Positions 1 through 64,000 of a DNA stretch of 64,000 nt are shown here, one piece after another. The stretch lies in the NCBI GenBank assembly GCA_009103225.1, contig RHPI01002823.1, positions 133,104 through 197,103 on the forward strand. The letters are read 5' to 3'. Origin of the DNA: Chlorokybus atmophyticus. Lineage: Eukaryota; Plantae; Mesostigma and Chlorokybus algae. Made by a program: the position numbers and the translations under genes. A model generated the notes under the pieces. The model did no database searches and was not told the DNA's origin. It saw only the letters and a program-made list of their open reading frames with translations. Each line of letters starts with the position of its first letter. Positions within the stretch are counted from its first letter, which is position 1.

Positions 1-748
1 GCCTCGTCGTCATGGTCGAAGCCAACTACCTGTCACGGGCAGGTTGGTCAGTGTCACGGTGCAGTGCGGTTATGAAGCATCACAGCACCTGACACATGAC
101 GTTACGAATAGTGTCCTCCTTGGGATAAACGTGGCTCTCTACCCAGTGGCCGTTTATGATTTCAACGACGGCATCTCGCAAATGCTGTTCACAGAAGAAC
201 AATCCGTTACAAACATACACACAGTGTCACAGTGTCACACAGTGCTTACCTCGTTGCCAATCTTCCACTTGCTTGGGGAAGGGTTGCTGACGGCCGAGGT
301 TGCCACGTCACGGCCAAATGCGTTTGGGTTGGGGGTTCCAATCGACCCTCTGCAAGCACAACCACGCGAGTCATGCTGCCAGCCATAAAAGATGCAACCC
401 TCACAGTTGCAAAAGAAGAACAACGTGCACAATGTATCCAGAACGCATGCAGTGAGTCACTGTGCTAGTCATGAAAGAAGCAAGCATCCAAGTTAGAAGT
501 TGAGCAAGAAGCGACGTGCACAGTGCATCAAGAACGCATGCAATCTAGCTTGCCCTTGCAACTGCGGTGTCAGGTGGAGTTGTTGTGATGTGATGGGCGT
601 TAGCGCGGGGTCTTGCTGCGATTGGTTGGCGACGGTTGCCTGGTTGAACACCGGGGGCAATGTGGACAACTGGCGCCGACCTCCACGACGAGGTGCACTT
701 ACGGATGGACCACGAGGCATCTCTCCAACTGATAGTCGGGTGCCGCAT
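1..748 (-). CDS. Hypothetical transposon cargo protein (runs off the window; 5' end uncertain)
   Basis: Clean GT-AG introns at 185-249 and 30-88 join in-frame exons: ...SNPSPSKWKIGNE|HLRDAVVEIINGHWVESHVYPKEDTIRNVMCQ|VVGFDHDDE. No recognisable domain. Confidence 0.5.
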
Positions 749-1028
749 GTTTAGCTGATAGTGGCGCTGCCGCCTCCAACGCTGCCGCCGACGGTTGGCC
801 CGCCCGAATGTACGAGGCGCGAAAACGAAAATGAGGCGGTTTTGAAGGTCTAGAGTCCCGCACTAGAGTCGCACTTGTAGTGCGTCCTTGCTCCTATGGT
901 TGAAAGTACGACTTATGCATTCGTGCCATCCATGCTTCGTACAACCATTGGTAACAACGGTTGTGTCGTAACATTTATGATACGACAGAGGCATCTCTCG
1001 TCCAACCCCAGCGATTGCCGTACAATGG

Positions 1029-1058
1029 CTCTGTCGTACCATCCATGGTACGACAGAG
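1029..1058. promoter_or_regulatory. GTACCAT-motif hairpin between divergent cargo genes
   Basis: CTCTGTCGTACCAT-cc-ATGGTACGACAGAG has perfect 14-bp arms. A degenerate copy of the same hairpin lies at 964-987, and TACGACAGAGGCAT occurs at 981 and 1049. Confidence 0.55.
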
Positions 1059-1313
1059 GCATTGCTCGATCAGCCCAAATGGGAGTTAGCGTGCACTCAC
1101 CCAAACACGCTTCATTGATGGCCGGATGATGGCACGCAGGGGCACCAGGTCGATGACGGGTCGAATGTCAGGCTTGATGGGCCTGGGTTCGACTAGGAGG
1201 CGGAGGACCAGGAGTCGGAGGAGGCGGCGGCGGCGGCGGCGTGGCACATCTTGCGAGAAGTTGTGGTCGTAAGAGTTCAAGCAGCGAAGCCAGCTACTAC
1301 CGGTCGCCACGTC

Positions 1314-3453
1314 ATGGATCATGGCAGGCGTCAGCAATGGGGCTGTCCAACATGCATCACCAACATTGGACAAACCAGCAGGCAAGCCATTAAAGACCAT
1401 CTTCACACAGAGAGCTGCTTGGTGGCTCGCTTTCTGCAACAGGGAGTGGATCAGGAGCTGCAGTCCTTGGAGCCCCTTGTCAGAACCATGCGGGACCAAT
1501 TGCGGCTGTGGGAACAAGCACAAAGGAATGCAGAGGTACGCTCAACAGTCACATGCATTTCCTTGCAAGAGCAATTTGTTTCTGAGCGCAGTCCATGTGA
1601 TATATGTAGCGTGGCTGCAGGCCTCCACCATTCACCCATACCCACCCTACAGTCAAGCCGACATTGCGGAAGCAAGAGCAGATAGACAGAGCTGGGCGGC
1701 GGTATGTTGTTGCCAATCTCGCTGTGCATGTTGACTGCAATGTCGGCTCCAATGCATGCCTACCTTTGCATGCTAGGATGTGCATGAGCGTGCGAAGTCG
1801 CGCGCGCGTGCCGAATCAAGTAGGCTGGGTTTGAGCACAGGAGCGCGTGGCCATTCGTCCGGCATTCAACCAATAGTGCATCAACCAGCAATGACGTAGT
1901 CCATGCAATCATTTGTGCATCAACCAGCAATGCCGCAGGTGACTGTTCGAAGCAACCAACTGATGACGGTGTGACGCAGTTTACTATTGCAATTGCAGTG
2001 TCGCAAGCATGCAGCTAACCCACATGTGATTGGTTGACAGCACCACAGTACACTAGGTCCTGTTGGAGCTCCTATGCAAGCCTGGATTCAATCCCATCAA
2101 CTGGTCCTTCAATCCCACTTGCTGATGGGTGCGGCGGCAATGCGGCATCACTCTAACATGCATGTTGGCCTGTTGAATCCCGACATGTTCATTGGGGCAG
2201 TGGCGCATGATGTGCCCATGGCTCACGAGCTCCGTGACGAGTCTGCGATCGAGGGTGGCGGGGAGAGTGCACTCAATACCACCTTGTCAGCCCCCATGGC
2301 TTCCCCTGCTCCATGTAGCCCACAGGCCATTGAGATAAGTCGCTGTCTTTTATGCTCGTGCCTTGGTAACAATGCGTCAGGCACTGCATAAGCTTATATT
2401 CGTCCTTTGCAACATTGTGAGCCATCTTATCCTGGGTCCTGTATACAGCCCCCCTTGCTGCATGCACAAGTGGTCTCACCTGCAGCTTCTGCTTCCCTCG
2501 CAGCCAGAGCGCAACCACCTTCCGCGGCACCAATCCTTCATGCACTGCCATCTCCTCCACGAGCAGCACCGGTGATTGCGGGGCAACAATCCTTCTTGCC
2601 GCTATCGGCGAGACCACAGCACAATGCAACAACCGATGTGGCTTCTACACCTACCTTACCCCACCCGCTGCAAGTAAAAGCCGGCAGTCTGCCCCAAACT
2701 CAGGTACTTTATCAGTCACTGTGACTCTTGCCGTCCACAGTTGGACACACCATTTGAGTGCTGTATGCGCATGCAGCAGGGGTCACCACCTGCCAGCGAG
2801 TCATCAAAGGAGCTGGCCGCAACCCGCATACGGCCATTAGTCATGTTAGGTGGCCAGCTCGCCTCATAGGACCACTTCAATGCGCCAACGGATGGTAATT
2901 GCTTATACCATTGTGTATTTCGCGCCAGGCCATCCATAGCGCAAAGTGACTTGGATGATCACGAGTGCCCCAGCTCGAGCAGATTATGGGCCATGCTGGA
3001 CACCATGGACGACGACGGCAGGGGGCACACTCTCCGCAAAATCACCGCCAAGGCTGTCGATGCAGGCGTGGCGAGCAGAATCGTAGACTTCTGCAGAGCC
3101 ACTGGTGCCGCGGGAGAGATGGCGCAGTATTACGACAAACTGCCTGCGACCATGTTGGCTGATGTCAACTGCAACATTGACCTAGCCATGGCCAAGGTGC
3201 GACAGATCGTGCGGAGAAAAGATGTGTACGTCGAGCACCTGCAGATGACCATGTTTGCCAACAAGCTGGGCTTGTTGATTGGCTGCGTGACCGTTCAGCG
3301 CGAGCATGGGGAGTGGGTGCCACGGCCCGGCAGCGCAGTTTGGGTTGGAAATAAAGAAGCCCCCAACTCAGTCCTGGTGGTGGGCAACACTGCTCCTGAT
3401 GAGCCAGAAGCACACTTTTGGCTCCTCAAGCCTGCAAGCACCGAACAGTGGTC
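1314..3453 (+). CDS. C2HC zinc finger + Pro/Ala-rich linker + OTU-family cysteine protease (deubiquitinase-like); 3' end lost in gap; possibly pseudogenised
   Basis: N-terminal CPTC-x14-H-x5-C. Exon ending 2703 splices in phase to 2741. OTU catalytic motif PTDGNCLYHC at ~2885-2915, VYVEHLQMTMFANKLGLLIGCV helix-strand and terminal EAHFWLL (catalytic His). In-frame TAG at 2867-2869 is either a nonsense mutation or a splice acceptor. Joining the finger to the OTU domain in one gene is inferred. Confidence 0.7.
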
Positions 3454-3885
3454 NNNNNNNNNNNNNNNNNNNNNNNNNNNNNNNNNNNNNNNNNNNNNNN
3501 NNNNNNNNNNNNNNNNNNNNNNNNNNNNNNNNNNNNNNNNNNNNNNNNNNNNNNNNNNNNNNNNNNNNNNNNNNNNNNNNNNNNNNNNNNNNNNNNNNNN
3601 NNNNNNNNNNNNNNNNNNNNNNNNNNNNNNNNNNNNNNNNNNNNNNNNNNNNNNNNNNNNNNNNNNNNNNNNNNNNNNNNNNNNNNNNNNNNNNNNNNNN
3701 NNNNNNNNNNNNNNNNNNNNNNNNNNNNNNNNNNNNNNNNNNNNNNNNNNNNNNNNNNNNNNNNNNNNNNNNNNNNNNNNNNNNNNNNNNNNNNNNNNNN
3801 NNNNNNNNNNNNNNNNNNNNNNNNNNNNNNNNNNNNNNNNNNNNNNNNNNNNNNNNNNNNNNNNNNNNNNNNNNNNNNNNNNNNN
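3454..3885. other. Assembly gap (N run)
   Basis: 432 N. Confidence 1.
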
Positions 3886-4848
3886 TAGGCATTGTACAAA
3901 GGTACCATTGAAATGGTACCTTTGTACAATGGCAATGGCAGTTCGTACCATTGACAACTCTGGCAATGTCAGTCCCCCTGCGCATGAAAACACCATTGAT
4001 AGCTCCGCCAAGCTATGCCCTTACAGGGGCGTGATGCCGAGGGTATGTGGCGTTTGGAAGATCGTTGGCGGCGCTGCCAGGGGCGTAGTGGGCATTGTGG
4101 TCGAGGTCCGGGATGAATTCCATGTTCGCACAGGGCGGGCAGGGTGCCGGAGGGGTGTCCTCGGTGTCAAACCCCACCAAGACTACCAAGGGCACATCCA
4201 ATGACAACAGTGACTCGGGCGATATCTTACAAGGCTCCCCCTCCGAGTGGGCAAAGGCACACCACAATACTGCCTCTAAGAAAATCCGACCCACCAGCAG
4301 CTGCGACCACGGCGACATGATTGAAGGGACCAAACAAGACTGGCATAACCAAGGTGGGTTACGATGCACTATCAATGCCACATGCTAGGATTCTTTTATC
4401 TTGCACATGCACAGCCTCAAGTATCTTGCACGTGACATACATTGTCGATACCACATGCACACCCTCATGCACAACCTCCAGTGTCATGCACATGAACAGC
4501 ATGACCAATCTCGCAAATGCACAGCCTATTTCTANAGGGGCTGACTCGTAGTGCAAAGGAGTCGATCACCCTACAGTACGCCCAAGACGCGCTGCATCAC
4601 CGCATGCGGCATGCCTCGAGGTGGGTGACGAAAGTTTGCAATAAGTGGGANGGTCGCAAAAGAGAAGCTGCGGAGTACCACGAACGGGTAATCCATGACC
4701 TAGTTTAATGTTCCAAGCGGTAATTAAGCAGTATGCTTGCAGATTGCCATGTTGGTCAAAGTGAACCGAGAGCAGCGCGGCAGGCTGACTGTCTGCCTGG
4801 CGGAGTGCAACAAAGCGGAAGACGAGGTAAGCGTGTGTATGCTGATGG
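3886..4848 (+). repeat. Copy 1 of a ~0.9-kb internal direct repeat (promoter hairpin + 5' exons of a helical/acidic cargo gene)
   Basis: Near-identical to 11303-12164; the ORF track gives matching peptides for both (…GGQGAGGVSSVSNPTK…, MLADCHVGQSEPR…). Copy 1 has an extra ~100-bp exon segment (4536-4650) bounded by single Ns. Confidence 0.9.
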
Positions 4849-4849
4849 N

Positions 4850-5661
4850 CAACCCGGCAATGTGCAAGAGCTATCTGCGGAGCAGAACTTCGACCTGCTG
4901 CAGCAGATGTACCTGTCGATGTCTGACAGTGGCTGTACGTCATACGGCACGTCGAGCTGATTCTGTGAAAGCTCGAAGAAAATGACGATGCGGGGGAGTA
5001 CACGAGTGACGACCGCCATGTCGAGGGCCTGGATGAACGCATGCTGGACGAGACCACCAAGACCAGCAGGTGGTGTATGGCGGCAGATGGGCAACAGGTG
5101 ATCAAGCAGGCAGTGGAGCGTTATGCTGCGCCATTCAGATGGGAGTCGCTACGCCTGCAACGCGATAACAGAGTTTGGTGGCAGAGGCAGCTTGCACACT
5201 TGCGTGCACCATGTGTGCTGATTTGTCGCATTGAAGAGCCACCCCCCCAGCGGATGGGGAGACGCCTTGTTGCAAGAAAGCGATGTGCCATGTCTGCATT
5301 ATAGCACATCAGAAGACTGTGGCAAATAAATCAAAGGATCTACAAGCGTGTCCCTTCTGCAAGCAACCTCACCCGTTTTGGTCGCCACGCCTGATGCAAG
5401 ACGCCAACATGTCGGCGGTGATTTGGCCCCCGCCTTGATGCCAATTGTGCGTGTATTGTAGTTTTGTGTTGGCTTCCTCTGAACCCTGTAAGTACACGTA
5501 TAGTTGCAGCATGGTGCACCAGAGAACTGCTGTTGTCAGAAGCATTGGCTGTACATATGTATGATGACTGCCCGGCGCATGAGTCAGTGCATGGCTTGCA
5601 TACCTCGCTGGTTTAGAGCGTGGTTGACAGCAACAAACTCGGACAGCGCTTTGGGTTCCAT
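4850..5661 (-). CDS. Hypothetical transposon cargo protein (spliced; truncated at an N junction)
   Basis: ATG at 5661 (MEPKALSEFVAVNHALNQR) with GT-AG introns leading into the open minus frame RLPSEWRSITLHCLLDHLLPICRH...HAFIQALDMAVVTRVLPRIVIFFEL. Divergent from the methyltransferase gene. No domain recognised. Confidence 0.4.
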
Positions 5662-5721
5662 GGCATGACAGCACAGTATTACTCTACGATCGTGGTAGTA
5701 TGCGAGTATCCTTATACTGTA

Positions 5722-5767
5722 GTACCATTAACAGATGGAGTACCATTCATGTTGATGTAGTACCATT
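5722..5767. promoter_or_regulatory. Triple GTACCATT direct-repeat cluster in a bidirectional promoter
   Basis: GTACCATT at 5722, 5740 and 5760 (18- and 20-bp spacing), between ATG 5661 (-) and ATG 5916 (+). Confidence 0.55.
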
Positions 5768-5915
5768 GCATGGGTTTGCAATAGCGTCCTTGGTACAGTC
5801 GTGCTTCACTTGAAGTTTGACCCATTTAGGGTTCGTAAGCTGGCAACCCTAAATTGATGCCCATACCCTAAAGTCTCGCTCAGTTTGTGGGCAGCCGTGC
5901 CGATTCCTATTTTGC

Positions 5916-7717
5916 ATGATGTCGGCGGCAGCATTTGAATCCCCCTCACCTAGGAGACCATGCTTGGTATGCCCACAATGCAATGCGTACATATGTGCCA
6001 ATGGCCGTAGGCAGCAAATGCGAGCACACTTGACCGGATGCCAGCGAGTGCAGACAGTGTGCCACGGTTCTAGTGCTGCTTGCTGGCATCACACCACACA
6101 CAATGTCGACGTGTTTCGCTGCCGCCTCGGCCAAGTGATGTGCAAGGAACCCGAGTTTTTCCATTGCGTGCAGTGCGTGTGCGAATCGTGCTCGCGCTCA
6201 TGCTTCGAGTGGCGAGGGGAACCCATGCGCTTCTTCACATGGACAACACCGGGACATGTGGTTAGTGGACAGGTGGTGGATGCTGTGGAGGTAATCCACA
6301 AGAGTGGACCGCGACGTATCACTGCATGTTATGTTGGGCATCACTGCATGTTATGTTGGGCGTATGCTTATTTCATGCATGTTGAAGCTGTTGTCGCTTT
6401 CAGAGCAGTCTTGCAAGGTGTGGGCGTGGGCAGTTCCATCCCCTGGCCGCTGTAGAGGAGGCAGACCATCGACCGTTCGACAGCGCACTGCATCGGCTGC
6501 GGAACGCAGTCAAGTTGGGATGCGAGCAGCTGATCGGTGTGAGTGTCATGGTGCATTGGCCGCTGGATGGGGAATGGTATGCGGGCGTTGTGGAATCATT
6601 CAAGCAAGCGTCAGGTCAGCATCGCTTCGTGGCGTGCGAGATTGAGGACGCATCATATATGCATGGTGCAATGGAAAATGTCTTTGCAGGGCAGCACCGT
6701 ATAGTATTCGATGACGGTGATCGACCACAAACCATCAACTTCAAAGGGCACAACGTATTCGCGTACACATCAGTTGACGGGGCACGCCATGTTCTGCGCG
6801 CCGAAGGGGAGAACGTCAACATCGCAAAGTAAGCCCGGACGGCATTATTGTTAGTCCCTGGCCAGCACCACGGCCAGCCTTGACCACATACACGCCATTT
6901 GACAACAAGCTGCACGCACACGCAGACCAAGGGCACTCGACCTATTCTGCCGCGGTGGCGGTGCCAGTGTCGGTCTATACCACGCAGGCTTTGACGTGAC
7001 CGTGATGGACATAAGTCCCTCCTCTGAGTACCCGCTGCCCTTTATACACCGCGATGTATGCACCCTGAGTGCAGGAGAGCTGAGCGAGTACGAGCTCATC
7101 TGGGCCAGTCCACCATGCCAGGGCTATTCAGGTGCTATCTCGGCACCTCAACGGGCGGCACATGGCACATCCTGGAGACACCAGGATATGATACCGCTCG
7201 TCCGACGTCTGCTGCTTGCAAGCCAGGTCAAGTTTGTGTTGAGAATGTGCCAGGAGCAGCTTCCTCATTCAGACCCAATCTGTCCCTTTGTGGCACGATG
7301 TTTGGCCTATCAACTTTCCAACACCGTCTGTTTGCGACACAGCCAGTGGTAGCTACCCCACCAGCATGCTGCTCGCACGCGGGCAAGGCGGTTGGACTGC
7401 TATCGCCAAACCTGTCCGCTAGCGCGAAGAAGACAATCGTGACATCAAACGCGCCACAGCAGATGTACCCGGTCTATGGCCTTCCAAGCACCAGGGGCGG
7501 CATTGCTGCGTGGCAAACAGCGCTGGGAGTGCCATGGATGACCTCGTCCATTTCCATAGCGAATGCATTTCCTCCCGCAGTGGCGGAGTGTATAGGGCGT
7601 CTCATGCTTGAAACAATGGATATGCGCTGTGACTACCCTCCTGTGTCATGGAACTATGAGGCTCGAGTGTGGTGCACTGTATTGATGCTTAATGCCACAC
7701 GGCGGACTGATTGTTGA
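5916..7717 (+). pseudogene. Zinc finger/Cys-rich + Tudor domain + DNA (cytosine-5)-methyltransferase of phage/actinobacterial type; one frameshift at ~7238
   Basis: CPQC-x15-H-x3-C finger. Tudor motif IGVSVMVHWPLDGEWYAGVVESF...HRIVFDDGD (intron 6615-6689). Intron 6829-6925 joins in frame to motif I LDLFCRGGGASVGLYHAGFDV, then DI-x5-YP, motif IV LIWASPPCQGYS, motif VI ENVPGA (frame shifted by -1), LCGTMFGL-x3-QHRLF, W-x2-ALGVPWM and motif X ANAFPPAVAECIG. Confidence 0.9.
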
Positions 7718-7869
7718 ATGTTGCATGGCACATTCGATTGTGGTGACAGCTGTGCAGTGACAGCAACCCGGTATTGTTCACGTCCACATGCAAAAGTCTT
7801 AGCATACGATTAGCAATGCCTAACTGACTGATATGCTCCAAACTCAGAGTAGTGAGACAAGTACATGTG

Positions 7870-10800
7870 TCACGTGGAAGTGCAGTGCACGTTCACCCAA
7901 TACTTGCCCTCTTGTACACGGGCGCTGTCCTTGTCAAACATGGGGAGCAGCTGGACAATGCCTTTTACTTGCTCCAGAGTCACGACATCGAGATGTGGAC
8001 CGCTTCGACGCTTTTCCCATTCCAGAGCGATGCACTTTGTGTCGCTCGTCACATCCAGCTTCGTGTACCAGCGGACAAACACGACCTCCTTTCCAGACGC
8101 GCTCGCCGCTACCACCCCACACCACCACGCGCAGAAAAAGGAGTGCTTGAGCCCACCACGTCACGTTCACACCGTCCTCATCACCTTCCAACTCAAGTGT
8201 AGAGAACCAAGGCCGCCCATGGAACATCCCAGTTCCGCGCGCCATGCTTACTCCTAATGTCATGTACACCGCTGCGCCTCCGTTCACCACGCGAACAGCA
8301 CGCCACCCGTCGGCCAACTCCAATTGTTCCCTCCTCAACCAGCTGTCCAGGGTGGCAGGCAGCTTGTCGGCGAATGGAGTCTTCAAGGCGACTTGGCGGC
8401 TACGCGCAGATCCGCTCCAGTTCGGGCTGGACTCCCTCCTTGTCAGCACATCCATCCATAGCAACTTGTCCGTCTTCTCCATGACATTACAGCACTGCTG
8501 TCGCGCCTGCGCCATGACCGAGCGCATCTCGGGATCCACGACCATGCCATCCTCTCTCACATATTCCGCACAGCTCCATGCCTTCAGGATACGTGCTTGG
8601 TAGTCCCGGTTGTTGCCACCACGCGCCCACCGTTTGATATTTTGGGCGTGCGTCTGCTCCATGCGGTTGGCGCTGAACCAATCTGGGTGTCCACTGCTGA
8701 CAATTGCCGGCCCAAAATGAGTGAGCTGATGCATCTTCTCGATCTTCCAACCTGACTTCTGTGCAGAATATGACGACAGTAGCGGATGCAACACTGCAGC
8801 TTTGAAGGCAGCCAGCTCGTTGTCGGCTGTGGTCAGGGTCTCTCTTGTGTGTTCATGCGCCTTGAGCAACTTCTTGTTCCACTAGGCAAGCGATGCGGCA
8901 GCAATGGTGAAGAAATCGTTGCCCTCACTATCGAGCAGCAAACCGTCTGCGAGGACCGGCAGCAGCTGCAGCACCGCCACTTTCTCCACCACCTGAAAGG
9001 AGTGGTCGGACAGGAAGAAATCTACTGTGCTTGTGGGTGCCTTCAAGTGCGAAACCCGCAGAGTCGCCTTGCATGCATTCAACCTGTGCACATCTGCTCG
9101 TGAGCACGTGTCGTTGGCTTTTGTGTTTAACACAAAAGCAACACCAAAGACGTGCCTGGCCTGCAGAATCTGTCTCGTGGATGGACGCATTCGTTCCTTC
9201 GCAGCGTCGTACACAGCAGCAAGCAGGTGGTCAACGATGCCTCCCAGCACATGCATTGCGTCAGGGGCAAGACGAGAGTAGCAGTCTGCTCCCGGCACCC
9301 GCAACTGTCGCCAACCCCACAGTGCATTTTGCTGCCAAACCACATTGCCTGGTTTCACAGAAAGCCATTCATCCTCACGAATGCCGATAATTTGACCATT
9401 ACCTCCTCGACATGCATGGAGTGCTGCTCTTTGAAAGCCTTAGCTGTCTGGCGTGCATTCCTAACACCGCTATGCAGGTCCGCCTGCAGCTGACGTGTTG
9501 CTGGTGTGTAGAAGGCCTCGGTTCTCAATTCCCGGTCCTCATCCATCTCCAACGGATCTGATTTGGTGACGAGACAAACATCGCAAGGATGTCGTGTTTG
9601 GTTGCCCGACACAGTGCGTGCAAGTGTGGCAGTCTCCTACAACACGACAAACTTAAATGTTCTACTGACAACATCCTCCATGCACTGTTTGCTGGCAGGC
9701 TGCATCCGGTTACAACCATTCATGCCCACTACCTGCAAATCGCTGATGTAGTTGGCAAGCGCGGGAAACACACGACGCTCGATGCCATTCGGGTCGATGA
9801 GCTGCAGACCTTCCCAACTCGCCCGCTTCTCATCCTCTAACACTACATTCAAAGCGTCATGAAAAATCTCACGTTTCCGAATGGAGAACGATTCCTTGCC
9901 CTGCGCCCAGGTGGGATGCCCGGCCACTGCGTGAACCACCGGCAGAAGCGCTATCATAACAACCCCCATGTTGCTAGCATACATGTCCCAACTGTAGTTG
10001 GCAAGCGATGCCATCAGAGGGTAGCCAGAGCGCTTGCCCGCGCTGTCCAGCGTGGTCTTGTCACTGTACAGAATGGCAGGCGCCAAGTAGGACGCTTCCC
10101 CCACCTCTCTCCTCAAATCCACCTCCACATCCTTCCACCAATCGCCCGTGGAAGGATGGCCAAAGCTGTGCTCGTCAGTAGTGTACTGGAGATTGAAGCC
10201 ATTGGCGGCATGTGGATTGCCATACAACTGCGCGAGCCATACCTGCTCCGACCAAGAGCATTACTTACTATGCTGGCCTTAGAATAGATACTGCATCGAT
10301 ACTACAGTAGGTACTGCATTTCACAGACCTTAGCCGGCATATATGTGACGCAGATGTCCTGATCCTCAGGGTCTCCAGGCTTGCGCAGGTCAGCCGTCGC
10401 GTAGTTCTGATACGGCAGCACACTCGCATGTGCATATGTGACATGGCTATGATGGTTGAAGCACATGCACCGCACACCGTGAACACATCTCAGACTGAGA
10501 GAAAGCAATCGTGGTCCGGAGGTAGCTGGCCACATGCACACCAGTCTCCCACTGGAGCTCTTCCGTCAGGATGAGTGCATTTCGGATGCACTTGATGATC
10601 CGCCCCATGTCGGAGGCCGACAGGCCTTGGCCGTTGTTGCACTGCACGAATGCCACTGCAAGAGCATGCTCCGAGCCATACCACCTGGATTCCGATGCGT
10701 GCGAAGGGACGCCTCCACTTCCATGTTGGCGTGCCACAGGTTTCTCAGGCACACGCACACATGGAAAGCCCTCGTTCACTTCCTCCTCCTCCTGTTGCTG

Positions 10801-11010
10801 CTGTGCGTGTGTCTCCTGGAGGAATCCTTCAGCATCAAGCATGTGAGCATCCTGGATCGAATTCCCCGGTTCAACATGACCCGCATCGTGCTGTAATGGA
10901 TGCTGGCCGACATACAGCTTCTGCTTGCACACCCTGCTGCTAATAATGTGCATGTAGACCGAGCTGCGTGTGGCGAAGCGCATGTGGCAATACGGACAAA
11001 GGACTCCCAT
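7870..11010 (-). pseudogene. Plavaka transposase with N-terminal C2HC zinc finger and C-terminal BAH-like domain; in-frame TAG at 8882-8884 and a frameshift near 8090
   Basis: Family motifs HPSTGDWW, AILYSDKTTL-x2-AG-x4-YPLMASLAN, EIFHDAL, GIERRVFPALANYISDLQ|E (intron ~9641-9732), PCDVCLV, LAPDAMH, KMHQLTHF-x2-AI-x3-G-x4-FS-x3-MEQTH-x3-IK. C-terminal VFVRWY...VKGIVQLLP. Start MGVLCPYC at 11010. Confidence 0.88.
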
Positions 11011-11071
11011 ATCTCACTACTAACATCGACACAGGTGTCGCCAATGTAACCTGCATCATATCCAGCAACAC

Positions 11072-11072
<1 letters not shown>

Positions 11073-11109
<37 letters not shown>

Positions 11110-11110
11110 G
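11073..11110. repeat. (GCC)n trinucleotide tract upstream of the transposase start
   Basis: cgccgccgcc... run. Confidence 0.9.
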
Positions 11111-11173
11111 CCACCGCTACCGCTACCCTTGCATGCCAGAGGCGGGAAACTTGGCCGCCAGTCACTGGCTCCG

Positions 11174-11368
11174 TCGTACCATTATAATGGTACGATCGAG
11201 CCATTGCACGTCCAGGGTGAGTCTGGATATGTATATATATATATATATATATATCCTGATTGAACCGTTTCAATGGTACGAAGATGCCTTTGCCAAAAGG
11301 TATAGGCATTGTACAAAGGTACCATTGAAATGGTACCTTTGTACAATGGCAATGGCAGTTCGTACCAT
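11174..11368. promoter_or_regulatory. GTACCAT-motif palindrome cluster plus (TA)n in the bidirectional promoter of the transposase and the helical cargo gene
   Basis: Perfect 22-bp palindrome TCGTACCATTATAATGGTACGA (11174-11195). (TA)n at ~11232-11254. ATGGTAC at 11273. Hairpin with 20-bp arms CATTGTACAAAGGTACCATT-ga-AATGGTACCTTTGTACAATG (11307-11348). GTACCATT at 11362. Confidence 0.6.
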
Positions 11369-12164
11369 TGACAACTCTGGCAATGTCAGTCCCCCTGCGC
11401 ATGAAAACACCATTGACAGCTCCGCCAAGCTATGCCCTTACAGGGGCGTGATGCCGAGGGTATGTGGCGTTTGGAGGATCGTTGGCGAAGCTGCCAGGGG
11501 CGTAGTGGGCATTGTGGTCGAGGTCAGGAATGAATTCCATGTTCGCACAGGGCGGGCAGGGTGCCGGAGGGGTGTCCTCGGTGTCAAACCCCACTAAGAC
11601 TACCAAGGGCACATCCAATGACAACAGTGACTCGGGCGATATCTTACAAGGCTCCCCCTCCGAGTGGGCAAAGGCACACCACAATACTGCCTCTAAGAAA
11701 ATCCGACCCACCAGCAGCTGCGACCACGGCGACATGATTGAAGGGACCAAACAAGACTGGCATAACCAAGGTGGGTTACGATGCACTGTCAATGCCACAT
11801 GCTAGGGTTCTTTTATCTTGCACATGCACAGCCTCAAGTATCTTGCACTTGACATACATTGTCAATACGACATGCACACCCTCATGCACAACCTCCAGTG
11901 TCATGCACATGAACAGCATGACCAATCTCGCAAATGCACAGCCTATTTCTACTTGCGGGAGCTCACAAGTCGCAAAAGAGAAGCTGCGGAGTCAAACGAA
12001 CGGGTAATCTATGACCTAGTTTAATGTTTCCAGCGGTAATTAAGCAGTATGCTTGCAGATTGCCATGTTGGTCAGAGTGAACCAAGAGCAGCGCGGCAGG
12101 CTGACTGTCTGCCTGGCGGAGTGCAACAAAGCGGAAGACGAGGTAAGCGTGTGTATGCTGATGG
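11303..12164 (+). repeat. Copy 2 of the ~0.9-kb internal direct repeat
   Basis: Aligns by eye with 3886-4848, with scattered substitutions and one ~100-bp deletion. Confidence 0.9.
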
Positions 12165-12385
12165 GCTAGTCCTCTGGCAGCACGCCACTCTTACAGCATT
12201 ACCAAATGCAGGTGGTCACTCTCAAAGCGACCATCAAGCGCATGCGCGTGCACGGCGAGGCGCTGACATTCAAGCTGAAGGACGAAGTAGCCGCTGTACT
12301 GTCAGCGAGCGAGGCAGCGGATGAAGATGACTCCGGCGTTGAAGCAGAAGACTCGTCGGAGGAGGAACAGGAGGAGGGGGTTTGA
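11530..12385 (+). CDS. Hypothetical helical protein with acidic C-terminus (transposon cargo; may be damaged)
   Basis: Exon-like segments MNSMFAQGGQG..., RKREAAESNER, IAMLVRVNQEQRGRLTVCLAECNKAEDE|gtaagc, ...RMRVHGEALTFKLKDEVAAVLSASEAADEDDSGVEAEDSSEEEQEEGV*. Confidence 0.45.
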
Positions 12386-12608
12386 GGAGGAGTTCTGAGG
12401 CAGGCACCACGGGTTGACAAGCTGCGCATGAGTCCGACAGCTAGACTCAATGTTATAGGATAGTTTCATGCGCAAGTCGGCTGCTCAGTTGTAAGTGGAC
12501 ATACTCTCACCACTGCCCGTACATTGTATATATTGTGGGCTTTTAGGTGCAAGACCAAACAATCAGTCCAAGGTTTGTACAAGCTGCATGGCATGTTAGT
12601 GTTGGCTT

Positions 12609-12934
12609 ACGGCAAGAATTGCCAACTTTTGTCAAACGGCAAGGGTCACATATTAACAGCAGTGTAACGGCAAAGAAACTGCCGGCTATTGCTGTCAGCT
12701 GTCCGTAACTACCGGTCAACGGCCGTCTGTGCACATCGACCAAAGGGTAACTGGTTGACAACTCTCGGCCGGTTAGTGCCACTGACAACCACTTTCGGCC
12801 CGCGGCCGTCTGCGTCAGTCCACTTAAGCCAACGGCAAACCCAACAGTCCAAAAGTAATATTTCAGGCAGCGACAGGCAGGCTCAGGCAGGCTCAGGCAC
12901 CAGTCAGTCCCTCAGTCCTTAGTCAGTCACCGTG
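12609..12934. repeat. Subterminal repeat region and candidate right terminus of the transposon
   Basis: ACGGCAA at 12609, 12636, 12667 and 12832. Short GGCAA/TTGCC and CGGCA/TGCCG hairpins at 12611-12623 and 12668-12684. CAGT/CAGG-rich repeats end in CCGTG. Confidence 0.45.
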
Positions 12935-12958
12935 TAAAATTTGCGACGAAGGAGGGTG

Positions 12959-13196
12959 CTACCGCCCCCTTTAATCCCCTACCCCAACACCACCACCACA
13001 GCTACGTCGCCGCCGCCGCTGGCAGCCAGGGGATAAATTGTGACAGGGGGACATGACTCTATTGAGGTCGCCATTGACGTGCGCAAATAGAATGTTTGTT
13101 AGCGAACATTTGAAGCACAACCATTGGCTTCAACACAATTTTGATAATGTTGGGTAGATATAAACGAAGAAGTATTCACAGACACGGTTACGGTAG
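12959..13196. mobile_element. Possible remnant of the same MITE family as 57207-58524
   Basis: 17-bp exact match GGGATAAATTGTGACAG (13030-13046 = 57243-57259). TACCCCAACAC (12980-12990) equals the TIR core. GGGGGAC motif present. Boundaries uncertain. Confidence 0.35.
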
Positions 13197-13777
13197 GCAT
13201 CTTGAATTCCGGACTATCCGTGCAAAGAAAATTGAATACGGTTTGCTGTCGAGTCTGATACACTGAATCGACTCCAAAGAGGGGGACACCACCATGAAGG
13301 GGGGATGATGTACAGACACAGCACCCACGAAGATGCTAGGTACAACATTGTCGAGATATGTACGATATTTGAGCACGAAGCACAGTAATGTATGCAGACA
13401 CATACACAACTATCTATTCCCAAAGTGTTCAAGTAGTGGCTAGGAACGAGTTTTTCCATTCTTGAAATTTGACCAAATCCACCCGTGGGGCGATACAATC
13501 TCAAGAGTGTCACATTTGTCCATGAACCCATTAAAGCCATACAATAATTGAAAGAAAGGGGCGCACAATTCGTGGCCGTATGGTATTGCGTGGCTTTTAC
13601 GGTAGCAGGTTGTGATGGAACGCGCCCTGCACCTAAACTTGTTTACAACCGCGCAACGGTTGCGGGCGGCAACACAAATGTTCTTGCATGTGATTTAGGC
13701 TTGCAGCTCTCGCATTCCTCCCAATTCCTGCCGCGATGCACCGTCCAGTTGCAGCACACAAGCACCACACCTCAATG

Positions 13778-15922
13778 TTATACACATGCAACACATACGC
13801 ATGCACGGTGAAGTGCACATGACATAAGGTTGACGCGGGAGGGGCCCTCATCTATGCACCTGTACACAGCAGGAGTCGAGTCTTGGTTCCTAGCGGCATC
13901 AATGGCACGAGCCTGCAATATGTGCAGGCCCTCTCCCACTTGAAGAGTTGTGAGTGTAGAAGCAATGACGTCTGTGGTAACATCCCATGGTAAGTACCAT
14001 CCAATCACCATGCGCGCAATGCAGTGTATGGAATTAGCTTCATGCACGTCTGCACGGTTGGTCAATCTTATACTGGTAGCTGACGCAGGTTTCAGTGGTG
14101 GCGAAGGAGAACATTGACTGAGTGTCAAAGGTTCGCGTGGAGGGTCCAGACAGCACGAAAGTGTCTGGACCGCCATTATCGATGATTCAGGAGTACTCTT
14201 CAGCCTTGTCAATGTTGCCGTTCGCGTCAATTATGCGCACGGTAAAGGTGTGCGGGCCCTCAGTGAGGTCTTGCAGGCTGACCTCATTAGGGAATGAGAA
14301 AGGCACGTATGGCCCGTTGTCGAGGCGAGACTCCTGGAGGCCGCTCTCTGTGGCAGTGATGGTGAAGAATGCGTCATCGGATGACGTGATCGACGTTGGA
14401 AAGGCCGTGATTGTCACTTCGGGCGCTACCATGTCGACGCTCCAAGTACAGTTCTTGGGTGTGGGGTACCACAGCATGTTGTCCAGCCCAACAGCACGCA
14501 CCTACTGAACAACAAGTACTTAGCCAATTGATATACACTCGGCGCTTCCAAGTTCTAGCAAACCAGCAAGCTTATCCATCACTGTGTGCAGGCCGTCCCT
14601 GACTCCCTTCACAGTGAAACTGGAGCCCTTACCCTTCTTCCACTTGGTGTTGTCGAGCTTCCACTCGTACACAAACTCGGTCACAGCAGAGTCGCGCGTG
14701 GCGAAGGGGGTGACGATTACGCCATCAGCCGTGTTGATAAACATTGCACAATGAGACGCGCAATGCAGATAAAGCAGACAGCGTATGCAGGAATCTACTT
14801 ACAGGACTGAGATGACGTCAGTGTCAGTTGGGTCCACTGTCCACTTGTACACGATGGGGTCTGGGTTGATGTTGCCAACAGCATCCAGCCGCCACAGAGT
14901 ACCAGTAGCTACCGGTAGAGAAGGTGCCGGCGGCAAAGGTTTCCTCCTGCAGGGCATGCAGCATGTTGGCGACATGTCCACCACACCAGCGTGTTCAGCA
15001 ACGCCACAAGTCACATCGTGGACCTCACACTAACCTCTGTGCACGTAGCGTTGTTGACATCACATGTTATGTATGAGGCCCCGGGCATCCACGAGTGCTC
15101 CACCTTGAACGCGCGGGCACTGTTGTCGGATGTGAACTGAATGCGCAGAGAGGTCGCAGCGGCTCCAAGCCTTTCAGTGGCAAGGAACTGAGCTCCCGTG
15201 TACTTATAATCTGCAGCAGTGAATGCATGACACGAATGGGTCCCGCGTTCAACCTCAGTTGATGCTGCTGCAGCAAAAATCAAAACAGCACGCTTGCCAA
15301 TAATCCAGCTAAAGGTATTATTGTCACCCGTGTTGCCCAAGCTGTCCCGAGCGCGGATGACAAGCTCGTACTCATCTGGGGGCAGGTCGCGGTATTCAGC
15401 TACAGAATCACCACTAGCGAAACGAATAAAGTCACTGCGCACATAGGGAGGTGATGTGGGCTCTATTGTTGAGTGCAGCACACATGGTTGAACTGCGCAA
15501 CGGCATGCATGTGACTTGCCTGCCATTGAATGCCAGTTCATATGTGCAGTCGTCGGTTTGAGGATATATCCGACTTGTAAAAGGTCTACGTGAGATAGTT
15601 GGGGTTGAGGTTTCCTGCCACGTCTTGCAATGTCATCTGCATGGAGATCATCGGCAACGCGTGGGTTGGAACACTCTGGTAAAACCCTCGTCCGACAATC
15701 TCTAGCCAGAGCTATAGCTGTCGTCAGTTCTGGTCTCAGGCTCCTGCATGGCGTGGCTGTCATGCATTTCCCAGGTCTCCTCTCCTCGTGCAAGCTCCGT
15801 CGCATGCACACATCAATCTCTCCGGTAGTTAAATTCCGGGGCTGGAGCAGCAGCGTTACTTTTGCGCAGTTCTGCCTGCTACCCGGCCTGCCTCTGCACC
15901 TCCACTCCAGCCCTGCCCACAT
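13778..15922 (-). CDS. Protein with 4-5 bacterial-type Ig/FN3-like repeats (probably extracellular); ends uncertain
   Basis: Repeated units YELVIRARDSLGN...FSWII, DAVGNINPDPIVYKWTVD, WSVDMVAPEVTIT...HTFTVRIIDANGN...YSWIID, ARAIDAARNQDSTPAVY on spliced minus-strand exons. Confidence 0.65.
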
Positions 15923-17060
15923 TGCACCAGCATTGCTGAGTTAGCTCGCATAGCCTTTTCGGGCGCCCCGTCTCTATGTTCACTGTGTCAAGGGGGTACT
16001 AGTCATGTCCTCTGTGCTTGCTTGCATTTCGGCGTGTGCGTACTCTTTGTGTGGGGACCTTGTGTTAGGCTGCACACATGTGCACGACTGTGACGTGAAA
16101 CAGTGCATGTTTCTACTGTGGTGTGGTGTGAGTGTGCGCTTGATGGTGCGAGCTGGTGGCGTCCATGCGGCTAGCAAGCCACGGTCGCATATATGGATAT
16201 AGACTGGTGCACGCACATGCATGCATGCTGCTGGCGAGGAGTTGTGTAGGTGCAAGTGAAAGGGGCAAGTAAGTGAGGTACCCCTCAGTGCGGCGAGTAG
16301 CGCTTCTGCCGCGCACTACTCTATGTCTGCATGTAGTTACTGTATTCGTTGGGGTGATTGCTGCTGTGATTGTTGCTAACCGCTGCTGTAACTGTAGTAC
16401 TAACCATGCTGACCGCTGTGACTCTTTATACGGTTGCTGATTGACACTGATGTTGGTGACCATTGTGATTGCCAGCTGCTGTCACTGCAATTCCAACCAG
16501 CTTGCTAACCTGCGAGATCGCGCCGTTTCGCGTGAGGGTTCAACTGACTCTTACCCCAAATATATCCCAGTGTGACCATACACGCCTTGACAAGTAGGCG
16601 ATGACAACCACTTGTAGCAATGGACAGCACTACCCCGCCCCCGCGCCTTGCCTTGCCTTGGCTGCTTGCTCTTGCAACTACTGATGCTACTGAACTTACT
16701 GACACTGCCTACCACAGGCCGCTGTGCTTTGGAATGGTTGGTCACAATCTGCTCCTGGCTGTACTCCTCAGCTCCCGCGCTTCCCTTGCATGCATATAGC
16801 TAAAGCACATGATGATTGTAACTTGCCCTTGCCTGGCTTGTGGCTGTGGTCTGATTGTGATGGTGTATAGGATATACGCACAAGAAGCAAGGCTGGATAC
16901 GTGAAGTGCTGTTTCGCACACGCATAGTCATGCAACATGCACACGGCAACACTACATCATTGCTATACAGATTGGTACATGGTCATTACCGGGTTAACCA
17001 CTATGACGCTATCACTAATGCTCATCCCCATTAGACATGCATGCAGGTTGTAGTTACCTA

Positions 17061-17093
17061 CCCACACGGGCCGTGTCACACGGCCCGTGTGGG
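17061..17093. repeat. Perfect 33-bp inverted repeat (16-bp arms, 1-nt loop)
   Basis: CCCACACGGGCCGTGT-c-ACACGGCCCGTGTGGG. Confidence 0.95.
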
Positions 17094-17752
17094 GTTCCGT
17101 GCAGCCTTGTATTTGCATCACAAGGCAGCCAATCACAGTACCAGGCACAACATCAAAACCCATGCACTCGAATAGTGAACAGCACAACATCAGCATTACT
17201 ACTTTGTGCGTCACTCTGTTGTTGCTACTGCTGTGACGCACAGCGCTGCTACACAGGTACTTTCAAGTTCTTGCGTGGGTGTTGGCGGCTGTCACAGCCA
17301 GGGTGTGTATGTCAGGGTAATTGAGGTATCAAGGCAACTACTGTGCGCATATCCTGTGCACATGGTTGGCGGTGGTTGATTTTGCACTTGCACGAGTGTT
17401 TAGTACAGAAGTCCATTCAGTGATGCTATGGCCAACACAGGAACGCAGCATGCAATGATTCTATGCAGTGATAGCGCTCGCACGCATATCTAAACGAATG
17501 GTGCATTGCACAGGGCACCCACAGTGGTGCACACAATCCACAAGCAGCAAACAGGCACAGACAGGCGGCAGGTGCAGACCAAGTGAATCAACTGCATGCT
17601 GAGGCTATGCCTCTGTGTTCCATCTCCTTTTGCCTGCATATCAGCTGTACACATGGTGGTAGCAGACAACGGCAATACACATACAACCTGCATATGTAAC
17701 TGGCCTGCTGGTAGCATGGGCAAAGCCAAGACCAGCAGCATTGCTAAATTCT

Positions 17753-19877
17753 TCAACTATGTACAGGCGAGGATTTTTTCTCTACAATGTTCCAATTCCC
17801 AACCCTGCGTGGCCCACCACCCGCCGATGAACCGTTGAAGACTTCAACCACCGCACGTCGCATGCTGTCCTGCCATGCGGTTGCCAAACCTTTGATCGCG
17901 ACTGGCGGCTGCAAGTCCGTGGTGGCTGCTGCAAACGACTTGCGCGCTGCAACCATCATTGGCAACCTGCGTGCAGATACAAGCTCAGACCAACACAGTG
18001 AATGAATTGACCCTTCAACTAGTAACCGAATGTGCTTGCGGGCTGAATCTTAGGGATGCCCTAAGTAGACAGTACAGCAAAAGATAATTCGCCAGTGTGG
18101 TTGTGCTAACTGCAAGAGCACTTCTGCTTACTTGTAATCCGCGGCCGTAGCATCAAATGTTGCCGTCGGTGGTGTGGCAGGGTAGTCGCGCGGGATAAAC
18201 AACCGCATTGGCGACAGCTGCAAGAGCTGCGTACACATAGGGGCGCATCAGTGCTTGGCGCTGCCATCACTGGGCATCCCTACAGCAGGGTGAGGTTTGA
18301 CCAAGTTTATGCTGTGCATAAAATTCACTTACGGGCACAGCGGTGTAGCGGCAGAGCAACACCGTCCCACTGCCTTGAGCGGATGCCAGCGAAGAGCCCT
18401 GCTCGTCAACAGACATGCACGTGTCCAGCAGGCAAGCTGCCACCTCCAAGCACTCGTTCAACAGCGCTGTCGGCAACAGTGCCTATGCAAACAAGCAGCA
18501 CAACGAGTCAGATGCAGCCAAAACTCAGCAACAGCAATCATAGCTGAACAATGTCAAGTATGGGTTCAGTGCTCCTCCATCTCGCAACTATGCACATTTC
18601 GTATCACTATGTGATGTTTACCATATGACGCTGTCGCTTAACATCGCCTTCAACAAGAGACGCATCATCAGATTCTGATCTCCACTTGCGCACGGCTCCC
18701 ACGTTGGAAGAATCATCGCTGCCTTCTCTTTGCAGAGTGGCGGGATTGACTCGCCCATCATGCGTGCAGACGCCATCGACCAGAGACACTGCTCCAGTGT
18801 GATCAATCACTGATGGCGGCTGCACCACCGAAGACAACGCATCCTCCATTGAGCCGACAGCCCACTCGTCATCTTCTGTGTTGCCGTCAGAGCTGGGGTG
18901 CCCCCGAACACCGTCCAGGATGGCATCGATATCGTATGTTGCGATTGAAACAGCGGTCGGGGACGTGTTCAAAAATAACATCACCTGCATCTCACAACAA
19001 CAGGTCAGGCACATGACCATAGCCATGTGTGCCATTGACAAAGGACGAGCATGCAACATGGGCAATTATGCTTGGTGGCAAATTGCGTGCGCATGTAGGA
19101 GCATGCAGGTGTGCCTTGCGCCAACCTTTTCTGCCAGGCGCTGTGCAGGATCTACAACAGGGCTGGGAGGGGTGGTGAGCATGGCTGAGGACGGCGTTTT
19201 GGTCTCGATGCCCTCCACCACAAGTGGTGTAGTTGCACTATTGATAGGGGCCATTGGCGGGGTAGCGCCCACAGCTGACAACGCAGGTGATCCTGTCTGA
19301 TACACCTGTGAACAGGTTAGTGAGCACCTGTGGGTTTACAGCAAGCGATAGCAGGCAACACAAGAGCGGTGTCAAGCAAAGGAGGCCTATGGCCCACACA
19401 CAGTGGCAGTGAAGTGTTAAGACGCTACCTGGCTTGACATCGCTTGTGGAGGAGCAGCAGCTCCAGGTGACGCGCGCTGCAATACCTGCACAGAAGCATG
19501 GCATATGTCACCCTTGGTGGTGACAACAAGCTAAAGACTACCGCACTCCAAGATGGAGGACCGAAAACAGCACATGCACTTTAATGCACGCACGGAATGT
19601 TGCAAGACAATGCCGCCAAGCTACTGCACAAGTACCGAGATCTGCACAATAATGTGTTGCAATTATAGACCTGCTGAGGAGGAGTGGCCTGGCGCGGGAT
19701 TGGTTGCCGTTGCTGTTGCAGCAGCATCTGCTGCTGCTGTTGCAGCGCATGGTGCACCTGTGCTGAGGAAACCTGCTGTTGTTGAAGTTGCGCTTGCTGC
19801 AACCCTGGGTACTGCGGCTGCATCAGCTGTGGCTGCTGGCGCTGCTGCTTGAGCTTCTGCTGTGCAAGTGCTTGCTT

Positions 19878-19910
<33 letters not shown>

Positions 19911-20142
19911 CTGCTGCGCTTGCAGATGTTGCTGTTGCAGAAGTAGCTGCTGCTGCTGCTGCTGGGCTTGTGGCAGCAGTGGCTGTTGTTGCTGCTGCTG
20001 AAGTACCTGCTGCTGTGCTTGTATCTGACGTATAAGCTGCTGTTGCTGCTGTTCAATGCTTTGTCGCTGCTGCGGCTTTGCCGTTGCATGCTGCTTTTGC
20101 AACTGCTGCAACTTTTGCTGCAGTAACAAGTGCTGCTGCTGC

Positions 20143-20231
<89 letters not shown>

Positions 20232-21168
20232 TTGCTGCTGTTGCTGCTGCTGCTGCTGCATGCTTTGTTGACTGGTGCCCACCTGGTCATGGCATGCACC
20301 AGTTGAAGTAAACCGCATCGTGCACAAGCAGTTCAACAGTGGGCATAGAAGAGATGCTGTTTCGTGCCTGCGACTGTTGCTGCTCCAACTTGACTTGTCC
20401 ACCCTGTGGCGGCACTGCAGTTTTGGATTGTGCACTCAGCCGCTTCTTGGATCCTTCGACGAGAGTGGCAATCTGCTTGTCATATCGATCCAAGCTGGCC
20501 ATATCCACCATGACGGGTGTTTCCCCTCGCTTGGAGGCCAACAGCGGGATGATTCTATGCAGGAACTTTCTCACCTGTAAGAGCTGATTTGACAACCGTG
20601 ACATGCGGTGGCTGCAGAGGCCAGTAACAGAGAGAACACGCTGCTGCGAAACTTCTTACCTGTTCAATTTTTGTTGCTGCAGCTGCGGTGACTGCCGGCT
20701 GCTTAGCAACCTGTGTAAGGCTCCTGTACAACTCAACCAAATCTGCTCGGTATGTATTTCGCATCTTCTCAATCTTTTGCCAATACAGTTCCTCATCAAC
20801 CGCGCTCAACTCTACAGCCATCTGCAACCGACACAAATACTATTACAGCAATACCATGGCGATAAGCCTGAATGGGCAGTGCTGTCTGACACCAACAGCT
20901 GCCCTGCTGTGACATGCAAAGGGCATGGCACATGGCAAATCACCTGTGTCGGCTGTTGTGCCACGGCTTGCTGTTGCGGATTGTTTACAGCAGCTGACAT
21001 GCCTGTGATGGTCGATGTGGCGGTCATACTGGGTGATGCACCACGCGGGAAGGCTGCAGATAACAGTACAAGCAACATTAGCGCGAACCCCAGACCTTGA
21101 CCATACAAGCAGAAGGCAGTGCTAACCTGCGGCTCGTTGAAGTCCGGCGCGCGAGTTGTCTGGCATAA

Positions 21169-21238
<70 letters not shown>

Positions 21239-22660
21239 CTGTTGCTGCTGCTGCAATTGCTGCTGTTGCCTCTGCTGCAGACGCTGCTTCAACAGAAGCT
21301 GCTGTTGTTGCTGCAAGGCTTGCTGCTGATTGCTGCCTCCTTGCTGCAGCTGCTGCTGTTGCTGCTGCAGCGCTCGCAACTGCATCATGTTGCTAACATC
21401 TGTGGCCACAAGCAAGCACTATAAGCTGCAATTCGATGGTCAAGGCTGAAGTACCAGCCACAACCAAGTAATGCTCACTCGTGTTCAACAAGCCGTCTAC
21501 TCCAGTGCTGCCACCGCCTATGGCAGCACCCTTTGGTCCACTATTCCTTGATGTGGCCAAGTTCAGCGCTGCAGCATTGCTTCCCTACAAGCAGAGACAA
21601 CGCTATCAGCTGAGTATATCAGCCATGGCCAAAGAAGTCAAACACAATTGCATGGTCACGCACCTGTCTAGCTAGGGCTTGCTGCGGCATGTTTGGCTTA
21701 TTTGACAGCCCTGTATGACACTGTGTCAGTGCCAGTCATCATTACCCCACAACTTGACGGGGAAGACATCCCAACTTCAGCTGTGCAGCAGAAGCGTACC
21801 CGTCTGCAGGTTGCCACTAGGATCAACAAATGTGAGCCCACTGGCAGTGCTGGCGTTGGCGGGCTGCATGCCAGGGCCTGCAGCCTGAGACTGTAGCCGT
21901 GCCCCCTGTTGCTGTACAGCACCCTGTAGTCCAGCGCCTGTACATTTAACCGTTGCTTAAAGACTCCACATACAAGACAACGTGTGTTTACAAAACGAGC
22001 AGCTTCGATAAGCCAGAAACGTGCACCATGTCCAGTCATATCATGTCATGTGACATGTGATGTGACATATATGCATGAGGCAAACAGCGTGGTGCTCACT
22101 TGATGCTCCTGCCAGCATGGCTTGCTGTTGTTGCTGCTGCTGCGCACTGGCAATGGATGCCGCCTTTTGTTGCAGTTGCTGAAGCCGAGCTGTGATCTTG
22201 TCAAGGTATTCCTTCTGATTTGAGTAAAACTTGTTGTCAGCCAGACACCAACAACAAACAACTACAATGCTCCTTCACGTCAACCCTAACAGTACGGCTC
22301 ATCAGCTCTATCATTCTCTCAACCTTGGTAGTAGCGGTGTTGAAAGTTCGCTCTTCGTAGCGACTGGCAATCATGAACAGCTCCTTGACCTGATTGGGGT
22401 CTGAGACTTGCTGCGTCCGCTGAAGCACGGACACACTGCGAGGATAACCCAACAAGATACAAGGGCGGCAGTGAGCATGACCTTGCGGTGGTGCGAGCAA
22501 CACCAAGCAGCGCCATAGCATTCCGCAAAGCTGACTCCACACGCATTCTCACACACACCAGCCAAGTCTCAATCAGCCTTTCCAGCATTGCTTACATCTT
22601 GTTGATGACCTTGCGCCTGTCATCTACGGTCAGCTCGGACCGCCAGACGGCCGGATCCAT
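17753..22660 (-). CDS. MED15: Mediator subunit 15, plant type (KIX domain, polyQ regions, MED15 central and C-terminal domains)
   Basis: MDPAVWRSELTVDDRRKVINK...KELFMIASRYEERTFNTATTK (KIX). EELYWQKIEKMRNTYRADLVELY. LDRYDKQIATLV. ALLNECLEVAACLLDT...TVLLCRYTAVP. ARKSF...LATAWQDSMRRAV...GNW. Confidence 0.9.
19850..20260 (-). repeat. CAG/CAA (polyglutamine) tracts within MED15
   Basis: Uninterrupted run of ~40 Gln at ~20135-20260, plus Gln-rich segments. A second Gln-rich block lies at ~21170-21370. Confidence 0.95.
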
Positions 22661-22843
22661 GGAGGAGGGACGAGGCCGTCGTCTTCAGCTACTCACATCA
22701 GAATACAACTCCCAACCCAACAAGGCCAATTCTCCAGCAAAGCCGCCAACCACTACACCGCGGCCGCCGCCGCCTACGCCCACACCAGCAAGCACGGCGC
22801 GCACATGTGTAGGACAGTGTCAGAATGGCCTTTTAGCTTCGGA

Positions 22844-23090
22844 CCGATATCGGCGGTATCGAGGGAGTCTTGCCAGCCCCAATTAGCGTCGATATAAGTA
22901 TTTAGGCCGATGTCGAGTAGTATCCTCGTACGGCTCTTCGAGGCTTTGGCACGCACACTGCACCGATATCGCCGGTGTCCTATGCATAACGACGCCTCGT
23001 AGCCGGGGATTGCTGCCGGTGGGTAGGCTGCCACACAGACTTGAGGCCCCTGAGACCTCGATCTTGACGCTTGCCCGCGCGATATCGGCG
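22844..23090. promoter_or_regulatory. Three CGATATCG palindromes in the MED15/exostosin bidirectional promoter
   Basis: CGATATCG at 22845, 22964 and 23080 (119- and 116-bp spacing). Confidence 0.35.
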
Positions 23091-23193
23091 TCAAGCCTGG
23101 ACGCGTGGCGCATGCTGAAGAGGTTGAGATCAGAATTAGGGTTTGTTGGGAAAAAATTGAAGCAGTAGTGCAGTGGGTTGGTTGTGGGCGGGC

Positions 23194-26100
23194 ATGGCGC
23201 CAGTGGTGGCGGCGGTGGCGGCCACGGTATGGTTGTTGGCATCGGTGACCGTCTGGGTGGAAGGAGGAGTACCATTTGGTGAAAATCCCGTCCGTTTGGC
23301 GAACCCCTTGTTGGTGGTGCCTCATGAGGAGGAAACAGCTTGTCCAGGCGGCTGCGGCAGGGGAGTTTGCCACCTGGCGCTCCGCCGCTGCGATTGCCCT
23401 TACGGCTACGGAGGAGCCGATTGCGAGACGCAGCTGTTGCCTGCCTGCACTCTGCCTTCTGGAGAGGTATGGATGTGGCGAATCATAGTGAGAGTTGCTA
23501 CAGGCATTTGGGTTGGATGGTGTGATGGTATGCCTACAACCAGCTGCGTTTTGTACCACAACGTTAATAACGTTGGCAATGGCATCCGTATGCAATGTGA
23601 TGCATGCTTGTGCATGTGAATTAGTGGTTGCCAACAGTACGTGCTCTTGGCGAGGAGTCACGCAGTGAACAGTGCCTTCGATGTTCCATGCTGGGCTGGT
23701 CGCAAGATTATGTGTCGGAATTGTTGTTAGTAAATGAATGCATGTGGGTGCAAGCACATTGCAAAATGCGTGTCCATGCGTTTCGCTATGTGATTGGCAA
23801 CGACGGAGTGCATGTCTATGCGCATATGTGCGCTGCCTATGGGCTGTGCAGGCTGTGGTGAATATCAGGCCCATCCATACTATCTGCTAAGACGCTTTGC
23901 ACCGCAGGTTTTGTCGTGCCATGCTCTTGTATGGGGTAAACCTTGCGAGTGCCAACGGCAATGCAAGGCTCTGGGACGCACGCGCTGGCTCAACGACCAG
24001 CTCTGCTATGTTGACCCGCGTGTCAACCACTCTATTGGCACCGGGCCCTTCCCTCCAGAGGACTTTATTGCTGTACGATGGTACTCCCGGTAAGGTTGCA
24101 CATTACTATATCCGCAGGTTATTGCACAACCATGCTGCGTACGCAGCATTCAGTCTTGCAGTAGCTGCCTTTTGGATGTGGTAGCAGCTTAGATGTGTAA
24201 AATGCTATTGTTGGGTCCCAAGTACGGCGCATTCTGATTAGCTTTTCCACTGCTGCGTCACCAGCTTAGAGCCTGATGAAGTATTGGCCAGCATGGATGC
24301 TGTGCTTCGCGAGTTCAGGCCGCCTTCTCAATGCCCCAACCAGTGCTCGCATCGAGGGTGGTGCAGAGCGCACGGGCCTTGCGAGTGCTTCATTGGTTTT
24401 GGCGGCGCGTCTTGCGAGGTCGATCGCGATATCTACTGTCTCAACGGCTGCTCAAAGGCTGGGGTGTGCGACCGCGGGTTCTGCCGGTAACGGCCCTAGA
24501 GTATGGAGGGTCACACTCCAACATGCACAGGTGTTGGTCATGCGCGTCGGGACACAACTAGCACTGGCAGCTTGCAGTTGTTAGTCATGCGTGCTATCAA
24601 GTATGGCACTCTCATAAATGCCATCACATGCTGTGGTGCAACAGCGCTGAGTGTGGTGCATTGCAGATGTGACGTTGGTCGGTATGGAGTGGATTGCTCA
24701 TTACCACGGCCCCCAGCTTCTCGAAACATGCGCAATATGCCAAGGATATATGTTTATGAATACCCAGCACCTTTAGTGTCTTGGTATCTAACAGAAGACA
24801 TGTGGAAGTCAGACTTCAGCAAGTATCAGGTCAGCTCTCTCACACAAACCAGCAAATGCATGTGTATACTTGCTTCAGGCAAGCGTGTTGCCATTGTTGG
24901 GTAACAAGCTCACCTCCATTTTGTGCAGGTTGCTGGCATAATCTACGGCTCGTGGCGATCCTTGTATGAACAACTGCTGCACTCGCCAGCCCGTACAGAA
25001 GACCCAGAGGAGGCGGACTTCTTCTTCTTGCCGACTATGATACACCCCGTATCTAGCAACCTTGGGCCCTTTCAGTGGAGGTTGGAAGAAGTGATGAACT
25101 ACGCAAAAAGCAACTTCCCGTACTGGAATAGGAATGGGGGCAAAGACCACTTCTGGATCCAGCCGCAAGACGTGGGACCATGCCTCATCCCTCCCGAGCT
25201 GCGTGCCCCGATCATTCTTGGACATTTTGGACGCACCGTACCTTGCCAGCGCAGGTGTGCATCACTATTACTTGTCACAAAAACTCACTCGGTGCATGTA
25301 CTCTACATAATACATGCATCAAGTGTTGTTGAGTTGTGTGTGCTTTGCTGTACAGTGGCTCACCATGGGCGTGCATGGAGCCCAACAAGGACATTGTCAT
25401 ACCACCTGCCGTAAACGATGAGGCCATGAAAAGCATCTACCATCTACGGTCACCATTGGCTCGGCCGCCCATTCGCAACATCATGTTTAGTTTTGCTGGA
25501 GACTTCCGGGAAGGAGACTACTCAGACGGCGTCCGACAGGTTGGTACAAACATCTGGTTGGTTTTGCTTCTTCTCCTCTGTTTGCTCTTGGTAACGTTAA
25601 ATTGACTGATGTGTGCTGCAGGAGGTGAAGCGGCTGTTTGAGAAGGAGCCTGATTTTAAAGTGGTTAGGTGGAGCAATGATGCGGGTCTTGACATGAGGA
25701 CTTCATTGTTCTGTCTGGCGCCGACAGGCCATGGGTGGGGCATACGCCTGCCAATGGCGGTGCTGCAGGGCTGCATACCCGTCATCATACAGGATGACAC
25801 GATGCAGTACTTTGAGGACATTCTGCCGTATGAGGATTTCTCCTTGCGCGTTGCGCAAAAGGACATACCGAAGCTGCCGACCATACTGCGCGCCGTCCCG
25901 CCGGAAGAGATCGCACGCAAGCAGGTTAGTGTGGGAGGTTGGGTTGGGTTAGAATGGAATGGTTGCTTGTGTGTGCCGGCAGCCAGCACTTGTCAGGAGT
26001 GTTTGCGAGCTTGAAGTTTGAGCACAACCCACCTCGCTGCGCTCGTGTTGACATCTATCAACCCCTACGGCATCGTGCGCATTGTGTATATTGTGTGCAT

Positions 26101-26299
26101 GGTGTGTTGTTCGTACATTGTGTGCGTTGCACCTGGAGCTTAGCGCTCTGTACACATGCAGGCCATGCTAGCACGTGTGTGGCGATACTTCTTGTGGGAC
26201 AAGCCTGGCGTGGCCTTCCGTGCGACACTCTTCACGCTCGCCAAGCGCAAACAGCAGCTTGGTTTGGGCCCGCTGAAAGCGGACTTGGCTGCACAGTGA
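23194..26299 (+). CDS. Exostosin-family (GT47) glycosyltransferase with signal anchor and EGF-like repeats
   Basis: Hydrophobic N-terminus. EGF-like CPGGCGRGVC..CDCPYGYGGADC and CPNQCSHRGWC..CECFIGFGGASC. PRIYVYEYP. RTEDPEEADFFFLP. PYWNRNGGKDHFW-x2-PQDVG. SLFCLAPTGHGWGIRL-x2-AVLQGCIPVIIQD...LPYEDFS. Confidence 0.93.
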
Positions 26300-26609
26300 G
26301 TTTGCATGGAATAACATGTTGCGTAGCGACACTGTGGTTCCAATATGCTGTGTATAAGTGTATATGCATAAGCTGTGATTGCGTGTATTTGCAACTACAG
26401 TGCGGTTGAAGTTAACTGACATGTTGCAGCGTGTTGCACGCCTGTTTGGCAATAAGATAGTCCAATGTATCCGGTGTGACATGTGACATACTTGTGTGCA
26501 TACATGCGTCAGAGTGTTGCACATTGCCATATACATATACTATTGACACTAGCACTGCGTATGATGGATACCTTGCTCGCTATAAATCAGCAGTAGCTGT
26601 TTGAGGTAA

Positions 26610-28215
<1,606 letters not shown>

Positions 28216-28750
28216 GGCAACGGACTCAGCAAACAACTCACACTTACACTGCATCTCATCCGTTTAGCTGTGGAGTTTAAAGTCACGTGAGAGAGGGTGC
28301 AGCTCAGTTAGTTTGTGGCTGTGTTGCTTGAAGGCGACTGCGGTTAGGGGCGGCGGCGGCGGCGGCGGCGGAGGGGGAGAGGTGGTGGTGACTGGTTGGG
28401 ATGGGGGAGGGGAGGAGGTGACTGAGGTCATGGGTCGGAGGAAGGCGGTGGTGGGGCTGTGTGTGTGTGTGTGGCTGTGGGTTCGGCTGTCTCTGGCGGC
28501 ATGGACGGCGTCAACTGCCCTTGCTGCAGCCGCGGTGAGCAGCTGAACTTTATTTTTGCTAGCTTAAGCTTTGCTTTGGGATTGAATGAGTATACTGTTG
28601 ATCACTAGGGAGGATGTGTATTGGTATGACTCGAACACAGAACTTTCCTGATTGTCATGACAGTCAATGTTAGCTAGCTAGCTAGCACACGTGTTGGGTG
28701 CTAGTAGTTGTTGGTACCGTGTTACAGTTGCTGTTGCTGCCTTTTCTTTG

Positions 28751-31700
28751 ATGGTACCGGCTCTAGCACTCGTAACTGATATTGTTATGCGTCTAATACT
28801 GGTATTACTGTTGCTATCTTACAATTGTTATGGTATCATCACAAATGTGTCAGTCCAGTTGCAGCTGTTGGTGTCTTTCACTCTCTGGGCACTCAGTGCG
28901 TATCCCCTCGCAGGCCAGCATGTCAACACCAGTTCGTCCCATGATGAGCAGGTCAGTGTGGATACATGCCTCCCTTGTTCAAACGAAGGTCTAACTTGCA
29001 AGTGCACAACAAAACATACGCGTGTTGGGACGTATTTGCGTGCGTGCGCATAGTGGGAGGTGTTCTTGTGTATGTGTGTGTAGGACGGGGGGGGGGTACA
29101 TTCTGTGGACTTGTTGTGCATGTTTATGCGAGCAAATGCACCAGCATATGAGGAATGCTGTTGACACACACATGCATACGCACACGCACGCACACTCTAA
29201 ACTGGTTGTGCATGTTTACGCGTGCAGTTGCACCATAACAGGTACATGGTGTTGATGCACGCACGCACACGCATGCATGCGTACACGCACCCACACACAA
29301 ACCTTGGTACACACAACTCTCAACTTTTGCATGTTCACAACAACACAGGGCGTGTCCATACACGATGTGGGTTGAGAGCGTGTCCGATCCAACAACCTCC
29401 TCATCAGAAACCTATTCTCTTCCCGAAGTGATTTACTTAGACAACTCCACCACTTACTCCTTCCTGGTCAAGTTCAAGCCACTATTCAGTCAAGAAACCG
29501 CTTCATCACTCTTAACCGAGCTTCGCCCCTGCGATTCCCCGTTCGAACTGCTTTCCAGCTTGCAACTAACTGCTTCAGTGCAGCCACCTCAGGTCAGTCA
29601 CCTAACCGACTAGCTATCTTCCACCACCCTGGTTACCTGACTGACTTCAGCCCTGGCCCTTTGCAGTTTGTTGAGGTTAAGGTGGTGAGACGGTTGGATT
29701 TGCTGGAGATGGTGGCCGAGTTCTCAGTCACACTGACTGAGCTCGGTCAAGCGTGGGGCTTTGAAGTGGCGCCTGCGACCGCGATCACCTTGACTGCGGT
29801 TAGTCCGGCAGGCGGGGTTGAGGAGACGCTGGCTAACTTAACTGTTCTGAGCACGTGTGAGCCGGGACGTGGCCTCGCATTGGACCCCACTCTGACTACA
29901 TGCAGGCAAGCGCGCACACGCACACGCACACGCACACGCGCACACACGCACACTCACTCACTCACTCGGCACATGCACATATGGAGAGACATGCGTGCAC
30001 ACGAGTCGCAAGGTTGAGCTGATGCACGCACTCGAGGGCGGTGACTACATGCATGAGCGGTACGCATGTGCTCATACGTCACTCCACATCCAGCACATCC
30101 CTACAACCGCGTCCGAGAGCGCAACTGCACATGCATATGCATGCCCACACGCATGTGCATAGTATTATCACACACAGCCATACACGCGCATGCACACACA
30201 CACAACTCGCTTCACGTAACACCACAGCCAACTCCATCTCTCCCTTTCCCGACCAACAACAGTCCCAACTGCGCCACCAACGGCGCGGACATCTGCTGCT
30301 ACTTTGACGACATCTTGTCTCCCATCGCCTCCCTCACCCTCCACTCCCTCCCCCACTCCAACTACACTCTCCCCTACTCCCTCATCCCCGTCGCGACGGG
30401 CCCCTCACTATCGCACATGGCCGCGTTGTCCCCGCAAGAGAGCGCGCGGTTCGGGGACGGAGGGAGACGACCCATGTACGCGATCATAGGGTGTCCGGCG
30501 GAGTATGAGAGAGGGGTCGTGAGTGATGGTGCCGTGAGAGAGATGGGATGCAGCATCACGTTTGTCTGCTCGCAAGGTGCGCTTGGGCGTGCGTGTGGGT
30601 GCGGGTACATGCACGTGCGCGTGCGCGTGGGGTGTTTCTGTGCGTCCGCATGCATGGGGTCTGTGCATGTATGTGCGTGGTGTGGGTGTGTGAGTCAAGC
30701 ATGCGTGGGCGCGCGTGGGCGCGTGGGCTCGCAAGTGTTTCCATGCATGGGTGTGTGCTTGTGTGGGTGTGGTGCACGTGCGCCTGCGTGATCAGACTGC
30801 TCAACAGCTGCAGTGAAGCAGGTGGTAGTGTAGGGAAACTTGAAGCTTTCACCTACTGATTTGCAATACCGACATGGTCTCAACTCATCATGCAGTTCAT
30901 GCTTGACCTCCAGTTAAGCAATCACGTACTCAACATCCAAACAAGACAGGTAGGTCCAGCACTCATCCAAATGCAACCGACTCAAACCCACGACACCCAT
31001 AATCACTCCGTGCGTGCACTCTCGTCTCTAAAAACACTTACTCTCAGCTACTAACTGTACAATATCCAGGAGTTGTAACCTCTCTCTCTCTCTCTCGCTC
31101 TCTCTCTCAGGTTCTCCGTGCGCCGGCATCATCCCCCACTTCCCCCTCCCCCCCTCCCTCTTCATCGCCTTCGCCCTGTCTAGCCTCGACTCCTACTCGG
31201 AGTCGTACTGCACGCTGCGCGGGTCCGTCACAGTGCGGCTGTTCGGGACGCCGCCGTCGATCGGGGTGGCCGCCGCGCCCACGTTCTCGACGCTGGGAGG
31301 TGAGGGGGGGAGGGATGGAGTGGGTGGGTGGGTGGATGGGTGCTTGCTTGTGTGCCAGTGGGCGTGTGCATGCGTATGCTGTTGCTTGAATCCATGCGTG
31401 TGTCCATGGCTTCCATGCGGCATAGCCATACCGTCATGTGTTGGGGTAGTGTGTGCGTCAAGTGCGTCATGGTGTGATGATGATGGATACTATGCTTGAT
31501 GAACAGTCACTATAATGCCAATTGCGTGGCTAGCTACGAATCAATCAACCATGTCAACTACACCAAATACACCGGTACCGTTTGCACGACTGTTTACCAC
31601 GCGAGATTATCAAGTGGTGTATCAACCAGACGCTGCTGTTGTTGGACATTTCCCGTCGCATTTACAAATCTATGCGCTTGCGTACTCTACACAGGTCTGT

Positions 31701-31801
31701 TGTTGGTGAGTTTGGGCGTATTCGTGGTGTTGAAAATGATGCGGCCAGGGTTCAGGCAAGGGATCCACTTTGAGCTAATGGAAGCCAAGAAAGAAAATTG
31801 A
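28751..31801 (+). CDS. Hypothetical secreted/type-I membrane protein
   Basis: Signal-like MRLILVLLLLSYNCYG. Exons such as FVEVKVVRRLDLLEMVAEFSVTL...TCEPGRGLAL and NCATNGADICCYFDD...YAIIGCPAEYERG. C-terminal hydrophobic segment LLLVSLGVFVVL followed by KMMRPG...KKEN*. Confidence 0.55.
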
Positions 31802-33297
31802 TGCCATTCTGTGATTATCATATGCGTTACATAGTGTACAAACTACTGACACACCTTTCAACCAGATTACGTAGGTACGCACCAGTAGTACATAACCAAT
31901 GGTAGAGTTGCTCAAACAAGCAAACTCAGAGTTCAGCTCAATGCGGACAAAGCAAATGTATAAGCACACCAAGCACATCATGTACATAGGTGACAAAGCA
32001 TGTTGTGCCCGCCTAATGCTCGTGAACATTGATGTGTGAGATTGTATCACTTCGCTGATGTACACCTAATGCTATTATATTAAGCTCATCACAGCTTGTC
32101 ATAGGTGGGTCTGAAAAGACTAGGCTCTCCAGCCTTGTCGTTCCTGTCACAACACAAGCTTATCAGCGTCAACAGTTGCTAAGTTCAAATATTCGTACCA
32201 ACAAGTATACTACAGAAATGCTCATGTCACGCTTGCTCGCAACGCGCCCATGGTCATCATTTATTAACTGCCACCCACTCGCGCACTCACACTCTCATGC
32301 ACCCATTACTACCCTAAGTACTCGTGCACTCACAACCTCACACCCACACTGCCATCTTGGCATTATAATACTGCATCCACCTCGGTTGTTAAGCATCACC
32401 GTAATGATGACACTCACTCCGCATAATTGCACTACCTCAGTACCACATCATTGCCAAGGCCTACAAATTCAAAGCACGAACGCGGCATGCACTGCGTTGC
32501 ACGTAAAGAATGTGTGCGGATGCATGCTTGTTTATTGAGTGTACAAAAGGGGTGTGCTACTATGTGTGTATCTTGATGTATATGCATGCGCATAACATGT
32601 ATGATACAGGATATGGTACTAGTGCGTATGGCGCACCAGTCCAAATGCGCACACACAGACACACACAACAGCCAACCGACTATCACAGATACACCACCAA
32701 CTCCAGCCACACATACATCTCACCGTGTGTGCACGCCCGCTCTGTTTTGCACGGATAAAGGTGTTTAGCTGTTTGTGTGTGCTAGTTTGCATTCCGCATT
32801 CCGCATTCCACAACTTGGACAGGAGCTGCACAAACGTCATCCTCAATGAAGTGGCAAGGAACCCAACATGTACGTCACTAATGTGTACACACATTAGCTC
32901 ACAGTCACACTACTCGAATACCCTGTTAGTAATCGCAACTCCAGCCATACCATGCAAACCCTGTACATGTGACTCTGTTATGCAAATGCACACAAGACAC
33001 TTGTGTGCGTTTGCGTAAGAACCGTACCGCCCTTCACTCTGCTGATAGCGTTACATGCCAAGGTCACATGCATGCTGACGAGAGCACAACACACTTCCTC
33101 AACCACGCCTCCTCGTGCTACTGCACAGAGACGTTGCCGAAGGTGGCAATTGCCAGCAATGGTGAGCACTACATGCCATACGTCACTGAAGACACACGCA
33201 TCTGTATTTGTACCTGTCGATGTCTCAGTTGATAGTGACTGCAAGCGAGCGTTGAAACGTTTTTCCAGCTACAATCTCAACTGACGGGGATACTGAA

Positions 33298-35935
33298 TCA
33301 ACAACATAGGTTACATGCACTTGCGGACAACAATGGAGCGAGCGTGCTGGTATGTACGAGCATAGTAACTTGCCAGGTGTGAGGTCGGAGCGCACCATGA
33401 GTGCAGCCTTCGTGTTGGGGAAGTTTGCCAGGTCCTGCGTCATAAGTTATGCGGTGATGGTCACGTCGCTGGCGTACTTCGCACTGCCATACACGTACCG
33501 GAACGAGTCCGCTAAACTGTATATGTTGTCTGCAATTACACAGTATGTGAGCATTGCTGCGCGACTGCTGCACTGCTACCCACAACCAACATTGACTGCA
33601 CGTACTGCCACAGATGGCTATCTGCCACACTCCGGTGCCGGCAGTAAATGTGCTGGTGCCTGGCGTTGTTGCAGCAATGTCTGCCAACTGGAAGTTGACA
33701 GCTGTTTGCGGCGTTGGAGGTGGCGTTGGAGATGGTGGAGGCGATGGTATTGGCATTGGTAGCGGTGGAGACCGAGATGCTGGAGACTTTGACCACTTTG
33801 GTGGCGGCGGTGGAGGGGATGGTGGAGGCTTGGGTGGAGGCGGCGACCGCTTCGGAGGCGGTGGTGACCGCTTTGGTGGAGGCTTAGATGGAGGAGGTGA
33901 TGATGTGGGTGGAGGCGAGAAAGGGGGTCCAACTGTCTGGGGCACTACAGCGACCAGGGGTCAGATGACAACATGCGTATGTGTGCGCGCTGGAGCTTAC
34001 ACGTGTACACAGTACACCAGTGGAATCACAGAAGTGTGTGTGGGTGCGTAATGTATGTTTTCAGCAGAGCAGACGATGGGCCTTTTGCTGTCGCAGAGGT
34101 CATCATCCCAAGTGCCCGGATGATCGGGTGGCTGGTTGCCGTAGCCAACCATGAACACGCAGTATTTGTTACGGCTTGGGTATGTGTTGTCCGGCTCATA
34201 GAAGTTGTCGTTGTCAATCCACCAGTCCTGATATGACGCCTGAGAAATTGTGCCTGCAGATGTGGTGCATGAACACATATGTGATAGTGGAAGTTTCATG
34301 GTAGCAGTACAGAGCCAGCACAAGCCTACAACAAGACAAGATGATGCACGTGTGGCAGCTGCAAGCATAGTCAAAACGCAAACAAGGCCAACAACAGGCC
34401 TGTGACAGCAACAACCACGATAGCAACAATGGCAACAGCTACATCTCTTGCTCACCGTGCCCCAGGCGTGGCCACCCCATTTGAAGAGGTTGACGCGCGC
34501 TGGGCATTGTGCTTCAGTTGGGGGAGGACAAGGCAGAGCGTCCCACATCGCCGTCAATCTCAGAGTCACGAGACATGCCAATCCTAGATTGTGTTGTAAC
34601 ACGACATGCTCAATTCTTGTTGTGGCGCAGTAGTTACCACTTGCTGCAAGGAGCCAACAGGTTGTACCAGACGGTCATGTAGGGTTGAATCTGGTCGTAG
34701 ATGGTATTCCTCTCAGCCAGACTGAACATCTACGCGAGGGTCCCACCAATGCTTTCGCAGTGGAGTTGACCTTCGTTCCATGTGAACTGCTGGCTGTCGT
34801 CAACTGAGTAGTAGTCTCCCCTGCAAGCGTTTGTCACAGTTAGCTTCTGCGTCTTACACAAGGCAAGCACTCATATTCGCTCTCACTCACGTTGCTGCAT
34901 TAATGAAAGGGAAGCAGTAGCACGGCGTGTTGGGGTTGATGGCATCGACTGCAAGACAGCGCGCACCGTTGGAGTCCTGAGTAGGGCAGGCGCCTGCTTA
35001 CAAACACAACAACTGAAGTCAGCGAAGGGTGGTCGTGCAAAGACACACGCACAAACCAAACCAGTGACAACCACCTTTAGTGGGCAAGAAGTTAGCACTG
35101 AGCAGCATGAACAACAAGCTGGTCCATACAATACAAAGACCTGCTTGCCACCATGAACCCATGACGGTCTATCTGCTGGAGACAACCTACGGACAAACTC
35201 ACCAAATGCAGTGGCAGCGCATGCAGCTCTTACCAGGTTATGCAGCGTGAGTGCTCACAATAAGTGACAGACGACTATAAGCTGTCAGCGTGGGCCGCAT
35301 ATAATATCTGTGCTTGCCTGACTGGCAGGAAGTGACCGGCGTCAACGCATTTACAGGCATTAGTGATGATCACGCATTCACAAACTACCACATGCGGCTA
35401 CCGCTTGGCAGGCTGATTGCTAGCTGAACACTGGTCCTGGCGTGTTCTGCACTCAGTTCTGCCGTACAACGGAGCTGGTGATTGCTTGTATAAGCCGCAA
35501 TGGGGCGAATGACAAGGCGACGACAATGGTACTTCCCAAGACGACAAAGCTGCTGAAACACACACTCTGGTGCTAAACTACCAGCCCTGCCAAGCCAGTC
35601 ACCTGAGCTAATGGCATGACCAGACGCAAGTCTTGCTGCGACAGATTGTGGACTTTGCCAAATGCCACTGCCGTAGCTTTGTCTCTACACCTGCTATGTC
35701 ACTCAAGCACAAAGCAGCTCCCGTGTGACATGACTGACCACTTCACACCCAATCTTCCCTGATTTGACATGTTGCGTACCTCAGGAGACATGCTTTCCCA
35801 GCAGCACGCTATTAGGAGAGCGGCAAGCAGTGGAGCGCTGACTACCGCCTGCTCCGAACAGGGCGTCAGCCTGGCCATGGCCGGCCGCCTCCTCCTCGTC
35901 CGCCTCCATCTAGACCTAGCATACTCTGCGCTCAT
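33298..35935 (-). CDS. C-type lectin domain + Ser/Pro-rich (HRGP/extensin-like) cell-wall protein; ends uncertain
   Basis: FTWNEGQLHCESIGGTLA, WIGM, WWIDNDNFYEPDN..KYCVFM..GTWDDDLCDSKRPIVC (C-type lectin). SPPPPK repeats at ~33730-33940. Probable signal-like N-terminus near 35878-35935. Confidence 0.75.
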
Positions 35936-36659
35936 AGCTAGGCACGAGAGCAGCGTTGTGTAAGCTGAATGCTATGAAGCTGGCTCGCAGGCCTACACTT
36001 AAATCCTAATCATCCTTGGACGACATGGATGGAGGCATGTATGGTGGAACCATGATGGTGCACCATGCATGATCAGCGAGAAAACGACATCCTGGTGATG
36101 CTGGGCAACATGCTAATGGCACACAGTATTCTTAAATGCCTAAGAAATCATGTGGTCTTACGCCGCTCAGTAGGTAACCTGATTTACGTAATACGGCAGA
36201 TGTATGCTGCGTGACAATCATGACACGTGTCTTGTCACAACAGGGCGCATTGCCTGATCATGCCGTAGCGTTGCCCCTGCCAACCTGCCAGGTGCTAAAG
36301 TAAGAAAGTCGCAATTTGCTTCAGGGGATAAGAGATGACTACATTGAGGGAGGGGGGCTTACTAAGGCGATAGGGTTTCGGCGCACGTTGCGATGGATGA
36401 GAATGGGGGGCAGGTGGCAGATTGTCGCCGCTGCCACGTGGCGGTATGAGCGCGGCTTCGGCGGCGGTGGCGGCGACGGTGATCAGAAAGAAGAGGTAAG
36501 AAGGGGCGCTGGCGGGGTGGGGCGGGGAGAGAGGGGAGGCCTGGCTGCTTGTTGACGAGTGTGTGTGCCTGCCTTGCCAGAATCCAGAGTGAGGGTTTAG
36601 GCTTTACCAAGCACAAGGCGTCCACAACTACCGCCTCTTCCGGCTTGTCGTCCTCAGGC

Positions 36660-38972
36660 ATGTACGGGGCGCCATATCAGGGAGGGGGGCTGGCGCCGTC
36701 GGCGCCGCCGATGGCAGGAGGGCAGGGCGGTGCACCGCAGCCGGGAGCGGGCTATGGCGCGGCAGGCTACGGCGCCCCGCCGCCGTATGGCAGCGCCTCA
36801 CCTTATGGCGCCGCCGCCCCTGGCCCTGCTGGCGCTGTTCCTCCACCGCAGCAGCAGCAGCGCCCCTACCAACAGCCTTACGGCGTCCCCGCTCCGCCTC
36901 CGACCGGCTATGGAGCTGCCGCACCTCCACCTCAGGTACTATATGAGCCACGTCAATGGCGATGCAGCTGCTGCTTCCGCTTTTGCAACGTCAATGCCCA
37001 ATCAATGTAGCTCTCTTCCTGTTGTTTTTGTATCGTTTGTTTACGTTTGTTTCACCTCTGGTTTCAACGTGGTTGGCTACCTCTCATACAGGGGTCCTTT
37101 TCAACCTGTTGCAGTGCATAACTCAATCAAGTCACTTGGTAATCGTTGTCTCAGGCTGTGTTTTTTGACAAATGGCAGTTAAAACCTGGTTGGCGCACAG
37201 ATAGGTCGCCTACAGCTTGATTACTACATTTGCTGTGTGGCTTGCGAGTTTTAGAAATTTTCTGCCGCTCCTACAATGCACCAGCTGACACCGTTGTGTG
37301 GTTTACATGTCACCTCCAAGTCTTATTCCTGCCTTGTCTTGATTGTTTTGCACTGGGGTGGGTTGTCCCTAACATGTGGTGTTGAAACATGTGTCATTTG
37401 CAGTACGGCACGGCACCGTCTGCACCAGGTGGCGCACCTCATTTGACTCACCAGTACAGCACAGTGGGCGGAAGCTATGGCCAGCCACCGCAGCAGCAGC
37501 AACAACCACTCACGGGTTATGCCACGCCGCCGCCTGCAAGCACACACGCAGCAGCGGCGCCACAGTACGCGCAGCAGCAGCAGCAGTATGACGCCAGTTA
37601 TGCTGGCGGCTATGCTGCGCAGGGCGCTGCTGCCGGTTATGGTGGCGCGGCTCCTGGCCCTGCCGGCTATCCCGGCCCACCAGCGCCAGCTGCCGGCGCA
37701 TATGGCTACGGCGCACAGCCTCAGGCCCCTCCCGCAGCACCAATTGCACCCAAACCGGTGGGTGCACTGGGGTGGTAACTGACCCAACATGCACAAGATA
37801 TGACACGTGTTGCGCGCATGTGTGTCAGTATGGTTTTGCTGTTTTGTCTTGCACAAGGAACTGTGTTGCGCGCGCGTGTGTGTACGTACACATATGCACC
37901 CAAGAATACTAGGACATGCACACATTACCAACCAGTGACGCATGCAATGTCAAGTGGGTGTTATCTTGCAGTTGTGTGGGTGTTACTGAGTGTACCTTTG
38001 CATGCACGCTTGTAACAGCTTAGCATCATGCACATGCTGTTGGCCAACTGTTTGATGTTGGCAATACGCAGTCGTTCACGGCCACGCCGGCAGAGTTGGA
38101 CTCTTGGTTCAGGTCTGCGGACTCGGACAGGAATGGTGAAGTGGATGAGCGTGAACTTCAGCAGCTTCTAACGCATGGCACTTCTGACCCGTTCAATCCA
38201 CAGACCATCAAGCTCATGATCAAGATGTTCGATACAAAAAACTCTGGCAGAATAGGTATGTAGTTGACAACCCACGCCTTGCGCACATACATACTTCATC
38301 TTCCTGCCAAGTATGCTGACTTGTGCATGATTTTGGTGCAAAAGGATTCCCGGAGTTTCAAGCCCTGTGGAAGTATCTTCATGACTGGAAGGTACGTGTG
38401 TGCCTTTGCATACGTAATTGCCATTGTCGGTACTCATGTCAGCTGCATCTGTGCATTTCCAGGTGTGTTTCGATGGGTTTGATAGGGATAGAAGCGGCAG
38501 CATTGACGCTGGAGAGCTGCAGACTGCTCTGCGATCGTTTGGGTACTCGCTGTCACCCGCACTCATTCAGACACTGGTGGGTTCATCCACCATGGCTGGA
38601 CTAGGTCTTTTCAGATCCATAGTTTTCTGGCTCTCTGTCATGCATTGTGCCTTTCATGCTTGCTTCCCTGAGGCAACTGGTTTGTGTGGCAGATGTCCAA
38701 GTTTGACCGCTCAGGTCGTGCGGCTGCCATCCGCTTGGACGACTTCATGCAGTGAGTGCCTATGCTTGCACATTGTTGCCCGGCAGCTACCCTAATAGCC
38801 CTGGTTATGGATGTGTATCACTGGACTCATTTGTATCTTACACGACAGGTGTTGTGTCCTGCTTCAAGGTTTCACGGATCGCTTCAGGAAGCACGACACT
38901 CGTCAAGACGGCAATGCCACGCTGTCATATGAGACGTTCCTGCAGATCATCTTGACATTTGTCACAGTTTAG
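36660..38972 (+). CDS. PEF1: Penta-EF-hand calcium-binding protein (peflin/ALG-2-like) with Pro/Gly/Tyr/Gln/Ala-rich N-terminus
   Basis: WFRSADSDRNGEVDERELQ, MIKMFDTKNSGRIG, FPEFQALWKYLHDWK, FDGFDRDRSGSIDAGELQTALRSFGY, LDDFMQ, FTDRFRKHDTRQDGNATLSYETFL*. Confidence 0.9.
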
Positions 38973-41074
38973 GGCAACTCGGCAGCTGTGTGCTGAGCAC
39001 ACACCTCTGTACAGGCTCGTTGTCCTTGTGACGCTCATGTTCGTTGCTGGGCTGTGTGATAAGCTGTACATTACAATATTTCAGTTGTTTTTTGGTCATG
39101 GATTGCTTTGCTTTCAGTTTCTGCCTGCAAATTGGCGTGATCATTGAACAACACTTCTAGAGTTTTCATTGTGTTCTGACAAGGCCAGTTGCATTTATCT
39201 ATAAGCTGTGCCACGCACTTAATCACGCGGATGCACTTTCACCCACTCAAACCAAGCCAGCAAGCAGGCATTGCATTGGTGTGCAAAGACACCAGTGCAG
39301 ACGCGATAAGTGTATTACTCAACAAAGCATGTCTTGAGCGTGAAGTGTCGCGGTGTATAAGGTGTTGAGAGCCACGACAATCTCAATTCGGTGATGCTGT
39401 AGCTTCACGACTTCAGACTTGTGTAGTATGTGATATTGCAATCATCCATAATTAACGAAACAACATTGTCCACAGTTTGTCCCCCCTGCTCGTGCGACAC
39501 GCCTTGAAAAGCAAACATGGTGAACACATCTTTTTATATGGTATTTGAGCAATTGCATGTGAGGTCTCCGCTAATAAACACGGCCGGTACCTTTGGAGGT
39601 GTACTTCATGTACAACCGACTTGCTGAAGTATCATTGACTGCCCGTCTTTTAGCAAACCCGTGCACGAAGTACTGTTTGTATAGAAAACCTTTGCCCTGC
39701 CTGTCGCGATATGACAGACGAGAAAAGGGCCTTCTATGCAACCGCGATGCACATGTTTGGTTAAATCAACATTCAGTCTAGTCTTCAACACTAGTGCCGT
39801 TTGTACCATAATTGCTAAATGCGTACAAGCGTGGGGGAAGGCTGTGTGTCTCGTAGGTAGTTGCAGCACAATGTAATTCCTGTGTGGATTGCCATCATTT
39901 GCTCCTTTCACCTGCTGAAACACATTGATTGCTACTTTCAGTGGCAAGCGGAGAAGAAGTGGACGGCAATGCACACATGTCATGAAATTGTGCAATTGCG
40001 AATATATATAAAGCCCGGCTTGCGAAAGTTCCCGCAACATTGCCATGCACGCACTTCGCAAGCTGTGTGCTGTTTCACGAGAGGCAAGATTGAACAAGGC
40101 TTGGCAATGGCATTCAGCAATTAAGTCATATATGAGGTATGCTCTGACAGCAGAAGCAGCAGTGCATTGTGCACAACATTTCAATATGTTGAGAGGAGCT
40201 TTGATTTGCTTGTTGGCCAGTAACTACATATGCATATGGTATAGCAGTCGGGGCCATTAGCACAAGTAGCACACAAGACCAACCATCATTAACCATAGAG
40301 CCAACAGCCAGCTTACAACCACACAGCAAGCTAGCACAGCTACGGGGGGCTGGTCTATGTGCACCTATGTGCGTGCAATGGCAACAGCAACCGAGGGTGG
40401 ATGGTCACAGCACAGCAGCTGGCAGCTACCTGCACAGCACGGGAGAGCATGATAATCGCACAGCTCGTTCTTCTCATTGCTTCTCTTGTGAGCCTACAAC
40501 TGTCAATATGTTCATGCTTAACCCTTCTAATAACCACTTTAACCCCTCCAACTCCTTGTCGTTATCGATTGAGCGCCTACATTTACACCTTAATCGTTTC
40601 AAGGCAAGCATGCATTGCGGCTTGTTACTTTGTTACCCAGCCTCTATTGATACAAGAGGTTGAGTGAACACAGTGTCACTAAGAGAGGTGAAGACAGTGT
40701 TGGCGCGCCTCTCATAGATGTTCATGTACAGTACGCACACTGGTTGGTTGCAACCGCACAAACGCCATCCTGCATGCTTATCCAATTTGAGAGTTGTGAT
40801 GCAATGCGAAGGTTATTATGCATTGCATTGGAAGCCGCCCCAATTACAAGCTGATAACACAAAGGTTATGAAGACTAGCAGCCATGAAACAATAAGCGCG
40901 CAAATACCAAGATTGTGCTGTACACACATAGCGTGGCACAACAGCAGGTGTATACTATGAAGATACATAACCAACATGCAGTCTACACATCAAACCTTGC
41001 CTTTGCCGGGGGACAACTCGCACCAATCTTCCAATCTACAGCAACATTCACCAAAAAAAAACAAACCTACCCAT

Positions 41075-44000
41075 CTACAGCGCGGAGGCAATCTGCAACC
41101 AAAGCCACTTGACAGAGTAGTAAACCATGGTCAGAAGGGTGATAAACGCAAGGGTTTGCCACTCCGCCAGTGGGCGCAGGTTGACTCGCACATGGTGCTT
41201 GTTGAGCCAGCGCATCAACGCCGTGTGCACGACGCACGCCGCCCGCACAACCACATTGCCAACACGCTGGCACCTCTGCTCGTCTACGGGCCGACCGAGC
41301 CCGATGATGTCGTTGATCCACACCGATATGGGCACCAGTATCCGGACAAGCCACGCTATCTCGTTTGTCTCTATTGGCCTCAGCAACCAATCGCCTTTGT
41401 ACCTGACATCCTGTGATGAAGAAATTCCAACGTATGCACACATCAGTCATTACTTTCTTGGAGACACACACAGGTACCAATGCATTGGTACATGTTGAGG
41501 CAGTAACATGAACACAAACCTGCCATGAGTGCCTCTGCAAGCCCATCACTGACTGAGAAGAAGGCGAAGCAACTTCTGCTCCAGACGCAGACGCCGCGGG
41601 CGGCTTCACATAAGTCTGCTCAGGCCGAAGCTTTTCCAACTACACACACACAACCACAATTCATCCCCTTATTTCATTTCAAGCAGAATGAGAAAGAAAA
41701 ACCCATCCATCTTTTTGTATATGCTTGCCTGGAAGAGAGACTCTGCCATTTGCATGACAGACTTCAGCAGCTTGTCCGACACGGCCACGTTGCCTTGTCG
41801 GGACTCCTGTTCGAGTCTTAAGAGGAGAACGCTGAGCAGTCTCGGCACCGAATCCAGCGCTTGGGTTGTATAAGTTCTAAGTCGCGGGGTCGCGGGTACC
41901 GGCGATAGCATGCCTGTGGGTGTGTGGGGAGATGATACCGCACTCGTGCCGGCGGCTGAGGCGATGAGCGCGTCCATGTGTGTCTGGCCAAGCTCCCATT
42001 CCTGATGTGAGCAGCATCAAAGCATGAGGGCAACGGAAATACTCTGCCCAATGGAAGTGGCAAGCATATGTTGGATAGTGCGCGGGCATGGGCGCGTGTT
42101 GGCGTTTGGCTGCACGTGCAAGCACATGTGCGTGCGCGTGTCTATGTGCGTGTGCCAGTGCATATGCGTGTGTGCGCGTGTGCGCATGTGTCCCGGCTTG
42201 CGTGCTTGCGTGTGCGAGTGTGCTCATACCATCAACTGCGTGTAGATGAGCCGCACAGCGTCCCGATAGCGCGTTGCTGGCGGTGGGTTGGACGGCGTCG
42301 GGCAAGCGTTGTAGACGCTTTCCACATCTTCCAGCAGCTGAAGCAACTGCTGATTCTCTTGAAACAGCTTGAAAACCTACCAACACCCAAGACCCAATCC
42401 AAATCTTACATCAGTCAACCCAACATACATTGACACAACTGTCTCTAACACACTCACCTCAGCCAACGCTGCGAGGGTCGACTCAGTGCTGTACAGCACA
42501 CGCTTACAGCAAAGCTCCACAAACTTCCTCAACAACTCCGTGTACGAAAGGTAGTTGGCCAGGACATAGCCTTGCCAAGCTGCGCTGAACTTTTGCACGG
42601 ATGACGATTGTGCCTGTTGTTGCTGCTGCTGCTGCTGTTGTTGTTTTTGGGAGGAAGAGGTAGTGTTGGGGACCAGATGCGCGCGCTCCCCGAGGACGTG
42701 TGCAAAGTGCTTCAGCTGGCTGCCTGCTGCCGACAGCACAGGTGCCGGATAACTGCTGCTCCCTGAAAGAAGCACAGAACCACTCAAACGTAACCTCACC
42801 AAACTGTGACAATTCTCTCCTAGCTGTGACAACGTGGCAAACACACAATATACCAAGGGCGTATTTAACTTGTGCAATGACATGATGCACAGTGGAGAAT
42901 GGTAAGCCTAAGGGTGTAATTGTAGGTAAATCAATCGCTATTGTATGGTAAGTTAACACAAACAATGGCAGCACAATGCAACATGACGAGAGCATGACTT
43001 GTTCTTGGTGACATTCCCAAAACCATCATGGGTGGACACAACATGTGCCTGTTTACGTGTTGGTTGTTGGTCGCTGTCGCTTGTGGACGTGGCATTCCAC
43101 GGCTGCAAGTACATCAGCCACAGCTTCACCACCTGCGATGCGTGCGACGCGTCGGCGGGCCACATTGCGAACGTGCGGTGGAAGAATCGGTACGCCGGCT
43201 GCTGCACGGCCGCATTGGGCCACGGGAGCGACATGTTGGGCGTGGAGCGGCCGTGTGGGGTTTTGAACACGCACGAGCGGTGCGATGGAGATTGTTGGCC
43301 TGATGAGGAGGCGGAAGAAGCGGCGGAGGATAGAGAGGGGTTGCTGTTAATATACTGTGTGAGAACTGTTGAAGCCTCCAACAGCTGACTCCCAGGCACC
43401 TACATAGAAGAACAAGTATGAGGTAAAGTGAAAGAGATCCAGCGAAAACTCATTGCAAGTTGATAAAACTCACATGCGTACAGTGCGTGCGCACGTGCAC
43501 ACGCCCGCACGCGTGTGCGTGTGTACAACCTGATTGTTTATATGTTGATTGACACAGTCGTAGACAACCAATGAATACGCCAAGTAAGTCCGACCTGATA
43601 ACTGTAAAGGGAGGCATAATCAATCAATGCGCTGGCGTCATCCAAGCATGCCGGCGGGAAGGGCGGCTCGTCCCACTTCAACCAATAGTCGATGAGTGCA
43701 TACAACACCACCTATGAGGAGGGTGAGCACACCCACAGTTTCATAACAGCAGCATCAGACGACAATCTTAGAATACTGTTGACTCACTTCACCGTGCGTG
43801 CTGGTACTACTTGATGATGATGATGAGTTACTCCGATCAAAGGTAGCAGCGGGAGAGGCTACTTGCGGGGAGGGAGTCGAGGTGTTGGTGCGTTGGTCGT
43901 GCGGGAGAAAATGCCTCAGGTAGCTCTGCAGCAGGGCCTTGTAGGGAGAGGAAGGTTGGGACTTGCTGCTCGTGTTGGGGTCGACCCCACCAGCGTGCAG

Positions 44001-45677
44001 GCTCGTCCGCGCCAGCTGGCCCAAATATCGCGATGTGCTTTGGAGGCTGCCCACACCTGAGCGGGATGCAATATTTGGTGGTCGTAGACAAAGTGTGGGA
44101 TTCAATCATATACATTGACTCTGTGTACAGCTGGAACTGAGGACCGCAACACAGATGCTGTGTGCTGCCTGCTGCCATACGCGCAACAGCACACTCAAAA
44201 ATATACGCGTGCCTTGTAACAATCATGTACACATCAGTTACGACAGCACTAACAGCAACAACACACACACGCGTGCGCGAGAAGAGAGACAAGGGCAATA
44301 TACAACACGCACATACATGTGTATGCGCGCACATCAATATATCTGCACACATACGATTGCGCATACACACACATCACAATCATAGTTTCAAGATGTTGAA
44401 GTTACCTAAACCAGAGGAACCGCTGGCAAGCTGGTTACTACTGCTGCGCAGCGTCTGGCTACCCGCACTTGCGCTCCTGGCGCGACGAGCGTAGTAGGCA
44501 AACCAAAACATGTAATACTCAAATACGCCCACATGGACTTGACACCGTCCGCCATTCGTCTTGACCACTCTGTCGCGCAGGTGCGGCTGCTGAGACAAAA
44601 GCTGGGCGCCTTGCTCAGTGCTGAGCAAAAGCTGCAGCAACACCACATGCCAAACGTTACTGCGCATACAACAAAGCTCATGTTGGTGCACTTGTAACAG
44701 TAAGCACGGTTGCGATCAACACCCACAGCATGCCTTCTGGTAAACTACATGCACAAACATGCACGAAAGCACTCGCGTACCCCAGCATGCACGAAAGCAC
44801 GCACGCGGATACACGCGCGCACACTCACTCTGCAATATGTTTGCACTAATGCACATACCCACACAGCAGCACCAGACTCAGTGACAAGCACAATTTGTCA
44901 TGCCTCACTTGGACATATGGTGGTAGGTGCTCGTGCGGGAATACAAACTTCACGAGGGCCTCTCGGTCAGCTTCAAGGAGTGATCGAAATAGTATAGACC
45001 GGGGAGACAACAAACTTGTCACCGCGCGCGCATCAGCCTCGCGCCCGGGCTGGGCGCATATGTAAAGCCATCCGCCCACCGCAGAAGAAGAGTTGTCGAA
45101 GCCGAAGAGTTTGGATAGGAGCAATGGGAATGAGCGCTCGAAGAATGGCCGTATGTGCTCTTTGCTGGGAAAGCAGTTGGTTTGGCGTTGAGTGCCACCT
45201 CATCGTGTAAGCATGCAAACAAATGGGAGCTAATGATGTCTTTCGTTGTCAAAGCTTACATCATAACTGACCTGCCGGCATCCACAGCTGCACGCATAAA
45301 GCAACCAAATGTACACATAGTTATGCAAGCGTGTGCACACGTACAAAAGCACGCATATCTGTGCAGAAGTGTGCACACGGTCACGTGCGTGCATGCGTGC
45401 ATGCACACGTACATAAAGGCTCCCGTACATGCCTACATGCACACAGGTATGTACATGCAAGCACGTGTGCGTTCCTGCATGTGCACAAGAATGCGCATGT
45501 GTCGGCATTTGCATGCGCACGCGAACATGGCCGCTTACGTGGCACGTACACACACATACACACACACCTTTCAGAGAGGCAATTTTCGACAGCTGCGCAG
45601 GCAATGGCGATCTGCGGCGACTTCCTCAGCAGGTCGTTCAGCTCCAGCACGCTACGTGGCGCGTTAACCGCGTGCAT
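41075..45677 (-). CDS. SMPD4: Sphingomyelin phosphodiesterase 4-like protein
   Basis: YKGDWLLRPIETNEIAWLVR, RVNLRPLAEWQTL plus C-terminal TM, VFEYYMFWFAYY, SPYKALLQSYLRHFLP, KFVFPHEHLP, VVKLWLMYLQPWN. Confidence 0.8.
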
Positions 45678-46557
45678 GGCGCCAACAAGTGCAAGCTGTC
45701 GCTTTCATCAACAGTATACGCCAAGCAGCAGCAGCAGTGGCAACAGTAGTGCTAGTAGAAAACGTCAACAGCAGCTGATAGCAACAGTAGGTGCTGCTTG
45801 CAGCTAGAGAAGCACTGGGAAACAGCTGGCACCAGGAAGTAGCAACAGTAGAACACAAGCATGAAGTTGCCTGCAAAGTATAACAGCAGAATCAAGCGAA
45901 GCAAAGCAGTCCAAAGCGAAGCAGAAAATAGTGAAGCAAAGCTGTTAAGCACGTGTAAAGAAGAAGCACATTGTTGCCTTTGAATGCCTACAGCTGTGTC
46001 CAGCTGATGTCTAGCTGATGTTTCATAGCAACCAGCAGAGAGTGACGCGCATATTCTCGAGAGTTGGTTACAACACAAGGCTTGGGTCAAGTAAGTAAAG
46101 CTAACTGGTTGTGCGTTTTGTAAAAAATCCAACCACAGGCAGAGTGCACAGCATGCGTGTCTCCGGGCACTAGCTTGTTTGGGGTGCAATGATGGGTAAG
46201 CTGCTTGGCGAAGCTACCTTGTGCTTTTGATATAGTTACAGCCTGTAAATACGTACTTCTTCGCCTCCTGCTCCTCCTTTTGCTCGTCCTCCTCCGCCGC
46301 CGCCGTCTTCGGCGTTCTGGCCAGGCCTGAGCTGGACTAGTGTGCGGGAAGCTCAACCTAAACCTTGCAGGCTAAACCCAGTTGCCCAGTTACCCGAACC
46401 AACAATCAAACTGCAATAGCCCTGATATCGTCACCAGCTTATCGGATATACTTCTTGCTGCCTACATGGCTGTGTTACAAGCTTTAGAATCGAAGATACA
46501 AACAGCAGCTAGGTTAGTCACAAACAGAAGCGTTTAGTTTGCCCGCAGGCGTTCGCC

Positions 46558-51348
<4,791 letters not shown>

Positions 51349-51627
51349 CATAGGTCAATGCCATACTGCTTTTCTGTGAACTTATAGAGCAAGGCCCCAA
51401 CTGCATAGGCAGAGACCATAGTACATCACCCACGTGCAGACTCACATAGATGCACGCACAAGGAGGTGCATCTGCGATACATACAGGCTTGCCACGCTGT
51501 CTTAGGCAGGTGAGCAAGCAATGCTGAGGGTGTAGCGTCAGCAGTGATGCGTGCATGCGGTGCAAAGTTGACCAACATTGTAGCTGTGCCGGCTGCCTTA
51601 CTGCTGTGTGTGCATCTGTGGCGCTAA

Positions 51628-51931
51628 TGCAAGATGGCCATGTGCCTGCAGATATCAAAGCACAAGACATTATCTTGTGCTTTGCAAGATGGCCATGTGC
51701 CTACTTCAAGTGAAATAGCATGCACATTGCCGCTCTTGCAGTAGTGCGGACACGTCAACACGTTGGTATACCCACATGAGGTTGGTAGTTGGATTCAGGT
51801 GGTCTGGTGCATATAAGAAACCATACTTGGAGTGAAGTAACACGCACATTGCCGCTCTTGCAGTAGTACGGTCAAGTTGCTACATTGGTATACCCACATA
51901 AGGTTGCTAGTTGCATTCAGGTGGTCTGGTG
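51628..51931. repeat. Local duplications: 20-bp direct repeats flanking an 11-bp-arm hairpin, then a ~125-bp tandem duplication
   Basis: TGCAAGATGGCCATGTGCCT at 51628 and 51683 around AAAGCACAAGA-catta-TCTTGTGCTTT. GCACATTGCCGCTCTTGCAGTAGT...CAGGTGGTCTGGTG occurs twice (~51708-51811 and ~51832-51931). Confidence 0.85.
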
Positions 51932-52334
51932 TTGGACATTATCAACGCAGCAGCCCCTACATACTTTTCTCTAATATATATATATATATATATGGTGTGA
52001 TAGTACACGCAAGATACATGCTGATCATAATCACGCTTTACGCAATGACTTGCTGCATGAGCGACAAATTGCAAAAACTGATGATGGATACTCAACAGAA
52101 TCTGGTACATGATGTAGAAACATGCCACAAGAGGCCACACAGTCCTTGTTACAGCTGCCACAACCCTCTACACATTTAGTAAATTTAATTGAAGACAATA
52201 CAACAGTTCACTACTCGAAGAGGCCCACACCTCAATGTACAGCAATGCAACAATGACTAAGAAACCAAAACCAAACCGCTAACAACCAACTGGCTGCAAC
52301 AGGTACCGGGCTCAAACACAAGGTCCATCTACCA

Positions 52335-55300
52335 TCACAAGAAATCTCTTGGGCCCTCAACATCACTAGAATCTATGCTATCAAATGGCGCATGGGAATG
52401 CTGTACAAGCCAGAAATCATCGATAACTTTTCTGCGCGTCGACGACCACTGCACCCAATGAAGGTGGGTCCTGTTCACCACGTTCACCTTGGAGAAGCTG
52501 TAATCTGAAGACTCACCACCTGAAGAACACATTGCTATGAGAGGTCACATAAACAGATGTCAATATACACTGACTGACTTGATGTATAGACAAAGCTGAA
52601 TTGAGAGTTTGGGACCCAAATGTGTTTATACTAATTGCACGAGTTCAATTTGAATGACTTAGGCTAAGGGAGCATACTTGTTGGATGGACTGATCAATCA
52701 ATGTGGTCAAAAGAGAGTGTGTGTATCTACACTTGCCTGATGGGTTGTAGCCCGACTCGAATGCACACCACGGCGCCTCAGACGAGCACCTCCCGCTCGG
52801 CGGCGGTTTGGTCCCGATCTTCATCTCGCGGTTGCCGGCGGCTCCCGTGGTGATGTGCACCGTCGACCGCGGGCTCGCATACATGTCGAACTGGATGTTG
52901 GACGACCCGCCCGGATGGCCGATGACCTTCTTGTCGTACACGGGGTAGAAGCGCTCGTACCAATGCTTGTGACCAAAAATGGCCATGTCAACACCTGTTT
53001 GCATAAGTCCACACGTGCGCTAACTTGAACCATAAACAACACTCGAATGGCATGCATGAACTTATGTGTTTCAGACGCAAGCTGGTTATGTGTAATGCCA
53101 TGTGACACAACAACAACGAACCGTATTTGTGGAACAACTTTTCCATGGGGAAGGTAAGTTGTATGCTGCCAGTTTTGCCATCGCTCGGGCAGCCTTCCAC
53201 GCCGGGCTGGCATGGCTCCTGCAGCGGGACGCCGAGCCGCGACATCTCGTGCTCATCGTCGCATTGCAGATTGTACGCGCACGAGGCGCAGTACATCGGC
53301 CTAATCATATACGTTTTACAAGGGAGGACATACTACACCAGTTGAGATAACCAGTTTAAGCACACATACCTGTGTCCCACAACAATAATCCATGGCCTGC
53401 ACAAGCGCAACGTAAACTGCTTGGTTAATCAGATGGTTGGGCTGTGCGCGTGCATGCATGGGTGTCTGTGCGCATGCGCCCATGCGCGTGTGTGCAAGCA
53501 TGTGCATTTGTGCGCGTGTCCCATCACCACCAGCTATGATTTAGCACATTACCGTTCTTGTCGGTTGCGGTTGGCTGCTTGCAGGTCCGCTTCCATCCAC
53601 TCGTACTGCCGCTTCATGTTGTGCTCGCTGAAGAGGTCCGGGAAAAAGAACACCTCGGTGTTGTACGAGACGAAGTGGACGGGGCCGATGTCCCATGAGT
53701 AGTACAGGTTGTCGTACGACTGGCGCTGCGGCATATTGAAGTACGCGCGGTAGTGTGAGAAGTTGTATGTGCGCTCGTGGTTGCCAGGGGACACCTGTAT
53801 AACAGCCATGCATGCACGCGCACAACATCAGCGATGGGATTGAGCGACATGCATGGTATTGTGTTCAAGCTTGACCTTGCACATATGGAAAATTCATGAG
53901 TGCACATGAAGGATCTGATGAGTCTGAGCATCTTTGACATGGCATGATGACAGCTGACAATGCAGAAGGTAATGCTGCACAAACATTATCAGCGCTCACC
54001 CCTCGCCCCACCTTTCCCTCTAGTTACACCCCACGCTACCTCACGCATACTCTCTTGCGCACGACCAACGCTTGTGATGACAAAAGCTCACAATTGCGCG
54101 CAAACACCAGTGCTTACACAGGTCTTGCATGCGAGCCCTCTCATGCGCTTGTCAGATGCACCACAAGCATTTTCCCACACAGTCATCGGATATTCCAATT
54201 GATATTCCATGTGTACATATAACAACATATCTGCACGCGGTGACGGATCAATGACACCCATAAACGAGGAGTATACCATGTATGGTACTCTTGCAGCAAT
54301 GGGTTGAATGGATTCAACAAAGGCGTCCGCAACGCCTCCCTCCTGCTCGTACAGGTCGTAGCCAATGTCGCCCACGTGCAGCACGGCGTCGTACTCGCCC
54401 GTACCCGCCTCCTTGACAATGTCCCTCAGCGCCTGTGCATTGTCGAGCCCCATGTCGCCATATACCAGCAATTGAAGCCCGCCGTGTTCAGCAATGTCAT
54501 CCGGCGACCTCATTGCCTGAAGGATGGTCGCTTGCATTGGCATCAAAAGCGACAGTGTTCAACACCAACAACAAGCACCAAGTCTCTATCTCTCACCCTG
54601 AAGGTGGAGTACTCACTCCAGCCTTCATCATCGCCAACCCGATAACTGTACTCTGCGCCACGGTCCAAACCGTCCAACACGGCCGTGTAAAGCCAGCGCT
54701 GTGTTTGTAATTCGCCGGCATCTGTGAAGCGCTTGACTGCGGCTGTTACTCTTGAAACTGGTGACTGTGACCCGAAGCCCAGCTTGCTTTTTGCGCCCTT
54801 CCGTCCCAGCAAAGTCAGTAGAAGTGCTGCTGCCATACGCATGCATACGCTGTTAGCTTCGCTGGCAAGCAAAGCAATGTGGAGTGCAACACTGTCTCAC
54901 AACAGTACGTGCATGCGCGCGTGCGTGTACGTGTGTGAGTGCACATGCGTTGAAGCACGTGTATGCTTGCATGCATGTGCATGCACGTGCGCAGACGCTC
55001 TCGTCTCTATGTGTTTGTGCGTGCACGTACATGCAACAGCATGGGCACGTGTGCTCGTGCGCATGCGCGTGCCCAACCTGAGGCTTGTGTTGAGGTGGGC
55101 TGGAACTCCACAATTGGGTGTTGCGTGGGCGCGAAAGTGAGCCATGAGACAACCATCTGGCTTGGGTTCTCGCCATATGCAATGTGGACGCCTCGCGGCG
55201 CAGTGGAGAAGTTATACACATCAATTGCTTTGTTGCTGCTGCTATTGGCATGCGCCAAACTGATGCCAGCAAGCAGATAGCCAAGCAGCAGCGGCCATGC

Positions 55301-55336
55301 CACACGTAGCGGCAACACCAGCCTTGGGGCTTCCAT
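52335..55336 (-). CDS. Secreted purple acid phosphatase (ACP7-like metallophosphoesterase with N-terminal FN3 domain)
   Basis: Signal peptide. APRGVHIAYG...MVVSWLT. Metal-binding motifs YGDMG, HVGDIGYD, PGNHE, GHKH-x-YER. C-terminal PAP domain. Confidence 0.93.
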
Positions 55337-57206
55337 CAATGATGGCAACCACACTCACTGCACACCAAAACACAAAGCAAAGCTGTCAATCGTGGCTGCG
55401 CCTACGCAAATTAAAGCGTAAAAGCAGCTGAAACCCAAAGGACAGATCCACTATTAGATTTCAGTGACCATATAAACGGAGCTAGCAACACTAAAGCTTC
55501 AACCATTCAACCGCTTTGCACCTGCATGGCAGCTTCACTTCGCAGCATCATCGCCTCTCCACCTTGCACAAGCGGATCCCCGCAGCCAAACCCTCTGTTC
55601 AGTCACAGCAGACTGCTGCCTCACAATGATGCCAGCACACAGCTGGCCTGGCGCCCCACCTCGACCACAACGCCTAGCTGCTGCCTCAGCTGCTGGCTCA
55701 GATCTGACTACCGTCCGACACACTTGTGCGTAAGCTATATTCACCGTGTCCCCACTGACATTGTGGTACCACCACGCTTCTACTCCAGCTACTCCTCCTT
55801 CTCGCCCTTTTCCGCCGCCGCCGCCGCCGCCGCAGCAGCAGCCACTGCCGCAATAGACACGATTCAGCTGGTAAGTTGATGATGAGTCATTGGAGATTAT
55901 GGTGCCAGCCACTGCAATCGAGTGGTACAGTGTCATGGACCACTACTAGGGGGTAGTGGTGTAAAAGTGATTGATATTGTTCATAAAGGGGAAGACTGCT
56001 ACGGCTAAAGCATACCTGGTATTGCCTTAGCAAGGTTGGTAACTTGTAGACCAGTGGTAAGGTCTGCCCTTGCTGTATAAACATAAATTTGCAAAGCACT
56101 GCGTACATGCCTCTATAGTATGATATTAAGCCAGACACTACGTAGCGTCATGCTTATCTGCTGCTGTGTGTGCGAGTGCGCGTGTGAGGTTGTGTTGCCT
56201 TGCGTGTTTGCAGCACATTTGCATCAGTACCACCAAAAAGCCTATACATTAGTACCACCGGAAAGCCTATACATTTGCACACCACTGCAAGCATCCCCGC
56301 CCTCCGCCCCACCTAACCTACATGCGCTTCCTGCTGCTGCTACGCCCCAACTCTTGCCTGCCTACCTGCTTGCTGCCCTACCTCCGCCCCATCGCATATC
56401 ACTAAGCTACTACACATAGATAGTGGCATGCCCCCTTATATTCTAATGAGCTCTGCCTGTTCATAATGACTGTGTGCATTTGTGCCACTTGCCTAAGAGG
56501 TAAATACATGTGATGCGTCCGCATGCTTGCACAGCAAGGTCCTCCTCTCATTTGAGCAAGAACGATTACTCTTTGCGATTATAGTGCAACTTCCCTTTAA
56601 GCACACTCGTTCTAAGCGCAACCTCGAGTTGAGCAGGTTTTAGGGGAACCATAGGTACACTAATGCACATTGGTTGCGTGCATCAGGTAAATCACTTTCC
56701 TTAGCACTATCACCTGTCAGCACACTCAATAAGTATCATTTGTGTTTACAACAACTTTCGCTGCCATAGCCTGGTGGTCACAACAACGGTGTTATATATT
56801 ACACATATACTTATGTATCTATGAACGTACATATACATATGTACACGTGTATATACGCCAGCGTCCCAACCGAGACCATACGAGAGAATACATGGCGCTT
56901 TACAACGACTGATTGCGCTACTCTAAGATTTAACAAAGTATTAAGAAGTTGAGCAAGCCTCTGAGAGGAGCGGAATATCGTAAACACTCGTGTATGTACG
57001 TACACGCATAAAGAAGTACGTATGTGAGTACGTGATATATATGAGCTACTTGCATGAGCATGCATGTGCAACCGTATGCATATATGGTACGCACGTACTT
57101 ATACATGTTACTATTATGAGTATAGTAGACTATACGTATCCATACACATGCGTGCGTGCGTGTGTGCGTGCGTGCGTGTGTTTGCCAATATGCTTCTGGT
57201 CTTGTA

Positions 57207-58524
57207 CCGTATCTACCTCAACACAGTCCCCCCGTGTCAATTGGGATAAATTGTGACAGACCTCACTTATGGGAGTGTCTTTTACTATCATAGCATAGTG
57301 GTCGGGCCCCAATTGTTACCATGGTAACGGAGGTTGACGTCTCAAGTTCAATTCCCGTAGGAGACTGAGGCAGATCCAAGGCAAAAACAAAAACATTTGG
57401 GGCGGCTTGCCCTAGGCTGGGCGCGGGATCAAAACCCGCGCGCCAAGCCAGTTCAACCTAAGGCCGCGTGAGCGGTCGCGCTGCGATAGCAGGTCGCGCG
57501 GCGAGGATGGCCGTTCGGTCGGTCATGACATTCGTGGGCCGGATCCAACAGGCCGCAGACCAATCGTGGTACGGCCGCGAACACGGCGACGTGGGCTAGT
57601 GCCTCGTTGGATTATGAGGAACTCATGGGTTAAATTGGGGAGGAATGTCACGAATTGGGATAAATTGTGGCAGACCTCACTCATGGTAGTGTCTTTTACT
57701 ACCATAGCCTAGTGGTCGGGCCCAATTGTTACACCCCCTCAATTTTGCTGAGGGGGACTGTATTAGAAGGGGGATTGTGTTATGATGGGGGGGACTTTGT
57801 TGTGTAGCTGAGCGCAGCATAGTCCCCCCGAATTACGTCATCAAATGTGTGGGTTACGCCATTGATTGTAGCCGCAATATCGTAACCTTTACTGGTGCCG
57901 GCAGGCCAGCTGCAAAGGAGGCAGCACCTTAATGGCCCATAAGAAAGGAAACATATGTGTCAGAATGGCCCTACAACTTGTGGGCCATTCTGTCTTTCTT
58001 ATGGGCCACAAGAAAGACAATTAACATCACATGTCATGTCACACACGTTAACATAGCAAGCATATACATGTACCACGCTACAAAAGATATCATAAATACA
58101 CATAATATGTGCGGTATCATCATATACATTGACGCATATGACATTGTCATATATGCATCCATTATTGCAAGTTTTATATATGTTGTTACAATAAATTGAA
58201 ATATATACACACTTAACGGATATTAACATCACAAATTTACAAAAAAAAACACATTTTACACACATGTAAACCACATATAGAGTACAGTCCCCCTTTGAGG
58301 GGACAATTACTTAGGGGGGGGGGGGGGGGGGGGNNNNNNNNNNNNNNNNNNNNNNNNNNNNNNNNNNNNNNNNNNNNNNNNNNNNNNNNNNNNNNNNNNN
58401 NNNNNNNNNNNNNNNNNNNNNNNNNNNNNNNNNNNNNNNNNNAAAGTCCAAACACAGTCCCCCCCTCGAAAAAGCCGCGGGGGATTGTGTTTAGGGGGCG
58501 GGGACCGTGTTGGGGTAAATCCGG
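57207..58524. mobile_element. Non-autonomous Tc1/mariner-like element (MITE) with TA target duplication
   Basis: 25-bp TIRs matching at 21/25 (CCGTATCTACCTCAACACAGTCCCC vs GGGGACCGTGTTGGGGTAAATCCGG), with TA on both sides (57205-57206, 58525-58526). Internal ACAGTCCCCC-type repeats. Two ~78-bp direct repeats (57241-57319, 57655-57732). No transposase ORF. Confidence 0.75.
58334..58442. other. Assembly gap (N run) after a poly-G tract
   Basis: 109 N. Confidence 1.
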
Positions 58525-59029
58525 TACATCAATGCCATTCGAGTTGTCATGCAATATCCGCATCGTCATTCATCGTGACGTATCAATGCGGCCCGCAATT
58601 ATTATATGCATTGGAGCACAGCCTTACTACTCGCATCGACGGGAAACAAGTTGATTCAACGTGTCATAGCCCACAACTTTGTTGTTCACAAGTAGGTTCA
58701 TGTTGCTTATAATTATATCTAATTTAGGATTGTTACTGATGATCCATTAGGTATGTTTCAATTTTACTGTGCCATGTCAATGGCTGAATTTTACATTCAA
58801 AGGCCAATGACAAGCTCGTAGATTCAAGTTCATGCCTTCAATCAGAATCTACAAGTGTAAAAATCGCAAAATCCCATCAAAACGTAGCTGCTAGTGAGCT
58901 GTCCGTACCCTTGTCAACCACAGTGACCGCCAACTCCCAGCACAACCAGCCAACTCAATCATCAAACCGGTCGACGCACCAAAAATTCTGCCAGTTAGTG
59001 GCAAACTTGCCAGCAAACTTGCCGGCTTG

Positions 59030-61409
59030 ATGTACTCATATCGGTCTCGCCACGTCGGAGCGACCAGTCCCCTGTCTAATGCGGTTCCGTACACGTCTGT
59101 GGTGCCTGTGCATGTGTCAGGCGCGTGGAGCAGGCGGCGGAGGAGGTGGCGGTGGAGGAGGAGGAGGCGGAGGCGGCATGGACCCGCAGGAGGCTCCCGT
59201 CAGAAAGGCGGACACGGCCCTTCACAAGCAAAACCAGGGTGTGTGCCTTTTGTCCCTGCAACGCAGGCCAATTGAGGCCTCACTGTGGCCTGAACTTGAG
59301 CTTGAGCTCAGCTCTCTCAAGTTGTCTTCAACCAGGCCGCCTGGCCTAGCAATGTCCCTTCGTGTTTAGCTTGAGCTTTGGTTGTTATGCTGCATTGGCA
59401 CAGAGCGGCTTGACACACCAGTTGTTGTGCAGAGCCATGCTTTCGGCCAGCATGCCTTGTGTTGGTGTCTATGTTTGTGGTTTTCTCTGTCCATGCATTC
59501 AATATTTGGTCGGGCATTCGCAGTCTCGGTTACTGCGCATGAGCTCAAAGAACGCTTCAATGCATGCAGGTGCCCCCTTGACTGGTGTTCCAAGCAGGAA
59601 GAAGGGCACCTGGTTTACGGAATGGCAGCCCCCGCCGGAGCTCCAGACGGTCATGAAGCCCTGGCGAGAGAAAAACCCCGGTACATGCTTACATCCAAGT
59701 CCCAGTCGCAGCCGACATCAGTTTTTCTTCCGTGCTTTTTATATGCATACACCCTGCTTCTGATTGTTGGATTGTATTTTTGTTAATCTTCCAGAAGGGC
59801 AGCGGCCGGATTTACGTGACAGAACCCCACCGCTATGTGCACAGGTGACACACATGTAGTTTCATACACAGACACATAAAACTAGCTGTCTGCACTCCCC
59901 TTGCAAGTGGTCAATTATGTTGTTGTCTTGCTCTCTCTCCTCTCATGAGCATGCTTCTGCAATTCACAATTAGGTGGCTGAAGTGTATCAGCGCAATGGC
60001 CTTGTCAAAGACGGCGTCTGGACACACGGACTATGGGTATGTGTACATGACATGCCGTGTATCCCCTAGCGTGTGGGTGGATGGGTGGTGATGGTAAATG
60101 ATGTCATTCTTGCGAGCAGGAGATGTGGGCGGGAAAGCACACGTACTCAAAGGCGGCTGTGCACATCGACTGCTGGAACTCATACCGGGTAAGCCAAGAA
60201 GCGATGGGCCAAAGCAACCACAATCCAACTATGTGTGTGTGGACGTGCGTACATGCGATTGTGACCATCTCTCTCTCTCTCTCTGTGTCCGTGTGTGTGT
60301 GCAGATCAAGCCATGGCAGTGGAGAGGTCTGTGCTTCGGACGCACCTGCGGAGAATGCTTTTGGGTGAGTGCAGTTGTAGTTGCAACTTACATCCCGTCA
60401 GTTTCGTGCATAAACCACATTGTGTGACTGTGCATCAATGTGCATGTGCGTGTTCATGTCACACTCTTTTGTGTTGGCAGACGGGGTGTCAGAACACGAG
60501 GTGGACGCGTATGGCTATTGGTGCGCGTTTGGGTCGGGAGTACGACCCAGCGCAGATGCGCGACAACAAGGTGGACGAGAGCACCTTAGCATTGGATTAC
60601 AGTCATGAGGCGGGCGTGATGTCGTGCGGGCTCTGCGCCGTCAACTGCGTCCTCGGACTCGGCTACCACACCATCGCTACGTGCGGCGGGACGTACGGAC
60701 TCAACCTCACGTCGTGCTACACGTGCAACGCCAGACGCCGCATACGCGAGAAGTGAGTGCAAGTGTGTATGTGTGTGTGCGCACACAGTTGCGCCCGCCC
60801 GTGCATGTGGATGTGCGCGTGCGTGCGTGCGCGTGAAAGCGTGTGTGTGGGTGCATTATCTTATCTGTCCTTCAATCAGGTATGGCTTGCCTCCGGCGTT
60901 CGGGTTGCCACCTGGCGTGGACGACTGCGTGGTTCACCTTTGCTGCTTCTACTGCTCCAGCCACCAGGAGCTGCGCGAGCTTGTCGTGCGTGGCGTGGAC
61001 GGTATGCATCTCAAGACAACACCCAACAGCTGCACTTTGATATCTGAACTTAAACTTGAGCTGTTTACTTGTGCCTGATGACGCATGCACATGTGTGTGT
61101 GTGTATGTGTGTGGGCGAACACACACACACACAAACTCTGTCACTGACTTACTGACTCACTCAGGACCTGGCCTGCATATCCTTGATGTCTGTGAGGACT
61201 CCTATGACAAAGTGCCTGGCATATTGGACGCCGTCCAAGCCCGTAAAGCTCTGGTACGCTGCTTAACTCATTACATATCCTAGGGTTGAGCTAGGCATGC
61301 GTGGTTGTCATGGGCGGTGCTGTCATTGTGGCAGGTGCTCGACATGATCCGCGTGCGCCGGCACACGCCAGGCAATGTCATACCAGAGGCGCAAATGATG
61401 CAGCGGTGA
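59030..61409 (+). CDS. PLAC8-family Cys-rich protein (start uncertain, 59030 or 59178)
   Basis: GVWTHGLW, CGECFW, SCYTCNARRRIREK|YGLPPAFGLPPGVDDCVVHLCCFYCSSHQELREL. Confidence 0.8.
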
Positions 61410-62438
61410 AGACGCCACAATATGGAAGGTGAAGATGACCTGGAATGAAGCATTATTCAACTGAAGTACTATTCAACTTCATTTCCACCCAGCTGCGCCA
61501 TCTACGCTTCCTTCATGCTTTCTTTCTTCCTTTCAGTTATCCTTCCGTCATTTGTTTCTTGCTTTGCTCTTTCCTTCCTTCCTTCCGTTCTTCTTCTTTC
61601 AGAGCGCACAGGCAGGAGCAAAAAGCAATGTACATACGCCCCGGTCAGGACTATCTCTGTGCCACACACAGAGATGATGTGCAGATGGCTAGTCTGGAGT
61701 GCTTTGTATGGCTTCAGATACAACAACTTGCTCTTTGTAGAAGCTTTGGGGATGCATGTAGCCAAGGCTTCATGCTTGTTGCCTCACTTCAAGCTTGGGA
61801 CGTTGGGAGTTTCAGCAAAGATCTTGCATCAATTGACCGCATGTCTACAACTTTCTGCACCATCTGTATATATGGTAGTGCTTTCGCTTTATGTTGCTGT
61901 TAAGTGCGCCCATGTTGCAAAGCTTTTGCGATCTTGTTGCACTGGCCTTGACGCAGTCCATACACAGCACCGTGCATATCCTAGACACAGCATTACATAC
62001 ATTCTACACTGCGAGTGCTGTCGGTGATGAATATGTCATGCATGGCATATCCCTCATTGCATACTTTGTACACGGTGGTGCTGTGGAACATAAGGTGTGG
62101 TAGAATTGATCAGACTGTACATACGCATGCACTACCACAACACATTGTTCATGGCCACGCAGCACACCCACTTGTGCCTTCCACGACAATACCAGTAGTG
62201 AATTGTGTTGTGATGAAGACAAAGGAAGCAAGTCTACGTGTTGCAAAACAGACAATTGATGTTTTTGTGCAACCAACACCGCAACAAAGCATGCTCCATA
62301 GGGACAAGCATACAAGACAGGAGTAGCATCATGCCCACGCGCAACCAAGTACTGTCTGTGACACATGGCACACATTTGCCGAGTGCTTGCGCGGTGCGCT
62401 TGGGGCAGGAGGTCCAGATGACATCGAGATACAACTCT

Positions 62439-63947
62439 TCATTTATAGTTGAAGCGCGCTTGCTTGCGTCCCATCTGCTGCTTGTTCCTGCCGGCTCCCC
62501 CGCCTCTCCCTCCCCTCTTGCCCTTCCCCCCGCCCCTGCCGCCCTGCGCCCTGCCCCTCTGCTTCTCACGCACCGCCGCCAGCGGCATCGCCTTGACCTT
62601 CTGCTTCTCACGGTTGCTCTTGCCGCCAGTCTGACAGAGTTGAGACACAGCAAGTCAGTTGCGTCGTTCACCATGTCTCGCACACGGCCCGTGTGAGCAG
62701 GTAACTGAGTACTAACACGTGTACATGCATGTCTGACGGGGTAGGCGAGATAGGGGTAGTGTGGTAGTGAGATAGGGGTAGTGAAGGATGTAGTGTGTGT
62801 GCACCCGATGGTTATACGCTGGCAGTGTGTCAATGTTTTAAGCATGTAACTGCTGCTGCATGCGACTGCTACACCCATGCATGTGATACCATACGCAGAA
62901 TGACAGTATACACCTTTTGTACGCACACGTGCTCACAGACATACACTCCCGCGCACGCCCACTCCCGCGCACATGTATGTATGTGGGTACCATAGCGCTC
63001 ATACACACATGCAGAGGCCTGCATGGTATAAACACAAACACCTCAGGCAGTACCTTAAGCTTCTTGCGAGCGGATGCAGCGCCGAATGCAGGCCTGTCTT
63101 CTCGTCCGGCACGCACCATGGCCAGCCTCTCCTCCTTGTTGAGCTTCTTATGAGCGGAGCCCTGACGCCAATCGACACAAAATACGTAACAACATTGCCA
63201 TAGAATCTGACAAAAGAGTTGATACAATGCAACTGTGCGCGTACCAGCAGGTTGCTCGGATCGATTCTCCGGTCTGCGAGCTCTTCGGGCCTTCTGTGTG
63301 CCTCGTGTTCATGATCAGCTGCCTGGCCTTTGAGTTTCTTCAGGCCGTGCTTGCCCATAGCAGAGTCCAACATTGCTTTTTCCTGTGGCAGAGCAAGAGC
63401 ATTGAGCAATGAGGCATACCGCCTGTGTGTGTGTGTGTGCGGGCGGGCGGGCGCGCGTGCGTGGGTGTTTNGGGGGGGGGGGGGGGGGGTACGCACACAT
63501 GCTCGGGTATGTGTGCATATATGGGCGTAAATGTGTGCACGCATGCACGCACATGTGTATGCTCCTGCGCATCGGAATGCATGTGCGTGACAACGCACAA
63601 TTGTGAATGTGTAGTTAACTCATCATGTGTACCTTCAGCTCTCGTATCCTCGCGAAGTCTTCGCTGGAAAGAAACGTCTGCGTGGGGTCGATTTCAACTG
63701 GCGCTTCGGTCTCCTGTTTGTGGCTACTTAGCAACTCGGCCTGCTTGCGCTTGAGACTGCGCAGGCTCTCGGGTTGGGCCGACTGCTGCGGCTTGGACGT
63801 GCTGGGTTTTGCAGACCTCCTTGCCTCCAACTCTACAAGCAACACATAAGAAACCGCTGACTTTTGTGTGCACACGCATACGCACACACCCATGCACGCA
63901 TGCCCCCGCACACTCGCGCATGCACACATGCACGCATATGCGCGCAT
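62439..63947 (-). CDS. SDA1: Protein SDA1 homolog (60S biogenesis), 3' part only
   Basis: QTFLSSEDFARIRELK, KKLNKEERLAMVRAGREDRPAFG, TGGKSNREKQKVKAMPL with a basic C-terminal tail. Confidence 0.8.
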
Positions 63948-64000
63948 TCATGTATGCATGCGCGTGCACACACATCTCGCAACCCAAAGCTGAAACCCAT

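Follow-up and report, generated by a model that had tools for sequence, protein, structure and literature searches.

A Plavaka transposase gene lies tail-to-tail with a predicted Tudor-C5 DNA methyltransferase gene, a possible passenger of a composite transposon

We identified a Plavaka transposase gene lying tail-to-tail with a gene predicted to join a Tudor domain to a compact C5 DNA methyltransferase, both apparently decayed, in the first 11-13 kb of a 64-kb stretch of DNA (hereafter the window) (Table 1). The Plavaka family comprises cut-and-paste transposons related to CACTA/EnSpm-Mirage-Chapaev elements. In the most likely reading, to which we give a probability of about 0.45, the Tudor-C5-methyltransferase gene is a passenger of a composite Plavaka element, perhaps together with the small orphan genes; with the same tentativeness, the island would consist of long-exon, lineage-specific genes around one decayed Plavaka copy in an intron-rich, green-alga-like genome. 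The first-pass annotation had described the region as a Plavaka transposon carrying its own chromatin toolkit. Most of its gene calls hold and its transposon reading is unproven; the interpretation as a whole is partly supported.

Table 1. Coordinates of features in the island
Feature	Position	Strand	Remarks
Left motif cluster	955-1064		3 copies of the 21-nt motif
42-bp palindrome	1023-1064		perfect-type; inside left motif cluster
Orphan open frames	1197-1731	+	162 and 153 codons; downstream of left motif cluster
OTU-like open frame	2870-3453	+	DGNCLYH Cys loop at start; enters assembly gap
Assembly gap	3454-3885		estimated length; no frame or continuity claimable across
Repeat copy R_A	3886-4848		mini-contigs 3886-4534, 4536-4650, 4652-4848
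Small gene A	4749-5440	+	read from sequence, without database support
Direct copies of AGTACCATT	5722-5768	+	three; 156-194 bp upstream of methyltransferase gene's ATG
Tudor-methyltransferase gene	5916-7717	+	Cys-rich N-terminus, PDS5C-type Tudor, compact C5 DNA methyltransferase
Tudor-methyltransferase exons	5916-6290, 6404-6614, 6690-6828, 6926-7717	+	GT-AG model
Compact C5 DNA methyltransferase	6926-7717	+	PHROG 363 and HMMER relatives
Methyltransferase 1-nt frameshift	7239/7240	+	between ...KFV and ENVPG, just before motif VI
Plavaka transposase gene	7870-11010	-	start ATG 11010; runs to about 7870
Transposase in-frame TAG stop	8882-8884	-	three-frame read-out
Transposase exon 4	from 9331	-
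Transposase exon 3	9636-9403	-
Transposase exon 2	about 10242-9733	-	holds Pfam Plavaka core
Right motif cluster	11163-11375		21-nt motif at 11163, 11186, 11272, 11352-11371
Palindrome in right cluster	11306-11348
Repeat copy R_B	11303-12164		divergent upstream region and exon 1 of small gene B
Small gene B	12065-12385	+	exons 12065-12142, 12197-12385; orphan
Previously proposed CACTA-like terminus	12900-12934		unsupported as transposon end

The transposase and the Tudor-methyltransferase

The Plavaka assignment made earlier is borne out by a Pfam match to PF18759 at 9640-10260(-) (E = 3.9e-23, above the curated cut-off). The transposase bears a C2H2-like finger at its N-terminus, has introns of 96 and 71 nt and stops at 7870-7872 or 7934-7936, about 150-220 bp from the methyltransferase stop (7715-7717, +), in the tail-to-tail order claimed before. 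No frame-keeping intron could remove the in-frame TAG and spare the surrounding peptide. There is a further possible frameshift near 8090-8135.

The Tudor-fused C5 methyltransferase is likewise upheld. Its N-terminal piece (6927-7238) matches PHROG 363 'DNA methyltransferase' (E = 2.8e-16) and, weakly, PF00145 (E = 3.8e-4, 20.4 bits where the cut-off is 22); the C-terminal piece (7241-7714) has 412 HMMER relatives (best 4.8e-17), and motifs I, IV, VI, VIII and X are readable. Relative P0002 is collinear with both pieces and locates the frameshift, since the N-terminal piece stops at its residue 118 and the C-terminal piece resumes at residue 120. The upstream Tudor domain is of the PDS5C type (PDB 7DE9, E = 4.5e-5); its Arabidopsis counterpart reads H3K4me1. 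A consistent GT-AG exon model, with introns of 113, 75 and 97 nt, confirms the prediction that both domains form one gene, and the exon junction '...NIAK|PRALDLFC' matches how P0005, P0007 and other relatives begin.

On sequence grounds the methyltransferase is of the giant-virus/phage type, which opens a viral-origin reading that the first-pass annotation had not considered. Its relatives are 38-47% identical, the closest (about 40%) lie on giant-virus-like contigs, and some of the giant-virus-like relatives are fused to MBD or zf-CW readers. As no relative above 47% identity was found among 1.84 billion representative proteins, the enzyme was probably acquired horizontally, as cargo often is, rather than being a conserved gene of the algal host.

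Both genes are broken, by the TAG and the 1-nt frameshift; the present copy therefore appears dead, a relic rather than an active element. Disabling lesions in both fit the joint decay of a selfish unit, and they could also be draft-assembly errors, which would count against a composite element.

Motifs, neighbouring frames and assembly breaks

The shared upstream motif proposed earlier is present. A 21-nt pattern, CAATGGC-N4-TCGTACCATT, matches six times where 0.13 matches are expected, at 955-1064 and 11163-11292 and nowhere else; the copy at 11352-11371, whose spacer is one base shorter, was left out of this count. The right cluster precedes the transposase ATG by 150-365 bp. Within 1-11.4 kb the GTACCAT core is over-represented (14/24 occurrences, p about 1e-5), and three of its copies precede the methyltransferase gene. 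That the two clusters bracket the gene set, with the core upstream of the methyltransferase gene as well, counts for a composite element; that they also fit ordinary promoter elements counts against it. The 'one intron style' claimed alongside the motif dissolves into GT-AG introns that are simply short (71-113 nt). The island's exons span about 80-480 codons and are long beside exon matches of roughly 50-80 codons in the flanking host MetRS and exostosin genes, which counts for a composite element.

The orphan genes announced earlier exist as open frames with no Pfam matches. Those at 1197-1731 contain a CPTC...HLH zinc-finger-like stretch and have no similarity to the transposase N-terminus. 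Small genes A and B share a first exon (4749-4826 in A, MLVKVNREQRGRLTVCLAECNKAEDE, donor GTAAGC); downstream of it lie unrelated Cys-rich (RING-like) open frames in A, and B ends in an acidic tail. A C7 run near 5240 in gene A may mark a frameshift.

The OTU protease claim is unconfirmed beyond a motif. The frame has a catalytic-loop match, P-DGNCLYH, to EschOTU 6w9s (E = 1.6) and an HFW that precedes the gap by 12 codons; Pfam, PHROG and NCBIfam gave no match, no homologue was found, and a single-sequence AlphaFold2 model has pLDDT 36. The 444-codon 'ORF' at 2870-4201 is open solely because N translates to X. Scaffolding alone, across the gap and three joins of one N each, ties the OTU-like ORF to the rest, which counts against a composite element. 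R_A, which the gap and single Ns delimit, is 98% identical to 11303-11951 and 96% to 11969-12164, and because the similarity breaks exactly at the single Ns 4535, 4651 and 4849 these are scaffold joins. A 0.9-kb repeat present twice at 96-98%, with assembly breaks at its borders, is typical of a multi-copy family.

These breaks raise the rather improbable alternative that 3454-4849 and the OTU-like linkage were made by scaffolding repeat-derived mini-contigs into the gap, an artefact compatible with any other reading; if it is true, the 13-kb unit does not exist as drawn. The similarity of 3886-4848 to 11303-12164 ends precisely at the edge of the gap and the three Ns, as such an artefact predicts, but the 2-4% divergence makes R_A a distinct copy, not the same reads placed twice, and the stretch holding the transposase and methyltransferase (4850-11302) is gap-free.

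Competing origins of the island

The composite-element reading has a precedent in giant red-algal Plavaka elements carrying chromatin-modifier genes; Plavaka in chlorophytes is a further precedent. We infer, beyond what the window can show, that transposase and Tudor-methyltransferase may have moved jointly as one transposon. When intact, the transposase, equipped with its C2H2-like finger and DDE core, would recognise and bind the 21-nt dyad motifs of both clusters and mobilise the unit by cut and paste. Through its PDS5C-type Tudor the accessory protein could dock on methyl-lysine-marked H3 tails; the compact giant-virus/phage-type domain would thereupon write 5mC, into either the element or the host's chromatin, from which the element might benefit.

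The first-pass annotation's single bounded mobile element goes further than these data: the window yielded neither terminal inverted repeats nor a target-site duplication (TSD), Plavaka occurs once in 64 kb, the OTU call is motif-only and the copy appears dead. Absent ends and a single copy count against a composite element. The CACTA-like terminus near 12934 is unsupported, with no inverted partner or TSD within the window; its stretch contains TGTAA. The window does not reach the left end. Published Plavaka termini (TGT..ACA or CATCA..TGATG) could not be placed, and the protein, metagenome and viral collections searched yielded no related loci; both results count against a composite element.

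The same missing repeats and TSD around both genes would suit chance neighbours, an unlikely competitor in which the Tudor-methyltransferase is a present or former lineage-specific host gene and a transposase-only Plavaka inserted alongside and decayed. In this unlikely reading the gene would stem from a virus-derived catalytic domain joined to a host PDS5/MSH6-type Tudor in the algal lineage. Three canonical short spliceosomal introns and a green-lineage, plant-type Tudor resemble a resident host gene, which counts against a composite element. The full 21-nt motif stands upstream of the transposase and of the ORF at 1.2 kb, and the methyltransferase gene is preceded by no more than the 8-9-nt core; yet this core is concentrated in the island, with its three copies upstream of the methyltransferase gene. 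If the catalytic-domain frameshift is no sequencing error, it argues against a function maintained in the host; further against chance neighbours, the 1.84 billion representatives include no orthologue from any sequenced alga. GC, CpG o/e and tetranucleotide profile of the island equal those of host DNA, which favours chance neighbours and counts against both a composite element and a viral relic.

We consider such a relic improbable. It would be a piece left by an endogenised giant virus or large virus-like element, ameliorated and intron-invaded, in which, no more probably, the methyltransferase, OTU-like protease and small orphans are viral and Plavaka rode in or inserted later. The nearest methyltransferase relatives lie on giant-virus-like contigs encoding topoisomerase II and the RNR small subunit (L002), Rpb1 with an intein and PolB (L003), or Rpb1, Skp1 and two DNMTs (L010), their reader fusions are eukaryotic, and a tree weakly places the window's enzyme with this set. 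The recurrence of one motif ahead of several genes recalls how viruses use promoters; giant-virus DNMTs are documented, as is endogenisation in green algae. Against this, the island's main open frames include no giant-virus core genes, tblastx comparison with the viral loci matches the methyltransferase only, IMG/VR yielded no Plavaka relative, and there are multiple spliceosomal introns.

Comparison with known systems

The methyltransferase belongs to one catalytic family with the compact phage (PHROG 363) and giant-virus-like C5 enzymes, whose motifs it shares (FC.GGG, SPPCQ, ENV, RHRLF-like, MYPVYG...IPPA tail), and is paired with a reader as viral members are, but differs in its spliceosomal introns, its Tudor in place of MBD or zf-CW, its Cys-rich N-terminus and its frameshift. 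In dinoflagellates and charophytes, retrotransposons are likewise proposed to bring their own C5 methyltransferase (de Mendoza et al. 2018, PMC5890265). There the DNMTs, which include one of eukaryotic Dnmt3 type (SymbioDIRS-Dnmt3), lie inside the element's coding region in hundreds of copies; here a separate virus/phage-type gene stands beside a DNA transposase in single copy. The Plavaka 'giant repeats' of Amoebidium, whose genome also holds giant-virus-derived DNMTs, are lineage-specific, intron-poor gene clusters flanked by a Plavaka transposase, but form tandem arrays of up to 50 kb rich in tyrosine recombinases, genes absent here (bioRxiv 10.1101/2024.01.08.574619).

According to PMC12730594, fungal Plavaka and KDZ transposons carry TET/JBP dioxygenases (Iyer et al. 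2014) and so likewise pair a CMC-related transposase with a 5mC-pathway enzyme; their cargo is an eraser (oxidase) and ours a writer, and the termini given there, TGT..ACA, or CATCA..TGATG with 2-3-bp TSDs, were not found here. Giant Plavaka elements carrying chromatin modifiers are already reported from the red algae Bostrychia and Chondrus, with accessory genes PAG1-3, among them a DNA-methylase+SET gene (N6/N4 type, PF01555) and a putative ParB-like/2OG-oxygenase gene (bioRxiv 10.1101/2025.02.11.637652). The earlier statement that no Plavaka with a chromatin toolkit was known is thus to be qualified, although these elements include no C5 writer with Tudor. Both cases set an algal Plavaka-lineage transposase beside predicted DNA or chromatin modifiers in a unit of >10 kb, and most red-algal copies are degenerate too. 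The red-algal study, however, curated element ends, TSDs and numerous copies, none of which could be shown here, and an N6/N4 methylase-SET takes the place of our C5 methyltransferase-Tudor. If real, the locus would be a Plavaka variant with a C5 writer and a Tudor domain, a combination absent from the red-algal elements.

Plavaka transposase and Tudor-methyltransferase genes

The Plavaka transposase proposed by the first-pass annotation is borne out by a match of 9640-10260(-) to PF18759, which covers model positions 58-227 (E = 3.9e-23) and scores 82.6 bits where the cut-off is 26.3. This core is 69% identical to P0001, a fragment of 134 aa that is encoded by an ENA contig of 552 bp and itself contains PF18759, and the homologue search with the core returned no other close relative. 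Locus scans of JGI metagenomes and IMG/VR with the Plavaka alignment yielded no loci. We built a minus-strand gene model from the three-frame read-out and coordinates (see table), in which the D-bearing stretches ILYSDKT, ISDLQE and APDAMH are readable. The frame is not intact, as it contains an in-frame TAG at 8882-8884. An intron removing this stop was considered and rejected: the sole in-frame option, 111 nt long, would excise a stretch that is probably conserved transposase sequence. A second lesion, presumably a frameshift near 8090-8135, is likely, after which the frame '...VVFVRWYTKLD...LLPMF' runs on to 7870; a homologue search with the C-terminal 315 aa was empty.

The neighbouring gene, claimed to encode a C5 methyltransferase fused to a Tudor domain, holds up in the phase-consistent GT-AG model and in the similarities of its parts. 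The N-terminal piece of the catalytic domain (6927-7238) has a weak PF00145 match (E = 3.8e-4) and a stronger one to PHROG 363, 'DNA methyltransferase' (2.8e-16), and a search of 1.84 billion representatives with the C-terminal piece (7241-7714) gave 412 relatives at E<=1e-3 (top 4.8e-17, identity at most 47%). The C5 motifs DLFCRGGG (I), SPPCQ (IV), ENVPG (VI), FQHRLF (VIII) and NAFPPAV (X) occur in order and are collinear with those of P0002, one of these relatives. Motif I reads FCRGGG; FCGxGG is found in 86% of relatives, and K, C and N also occur at the position of the R. In BLASTP against P0002 the alignment of the N piece ends at residue 118 and that of the C piece begins at residue 120, a break indicating that 1 nt is missing at 7239/7240, between 'KFV' and 'ENVPG'. 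The catalytic domain is thus interrupted by a single-nucleotide frameshift.

Upstream, 6404-6826 matches the Tudor domain of Arabidopsis PDS5C, a reader of H3K4me1 whose structure was solved with the mark bound (PDB 7DE9; E = 4.5e-5, 41 residues aligned, including the W-P-x-D-x-x-Y-x-G-V-V core). Removal of the 75-nt intron would join '...ESFKQASG' to 'QHRIVFDDGD' and, by our reading, extend the Tudor pattern; the 45-residue second-half piece alone had no PDB match. The exon junction joining '...NIAK' to 'PRALDLFC' gives the same sequence with which relatives, P0005 and P0007 among them, begin. The Cys-rich exon 5916-6290 gave no domain or homology matches.

An OTU deubiquitinase had also been claimed. 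The candidate frame contains P-DGNCLYH, the same residues as in the catalytic loop of EschOTU (6w9s, E = 1.6), and stops at an assembly gap 12 codons past 'HFW'. It has no Pfam match even at E<=10, other profile searches were negative, the homologue search was empty, and an AlphaFold2 model made without an alignment reached a pLDDT of 36; the frame is a putative OTU protease by its catalytic loop.

Coordinates of features in the window
Feature	Coordinates	Strand	Remarks
Transposase start	ATG 11010	-	followed by a C2H2-like finger with weak Pfam matches
Transposase exon 2	~10242-9733	-	then a 96-nt intron
Transposase exon 3	9636-9403	-	contains 'HPCDVC'; then a 71-nt intron
Transposase exon 4	from 9331	-	contains 'APDAMHVLGG'
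Tudor-methyltransferase exons	5916-6290, 6404-6614, 6690-6828, 6926-7717	+	GT-AG model, all in phase
Apparent gene	83-456	-	two apparent exons, joined near 252 (donor GTAAGC), with the stop near 83; matches no family
Assembly gaps	3454-3885, 58334-58442
Repeat R, copies R_A and R_B	3886-4848, 11303-12164		0.9 kb
Cys-rich frames	5150-5440		RING-finger-like by eye (CVLIC..., CHVC...CPFC); possible frameshift split at a C7 run near 5240
Trinucleotide repeats	19580-21370		long, imperfect, CAG/CAA type; 43 overlapping copies of a 156-nt register; code for poly-Q or poly-S/N runs on either strand
Exostosin GT47 glycosyltransferase	24905-25411	+	PF03016, E = 7e-12, 78-residue match near 24.9 kb
(GA)n microsatellite	27786-28049		~190 nt, preceded by (CACG)n; single N mid-way
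Proline-rich frame	33301-33960	-	SPPPP/KPPP repeats; by eye, of the hydroxyproline-rich cell-wall glycoprotein kind
Class I methionyl-tRNA synthetase	47594-48172	+	PF09334, E = 7.6e-9, 54-residue exon match near 47.6 kb
Direct repeat	57239-57309, 57653-57723		71 nt, 93% identity, 414 nt apart

Assembly, repeats and candidate ends

The window is eukaryotic, does not resemble human DNA and has a GC content of ~0.53. Long open frames fill its first 11-13 kb (the island), and right of ~13 kb lie cellular genes in short exons, among them the exostosin and methionyl-tRNA synthetase genes. The island shows no foreign composition in GC (0.543 vs 0.523), CpG o/e (0.77 vs 0.76) or tetranucleotide distance, which lies within the window range. 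Rfam and tRNA scans gave no match. In the draft assembly, the two gaps are accompanied by five single Ns; the one inside the (GA)n microsatellite is likely an assembly join within a simple repeat. A "444-codon ORF" at 2870-4201 is open solely because N translates to X.

The two copies of R are 98% identical over 3886-4534 and 11303-11951 and 96% identical over 4653-4848 and 11969-12164. Their similarity breaks off precisely at the edge of the gap and at three single Ns (4535, 4651 and 4849), which identifies these Ns as contig joins. The segment 3454-4849 is a patchwork of mini-contigs derived from the repeat, and only scaffolding connects the OTU-like ORF with the remaining island, so that no frame or continuity can be claimed across the gap. 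The stretch 4850-11302, with both the methyltransferase and the transposase, is free of gaps. R itself comprises a palindrome-rich upstream region and a 26-codon first exon that belongs to a small gene; the second exons that follow its two copies are unrelated, RING-like Cys-rich frames in one case and an acidic tail in the other. We rejected the two copies as LTRs, since a DNA transposase without gag/pol lies between them, R is a promoter region with a first exon, and R_A is scaffold patchwork.

A motif search for CAATGGC-N4-TCGTACCATT (<=3 mismatches) returned 6 matches against 0.13 expected, all within 955-1064 or 11163-11292, and several copies make palindromes of 42-44 bp. The GTACCAT core is likewise concentrated on the left, with 14 of its 24 occurrences in 1-11.4 kb (p ~1e-5, or ~1e-4 when R_A is left out), and the methyltransferase ATG is preceded, at a distance of 156-194 bp, by three copies of AGTACCATT. 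The two full-motif clusters precede, by ~130-365 bp, genes that face inwards, the orphan 1.2-kb ORF (1197-1731(+)) and the transposase, and bracket ~10.4 kb. They may be promoter elements or subterminal transposase-binding sites, as both fit. The 1.2-kb ORF has no similarity to the transposase N-terminus.

Plavaka termini were sought as the 5'-CA..TG-3' type (TGT..ACA or CATCA..TGATG) with a 2-3-bp TSD. No inverted pair with a TSD was found between 1-1100 and 11200-13300, or anywhere in 1-16000. The CACTA-like terminus that had been placed at ~12934 has no inverted partner, and the stretch contains TGTAA. As the left end could fall beyond the window, the missing termini are no proof of absence. 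We also discarded a long TIR pairing 860-1260 with 11050-11450, where similarity is at the motif level alone, and the 42-bp palindromes as empty mini-elements, as they have no flanking duplications. An exact scan for the palindromic core in IMG/VR found nothing. Two metagenome contigs contain a palindrome of >80 nt (L008:1040-1130, L009:90-170) whose centre, CTGTCGTACCAT..ATGGTACGACAG, is the core of the window palindrome 1029-1058. The shared 24 nt are probably due to chance: about three chance hits are expected, and these are otherwise unrelated long palindromes with no other similarity. Separately, the first 17 nt (GGGATAAATTGTGACAG) of the 57239/57653 direct repeat are seen again at 13026-13046, a short way to the right of the proposed ~12934 terminus.

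Origin of the methyltransferase

The short relatives of the enzyme (~210-230 aa) match PHROG 363, and IMG lists them as site-specific cytosine methylases. Its nearest relatives lie on dense, orphan-gene-rich, giant-virus-like contigs, on which we find topoisomerase II, the RNR small subunit and MIP (L002), Rpb1 with an intein and PolB (L003), or Rpb1, Skp1 and two DNMTs (L010). Compact C5 methyltransferases of this family, with either an MBD or a zf-CW, are encoded on L001, L002 and L005-L007 (P0002, P0003, P0004, P0037, P0130), two on giant-virus-hallmark contigs and the others on short gene-dense contigs.

In P0002 and P0037 the MBD separates motif VIII from motif IX, and P0130 has a zf-CW at its N-terminus; these viral genes thus fuse a 5mC writer to a 5mC reader (MBD) or an H3K4me reader (zf-CW). 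The C-piece tree is poorly resolved and places the window enzyme with the giant-virus-like set (SH-aLRT 78-86). The relatives on giant-virus-like contigs and their reader fusions place the catalytic core in a phage/giant-virus gene pool that was repeatedly coupled to chromatin readers. The enzyme is not DNMT1, 3 or 5, and no orthologue was found in sequenced algae.

Competing readings and known systems

We favour, at a rough probability of 45%, a composite Plavaka element that has decayed and that carries the Tudor-methyltransferase gene as its passenger. The first-pass annotation stands in part: the transposase and the Tudor-C5 gene were confirmed, the OTU protease and the CACTA-like terminus were not, and its interpretation as a mobile element with cargo is partly supported, the copy being single and broken with no TIR or TSD. 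Neither a second copy of the element nor paralogues of the island genes occur elsewhere in the window, and no close relative emerged from the protein and locus searches. A host gene and a dead Plavaka that are neighbours by chance would be a less likely arrangement.

More improbable still is an endogenous virus relic. DNMTs of giant viruses, and viral endogenisation in green algae, are documented; the main open frames of the island, however, gave no Pfam match to core genes of such viruses (capsid, PolB, packaging ATPase, transcription factors), and the methyltransferase is its sole match to the giant-virus-like loci. Partial mis-scaffolding, to which we give a similarly small chance, is compatible with any other reading; it would bear on the patchwork left of 4850 and leave the gap-free stretch with the two principal genes in place. 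A more specific form of the composite Plavaka element is less likely than the general reading: a giant-virus-type C5 methyltransferase would have been captured by a chlorophyte giant Plavaka transposon and fused to a host PDS5/MSH6-type Tudor reader, giving the first known cut-and-paste element with a chromatin-guided 5mC writer.

Whatever its mobility, the gene joins a giant-virus/phage-type catalytic core to a plant-type H3K4me1-reader Tudor. The viral relatives with an MBD or zf-CW on the same core suggest that this compact enzyme was coupled to chromatin readers repeatedly and convergently at the virus-host-transposon interface. Should the methyltransferase prove to be genuine cargo of a Plavaka element, there would be three independent Plavaka/KDZ lineages, each with its own kind of recruited DNA-modification enzyme, which would point to a general strategy by which large cut-and-paste elements alter their own or the host's epigenetic state.

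Plavaka is present in chlorophytes, and Plavaka elements with accessory genes have been published, which lowers the novelty of the candidate element in the window. Red-algal giant Plavaka elements carry an N6/N4 DNA-methylase with SET and a 2OG-oxygenase (bioRxiv 10.1101/2025.02.11.637652), Amoebidium has Plavaka 'giant repeats' (bioRxiv 10.1101/2024.01.08.574619), the ends of TET-carrying Plavaka elements are defined (PMC12730594), and DNMTs are carried by retrotransposons (PMC5890265). We found no C5 writer-Tudor fusion beside a Plavaka transposase in the literature searched. Fungal Plavaka/KDZ elements carry TET/JBP erasers and red-algal elements an N6/N4 methylase with SET, whereas the window holds a C5 writer with a Tudor domain. 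If real, the C5-Tudor Plavaka element would be a chimera of transposon, virus and host that mirrors both of these systems.

Follow-up and report, generated by a model that had tools for sequence, protein, structure and literature searches.

How a compact, virus-type C5 cytosine methyltransferase came to be joined to a Tudor domain in a eukaryotic genome, and whether the fusion belongs to the host or to a mobile element, is the question raised by the locus described here. It lies in a 64-kb stretch of DNA (the window), which is eukaryotic, rich in introns and has a GC content of about 53%, and whose host genes include a GT47 exostosin and a methionyl-tRNA synthetase; its genes and the style of its introns suggest a green alga. 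The methyltransferase gene proved genuine and sits in a Plavaka (EnSpm-group) DNA transposon that is 12.9 kb long or longer; it is transposon cargo rather than a demonstrated domesticated host gene.

The methyltransferase gene lies within a Plavaka element

The element was delimited by the following features (coordinates are those of the window):

1317..3453, plus strand: gene A, a second cargo gene with a C2HC finger near its start, running into an N gap
5722..5766, no strand assigned: three GTACCAT words upstream of the methyltransferase gene, with a putative role
7873..11010, minus strand: gene of the Plavaka transposase, which stands tail to tail (convergent) with the methyltransferase gene
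12944..12948, plus strand: right end of the element (...CGACG), placed by the drop in X1-X3 cover and the unlike X2 flanks

The transposase gene was recognized by its Pfam match (PF18759, E 4e-23) and harbors an N-terminal C2HC finger, the aspartates of YSDKT and YISD, the words CDVC and HQLTH, and the catalytic Glu. The Plavaka hallmarks D, D, E, C(2)C and H(3)H were all found in it; for Plavaka transposases, PMC12730594 describes C(2)C together with H(3-4)H.

We compared the window to contigs of public sequencing runs, namely X1 and X2 (one sample, study P1), X3 (study P2) and X4. The X1-X3 contigs, which possibly come from another strain or species, were ~97-98% alike to the window, and over positions 1-16000 they covered it evenly from 1 to ~12950 and then fell to 0-2 past 13350, bearing in mind that contig depth does not equal copy number. 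Past 12948, two X2 contigs continued into unlike flanks, while a single X1 contig (6287-8830) bridged the Tudor, the methyltransferase and the end of the transposase gene. Among the X2 and X3 records, 24 of 227 were less than 90% identical to the window, i.e., divergent copies. Judged by the edge of cover, the unlike flanks and the divergent records, the element apparently belongs to a multi-copy, dispersed family. The suggestion of carriage by a transposon, made in a preliminary description of this DNA, is thus borne out by the position of the gene, inside an element defined by a Plavaka transposase and an edge of cover.

The terminal CGACG resembles TGATG, the terminus word of PlavakaB in PMC12730594, with CG instead of TG; the left end of the element lies beyond window position 1. 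We weighed whether the repeats at 3886-4535 and 4652-4848 were long terminal repeats and discarded the idea, since N flanks them and X1-X3 lack them at this position. They are 98% copies of 11303-12164 and, being N-bounded and missing there in the run copies, are likely assembly patches.

Similar C-P-x-C...H...C fingers, compared by eye, open gene A, the transposase and the methyltransferase gene. GTACCAT, partly in the form of palindromes, also precedes gene A and the transposase gene, and occurs 14 times in 12.5 kb of the element (3 of these in a likely assembly patch) versus 10 times in 50.9 kb outside it. That three element genes share a similar finger and a similar upstream word points to a built cassette. 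Gene A further contains an OTU-protease-like segment (DGNCLY...HFW) at 2870-3451, a label given by motif alone, with no Pfam match, a PDB match at E 1.6 and no confirmation from any library.

The predicted fusion gene and its decayed window copy

The gene is laid out in the order C2HC finger, Cys-rich segment, Tudor, linker and compact C5 methyltransferase, as follows:

5916..6290, plus strand: predicted exon 1, with the C2HC finger (5970-6041) and the Cys-rich segment (about 6060-6205), from the sequence
6291..6403, plus strand: predicted intron 1, GT...AG, phase 0, alternative acceptor 6433, from phase calculation
6404..6614, plus strand: predicted exon 2, in which the Tudor starts at 6521 and which holds the Trp and Tyr of its cage, from the match to PDB 7DE9
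6615..6689, plus strand: predicted intron 2, inside the Tudor, 75 nt, GT...AG, in frame and without a stop
6690..6926, plus strand: end of the Tudor (F-D-D-G-D) and coding linker, from the sequence and run contigs
6927..7630, plus strand: compact C5 cytosine methyltransferase domain, about 235 aa, from motifs, profiles and run contigs
7631..7717, plus strand: C-terminal tail starting with DYPP, stop at 7715-7717, from the alignment (DYPP also occurs in relatives P0123 and P0211)

The C2HC finger and the Cys-rich segment upstream of the Tudor, both noted in the preliminary description, are present in the sequence, the finger with the pattern C-x2-C-x15-H-x3-C. Exon 1 gave no family match in Pfam (2 chance-level matches), PHROG or the Atlas. 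Intron 1 carries a 22-nt tandem duplication, and the X1-X3 contigs are without those 22 nt at 6318. Intron 2 was inferred because its removal aligns the Tudor gap-free to that of RDM15, a Tudor protein of Arabidopsis; the spacing from Trp to Phe/Tyr is 25 in both the spliced Tudor and RDM15.

Set against the X1-X3 contigs, the window copy carries two surplus nt at 6819 and is short of 1 nt at 6911-6913 and of 1 nt after 7238, the last of which places a frameshift within its methyltransferase. The four gene indels (6318, 6819, 6911-6913 and after 7238) are shared by X1-X3, that is by three of the four runs, from two studies; in the X4 contigs, which at depth 3 cover only 6479-6630, or 152 nt of the gene, no joint was seen. 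Since the three frameshifts are absent from the X1-X3 contigs, the Tudor, the linker (65 residues in the run-contig frame) and the methyltransferase are open there in one frame, unspliced, to the stop at 7717, and this majority form keeps a 1.3-kb open frame. In the transposase, the window copy has an in-frame stop at 8882-8884 and a frameshift near 8090, where the X1-X3 contigs have 1 nt less. The window copy of gene and element is a decayed pseudogene, with three frameshifts in the gene, while the transposase is broken by one stop and one frameshift.

The in-frame fusion of Tudor and methyltransferase had been described before, as the product of splicing an intron at 6829-6925. The fusion is supported by the open frame of the X1-X3 contigs, independently of that intron, and the intron itself is not supported: the run contigs are open without it, and with their indels its splicing produces a frameshift. 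We rejected it for the majority form, as it opens the frame in the window copy only, a fit that we attribute to chance compensation for the lesions of that copy. An in-frame intron of 81 nt (6829-6909) is possible in sister copies, and the fusion would be the same either way. The gene may still be called intronized, on account of the two likely introns at 6291-6403 and 6615-6689, neither of which is the one originally proposed. Intact sister copies are predicted to encode finger, Tudor and methyltransferase in one protein, the splicing being part of that prediction.

The methyltransferase domain and its catalytic state

In the window copy, the domain lies in two frames, an N-half and a C-half, broken at 7238. 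Its catalytic words are largely as had been reported (LDLFCRGGGA, DI-x5-YP, ASPPCQ, ENV, LCGTMFGL and WQTALGVPWM), with the correction that AFPPA-x4-IG has a spacing of x4 and not x3. Motif I lies at 6936-6965, PCQ at 7113-7121, ENV at 7241-7249, motif VIII (Q-H-R) at 7319-7327 and motif X near 7560-7600. The RTRRP directly before motif I resembles the GTRRRP/GVRRRP of P0123 and P0211.

Searched against 50,697 phage records, the N-half matched 305 (best 47%), and the C-half matched 175 phage records (best 39%). The N-half fell into phrog_363 (E 2.8e-16) and, taken alone, scored 19.3 bits against PF00145 (cut-off 22, E 8.5e-4), a cut-off that many full-length relatives pass. A word search for relatives gave 296 matches among 553 candidates, and among the matches listed, 120 compact relatives were 186-333 aa long and carried no reader domain. 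A profile of the window halves with 25 compact relatives had C5 methyltransferases as its best PDB matches, with DNMT2 chains at E 1.5e-5 and DNMT1 chains at E 8e-4 or weaker, compared to E 1e-21 for the compact family.

DRM enzymes have a rearranged motif order; here the motifs run in order from I to X. BAH/RFTS, chromo and SNF2 domains, features of DNMT1/CMT and DNMT5 in PMC12344493, were not found in the window gene by Pfam, and neither was PWWP, which ChloroDNMTs often carry according to the same paper. The lack of companion domains typical of DNMT2/DNMT6 is not the case here, as companion domains are present. We agree with the initial view that the gene does not resemble the DNMT1, CMT, DRM, DNMT2 or DNMT5 layouts.

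Measured against the 120 relatives listed, the domain keeps PC, ENV, the motif I glycines and the second motif VIII Arg; the Cys of ASPPCQ and the EN of ENV are invariant in 120/120, and the third position of FCRGGG in motif I is variable (G, C, K). The window copy differs at three sites that are invariant in 120/120 of these relatives, having Val for Gly at 7003 (Gly in the run contigs), Gln for the first motif VIII Arg at codon 7319-7321, and Ala for Glu five residues after the motif VIII Arg, at codon 7334-7336. A second window-only change at a conserved site, Phe at 7568, is the family residue in the run contigs. Of the 8 listed methyltransferase substitutions of the window copy, 6 change the residue, as expected if this copy is drifting. 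X1 differed from the window at 42 sites, and the 10 of these outside the listing include two A>G and one C>A. The ratio of observed to expected CpG was 0.77 within the element and 0.76 outside it; being equal, it gives no footprint of self-methylation and no signal for a target.

The Tudor domain is predicted to read histone marks

A Tudor domain with an intact aromatic cage, as first described, is supported by the words WPLDGEWY and FDDGD and by the match of the unspliced Tudor frame to PDB 7DE9 (RDM15; E 3.7e-5), which came in two pieces overlapping on the target. In the Atlas, the Tudor region led to Tudor-clan clusters (0.83-0.87), and a single-sequence fold of the unspliced Tudor had a pLDDT of 40. 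Once 6615-6689 is spliced, the cage residues W616, Y623, D643 and D645 of RDM15 are identical in the window Tudor and Y641 is Phe, so that 5 of the 6 key residues checked are kept; the sixth, Glu647, is Pro.

RDM15 is an H3K4me1 reader in which Glu647 binds H3R2 (PMC8184781). The window Tudor is predicted to read histone marks, e.g., low methyl-lysine of the H3K4me1 type, and with the H3R2 pocket residue replaced by Pro, the mark read may differ. Word searches gave no longer relative for either the Tudor region or the transposase exon (weak evidence in both cases), and none of the fetched proteins and loci matched the window Tudor or transposase.

Relatives and origin of the enzyme

The protein search with the C-half returned 468 matches, and 6 of the best 7 were longer (extended) proteins. 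The window and these extended forms share the words QM[YF]P[VI]YG..RG....W and an insert QR..HG..W.H, and two of them also share the DYPP tail, while the window methyltransferase is without the 70-150 aa longer middle of the extended relatives. Among the 23 longer relatives scanned, P0123 carried an MBD above cut-off (E 2e-6), P0211 and P0125 had weaker MBD matches, and P0238 carried a zf-CW (E 8e-10).

The clade words, written as a DNA pattern, matched once in the window and in 0 of 100 shuffles. Viral contigs gave 1 match, on a giant-virus MAG contig, and prokaryote genomes gave 4, with 0 methyltransferases. Metagenomes gave 8, comprising 2 chance matches and 6 methyltransferases on intronless contigs; one of the six is the viral-match contig and two are near-identical. 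None of the 160 viral loci rows obtained in alignment scans had the signature of the extended clade. When proteins were scanned singly, the viral contigs gave no locus for P0121, P0125, the N-half or the transposase exon, and the metagenomes gave none for the C-half. No protein search returned a close eukaryotic orthologue of the enzyme.

For the trees, 45 compact rows out of 350 were combined with 15 extended rows and with 3 or 2 eukaryote-like rows, without a canonical eukaryotic DNMT outgroup. On this sampling, the window grouped with the 15 extended rows in a quick mixture-model tree (SH-aLRT 93), with the 15 extended and 2 retroelement rows in an LG+G4 tree without the long row P0264 (97.1/97), and with the MBD subgroup and the 2 retroelement rows in that same LG+G4 tree (79.7/94); the window branch was long (0.97). 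The window scored 235 bits with a profile of the 15 extended rows; a profile of the 15 best compact rows gave 205, and those of 20 random sets gave 179-206.

A model of P0123 (pLDDT 83) matched C5 methyltransferases in 48/48 PDB rows listed, and its best viral fold match was a Pithovirus LCPAC201 methylase (E 1e-16, 27%), making an overlap with published viral orphan DNMTs possible. Among the L160 genes scanned, neither Pfam nor NCBIfam detected a viral hallmark. P0296, the cluster mate of one relative, is a methyltransferase-reverse transcriptase-OTU polyprotein, indicating that the enzyme family also entered retroelements.

The enzyme is a member of the compact phage family phrog_363, in which by sequence it groups with an extended subclade that we call giant-virus-like, a label standing for one contig name and one fold match. 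Since its longer relatives include the giant-virus MAG contig and proteins with MBD or zf-CW readers, a route through giant viruses is likelier than direct transfer from phages. Horizontal acquisition, as earlier proposed, is in keeping with the virus-type catalytic domain; the suggested actinophage affinity is not, as the nearest relatives are longer enzymes.

Proposed function and alternative explanations

C5 methyltransferases hold SAM at motif I, and the cysteine of PC attacks C6 of a flipped cytosine, with the ENV glutamate and the motif VIII arginine assisting methyl transfer to C5. We consider it reasonably probable that intact copies of the element combine the finger, an RDM15-like Tudor and a compact virus-type C5 methyltransferase to write 5mC where the Tudor directs it on chromatin, and likely on the DNA of the element itself. 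Such a protein would carry out SAM-dependent C5 methylation by the PC/ENV/Arg chemistry known from its family, and its cage (W/Y/F and two aspartates) would, by analogy to RDM15, bind mono- or low-methylated lysine, e.g., H3K4me1. The C2HC finger common to the three element genes may tether it to element DNA, perhaps at GTACCAT. The transposon would in this way set its own methylation state, whether for self-regulation or to pass as host-methylated DNA. The enzyme may have passed from the compact phage family to giant viruses of protists and then been captured by the transposon, with a host-type Tudor added. A further proposal, which we hold to be somewhat unlikely, is that of a novel lineage running from phages through giant viruses to algal transposons, with repeated gain of readers (MBD, zf-CW, Tudor), in which a high-copy transposon writes 5mC in trans on active host chromatin.

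It is also conceivable, though unlikely, that the methyltransferase fold is dead or weak and acts as a DNA clamp or decoy which, in concert with the Tudor, brings the transposase to chromatin or protects the element against host silencing. The Q-H-R of motif VIII and the Ala for Glu, at sites invariant in 120/120 relatives listed, would fit such a role, as would the target-recognition region, far shorter than in the nearest relatives, and the lack of a CpG footprint; the methyltransferase domains of DIRS1 elements are described as likely inactive (PMC4738411). However, the domain retains PC, ENV, the motif I glycines and the second Arg, the one change at an invariant site that was open to checking (7003) occurs in the window copy only, and the two A>G and one C>A differences of X1 are compatible with restoration of the Arg and Glu, being of the kinds that would do so. 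Decay may instead reflect neutrality: a Pack-type capture of viral and host fragments could have produced an accidental fusion that is now being lost, which would account for the 6 of 8 residue-changing substitutions, as under no selection, and for the absence of a close eukaryotic orthologue from every protein search. We regard this as distinctly improbable, given that the majority form has a 1.3-kb open frame with catalytic motifs, a full Tudor cage and plausible introns, that all three element genes have similar fingers and upstream words, and that Plavaka elements of red algae and fungi retain DNA-modifying cargo.

Very improbable, in our judgment, is that the gene merely sits beside the transposase, either as a domesticated host DNMT (ChloroDNMT-like or orphan) or as part of an endogenous giant virus. 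The predicted introns and plant-type Tudor are host-like, the nearest relatives look viral, and orphan DNMTs of viral origin have been reported in eukaryote genomes (PMC12344493); yet cover tracks the transposase and stops at a terminus-like word, no viral gene was recognized within the 12.9 kb, and the PWWP frequent in ChloroDNMTs was not detected. The reading that we prefer remains that of a transposon-borne reader-writer.

Significance

Cytosine methylation is usually a tool of the host against transposons. A cut-and-paste element carrying its own predicted 5mC writer together with a putative reader of an active-chromatin mark reverses these roles, and the fusion would likely let the transposon write its own methyl marks on chromatin. 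With a catalytic domain of about 235 aa, it offers a small natural reader-writer fusion for studying how transposons use host epigenetics. Published orphan DNMTs of viral origin are generally without companion domains according to PMC12344493, and a lineage found repeatedly with MBD, zf-CW or Tudor would fill a gap in DNMT evolution. Passage from phage to giant virus to transposon would be a route for new methylation systems into eukaryotes, and if 5mC is indeed written in trans, part of the host methylome would be laid down by a transposon enzyme.

Comparison with known systems

Transposon-borne methyltransferases with readers have already been published, and the combination of enzyme, reader and carrier predicted here appears new relative to the literature found. 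In that literature we came upon no C5 methyltransferase-Tudor cargo on a DNA transposon, though Iyer 2011, Iyer 2014 and the supplements of the Bostrychia and EpiLTR studies may list such cases.

The giant Plavaka elements of red algae carry the accessory genes PAG1-3 and most of their copies are decayed (bioRxiv 10.1101/2025.02.11.637652). Like the window element, they join a Plavaka transposase to several cargo genes, among them a DNA methylase fused to a chromatin domain; PAG2, however, is an N6-adenine-type methylase (PF01555) with SET, whereas the window has a C5 enzyme (PF00145/phrog_363) with Tudor and C2HC, in addition to an OTU-like gene. Fungal PlavakaB elements carrying TET/JBP (PMC12730594) have similar transposase motifs, a similar terminus word and cytosine-modifying cargo, but theirs oxidizes 5mC while that of the window would write it. 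In Ectocarpus, Gypsy-10 bears a Tudor and Sola1-1 bears ParB with an N4C/N6A methylase (PMC12477816); as in the window, a Tudor rides on a transposable element and methylase cargo lies on the strand opposite the transposase, though there the two sit on separate elements and the methylase is of the amino-methyltransferase type.

At the level of the protein, compact phage C5 methyltransferases (phrog_363) share all catalytic motifs and family words with the window enzyme and stand alone. The extended relatives with MBD or zf-CW share the clade words QM[YF]P[VI]YG..RG....W and DYPP, and have a longer middle where, in some, the MBD is found. Arabidopsis RDM15 is without a methyltransferase fusion, unlike the window Tudor.

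C5 methyltransferases are also borne by retroelements, namely as the retrotransposon DNMTs SymbioLINE-Dnmt, SymbioDIRS-Dnmt3 and charophyte Dnmt3 (PMC5890265), and the EpiLTRs, which pair a C5 methyltransferase with a chromodomain reader (bioRxiv 10.64898/2026.05.21.726589). Like the window element, these carry a C5 methyltransferase on a transposable element, but they are retroelements with DNMT3, DNMT4-sister or orphan enzymes, whereas the window holds a DNA transposon with a separate gene, predicted introns and a compact enzyme of phage/giant-virus type.

Organization of the Plavaka element and its surroundings

Apart from the methyltransferase and transposase genes, we annotated the following features in and beside the element:

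1317-3453 (+): gene A, a second cargo gene, encoding a C2HC finger together with a segment resembling OTU proteases
1036-1051, 5722-5766 and 11176-11368: clusters of GTACCAT/ATGGTAC words, often palindromic, located upstream of every gene of the element
about 12050-12385 (+): short gene that looks spliced and encodes an acidic tail, close to the element's right end; it matched no family
13988-15558 (-): host gene outside the element, covered by contigs of public sequencing run X4 with several intron-sized joints, and encoding repeated modules of extracellular type

The GTACCAT/ATGGTAC words are candidate binding sites, either for the finger common to the element genes or for the transposase. 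Two further segments, 3886-4535 and 4652-4848, copy 11303-12164 at 98% and 96% identity, respectively, are bounded by Ns and are missing at the corresponding place in the copies found in the sequencing runs; they are likely scaffold patches, which could mislead annotation. Across the element, runs X1/X2 and X3, which carry two organism codes and originate from two studies, share identical indels and substitutions, a pattern that may reflect one species under two labels, a mixture or a recent transfer.

Relatives of the compact methyltransferase

In the subgroup nearest to the window enzyme (P0123, P0125, P0211 and P0271), an MBD-like domain lies within the target-recognition region of the C5 methyltransferase, not at its tail. 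In P0238, an N-terminal zf-CW histone reader (E 8e-10) is fused to a methyltransferase of the extended clade. On contig L168, an MBD-bearing protein (3656-5530 (+), E 6e-5) is encoded two genes away from that contig's extended-clade methyltransferase. Other relatives (P0124, P0135 and P0272-P0285) carry two compact-family methyltransferase domains in tandem on a single polypeptide of 441-471 aa.

In P0296, P0253 and P0184, a compact phage-family C5 methyltransferase occupies the N-terminal end of a polyprotein that also comprises a reverse transcriptase and an OTU domain. We read this polyprotein as DIRS-like; it represents capture of an enzyme of the same family by a retroelement. Given that gene A harbors an OTU-like segment and that an OTU domain is present also in the methyltransferase-reverse transcriptase polyprotein P0296, methyltransferase and deubiquitinase may represent a recurring mobile pair.
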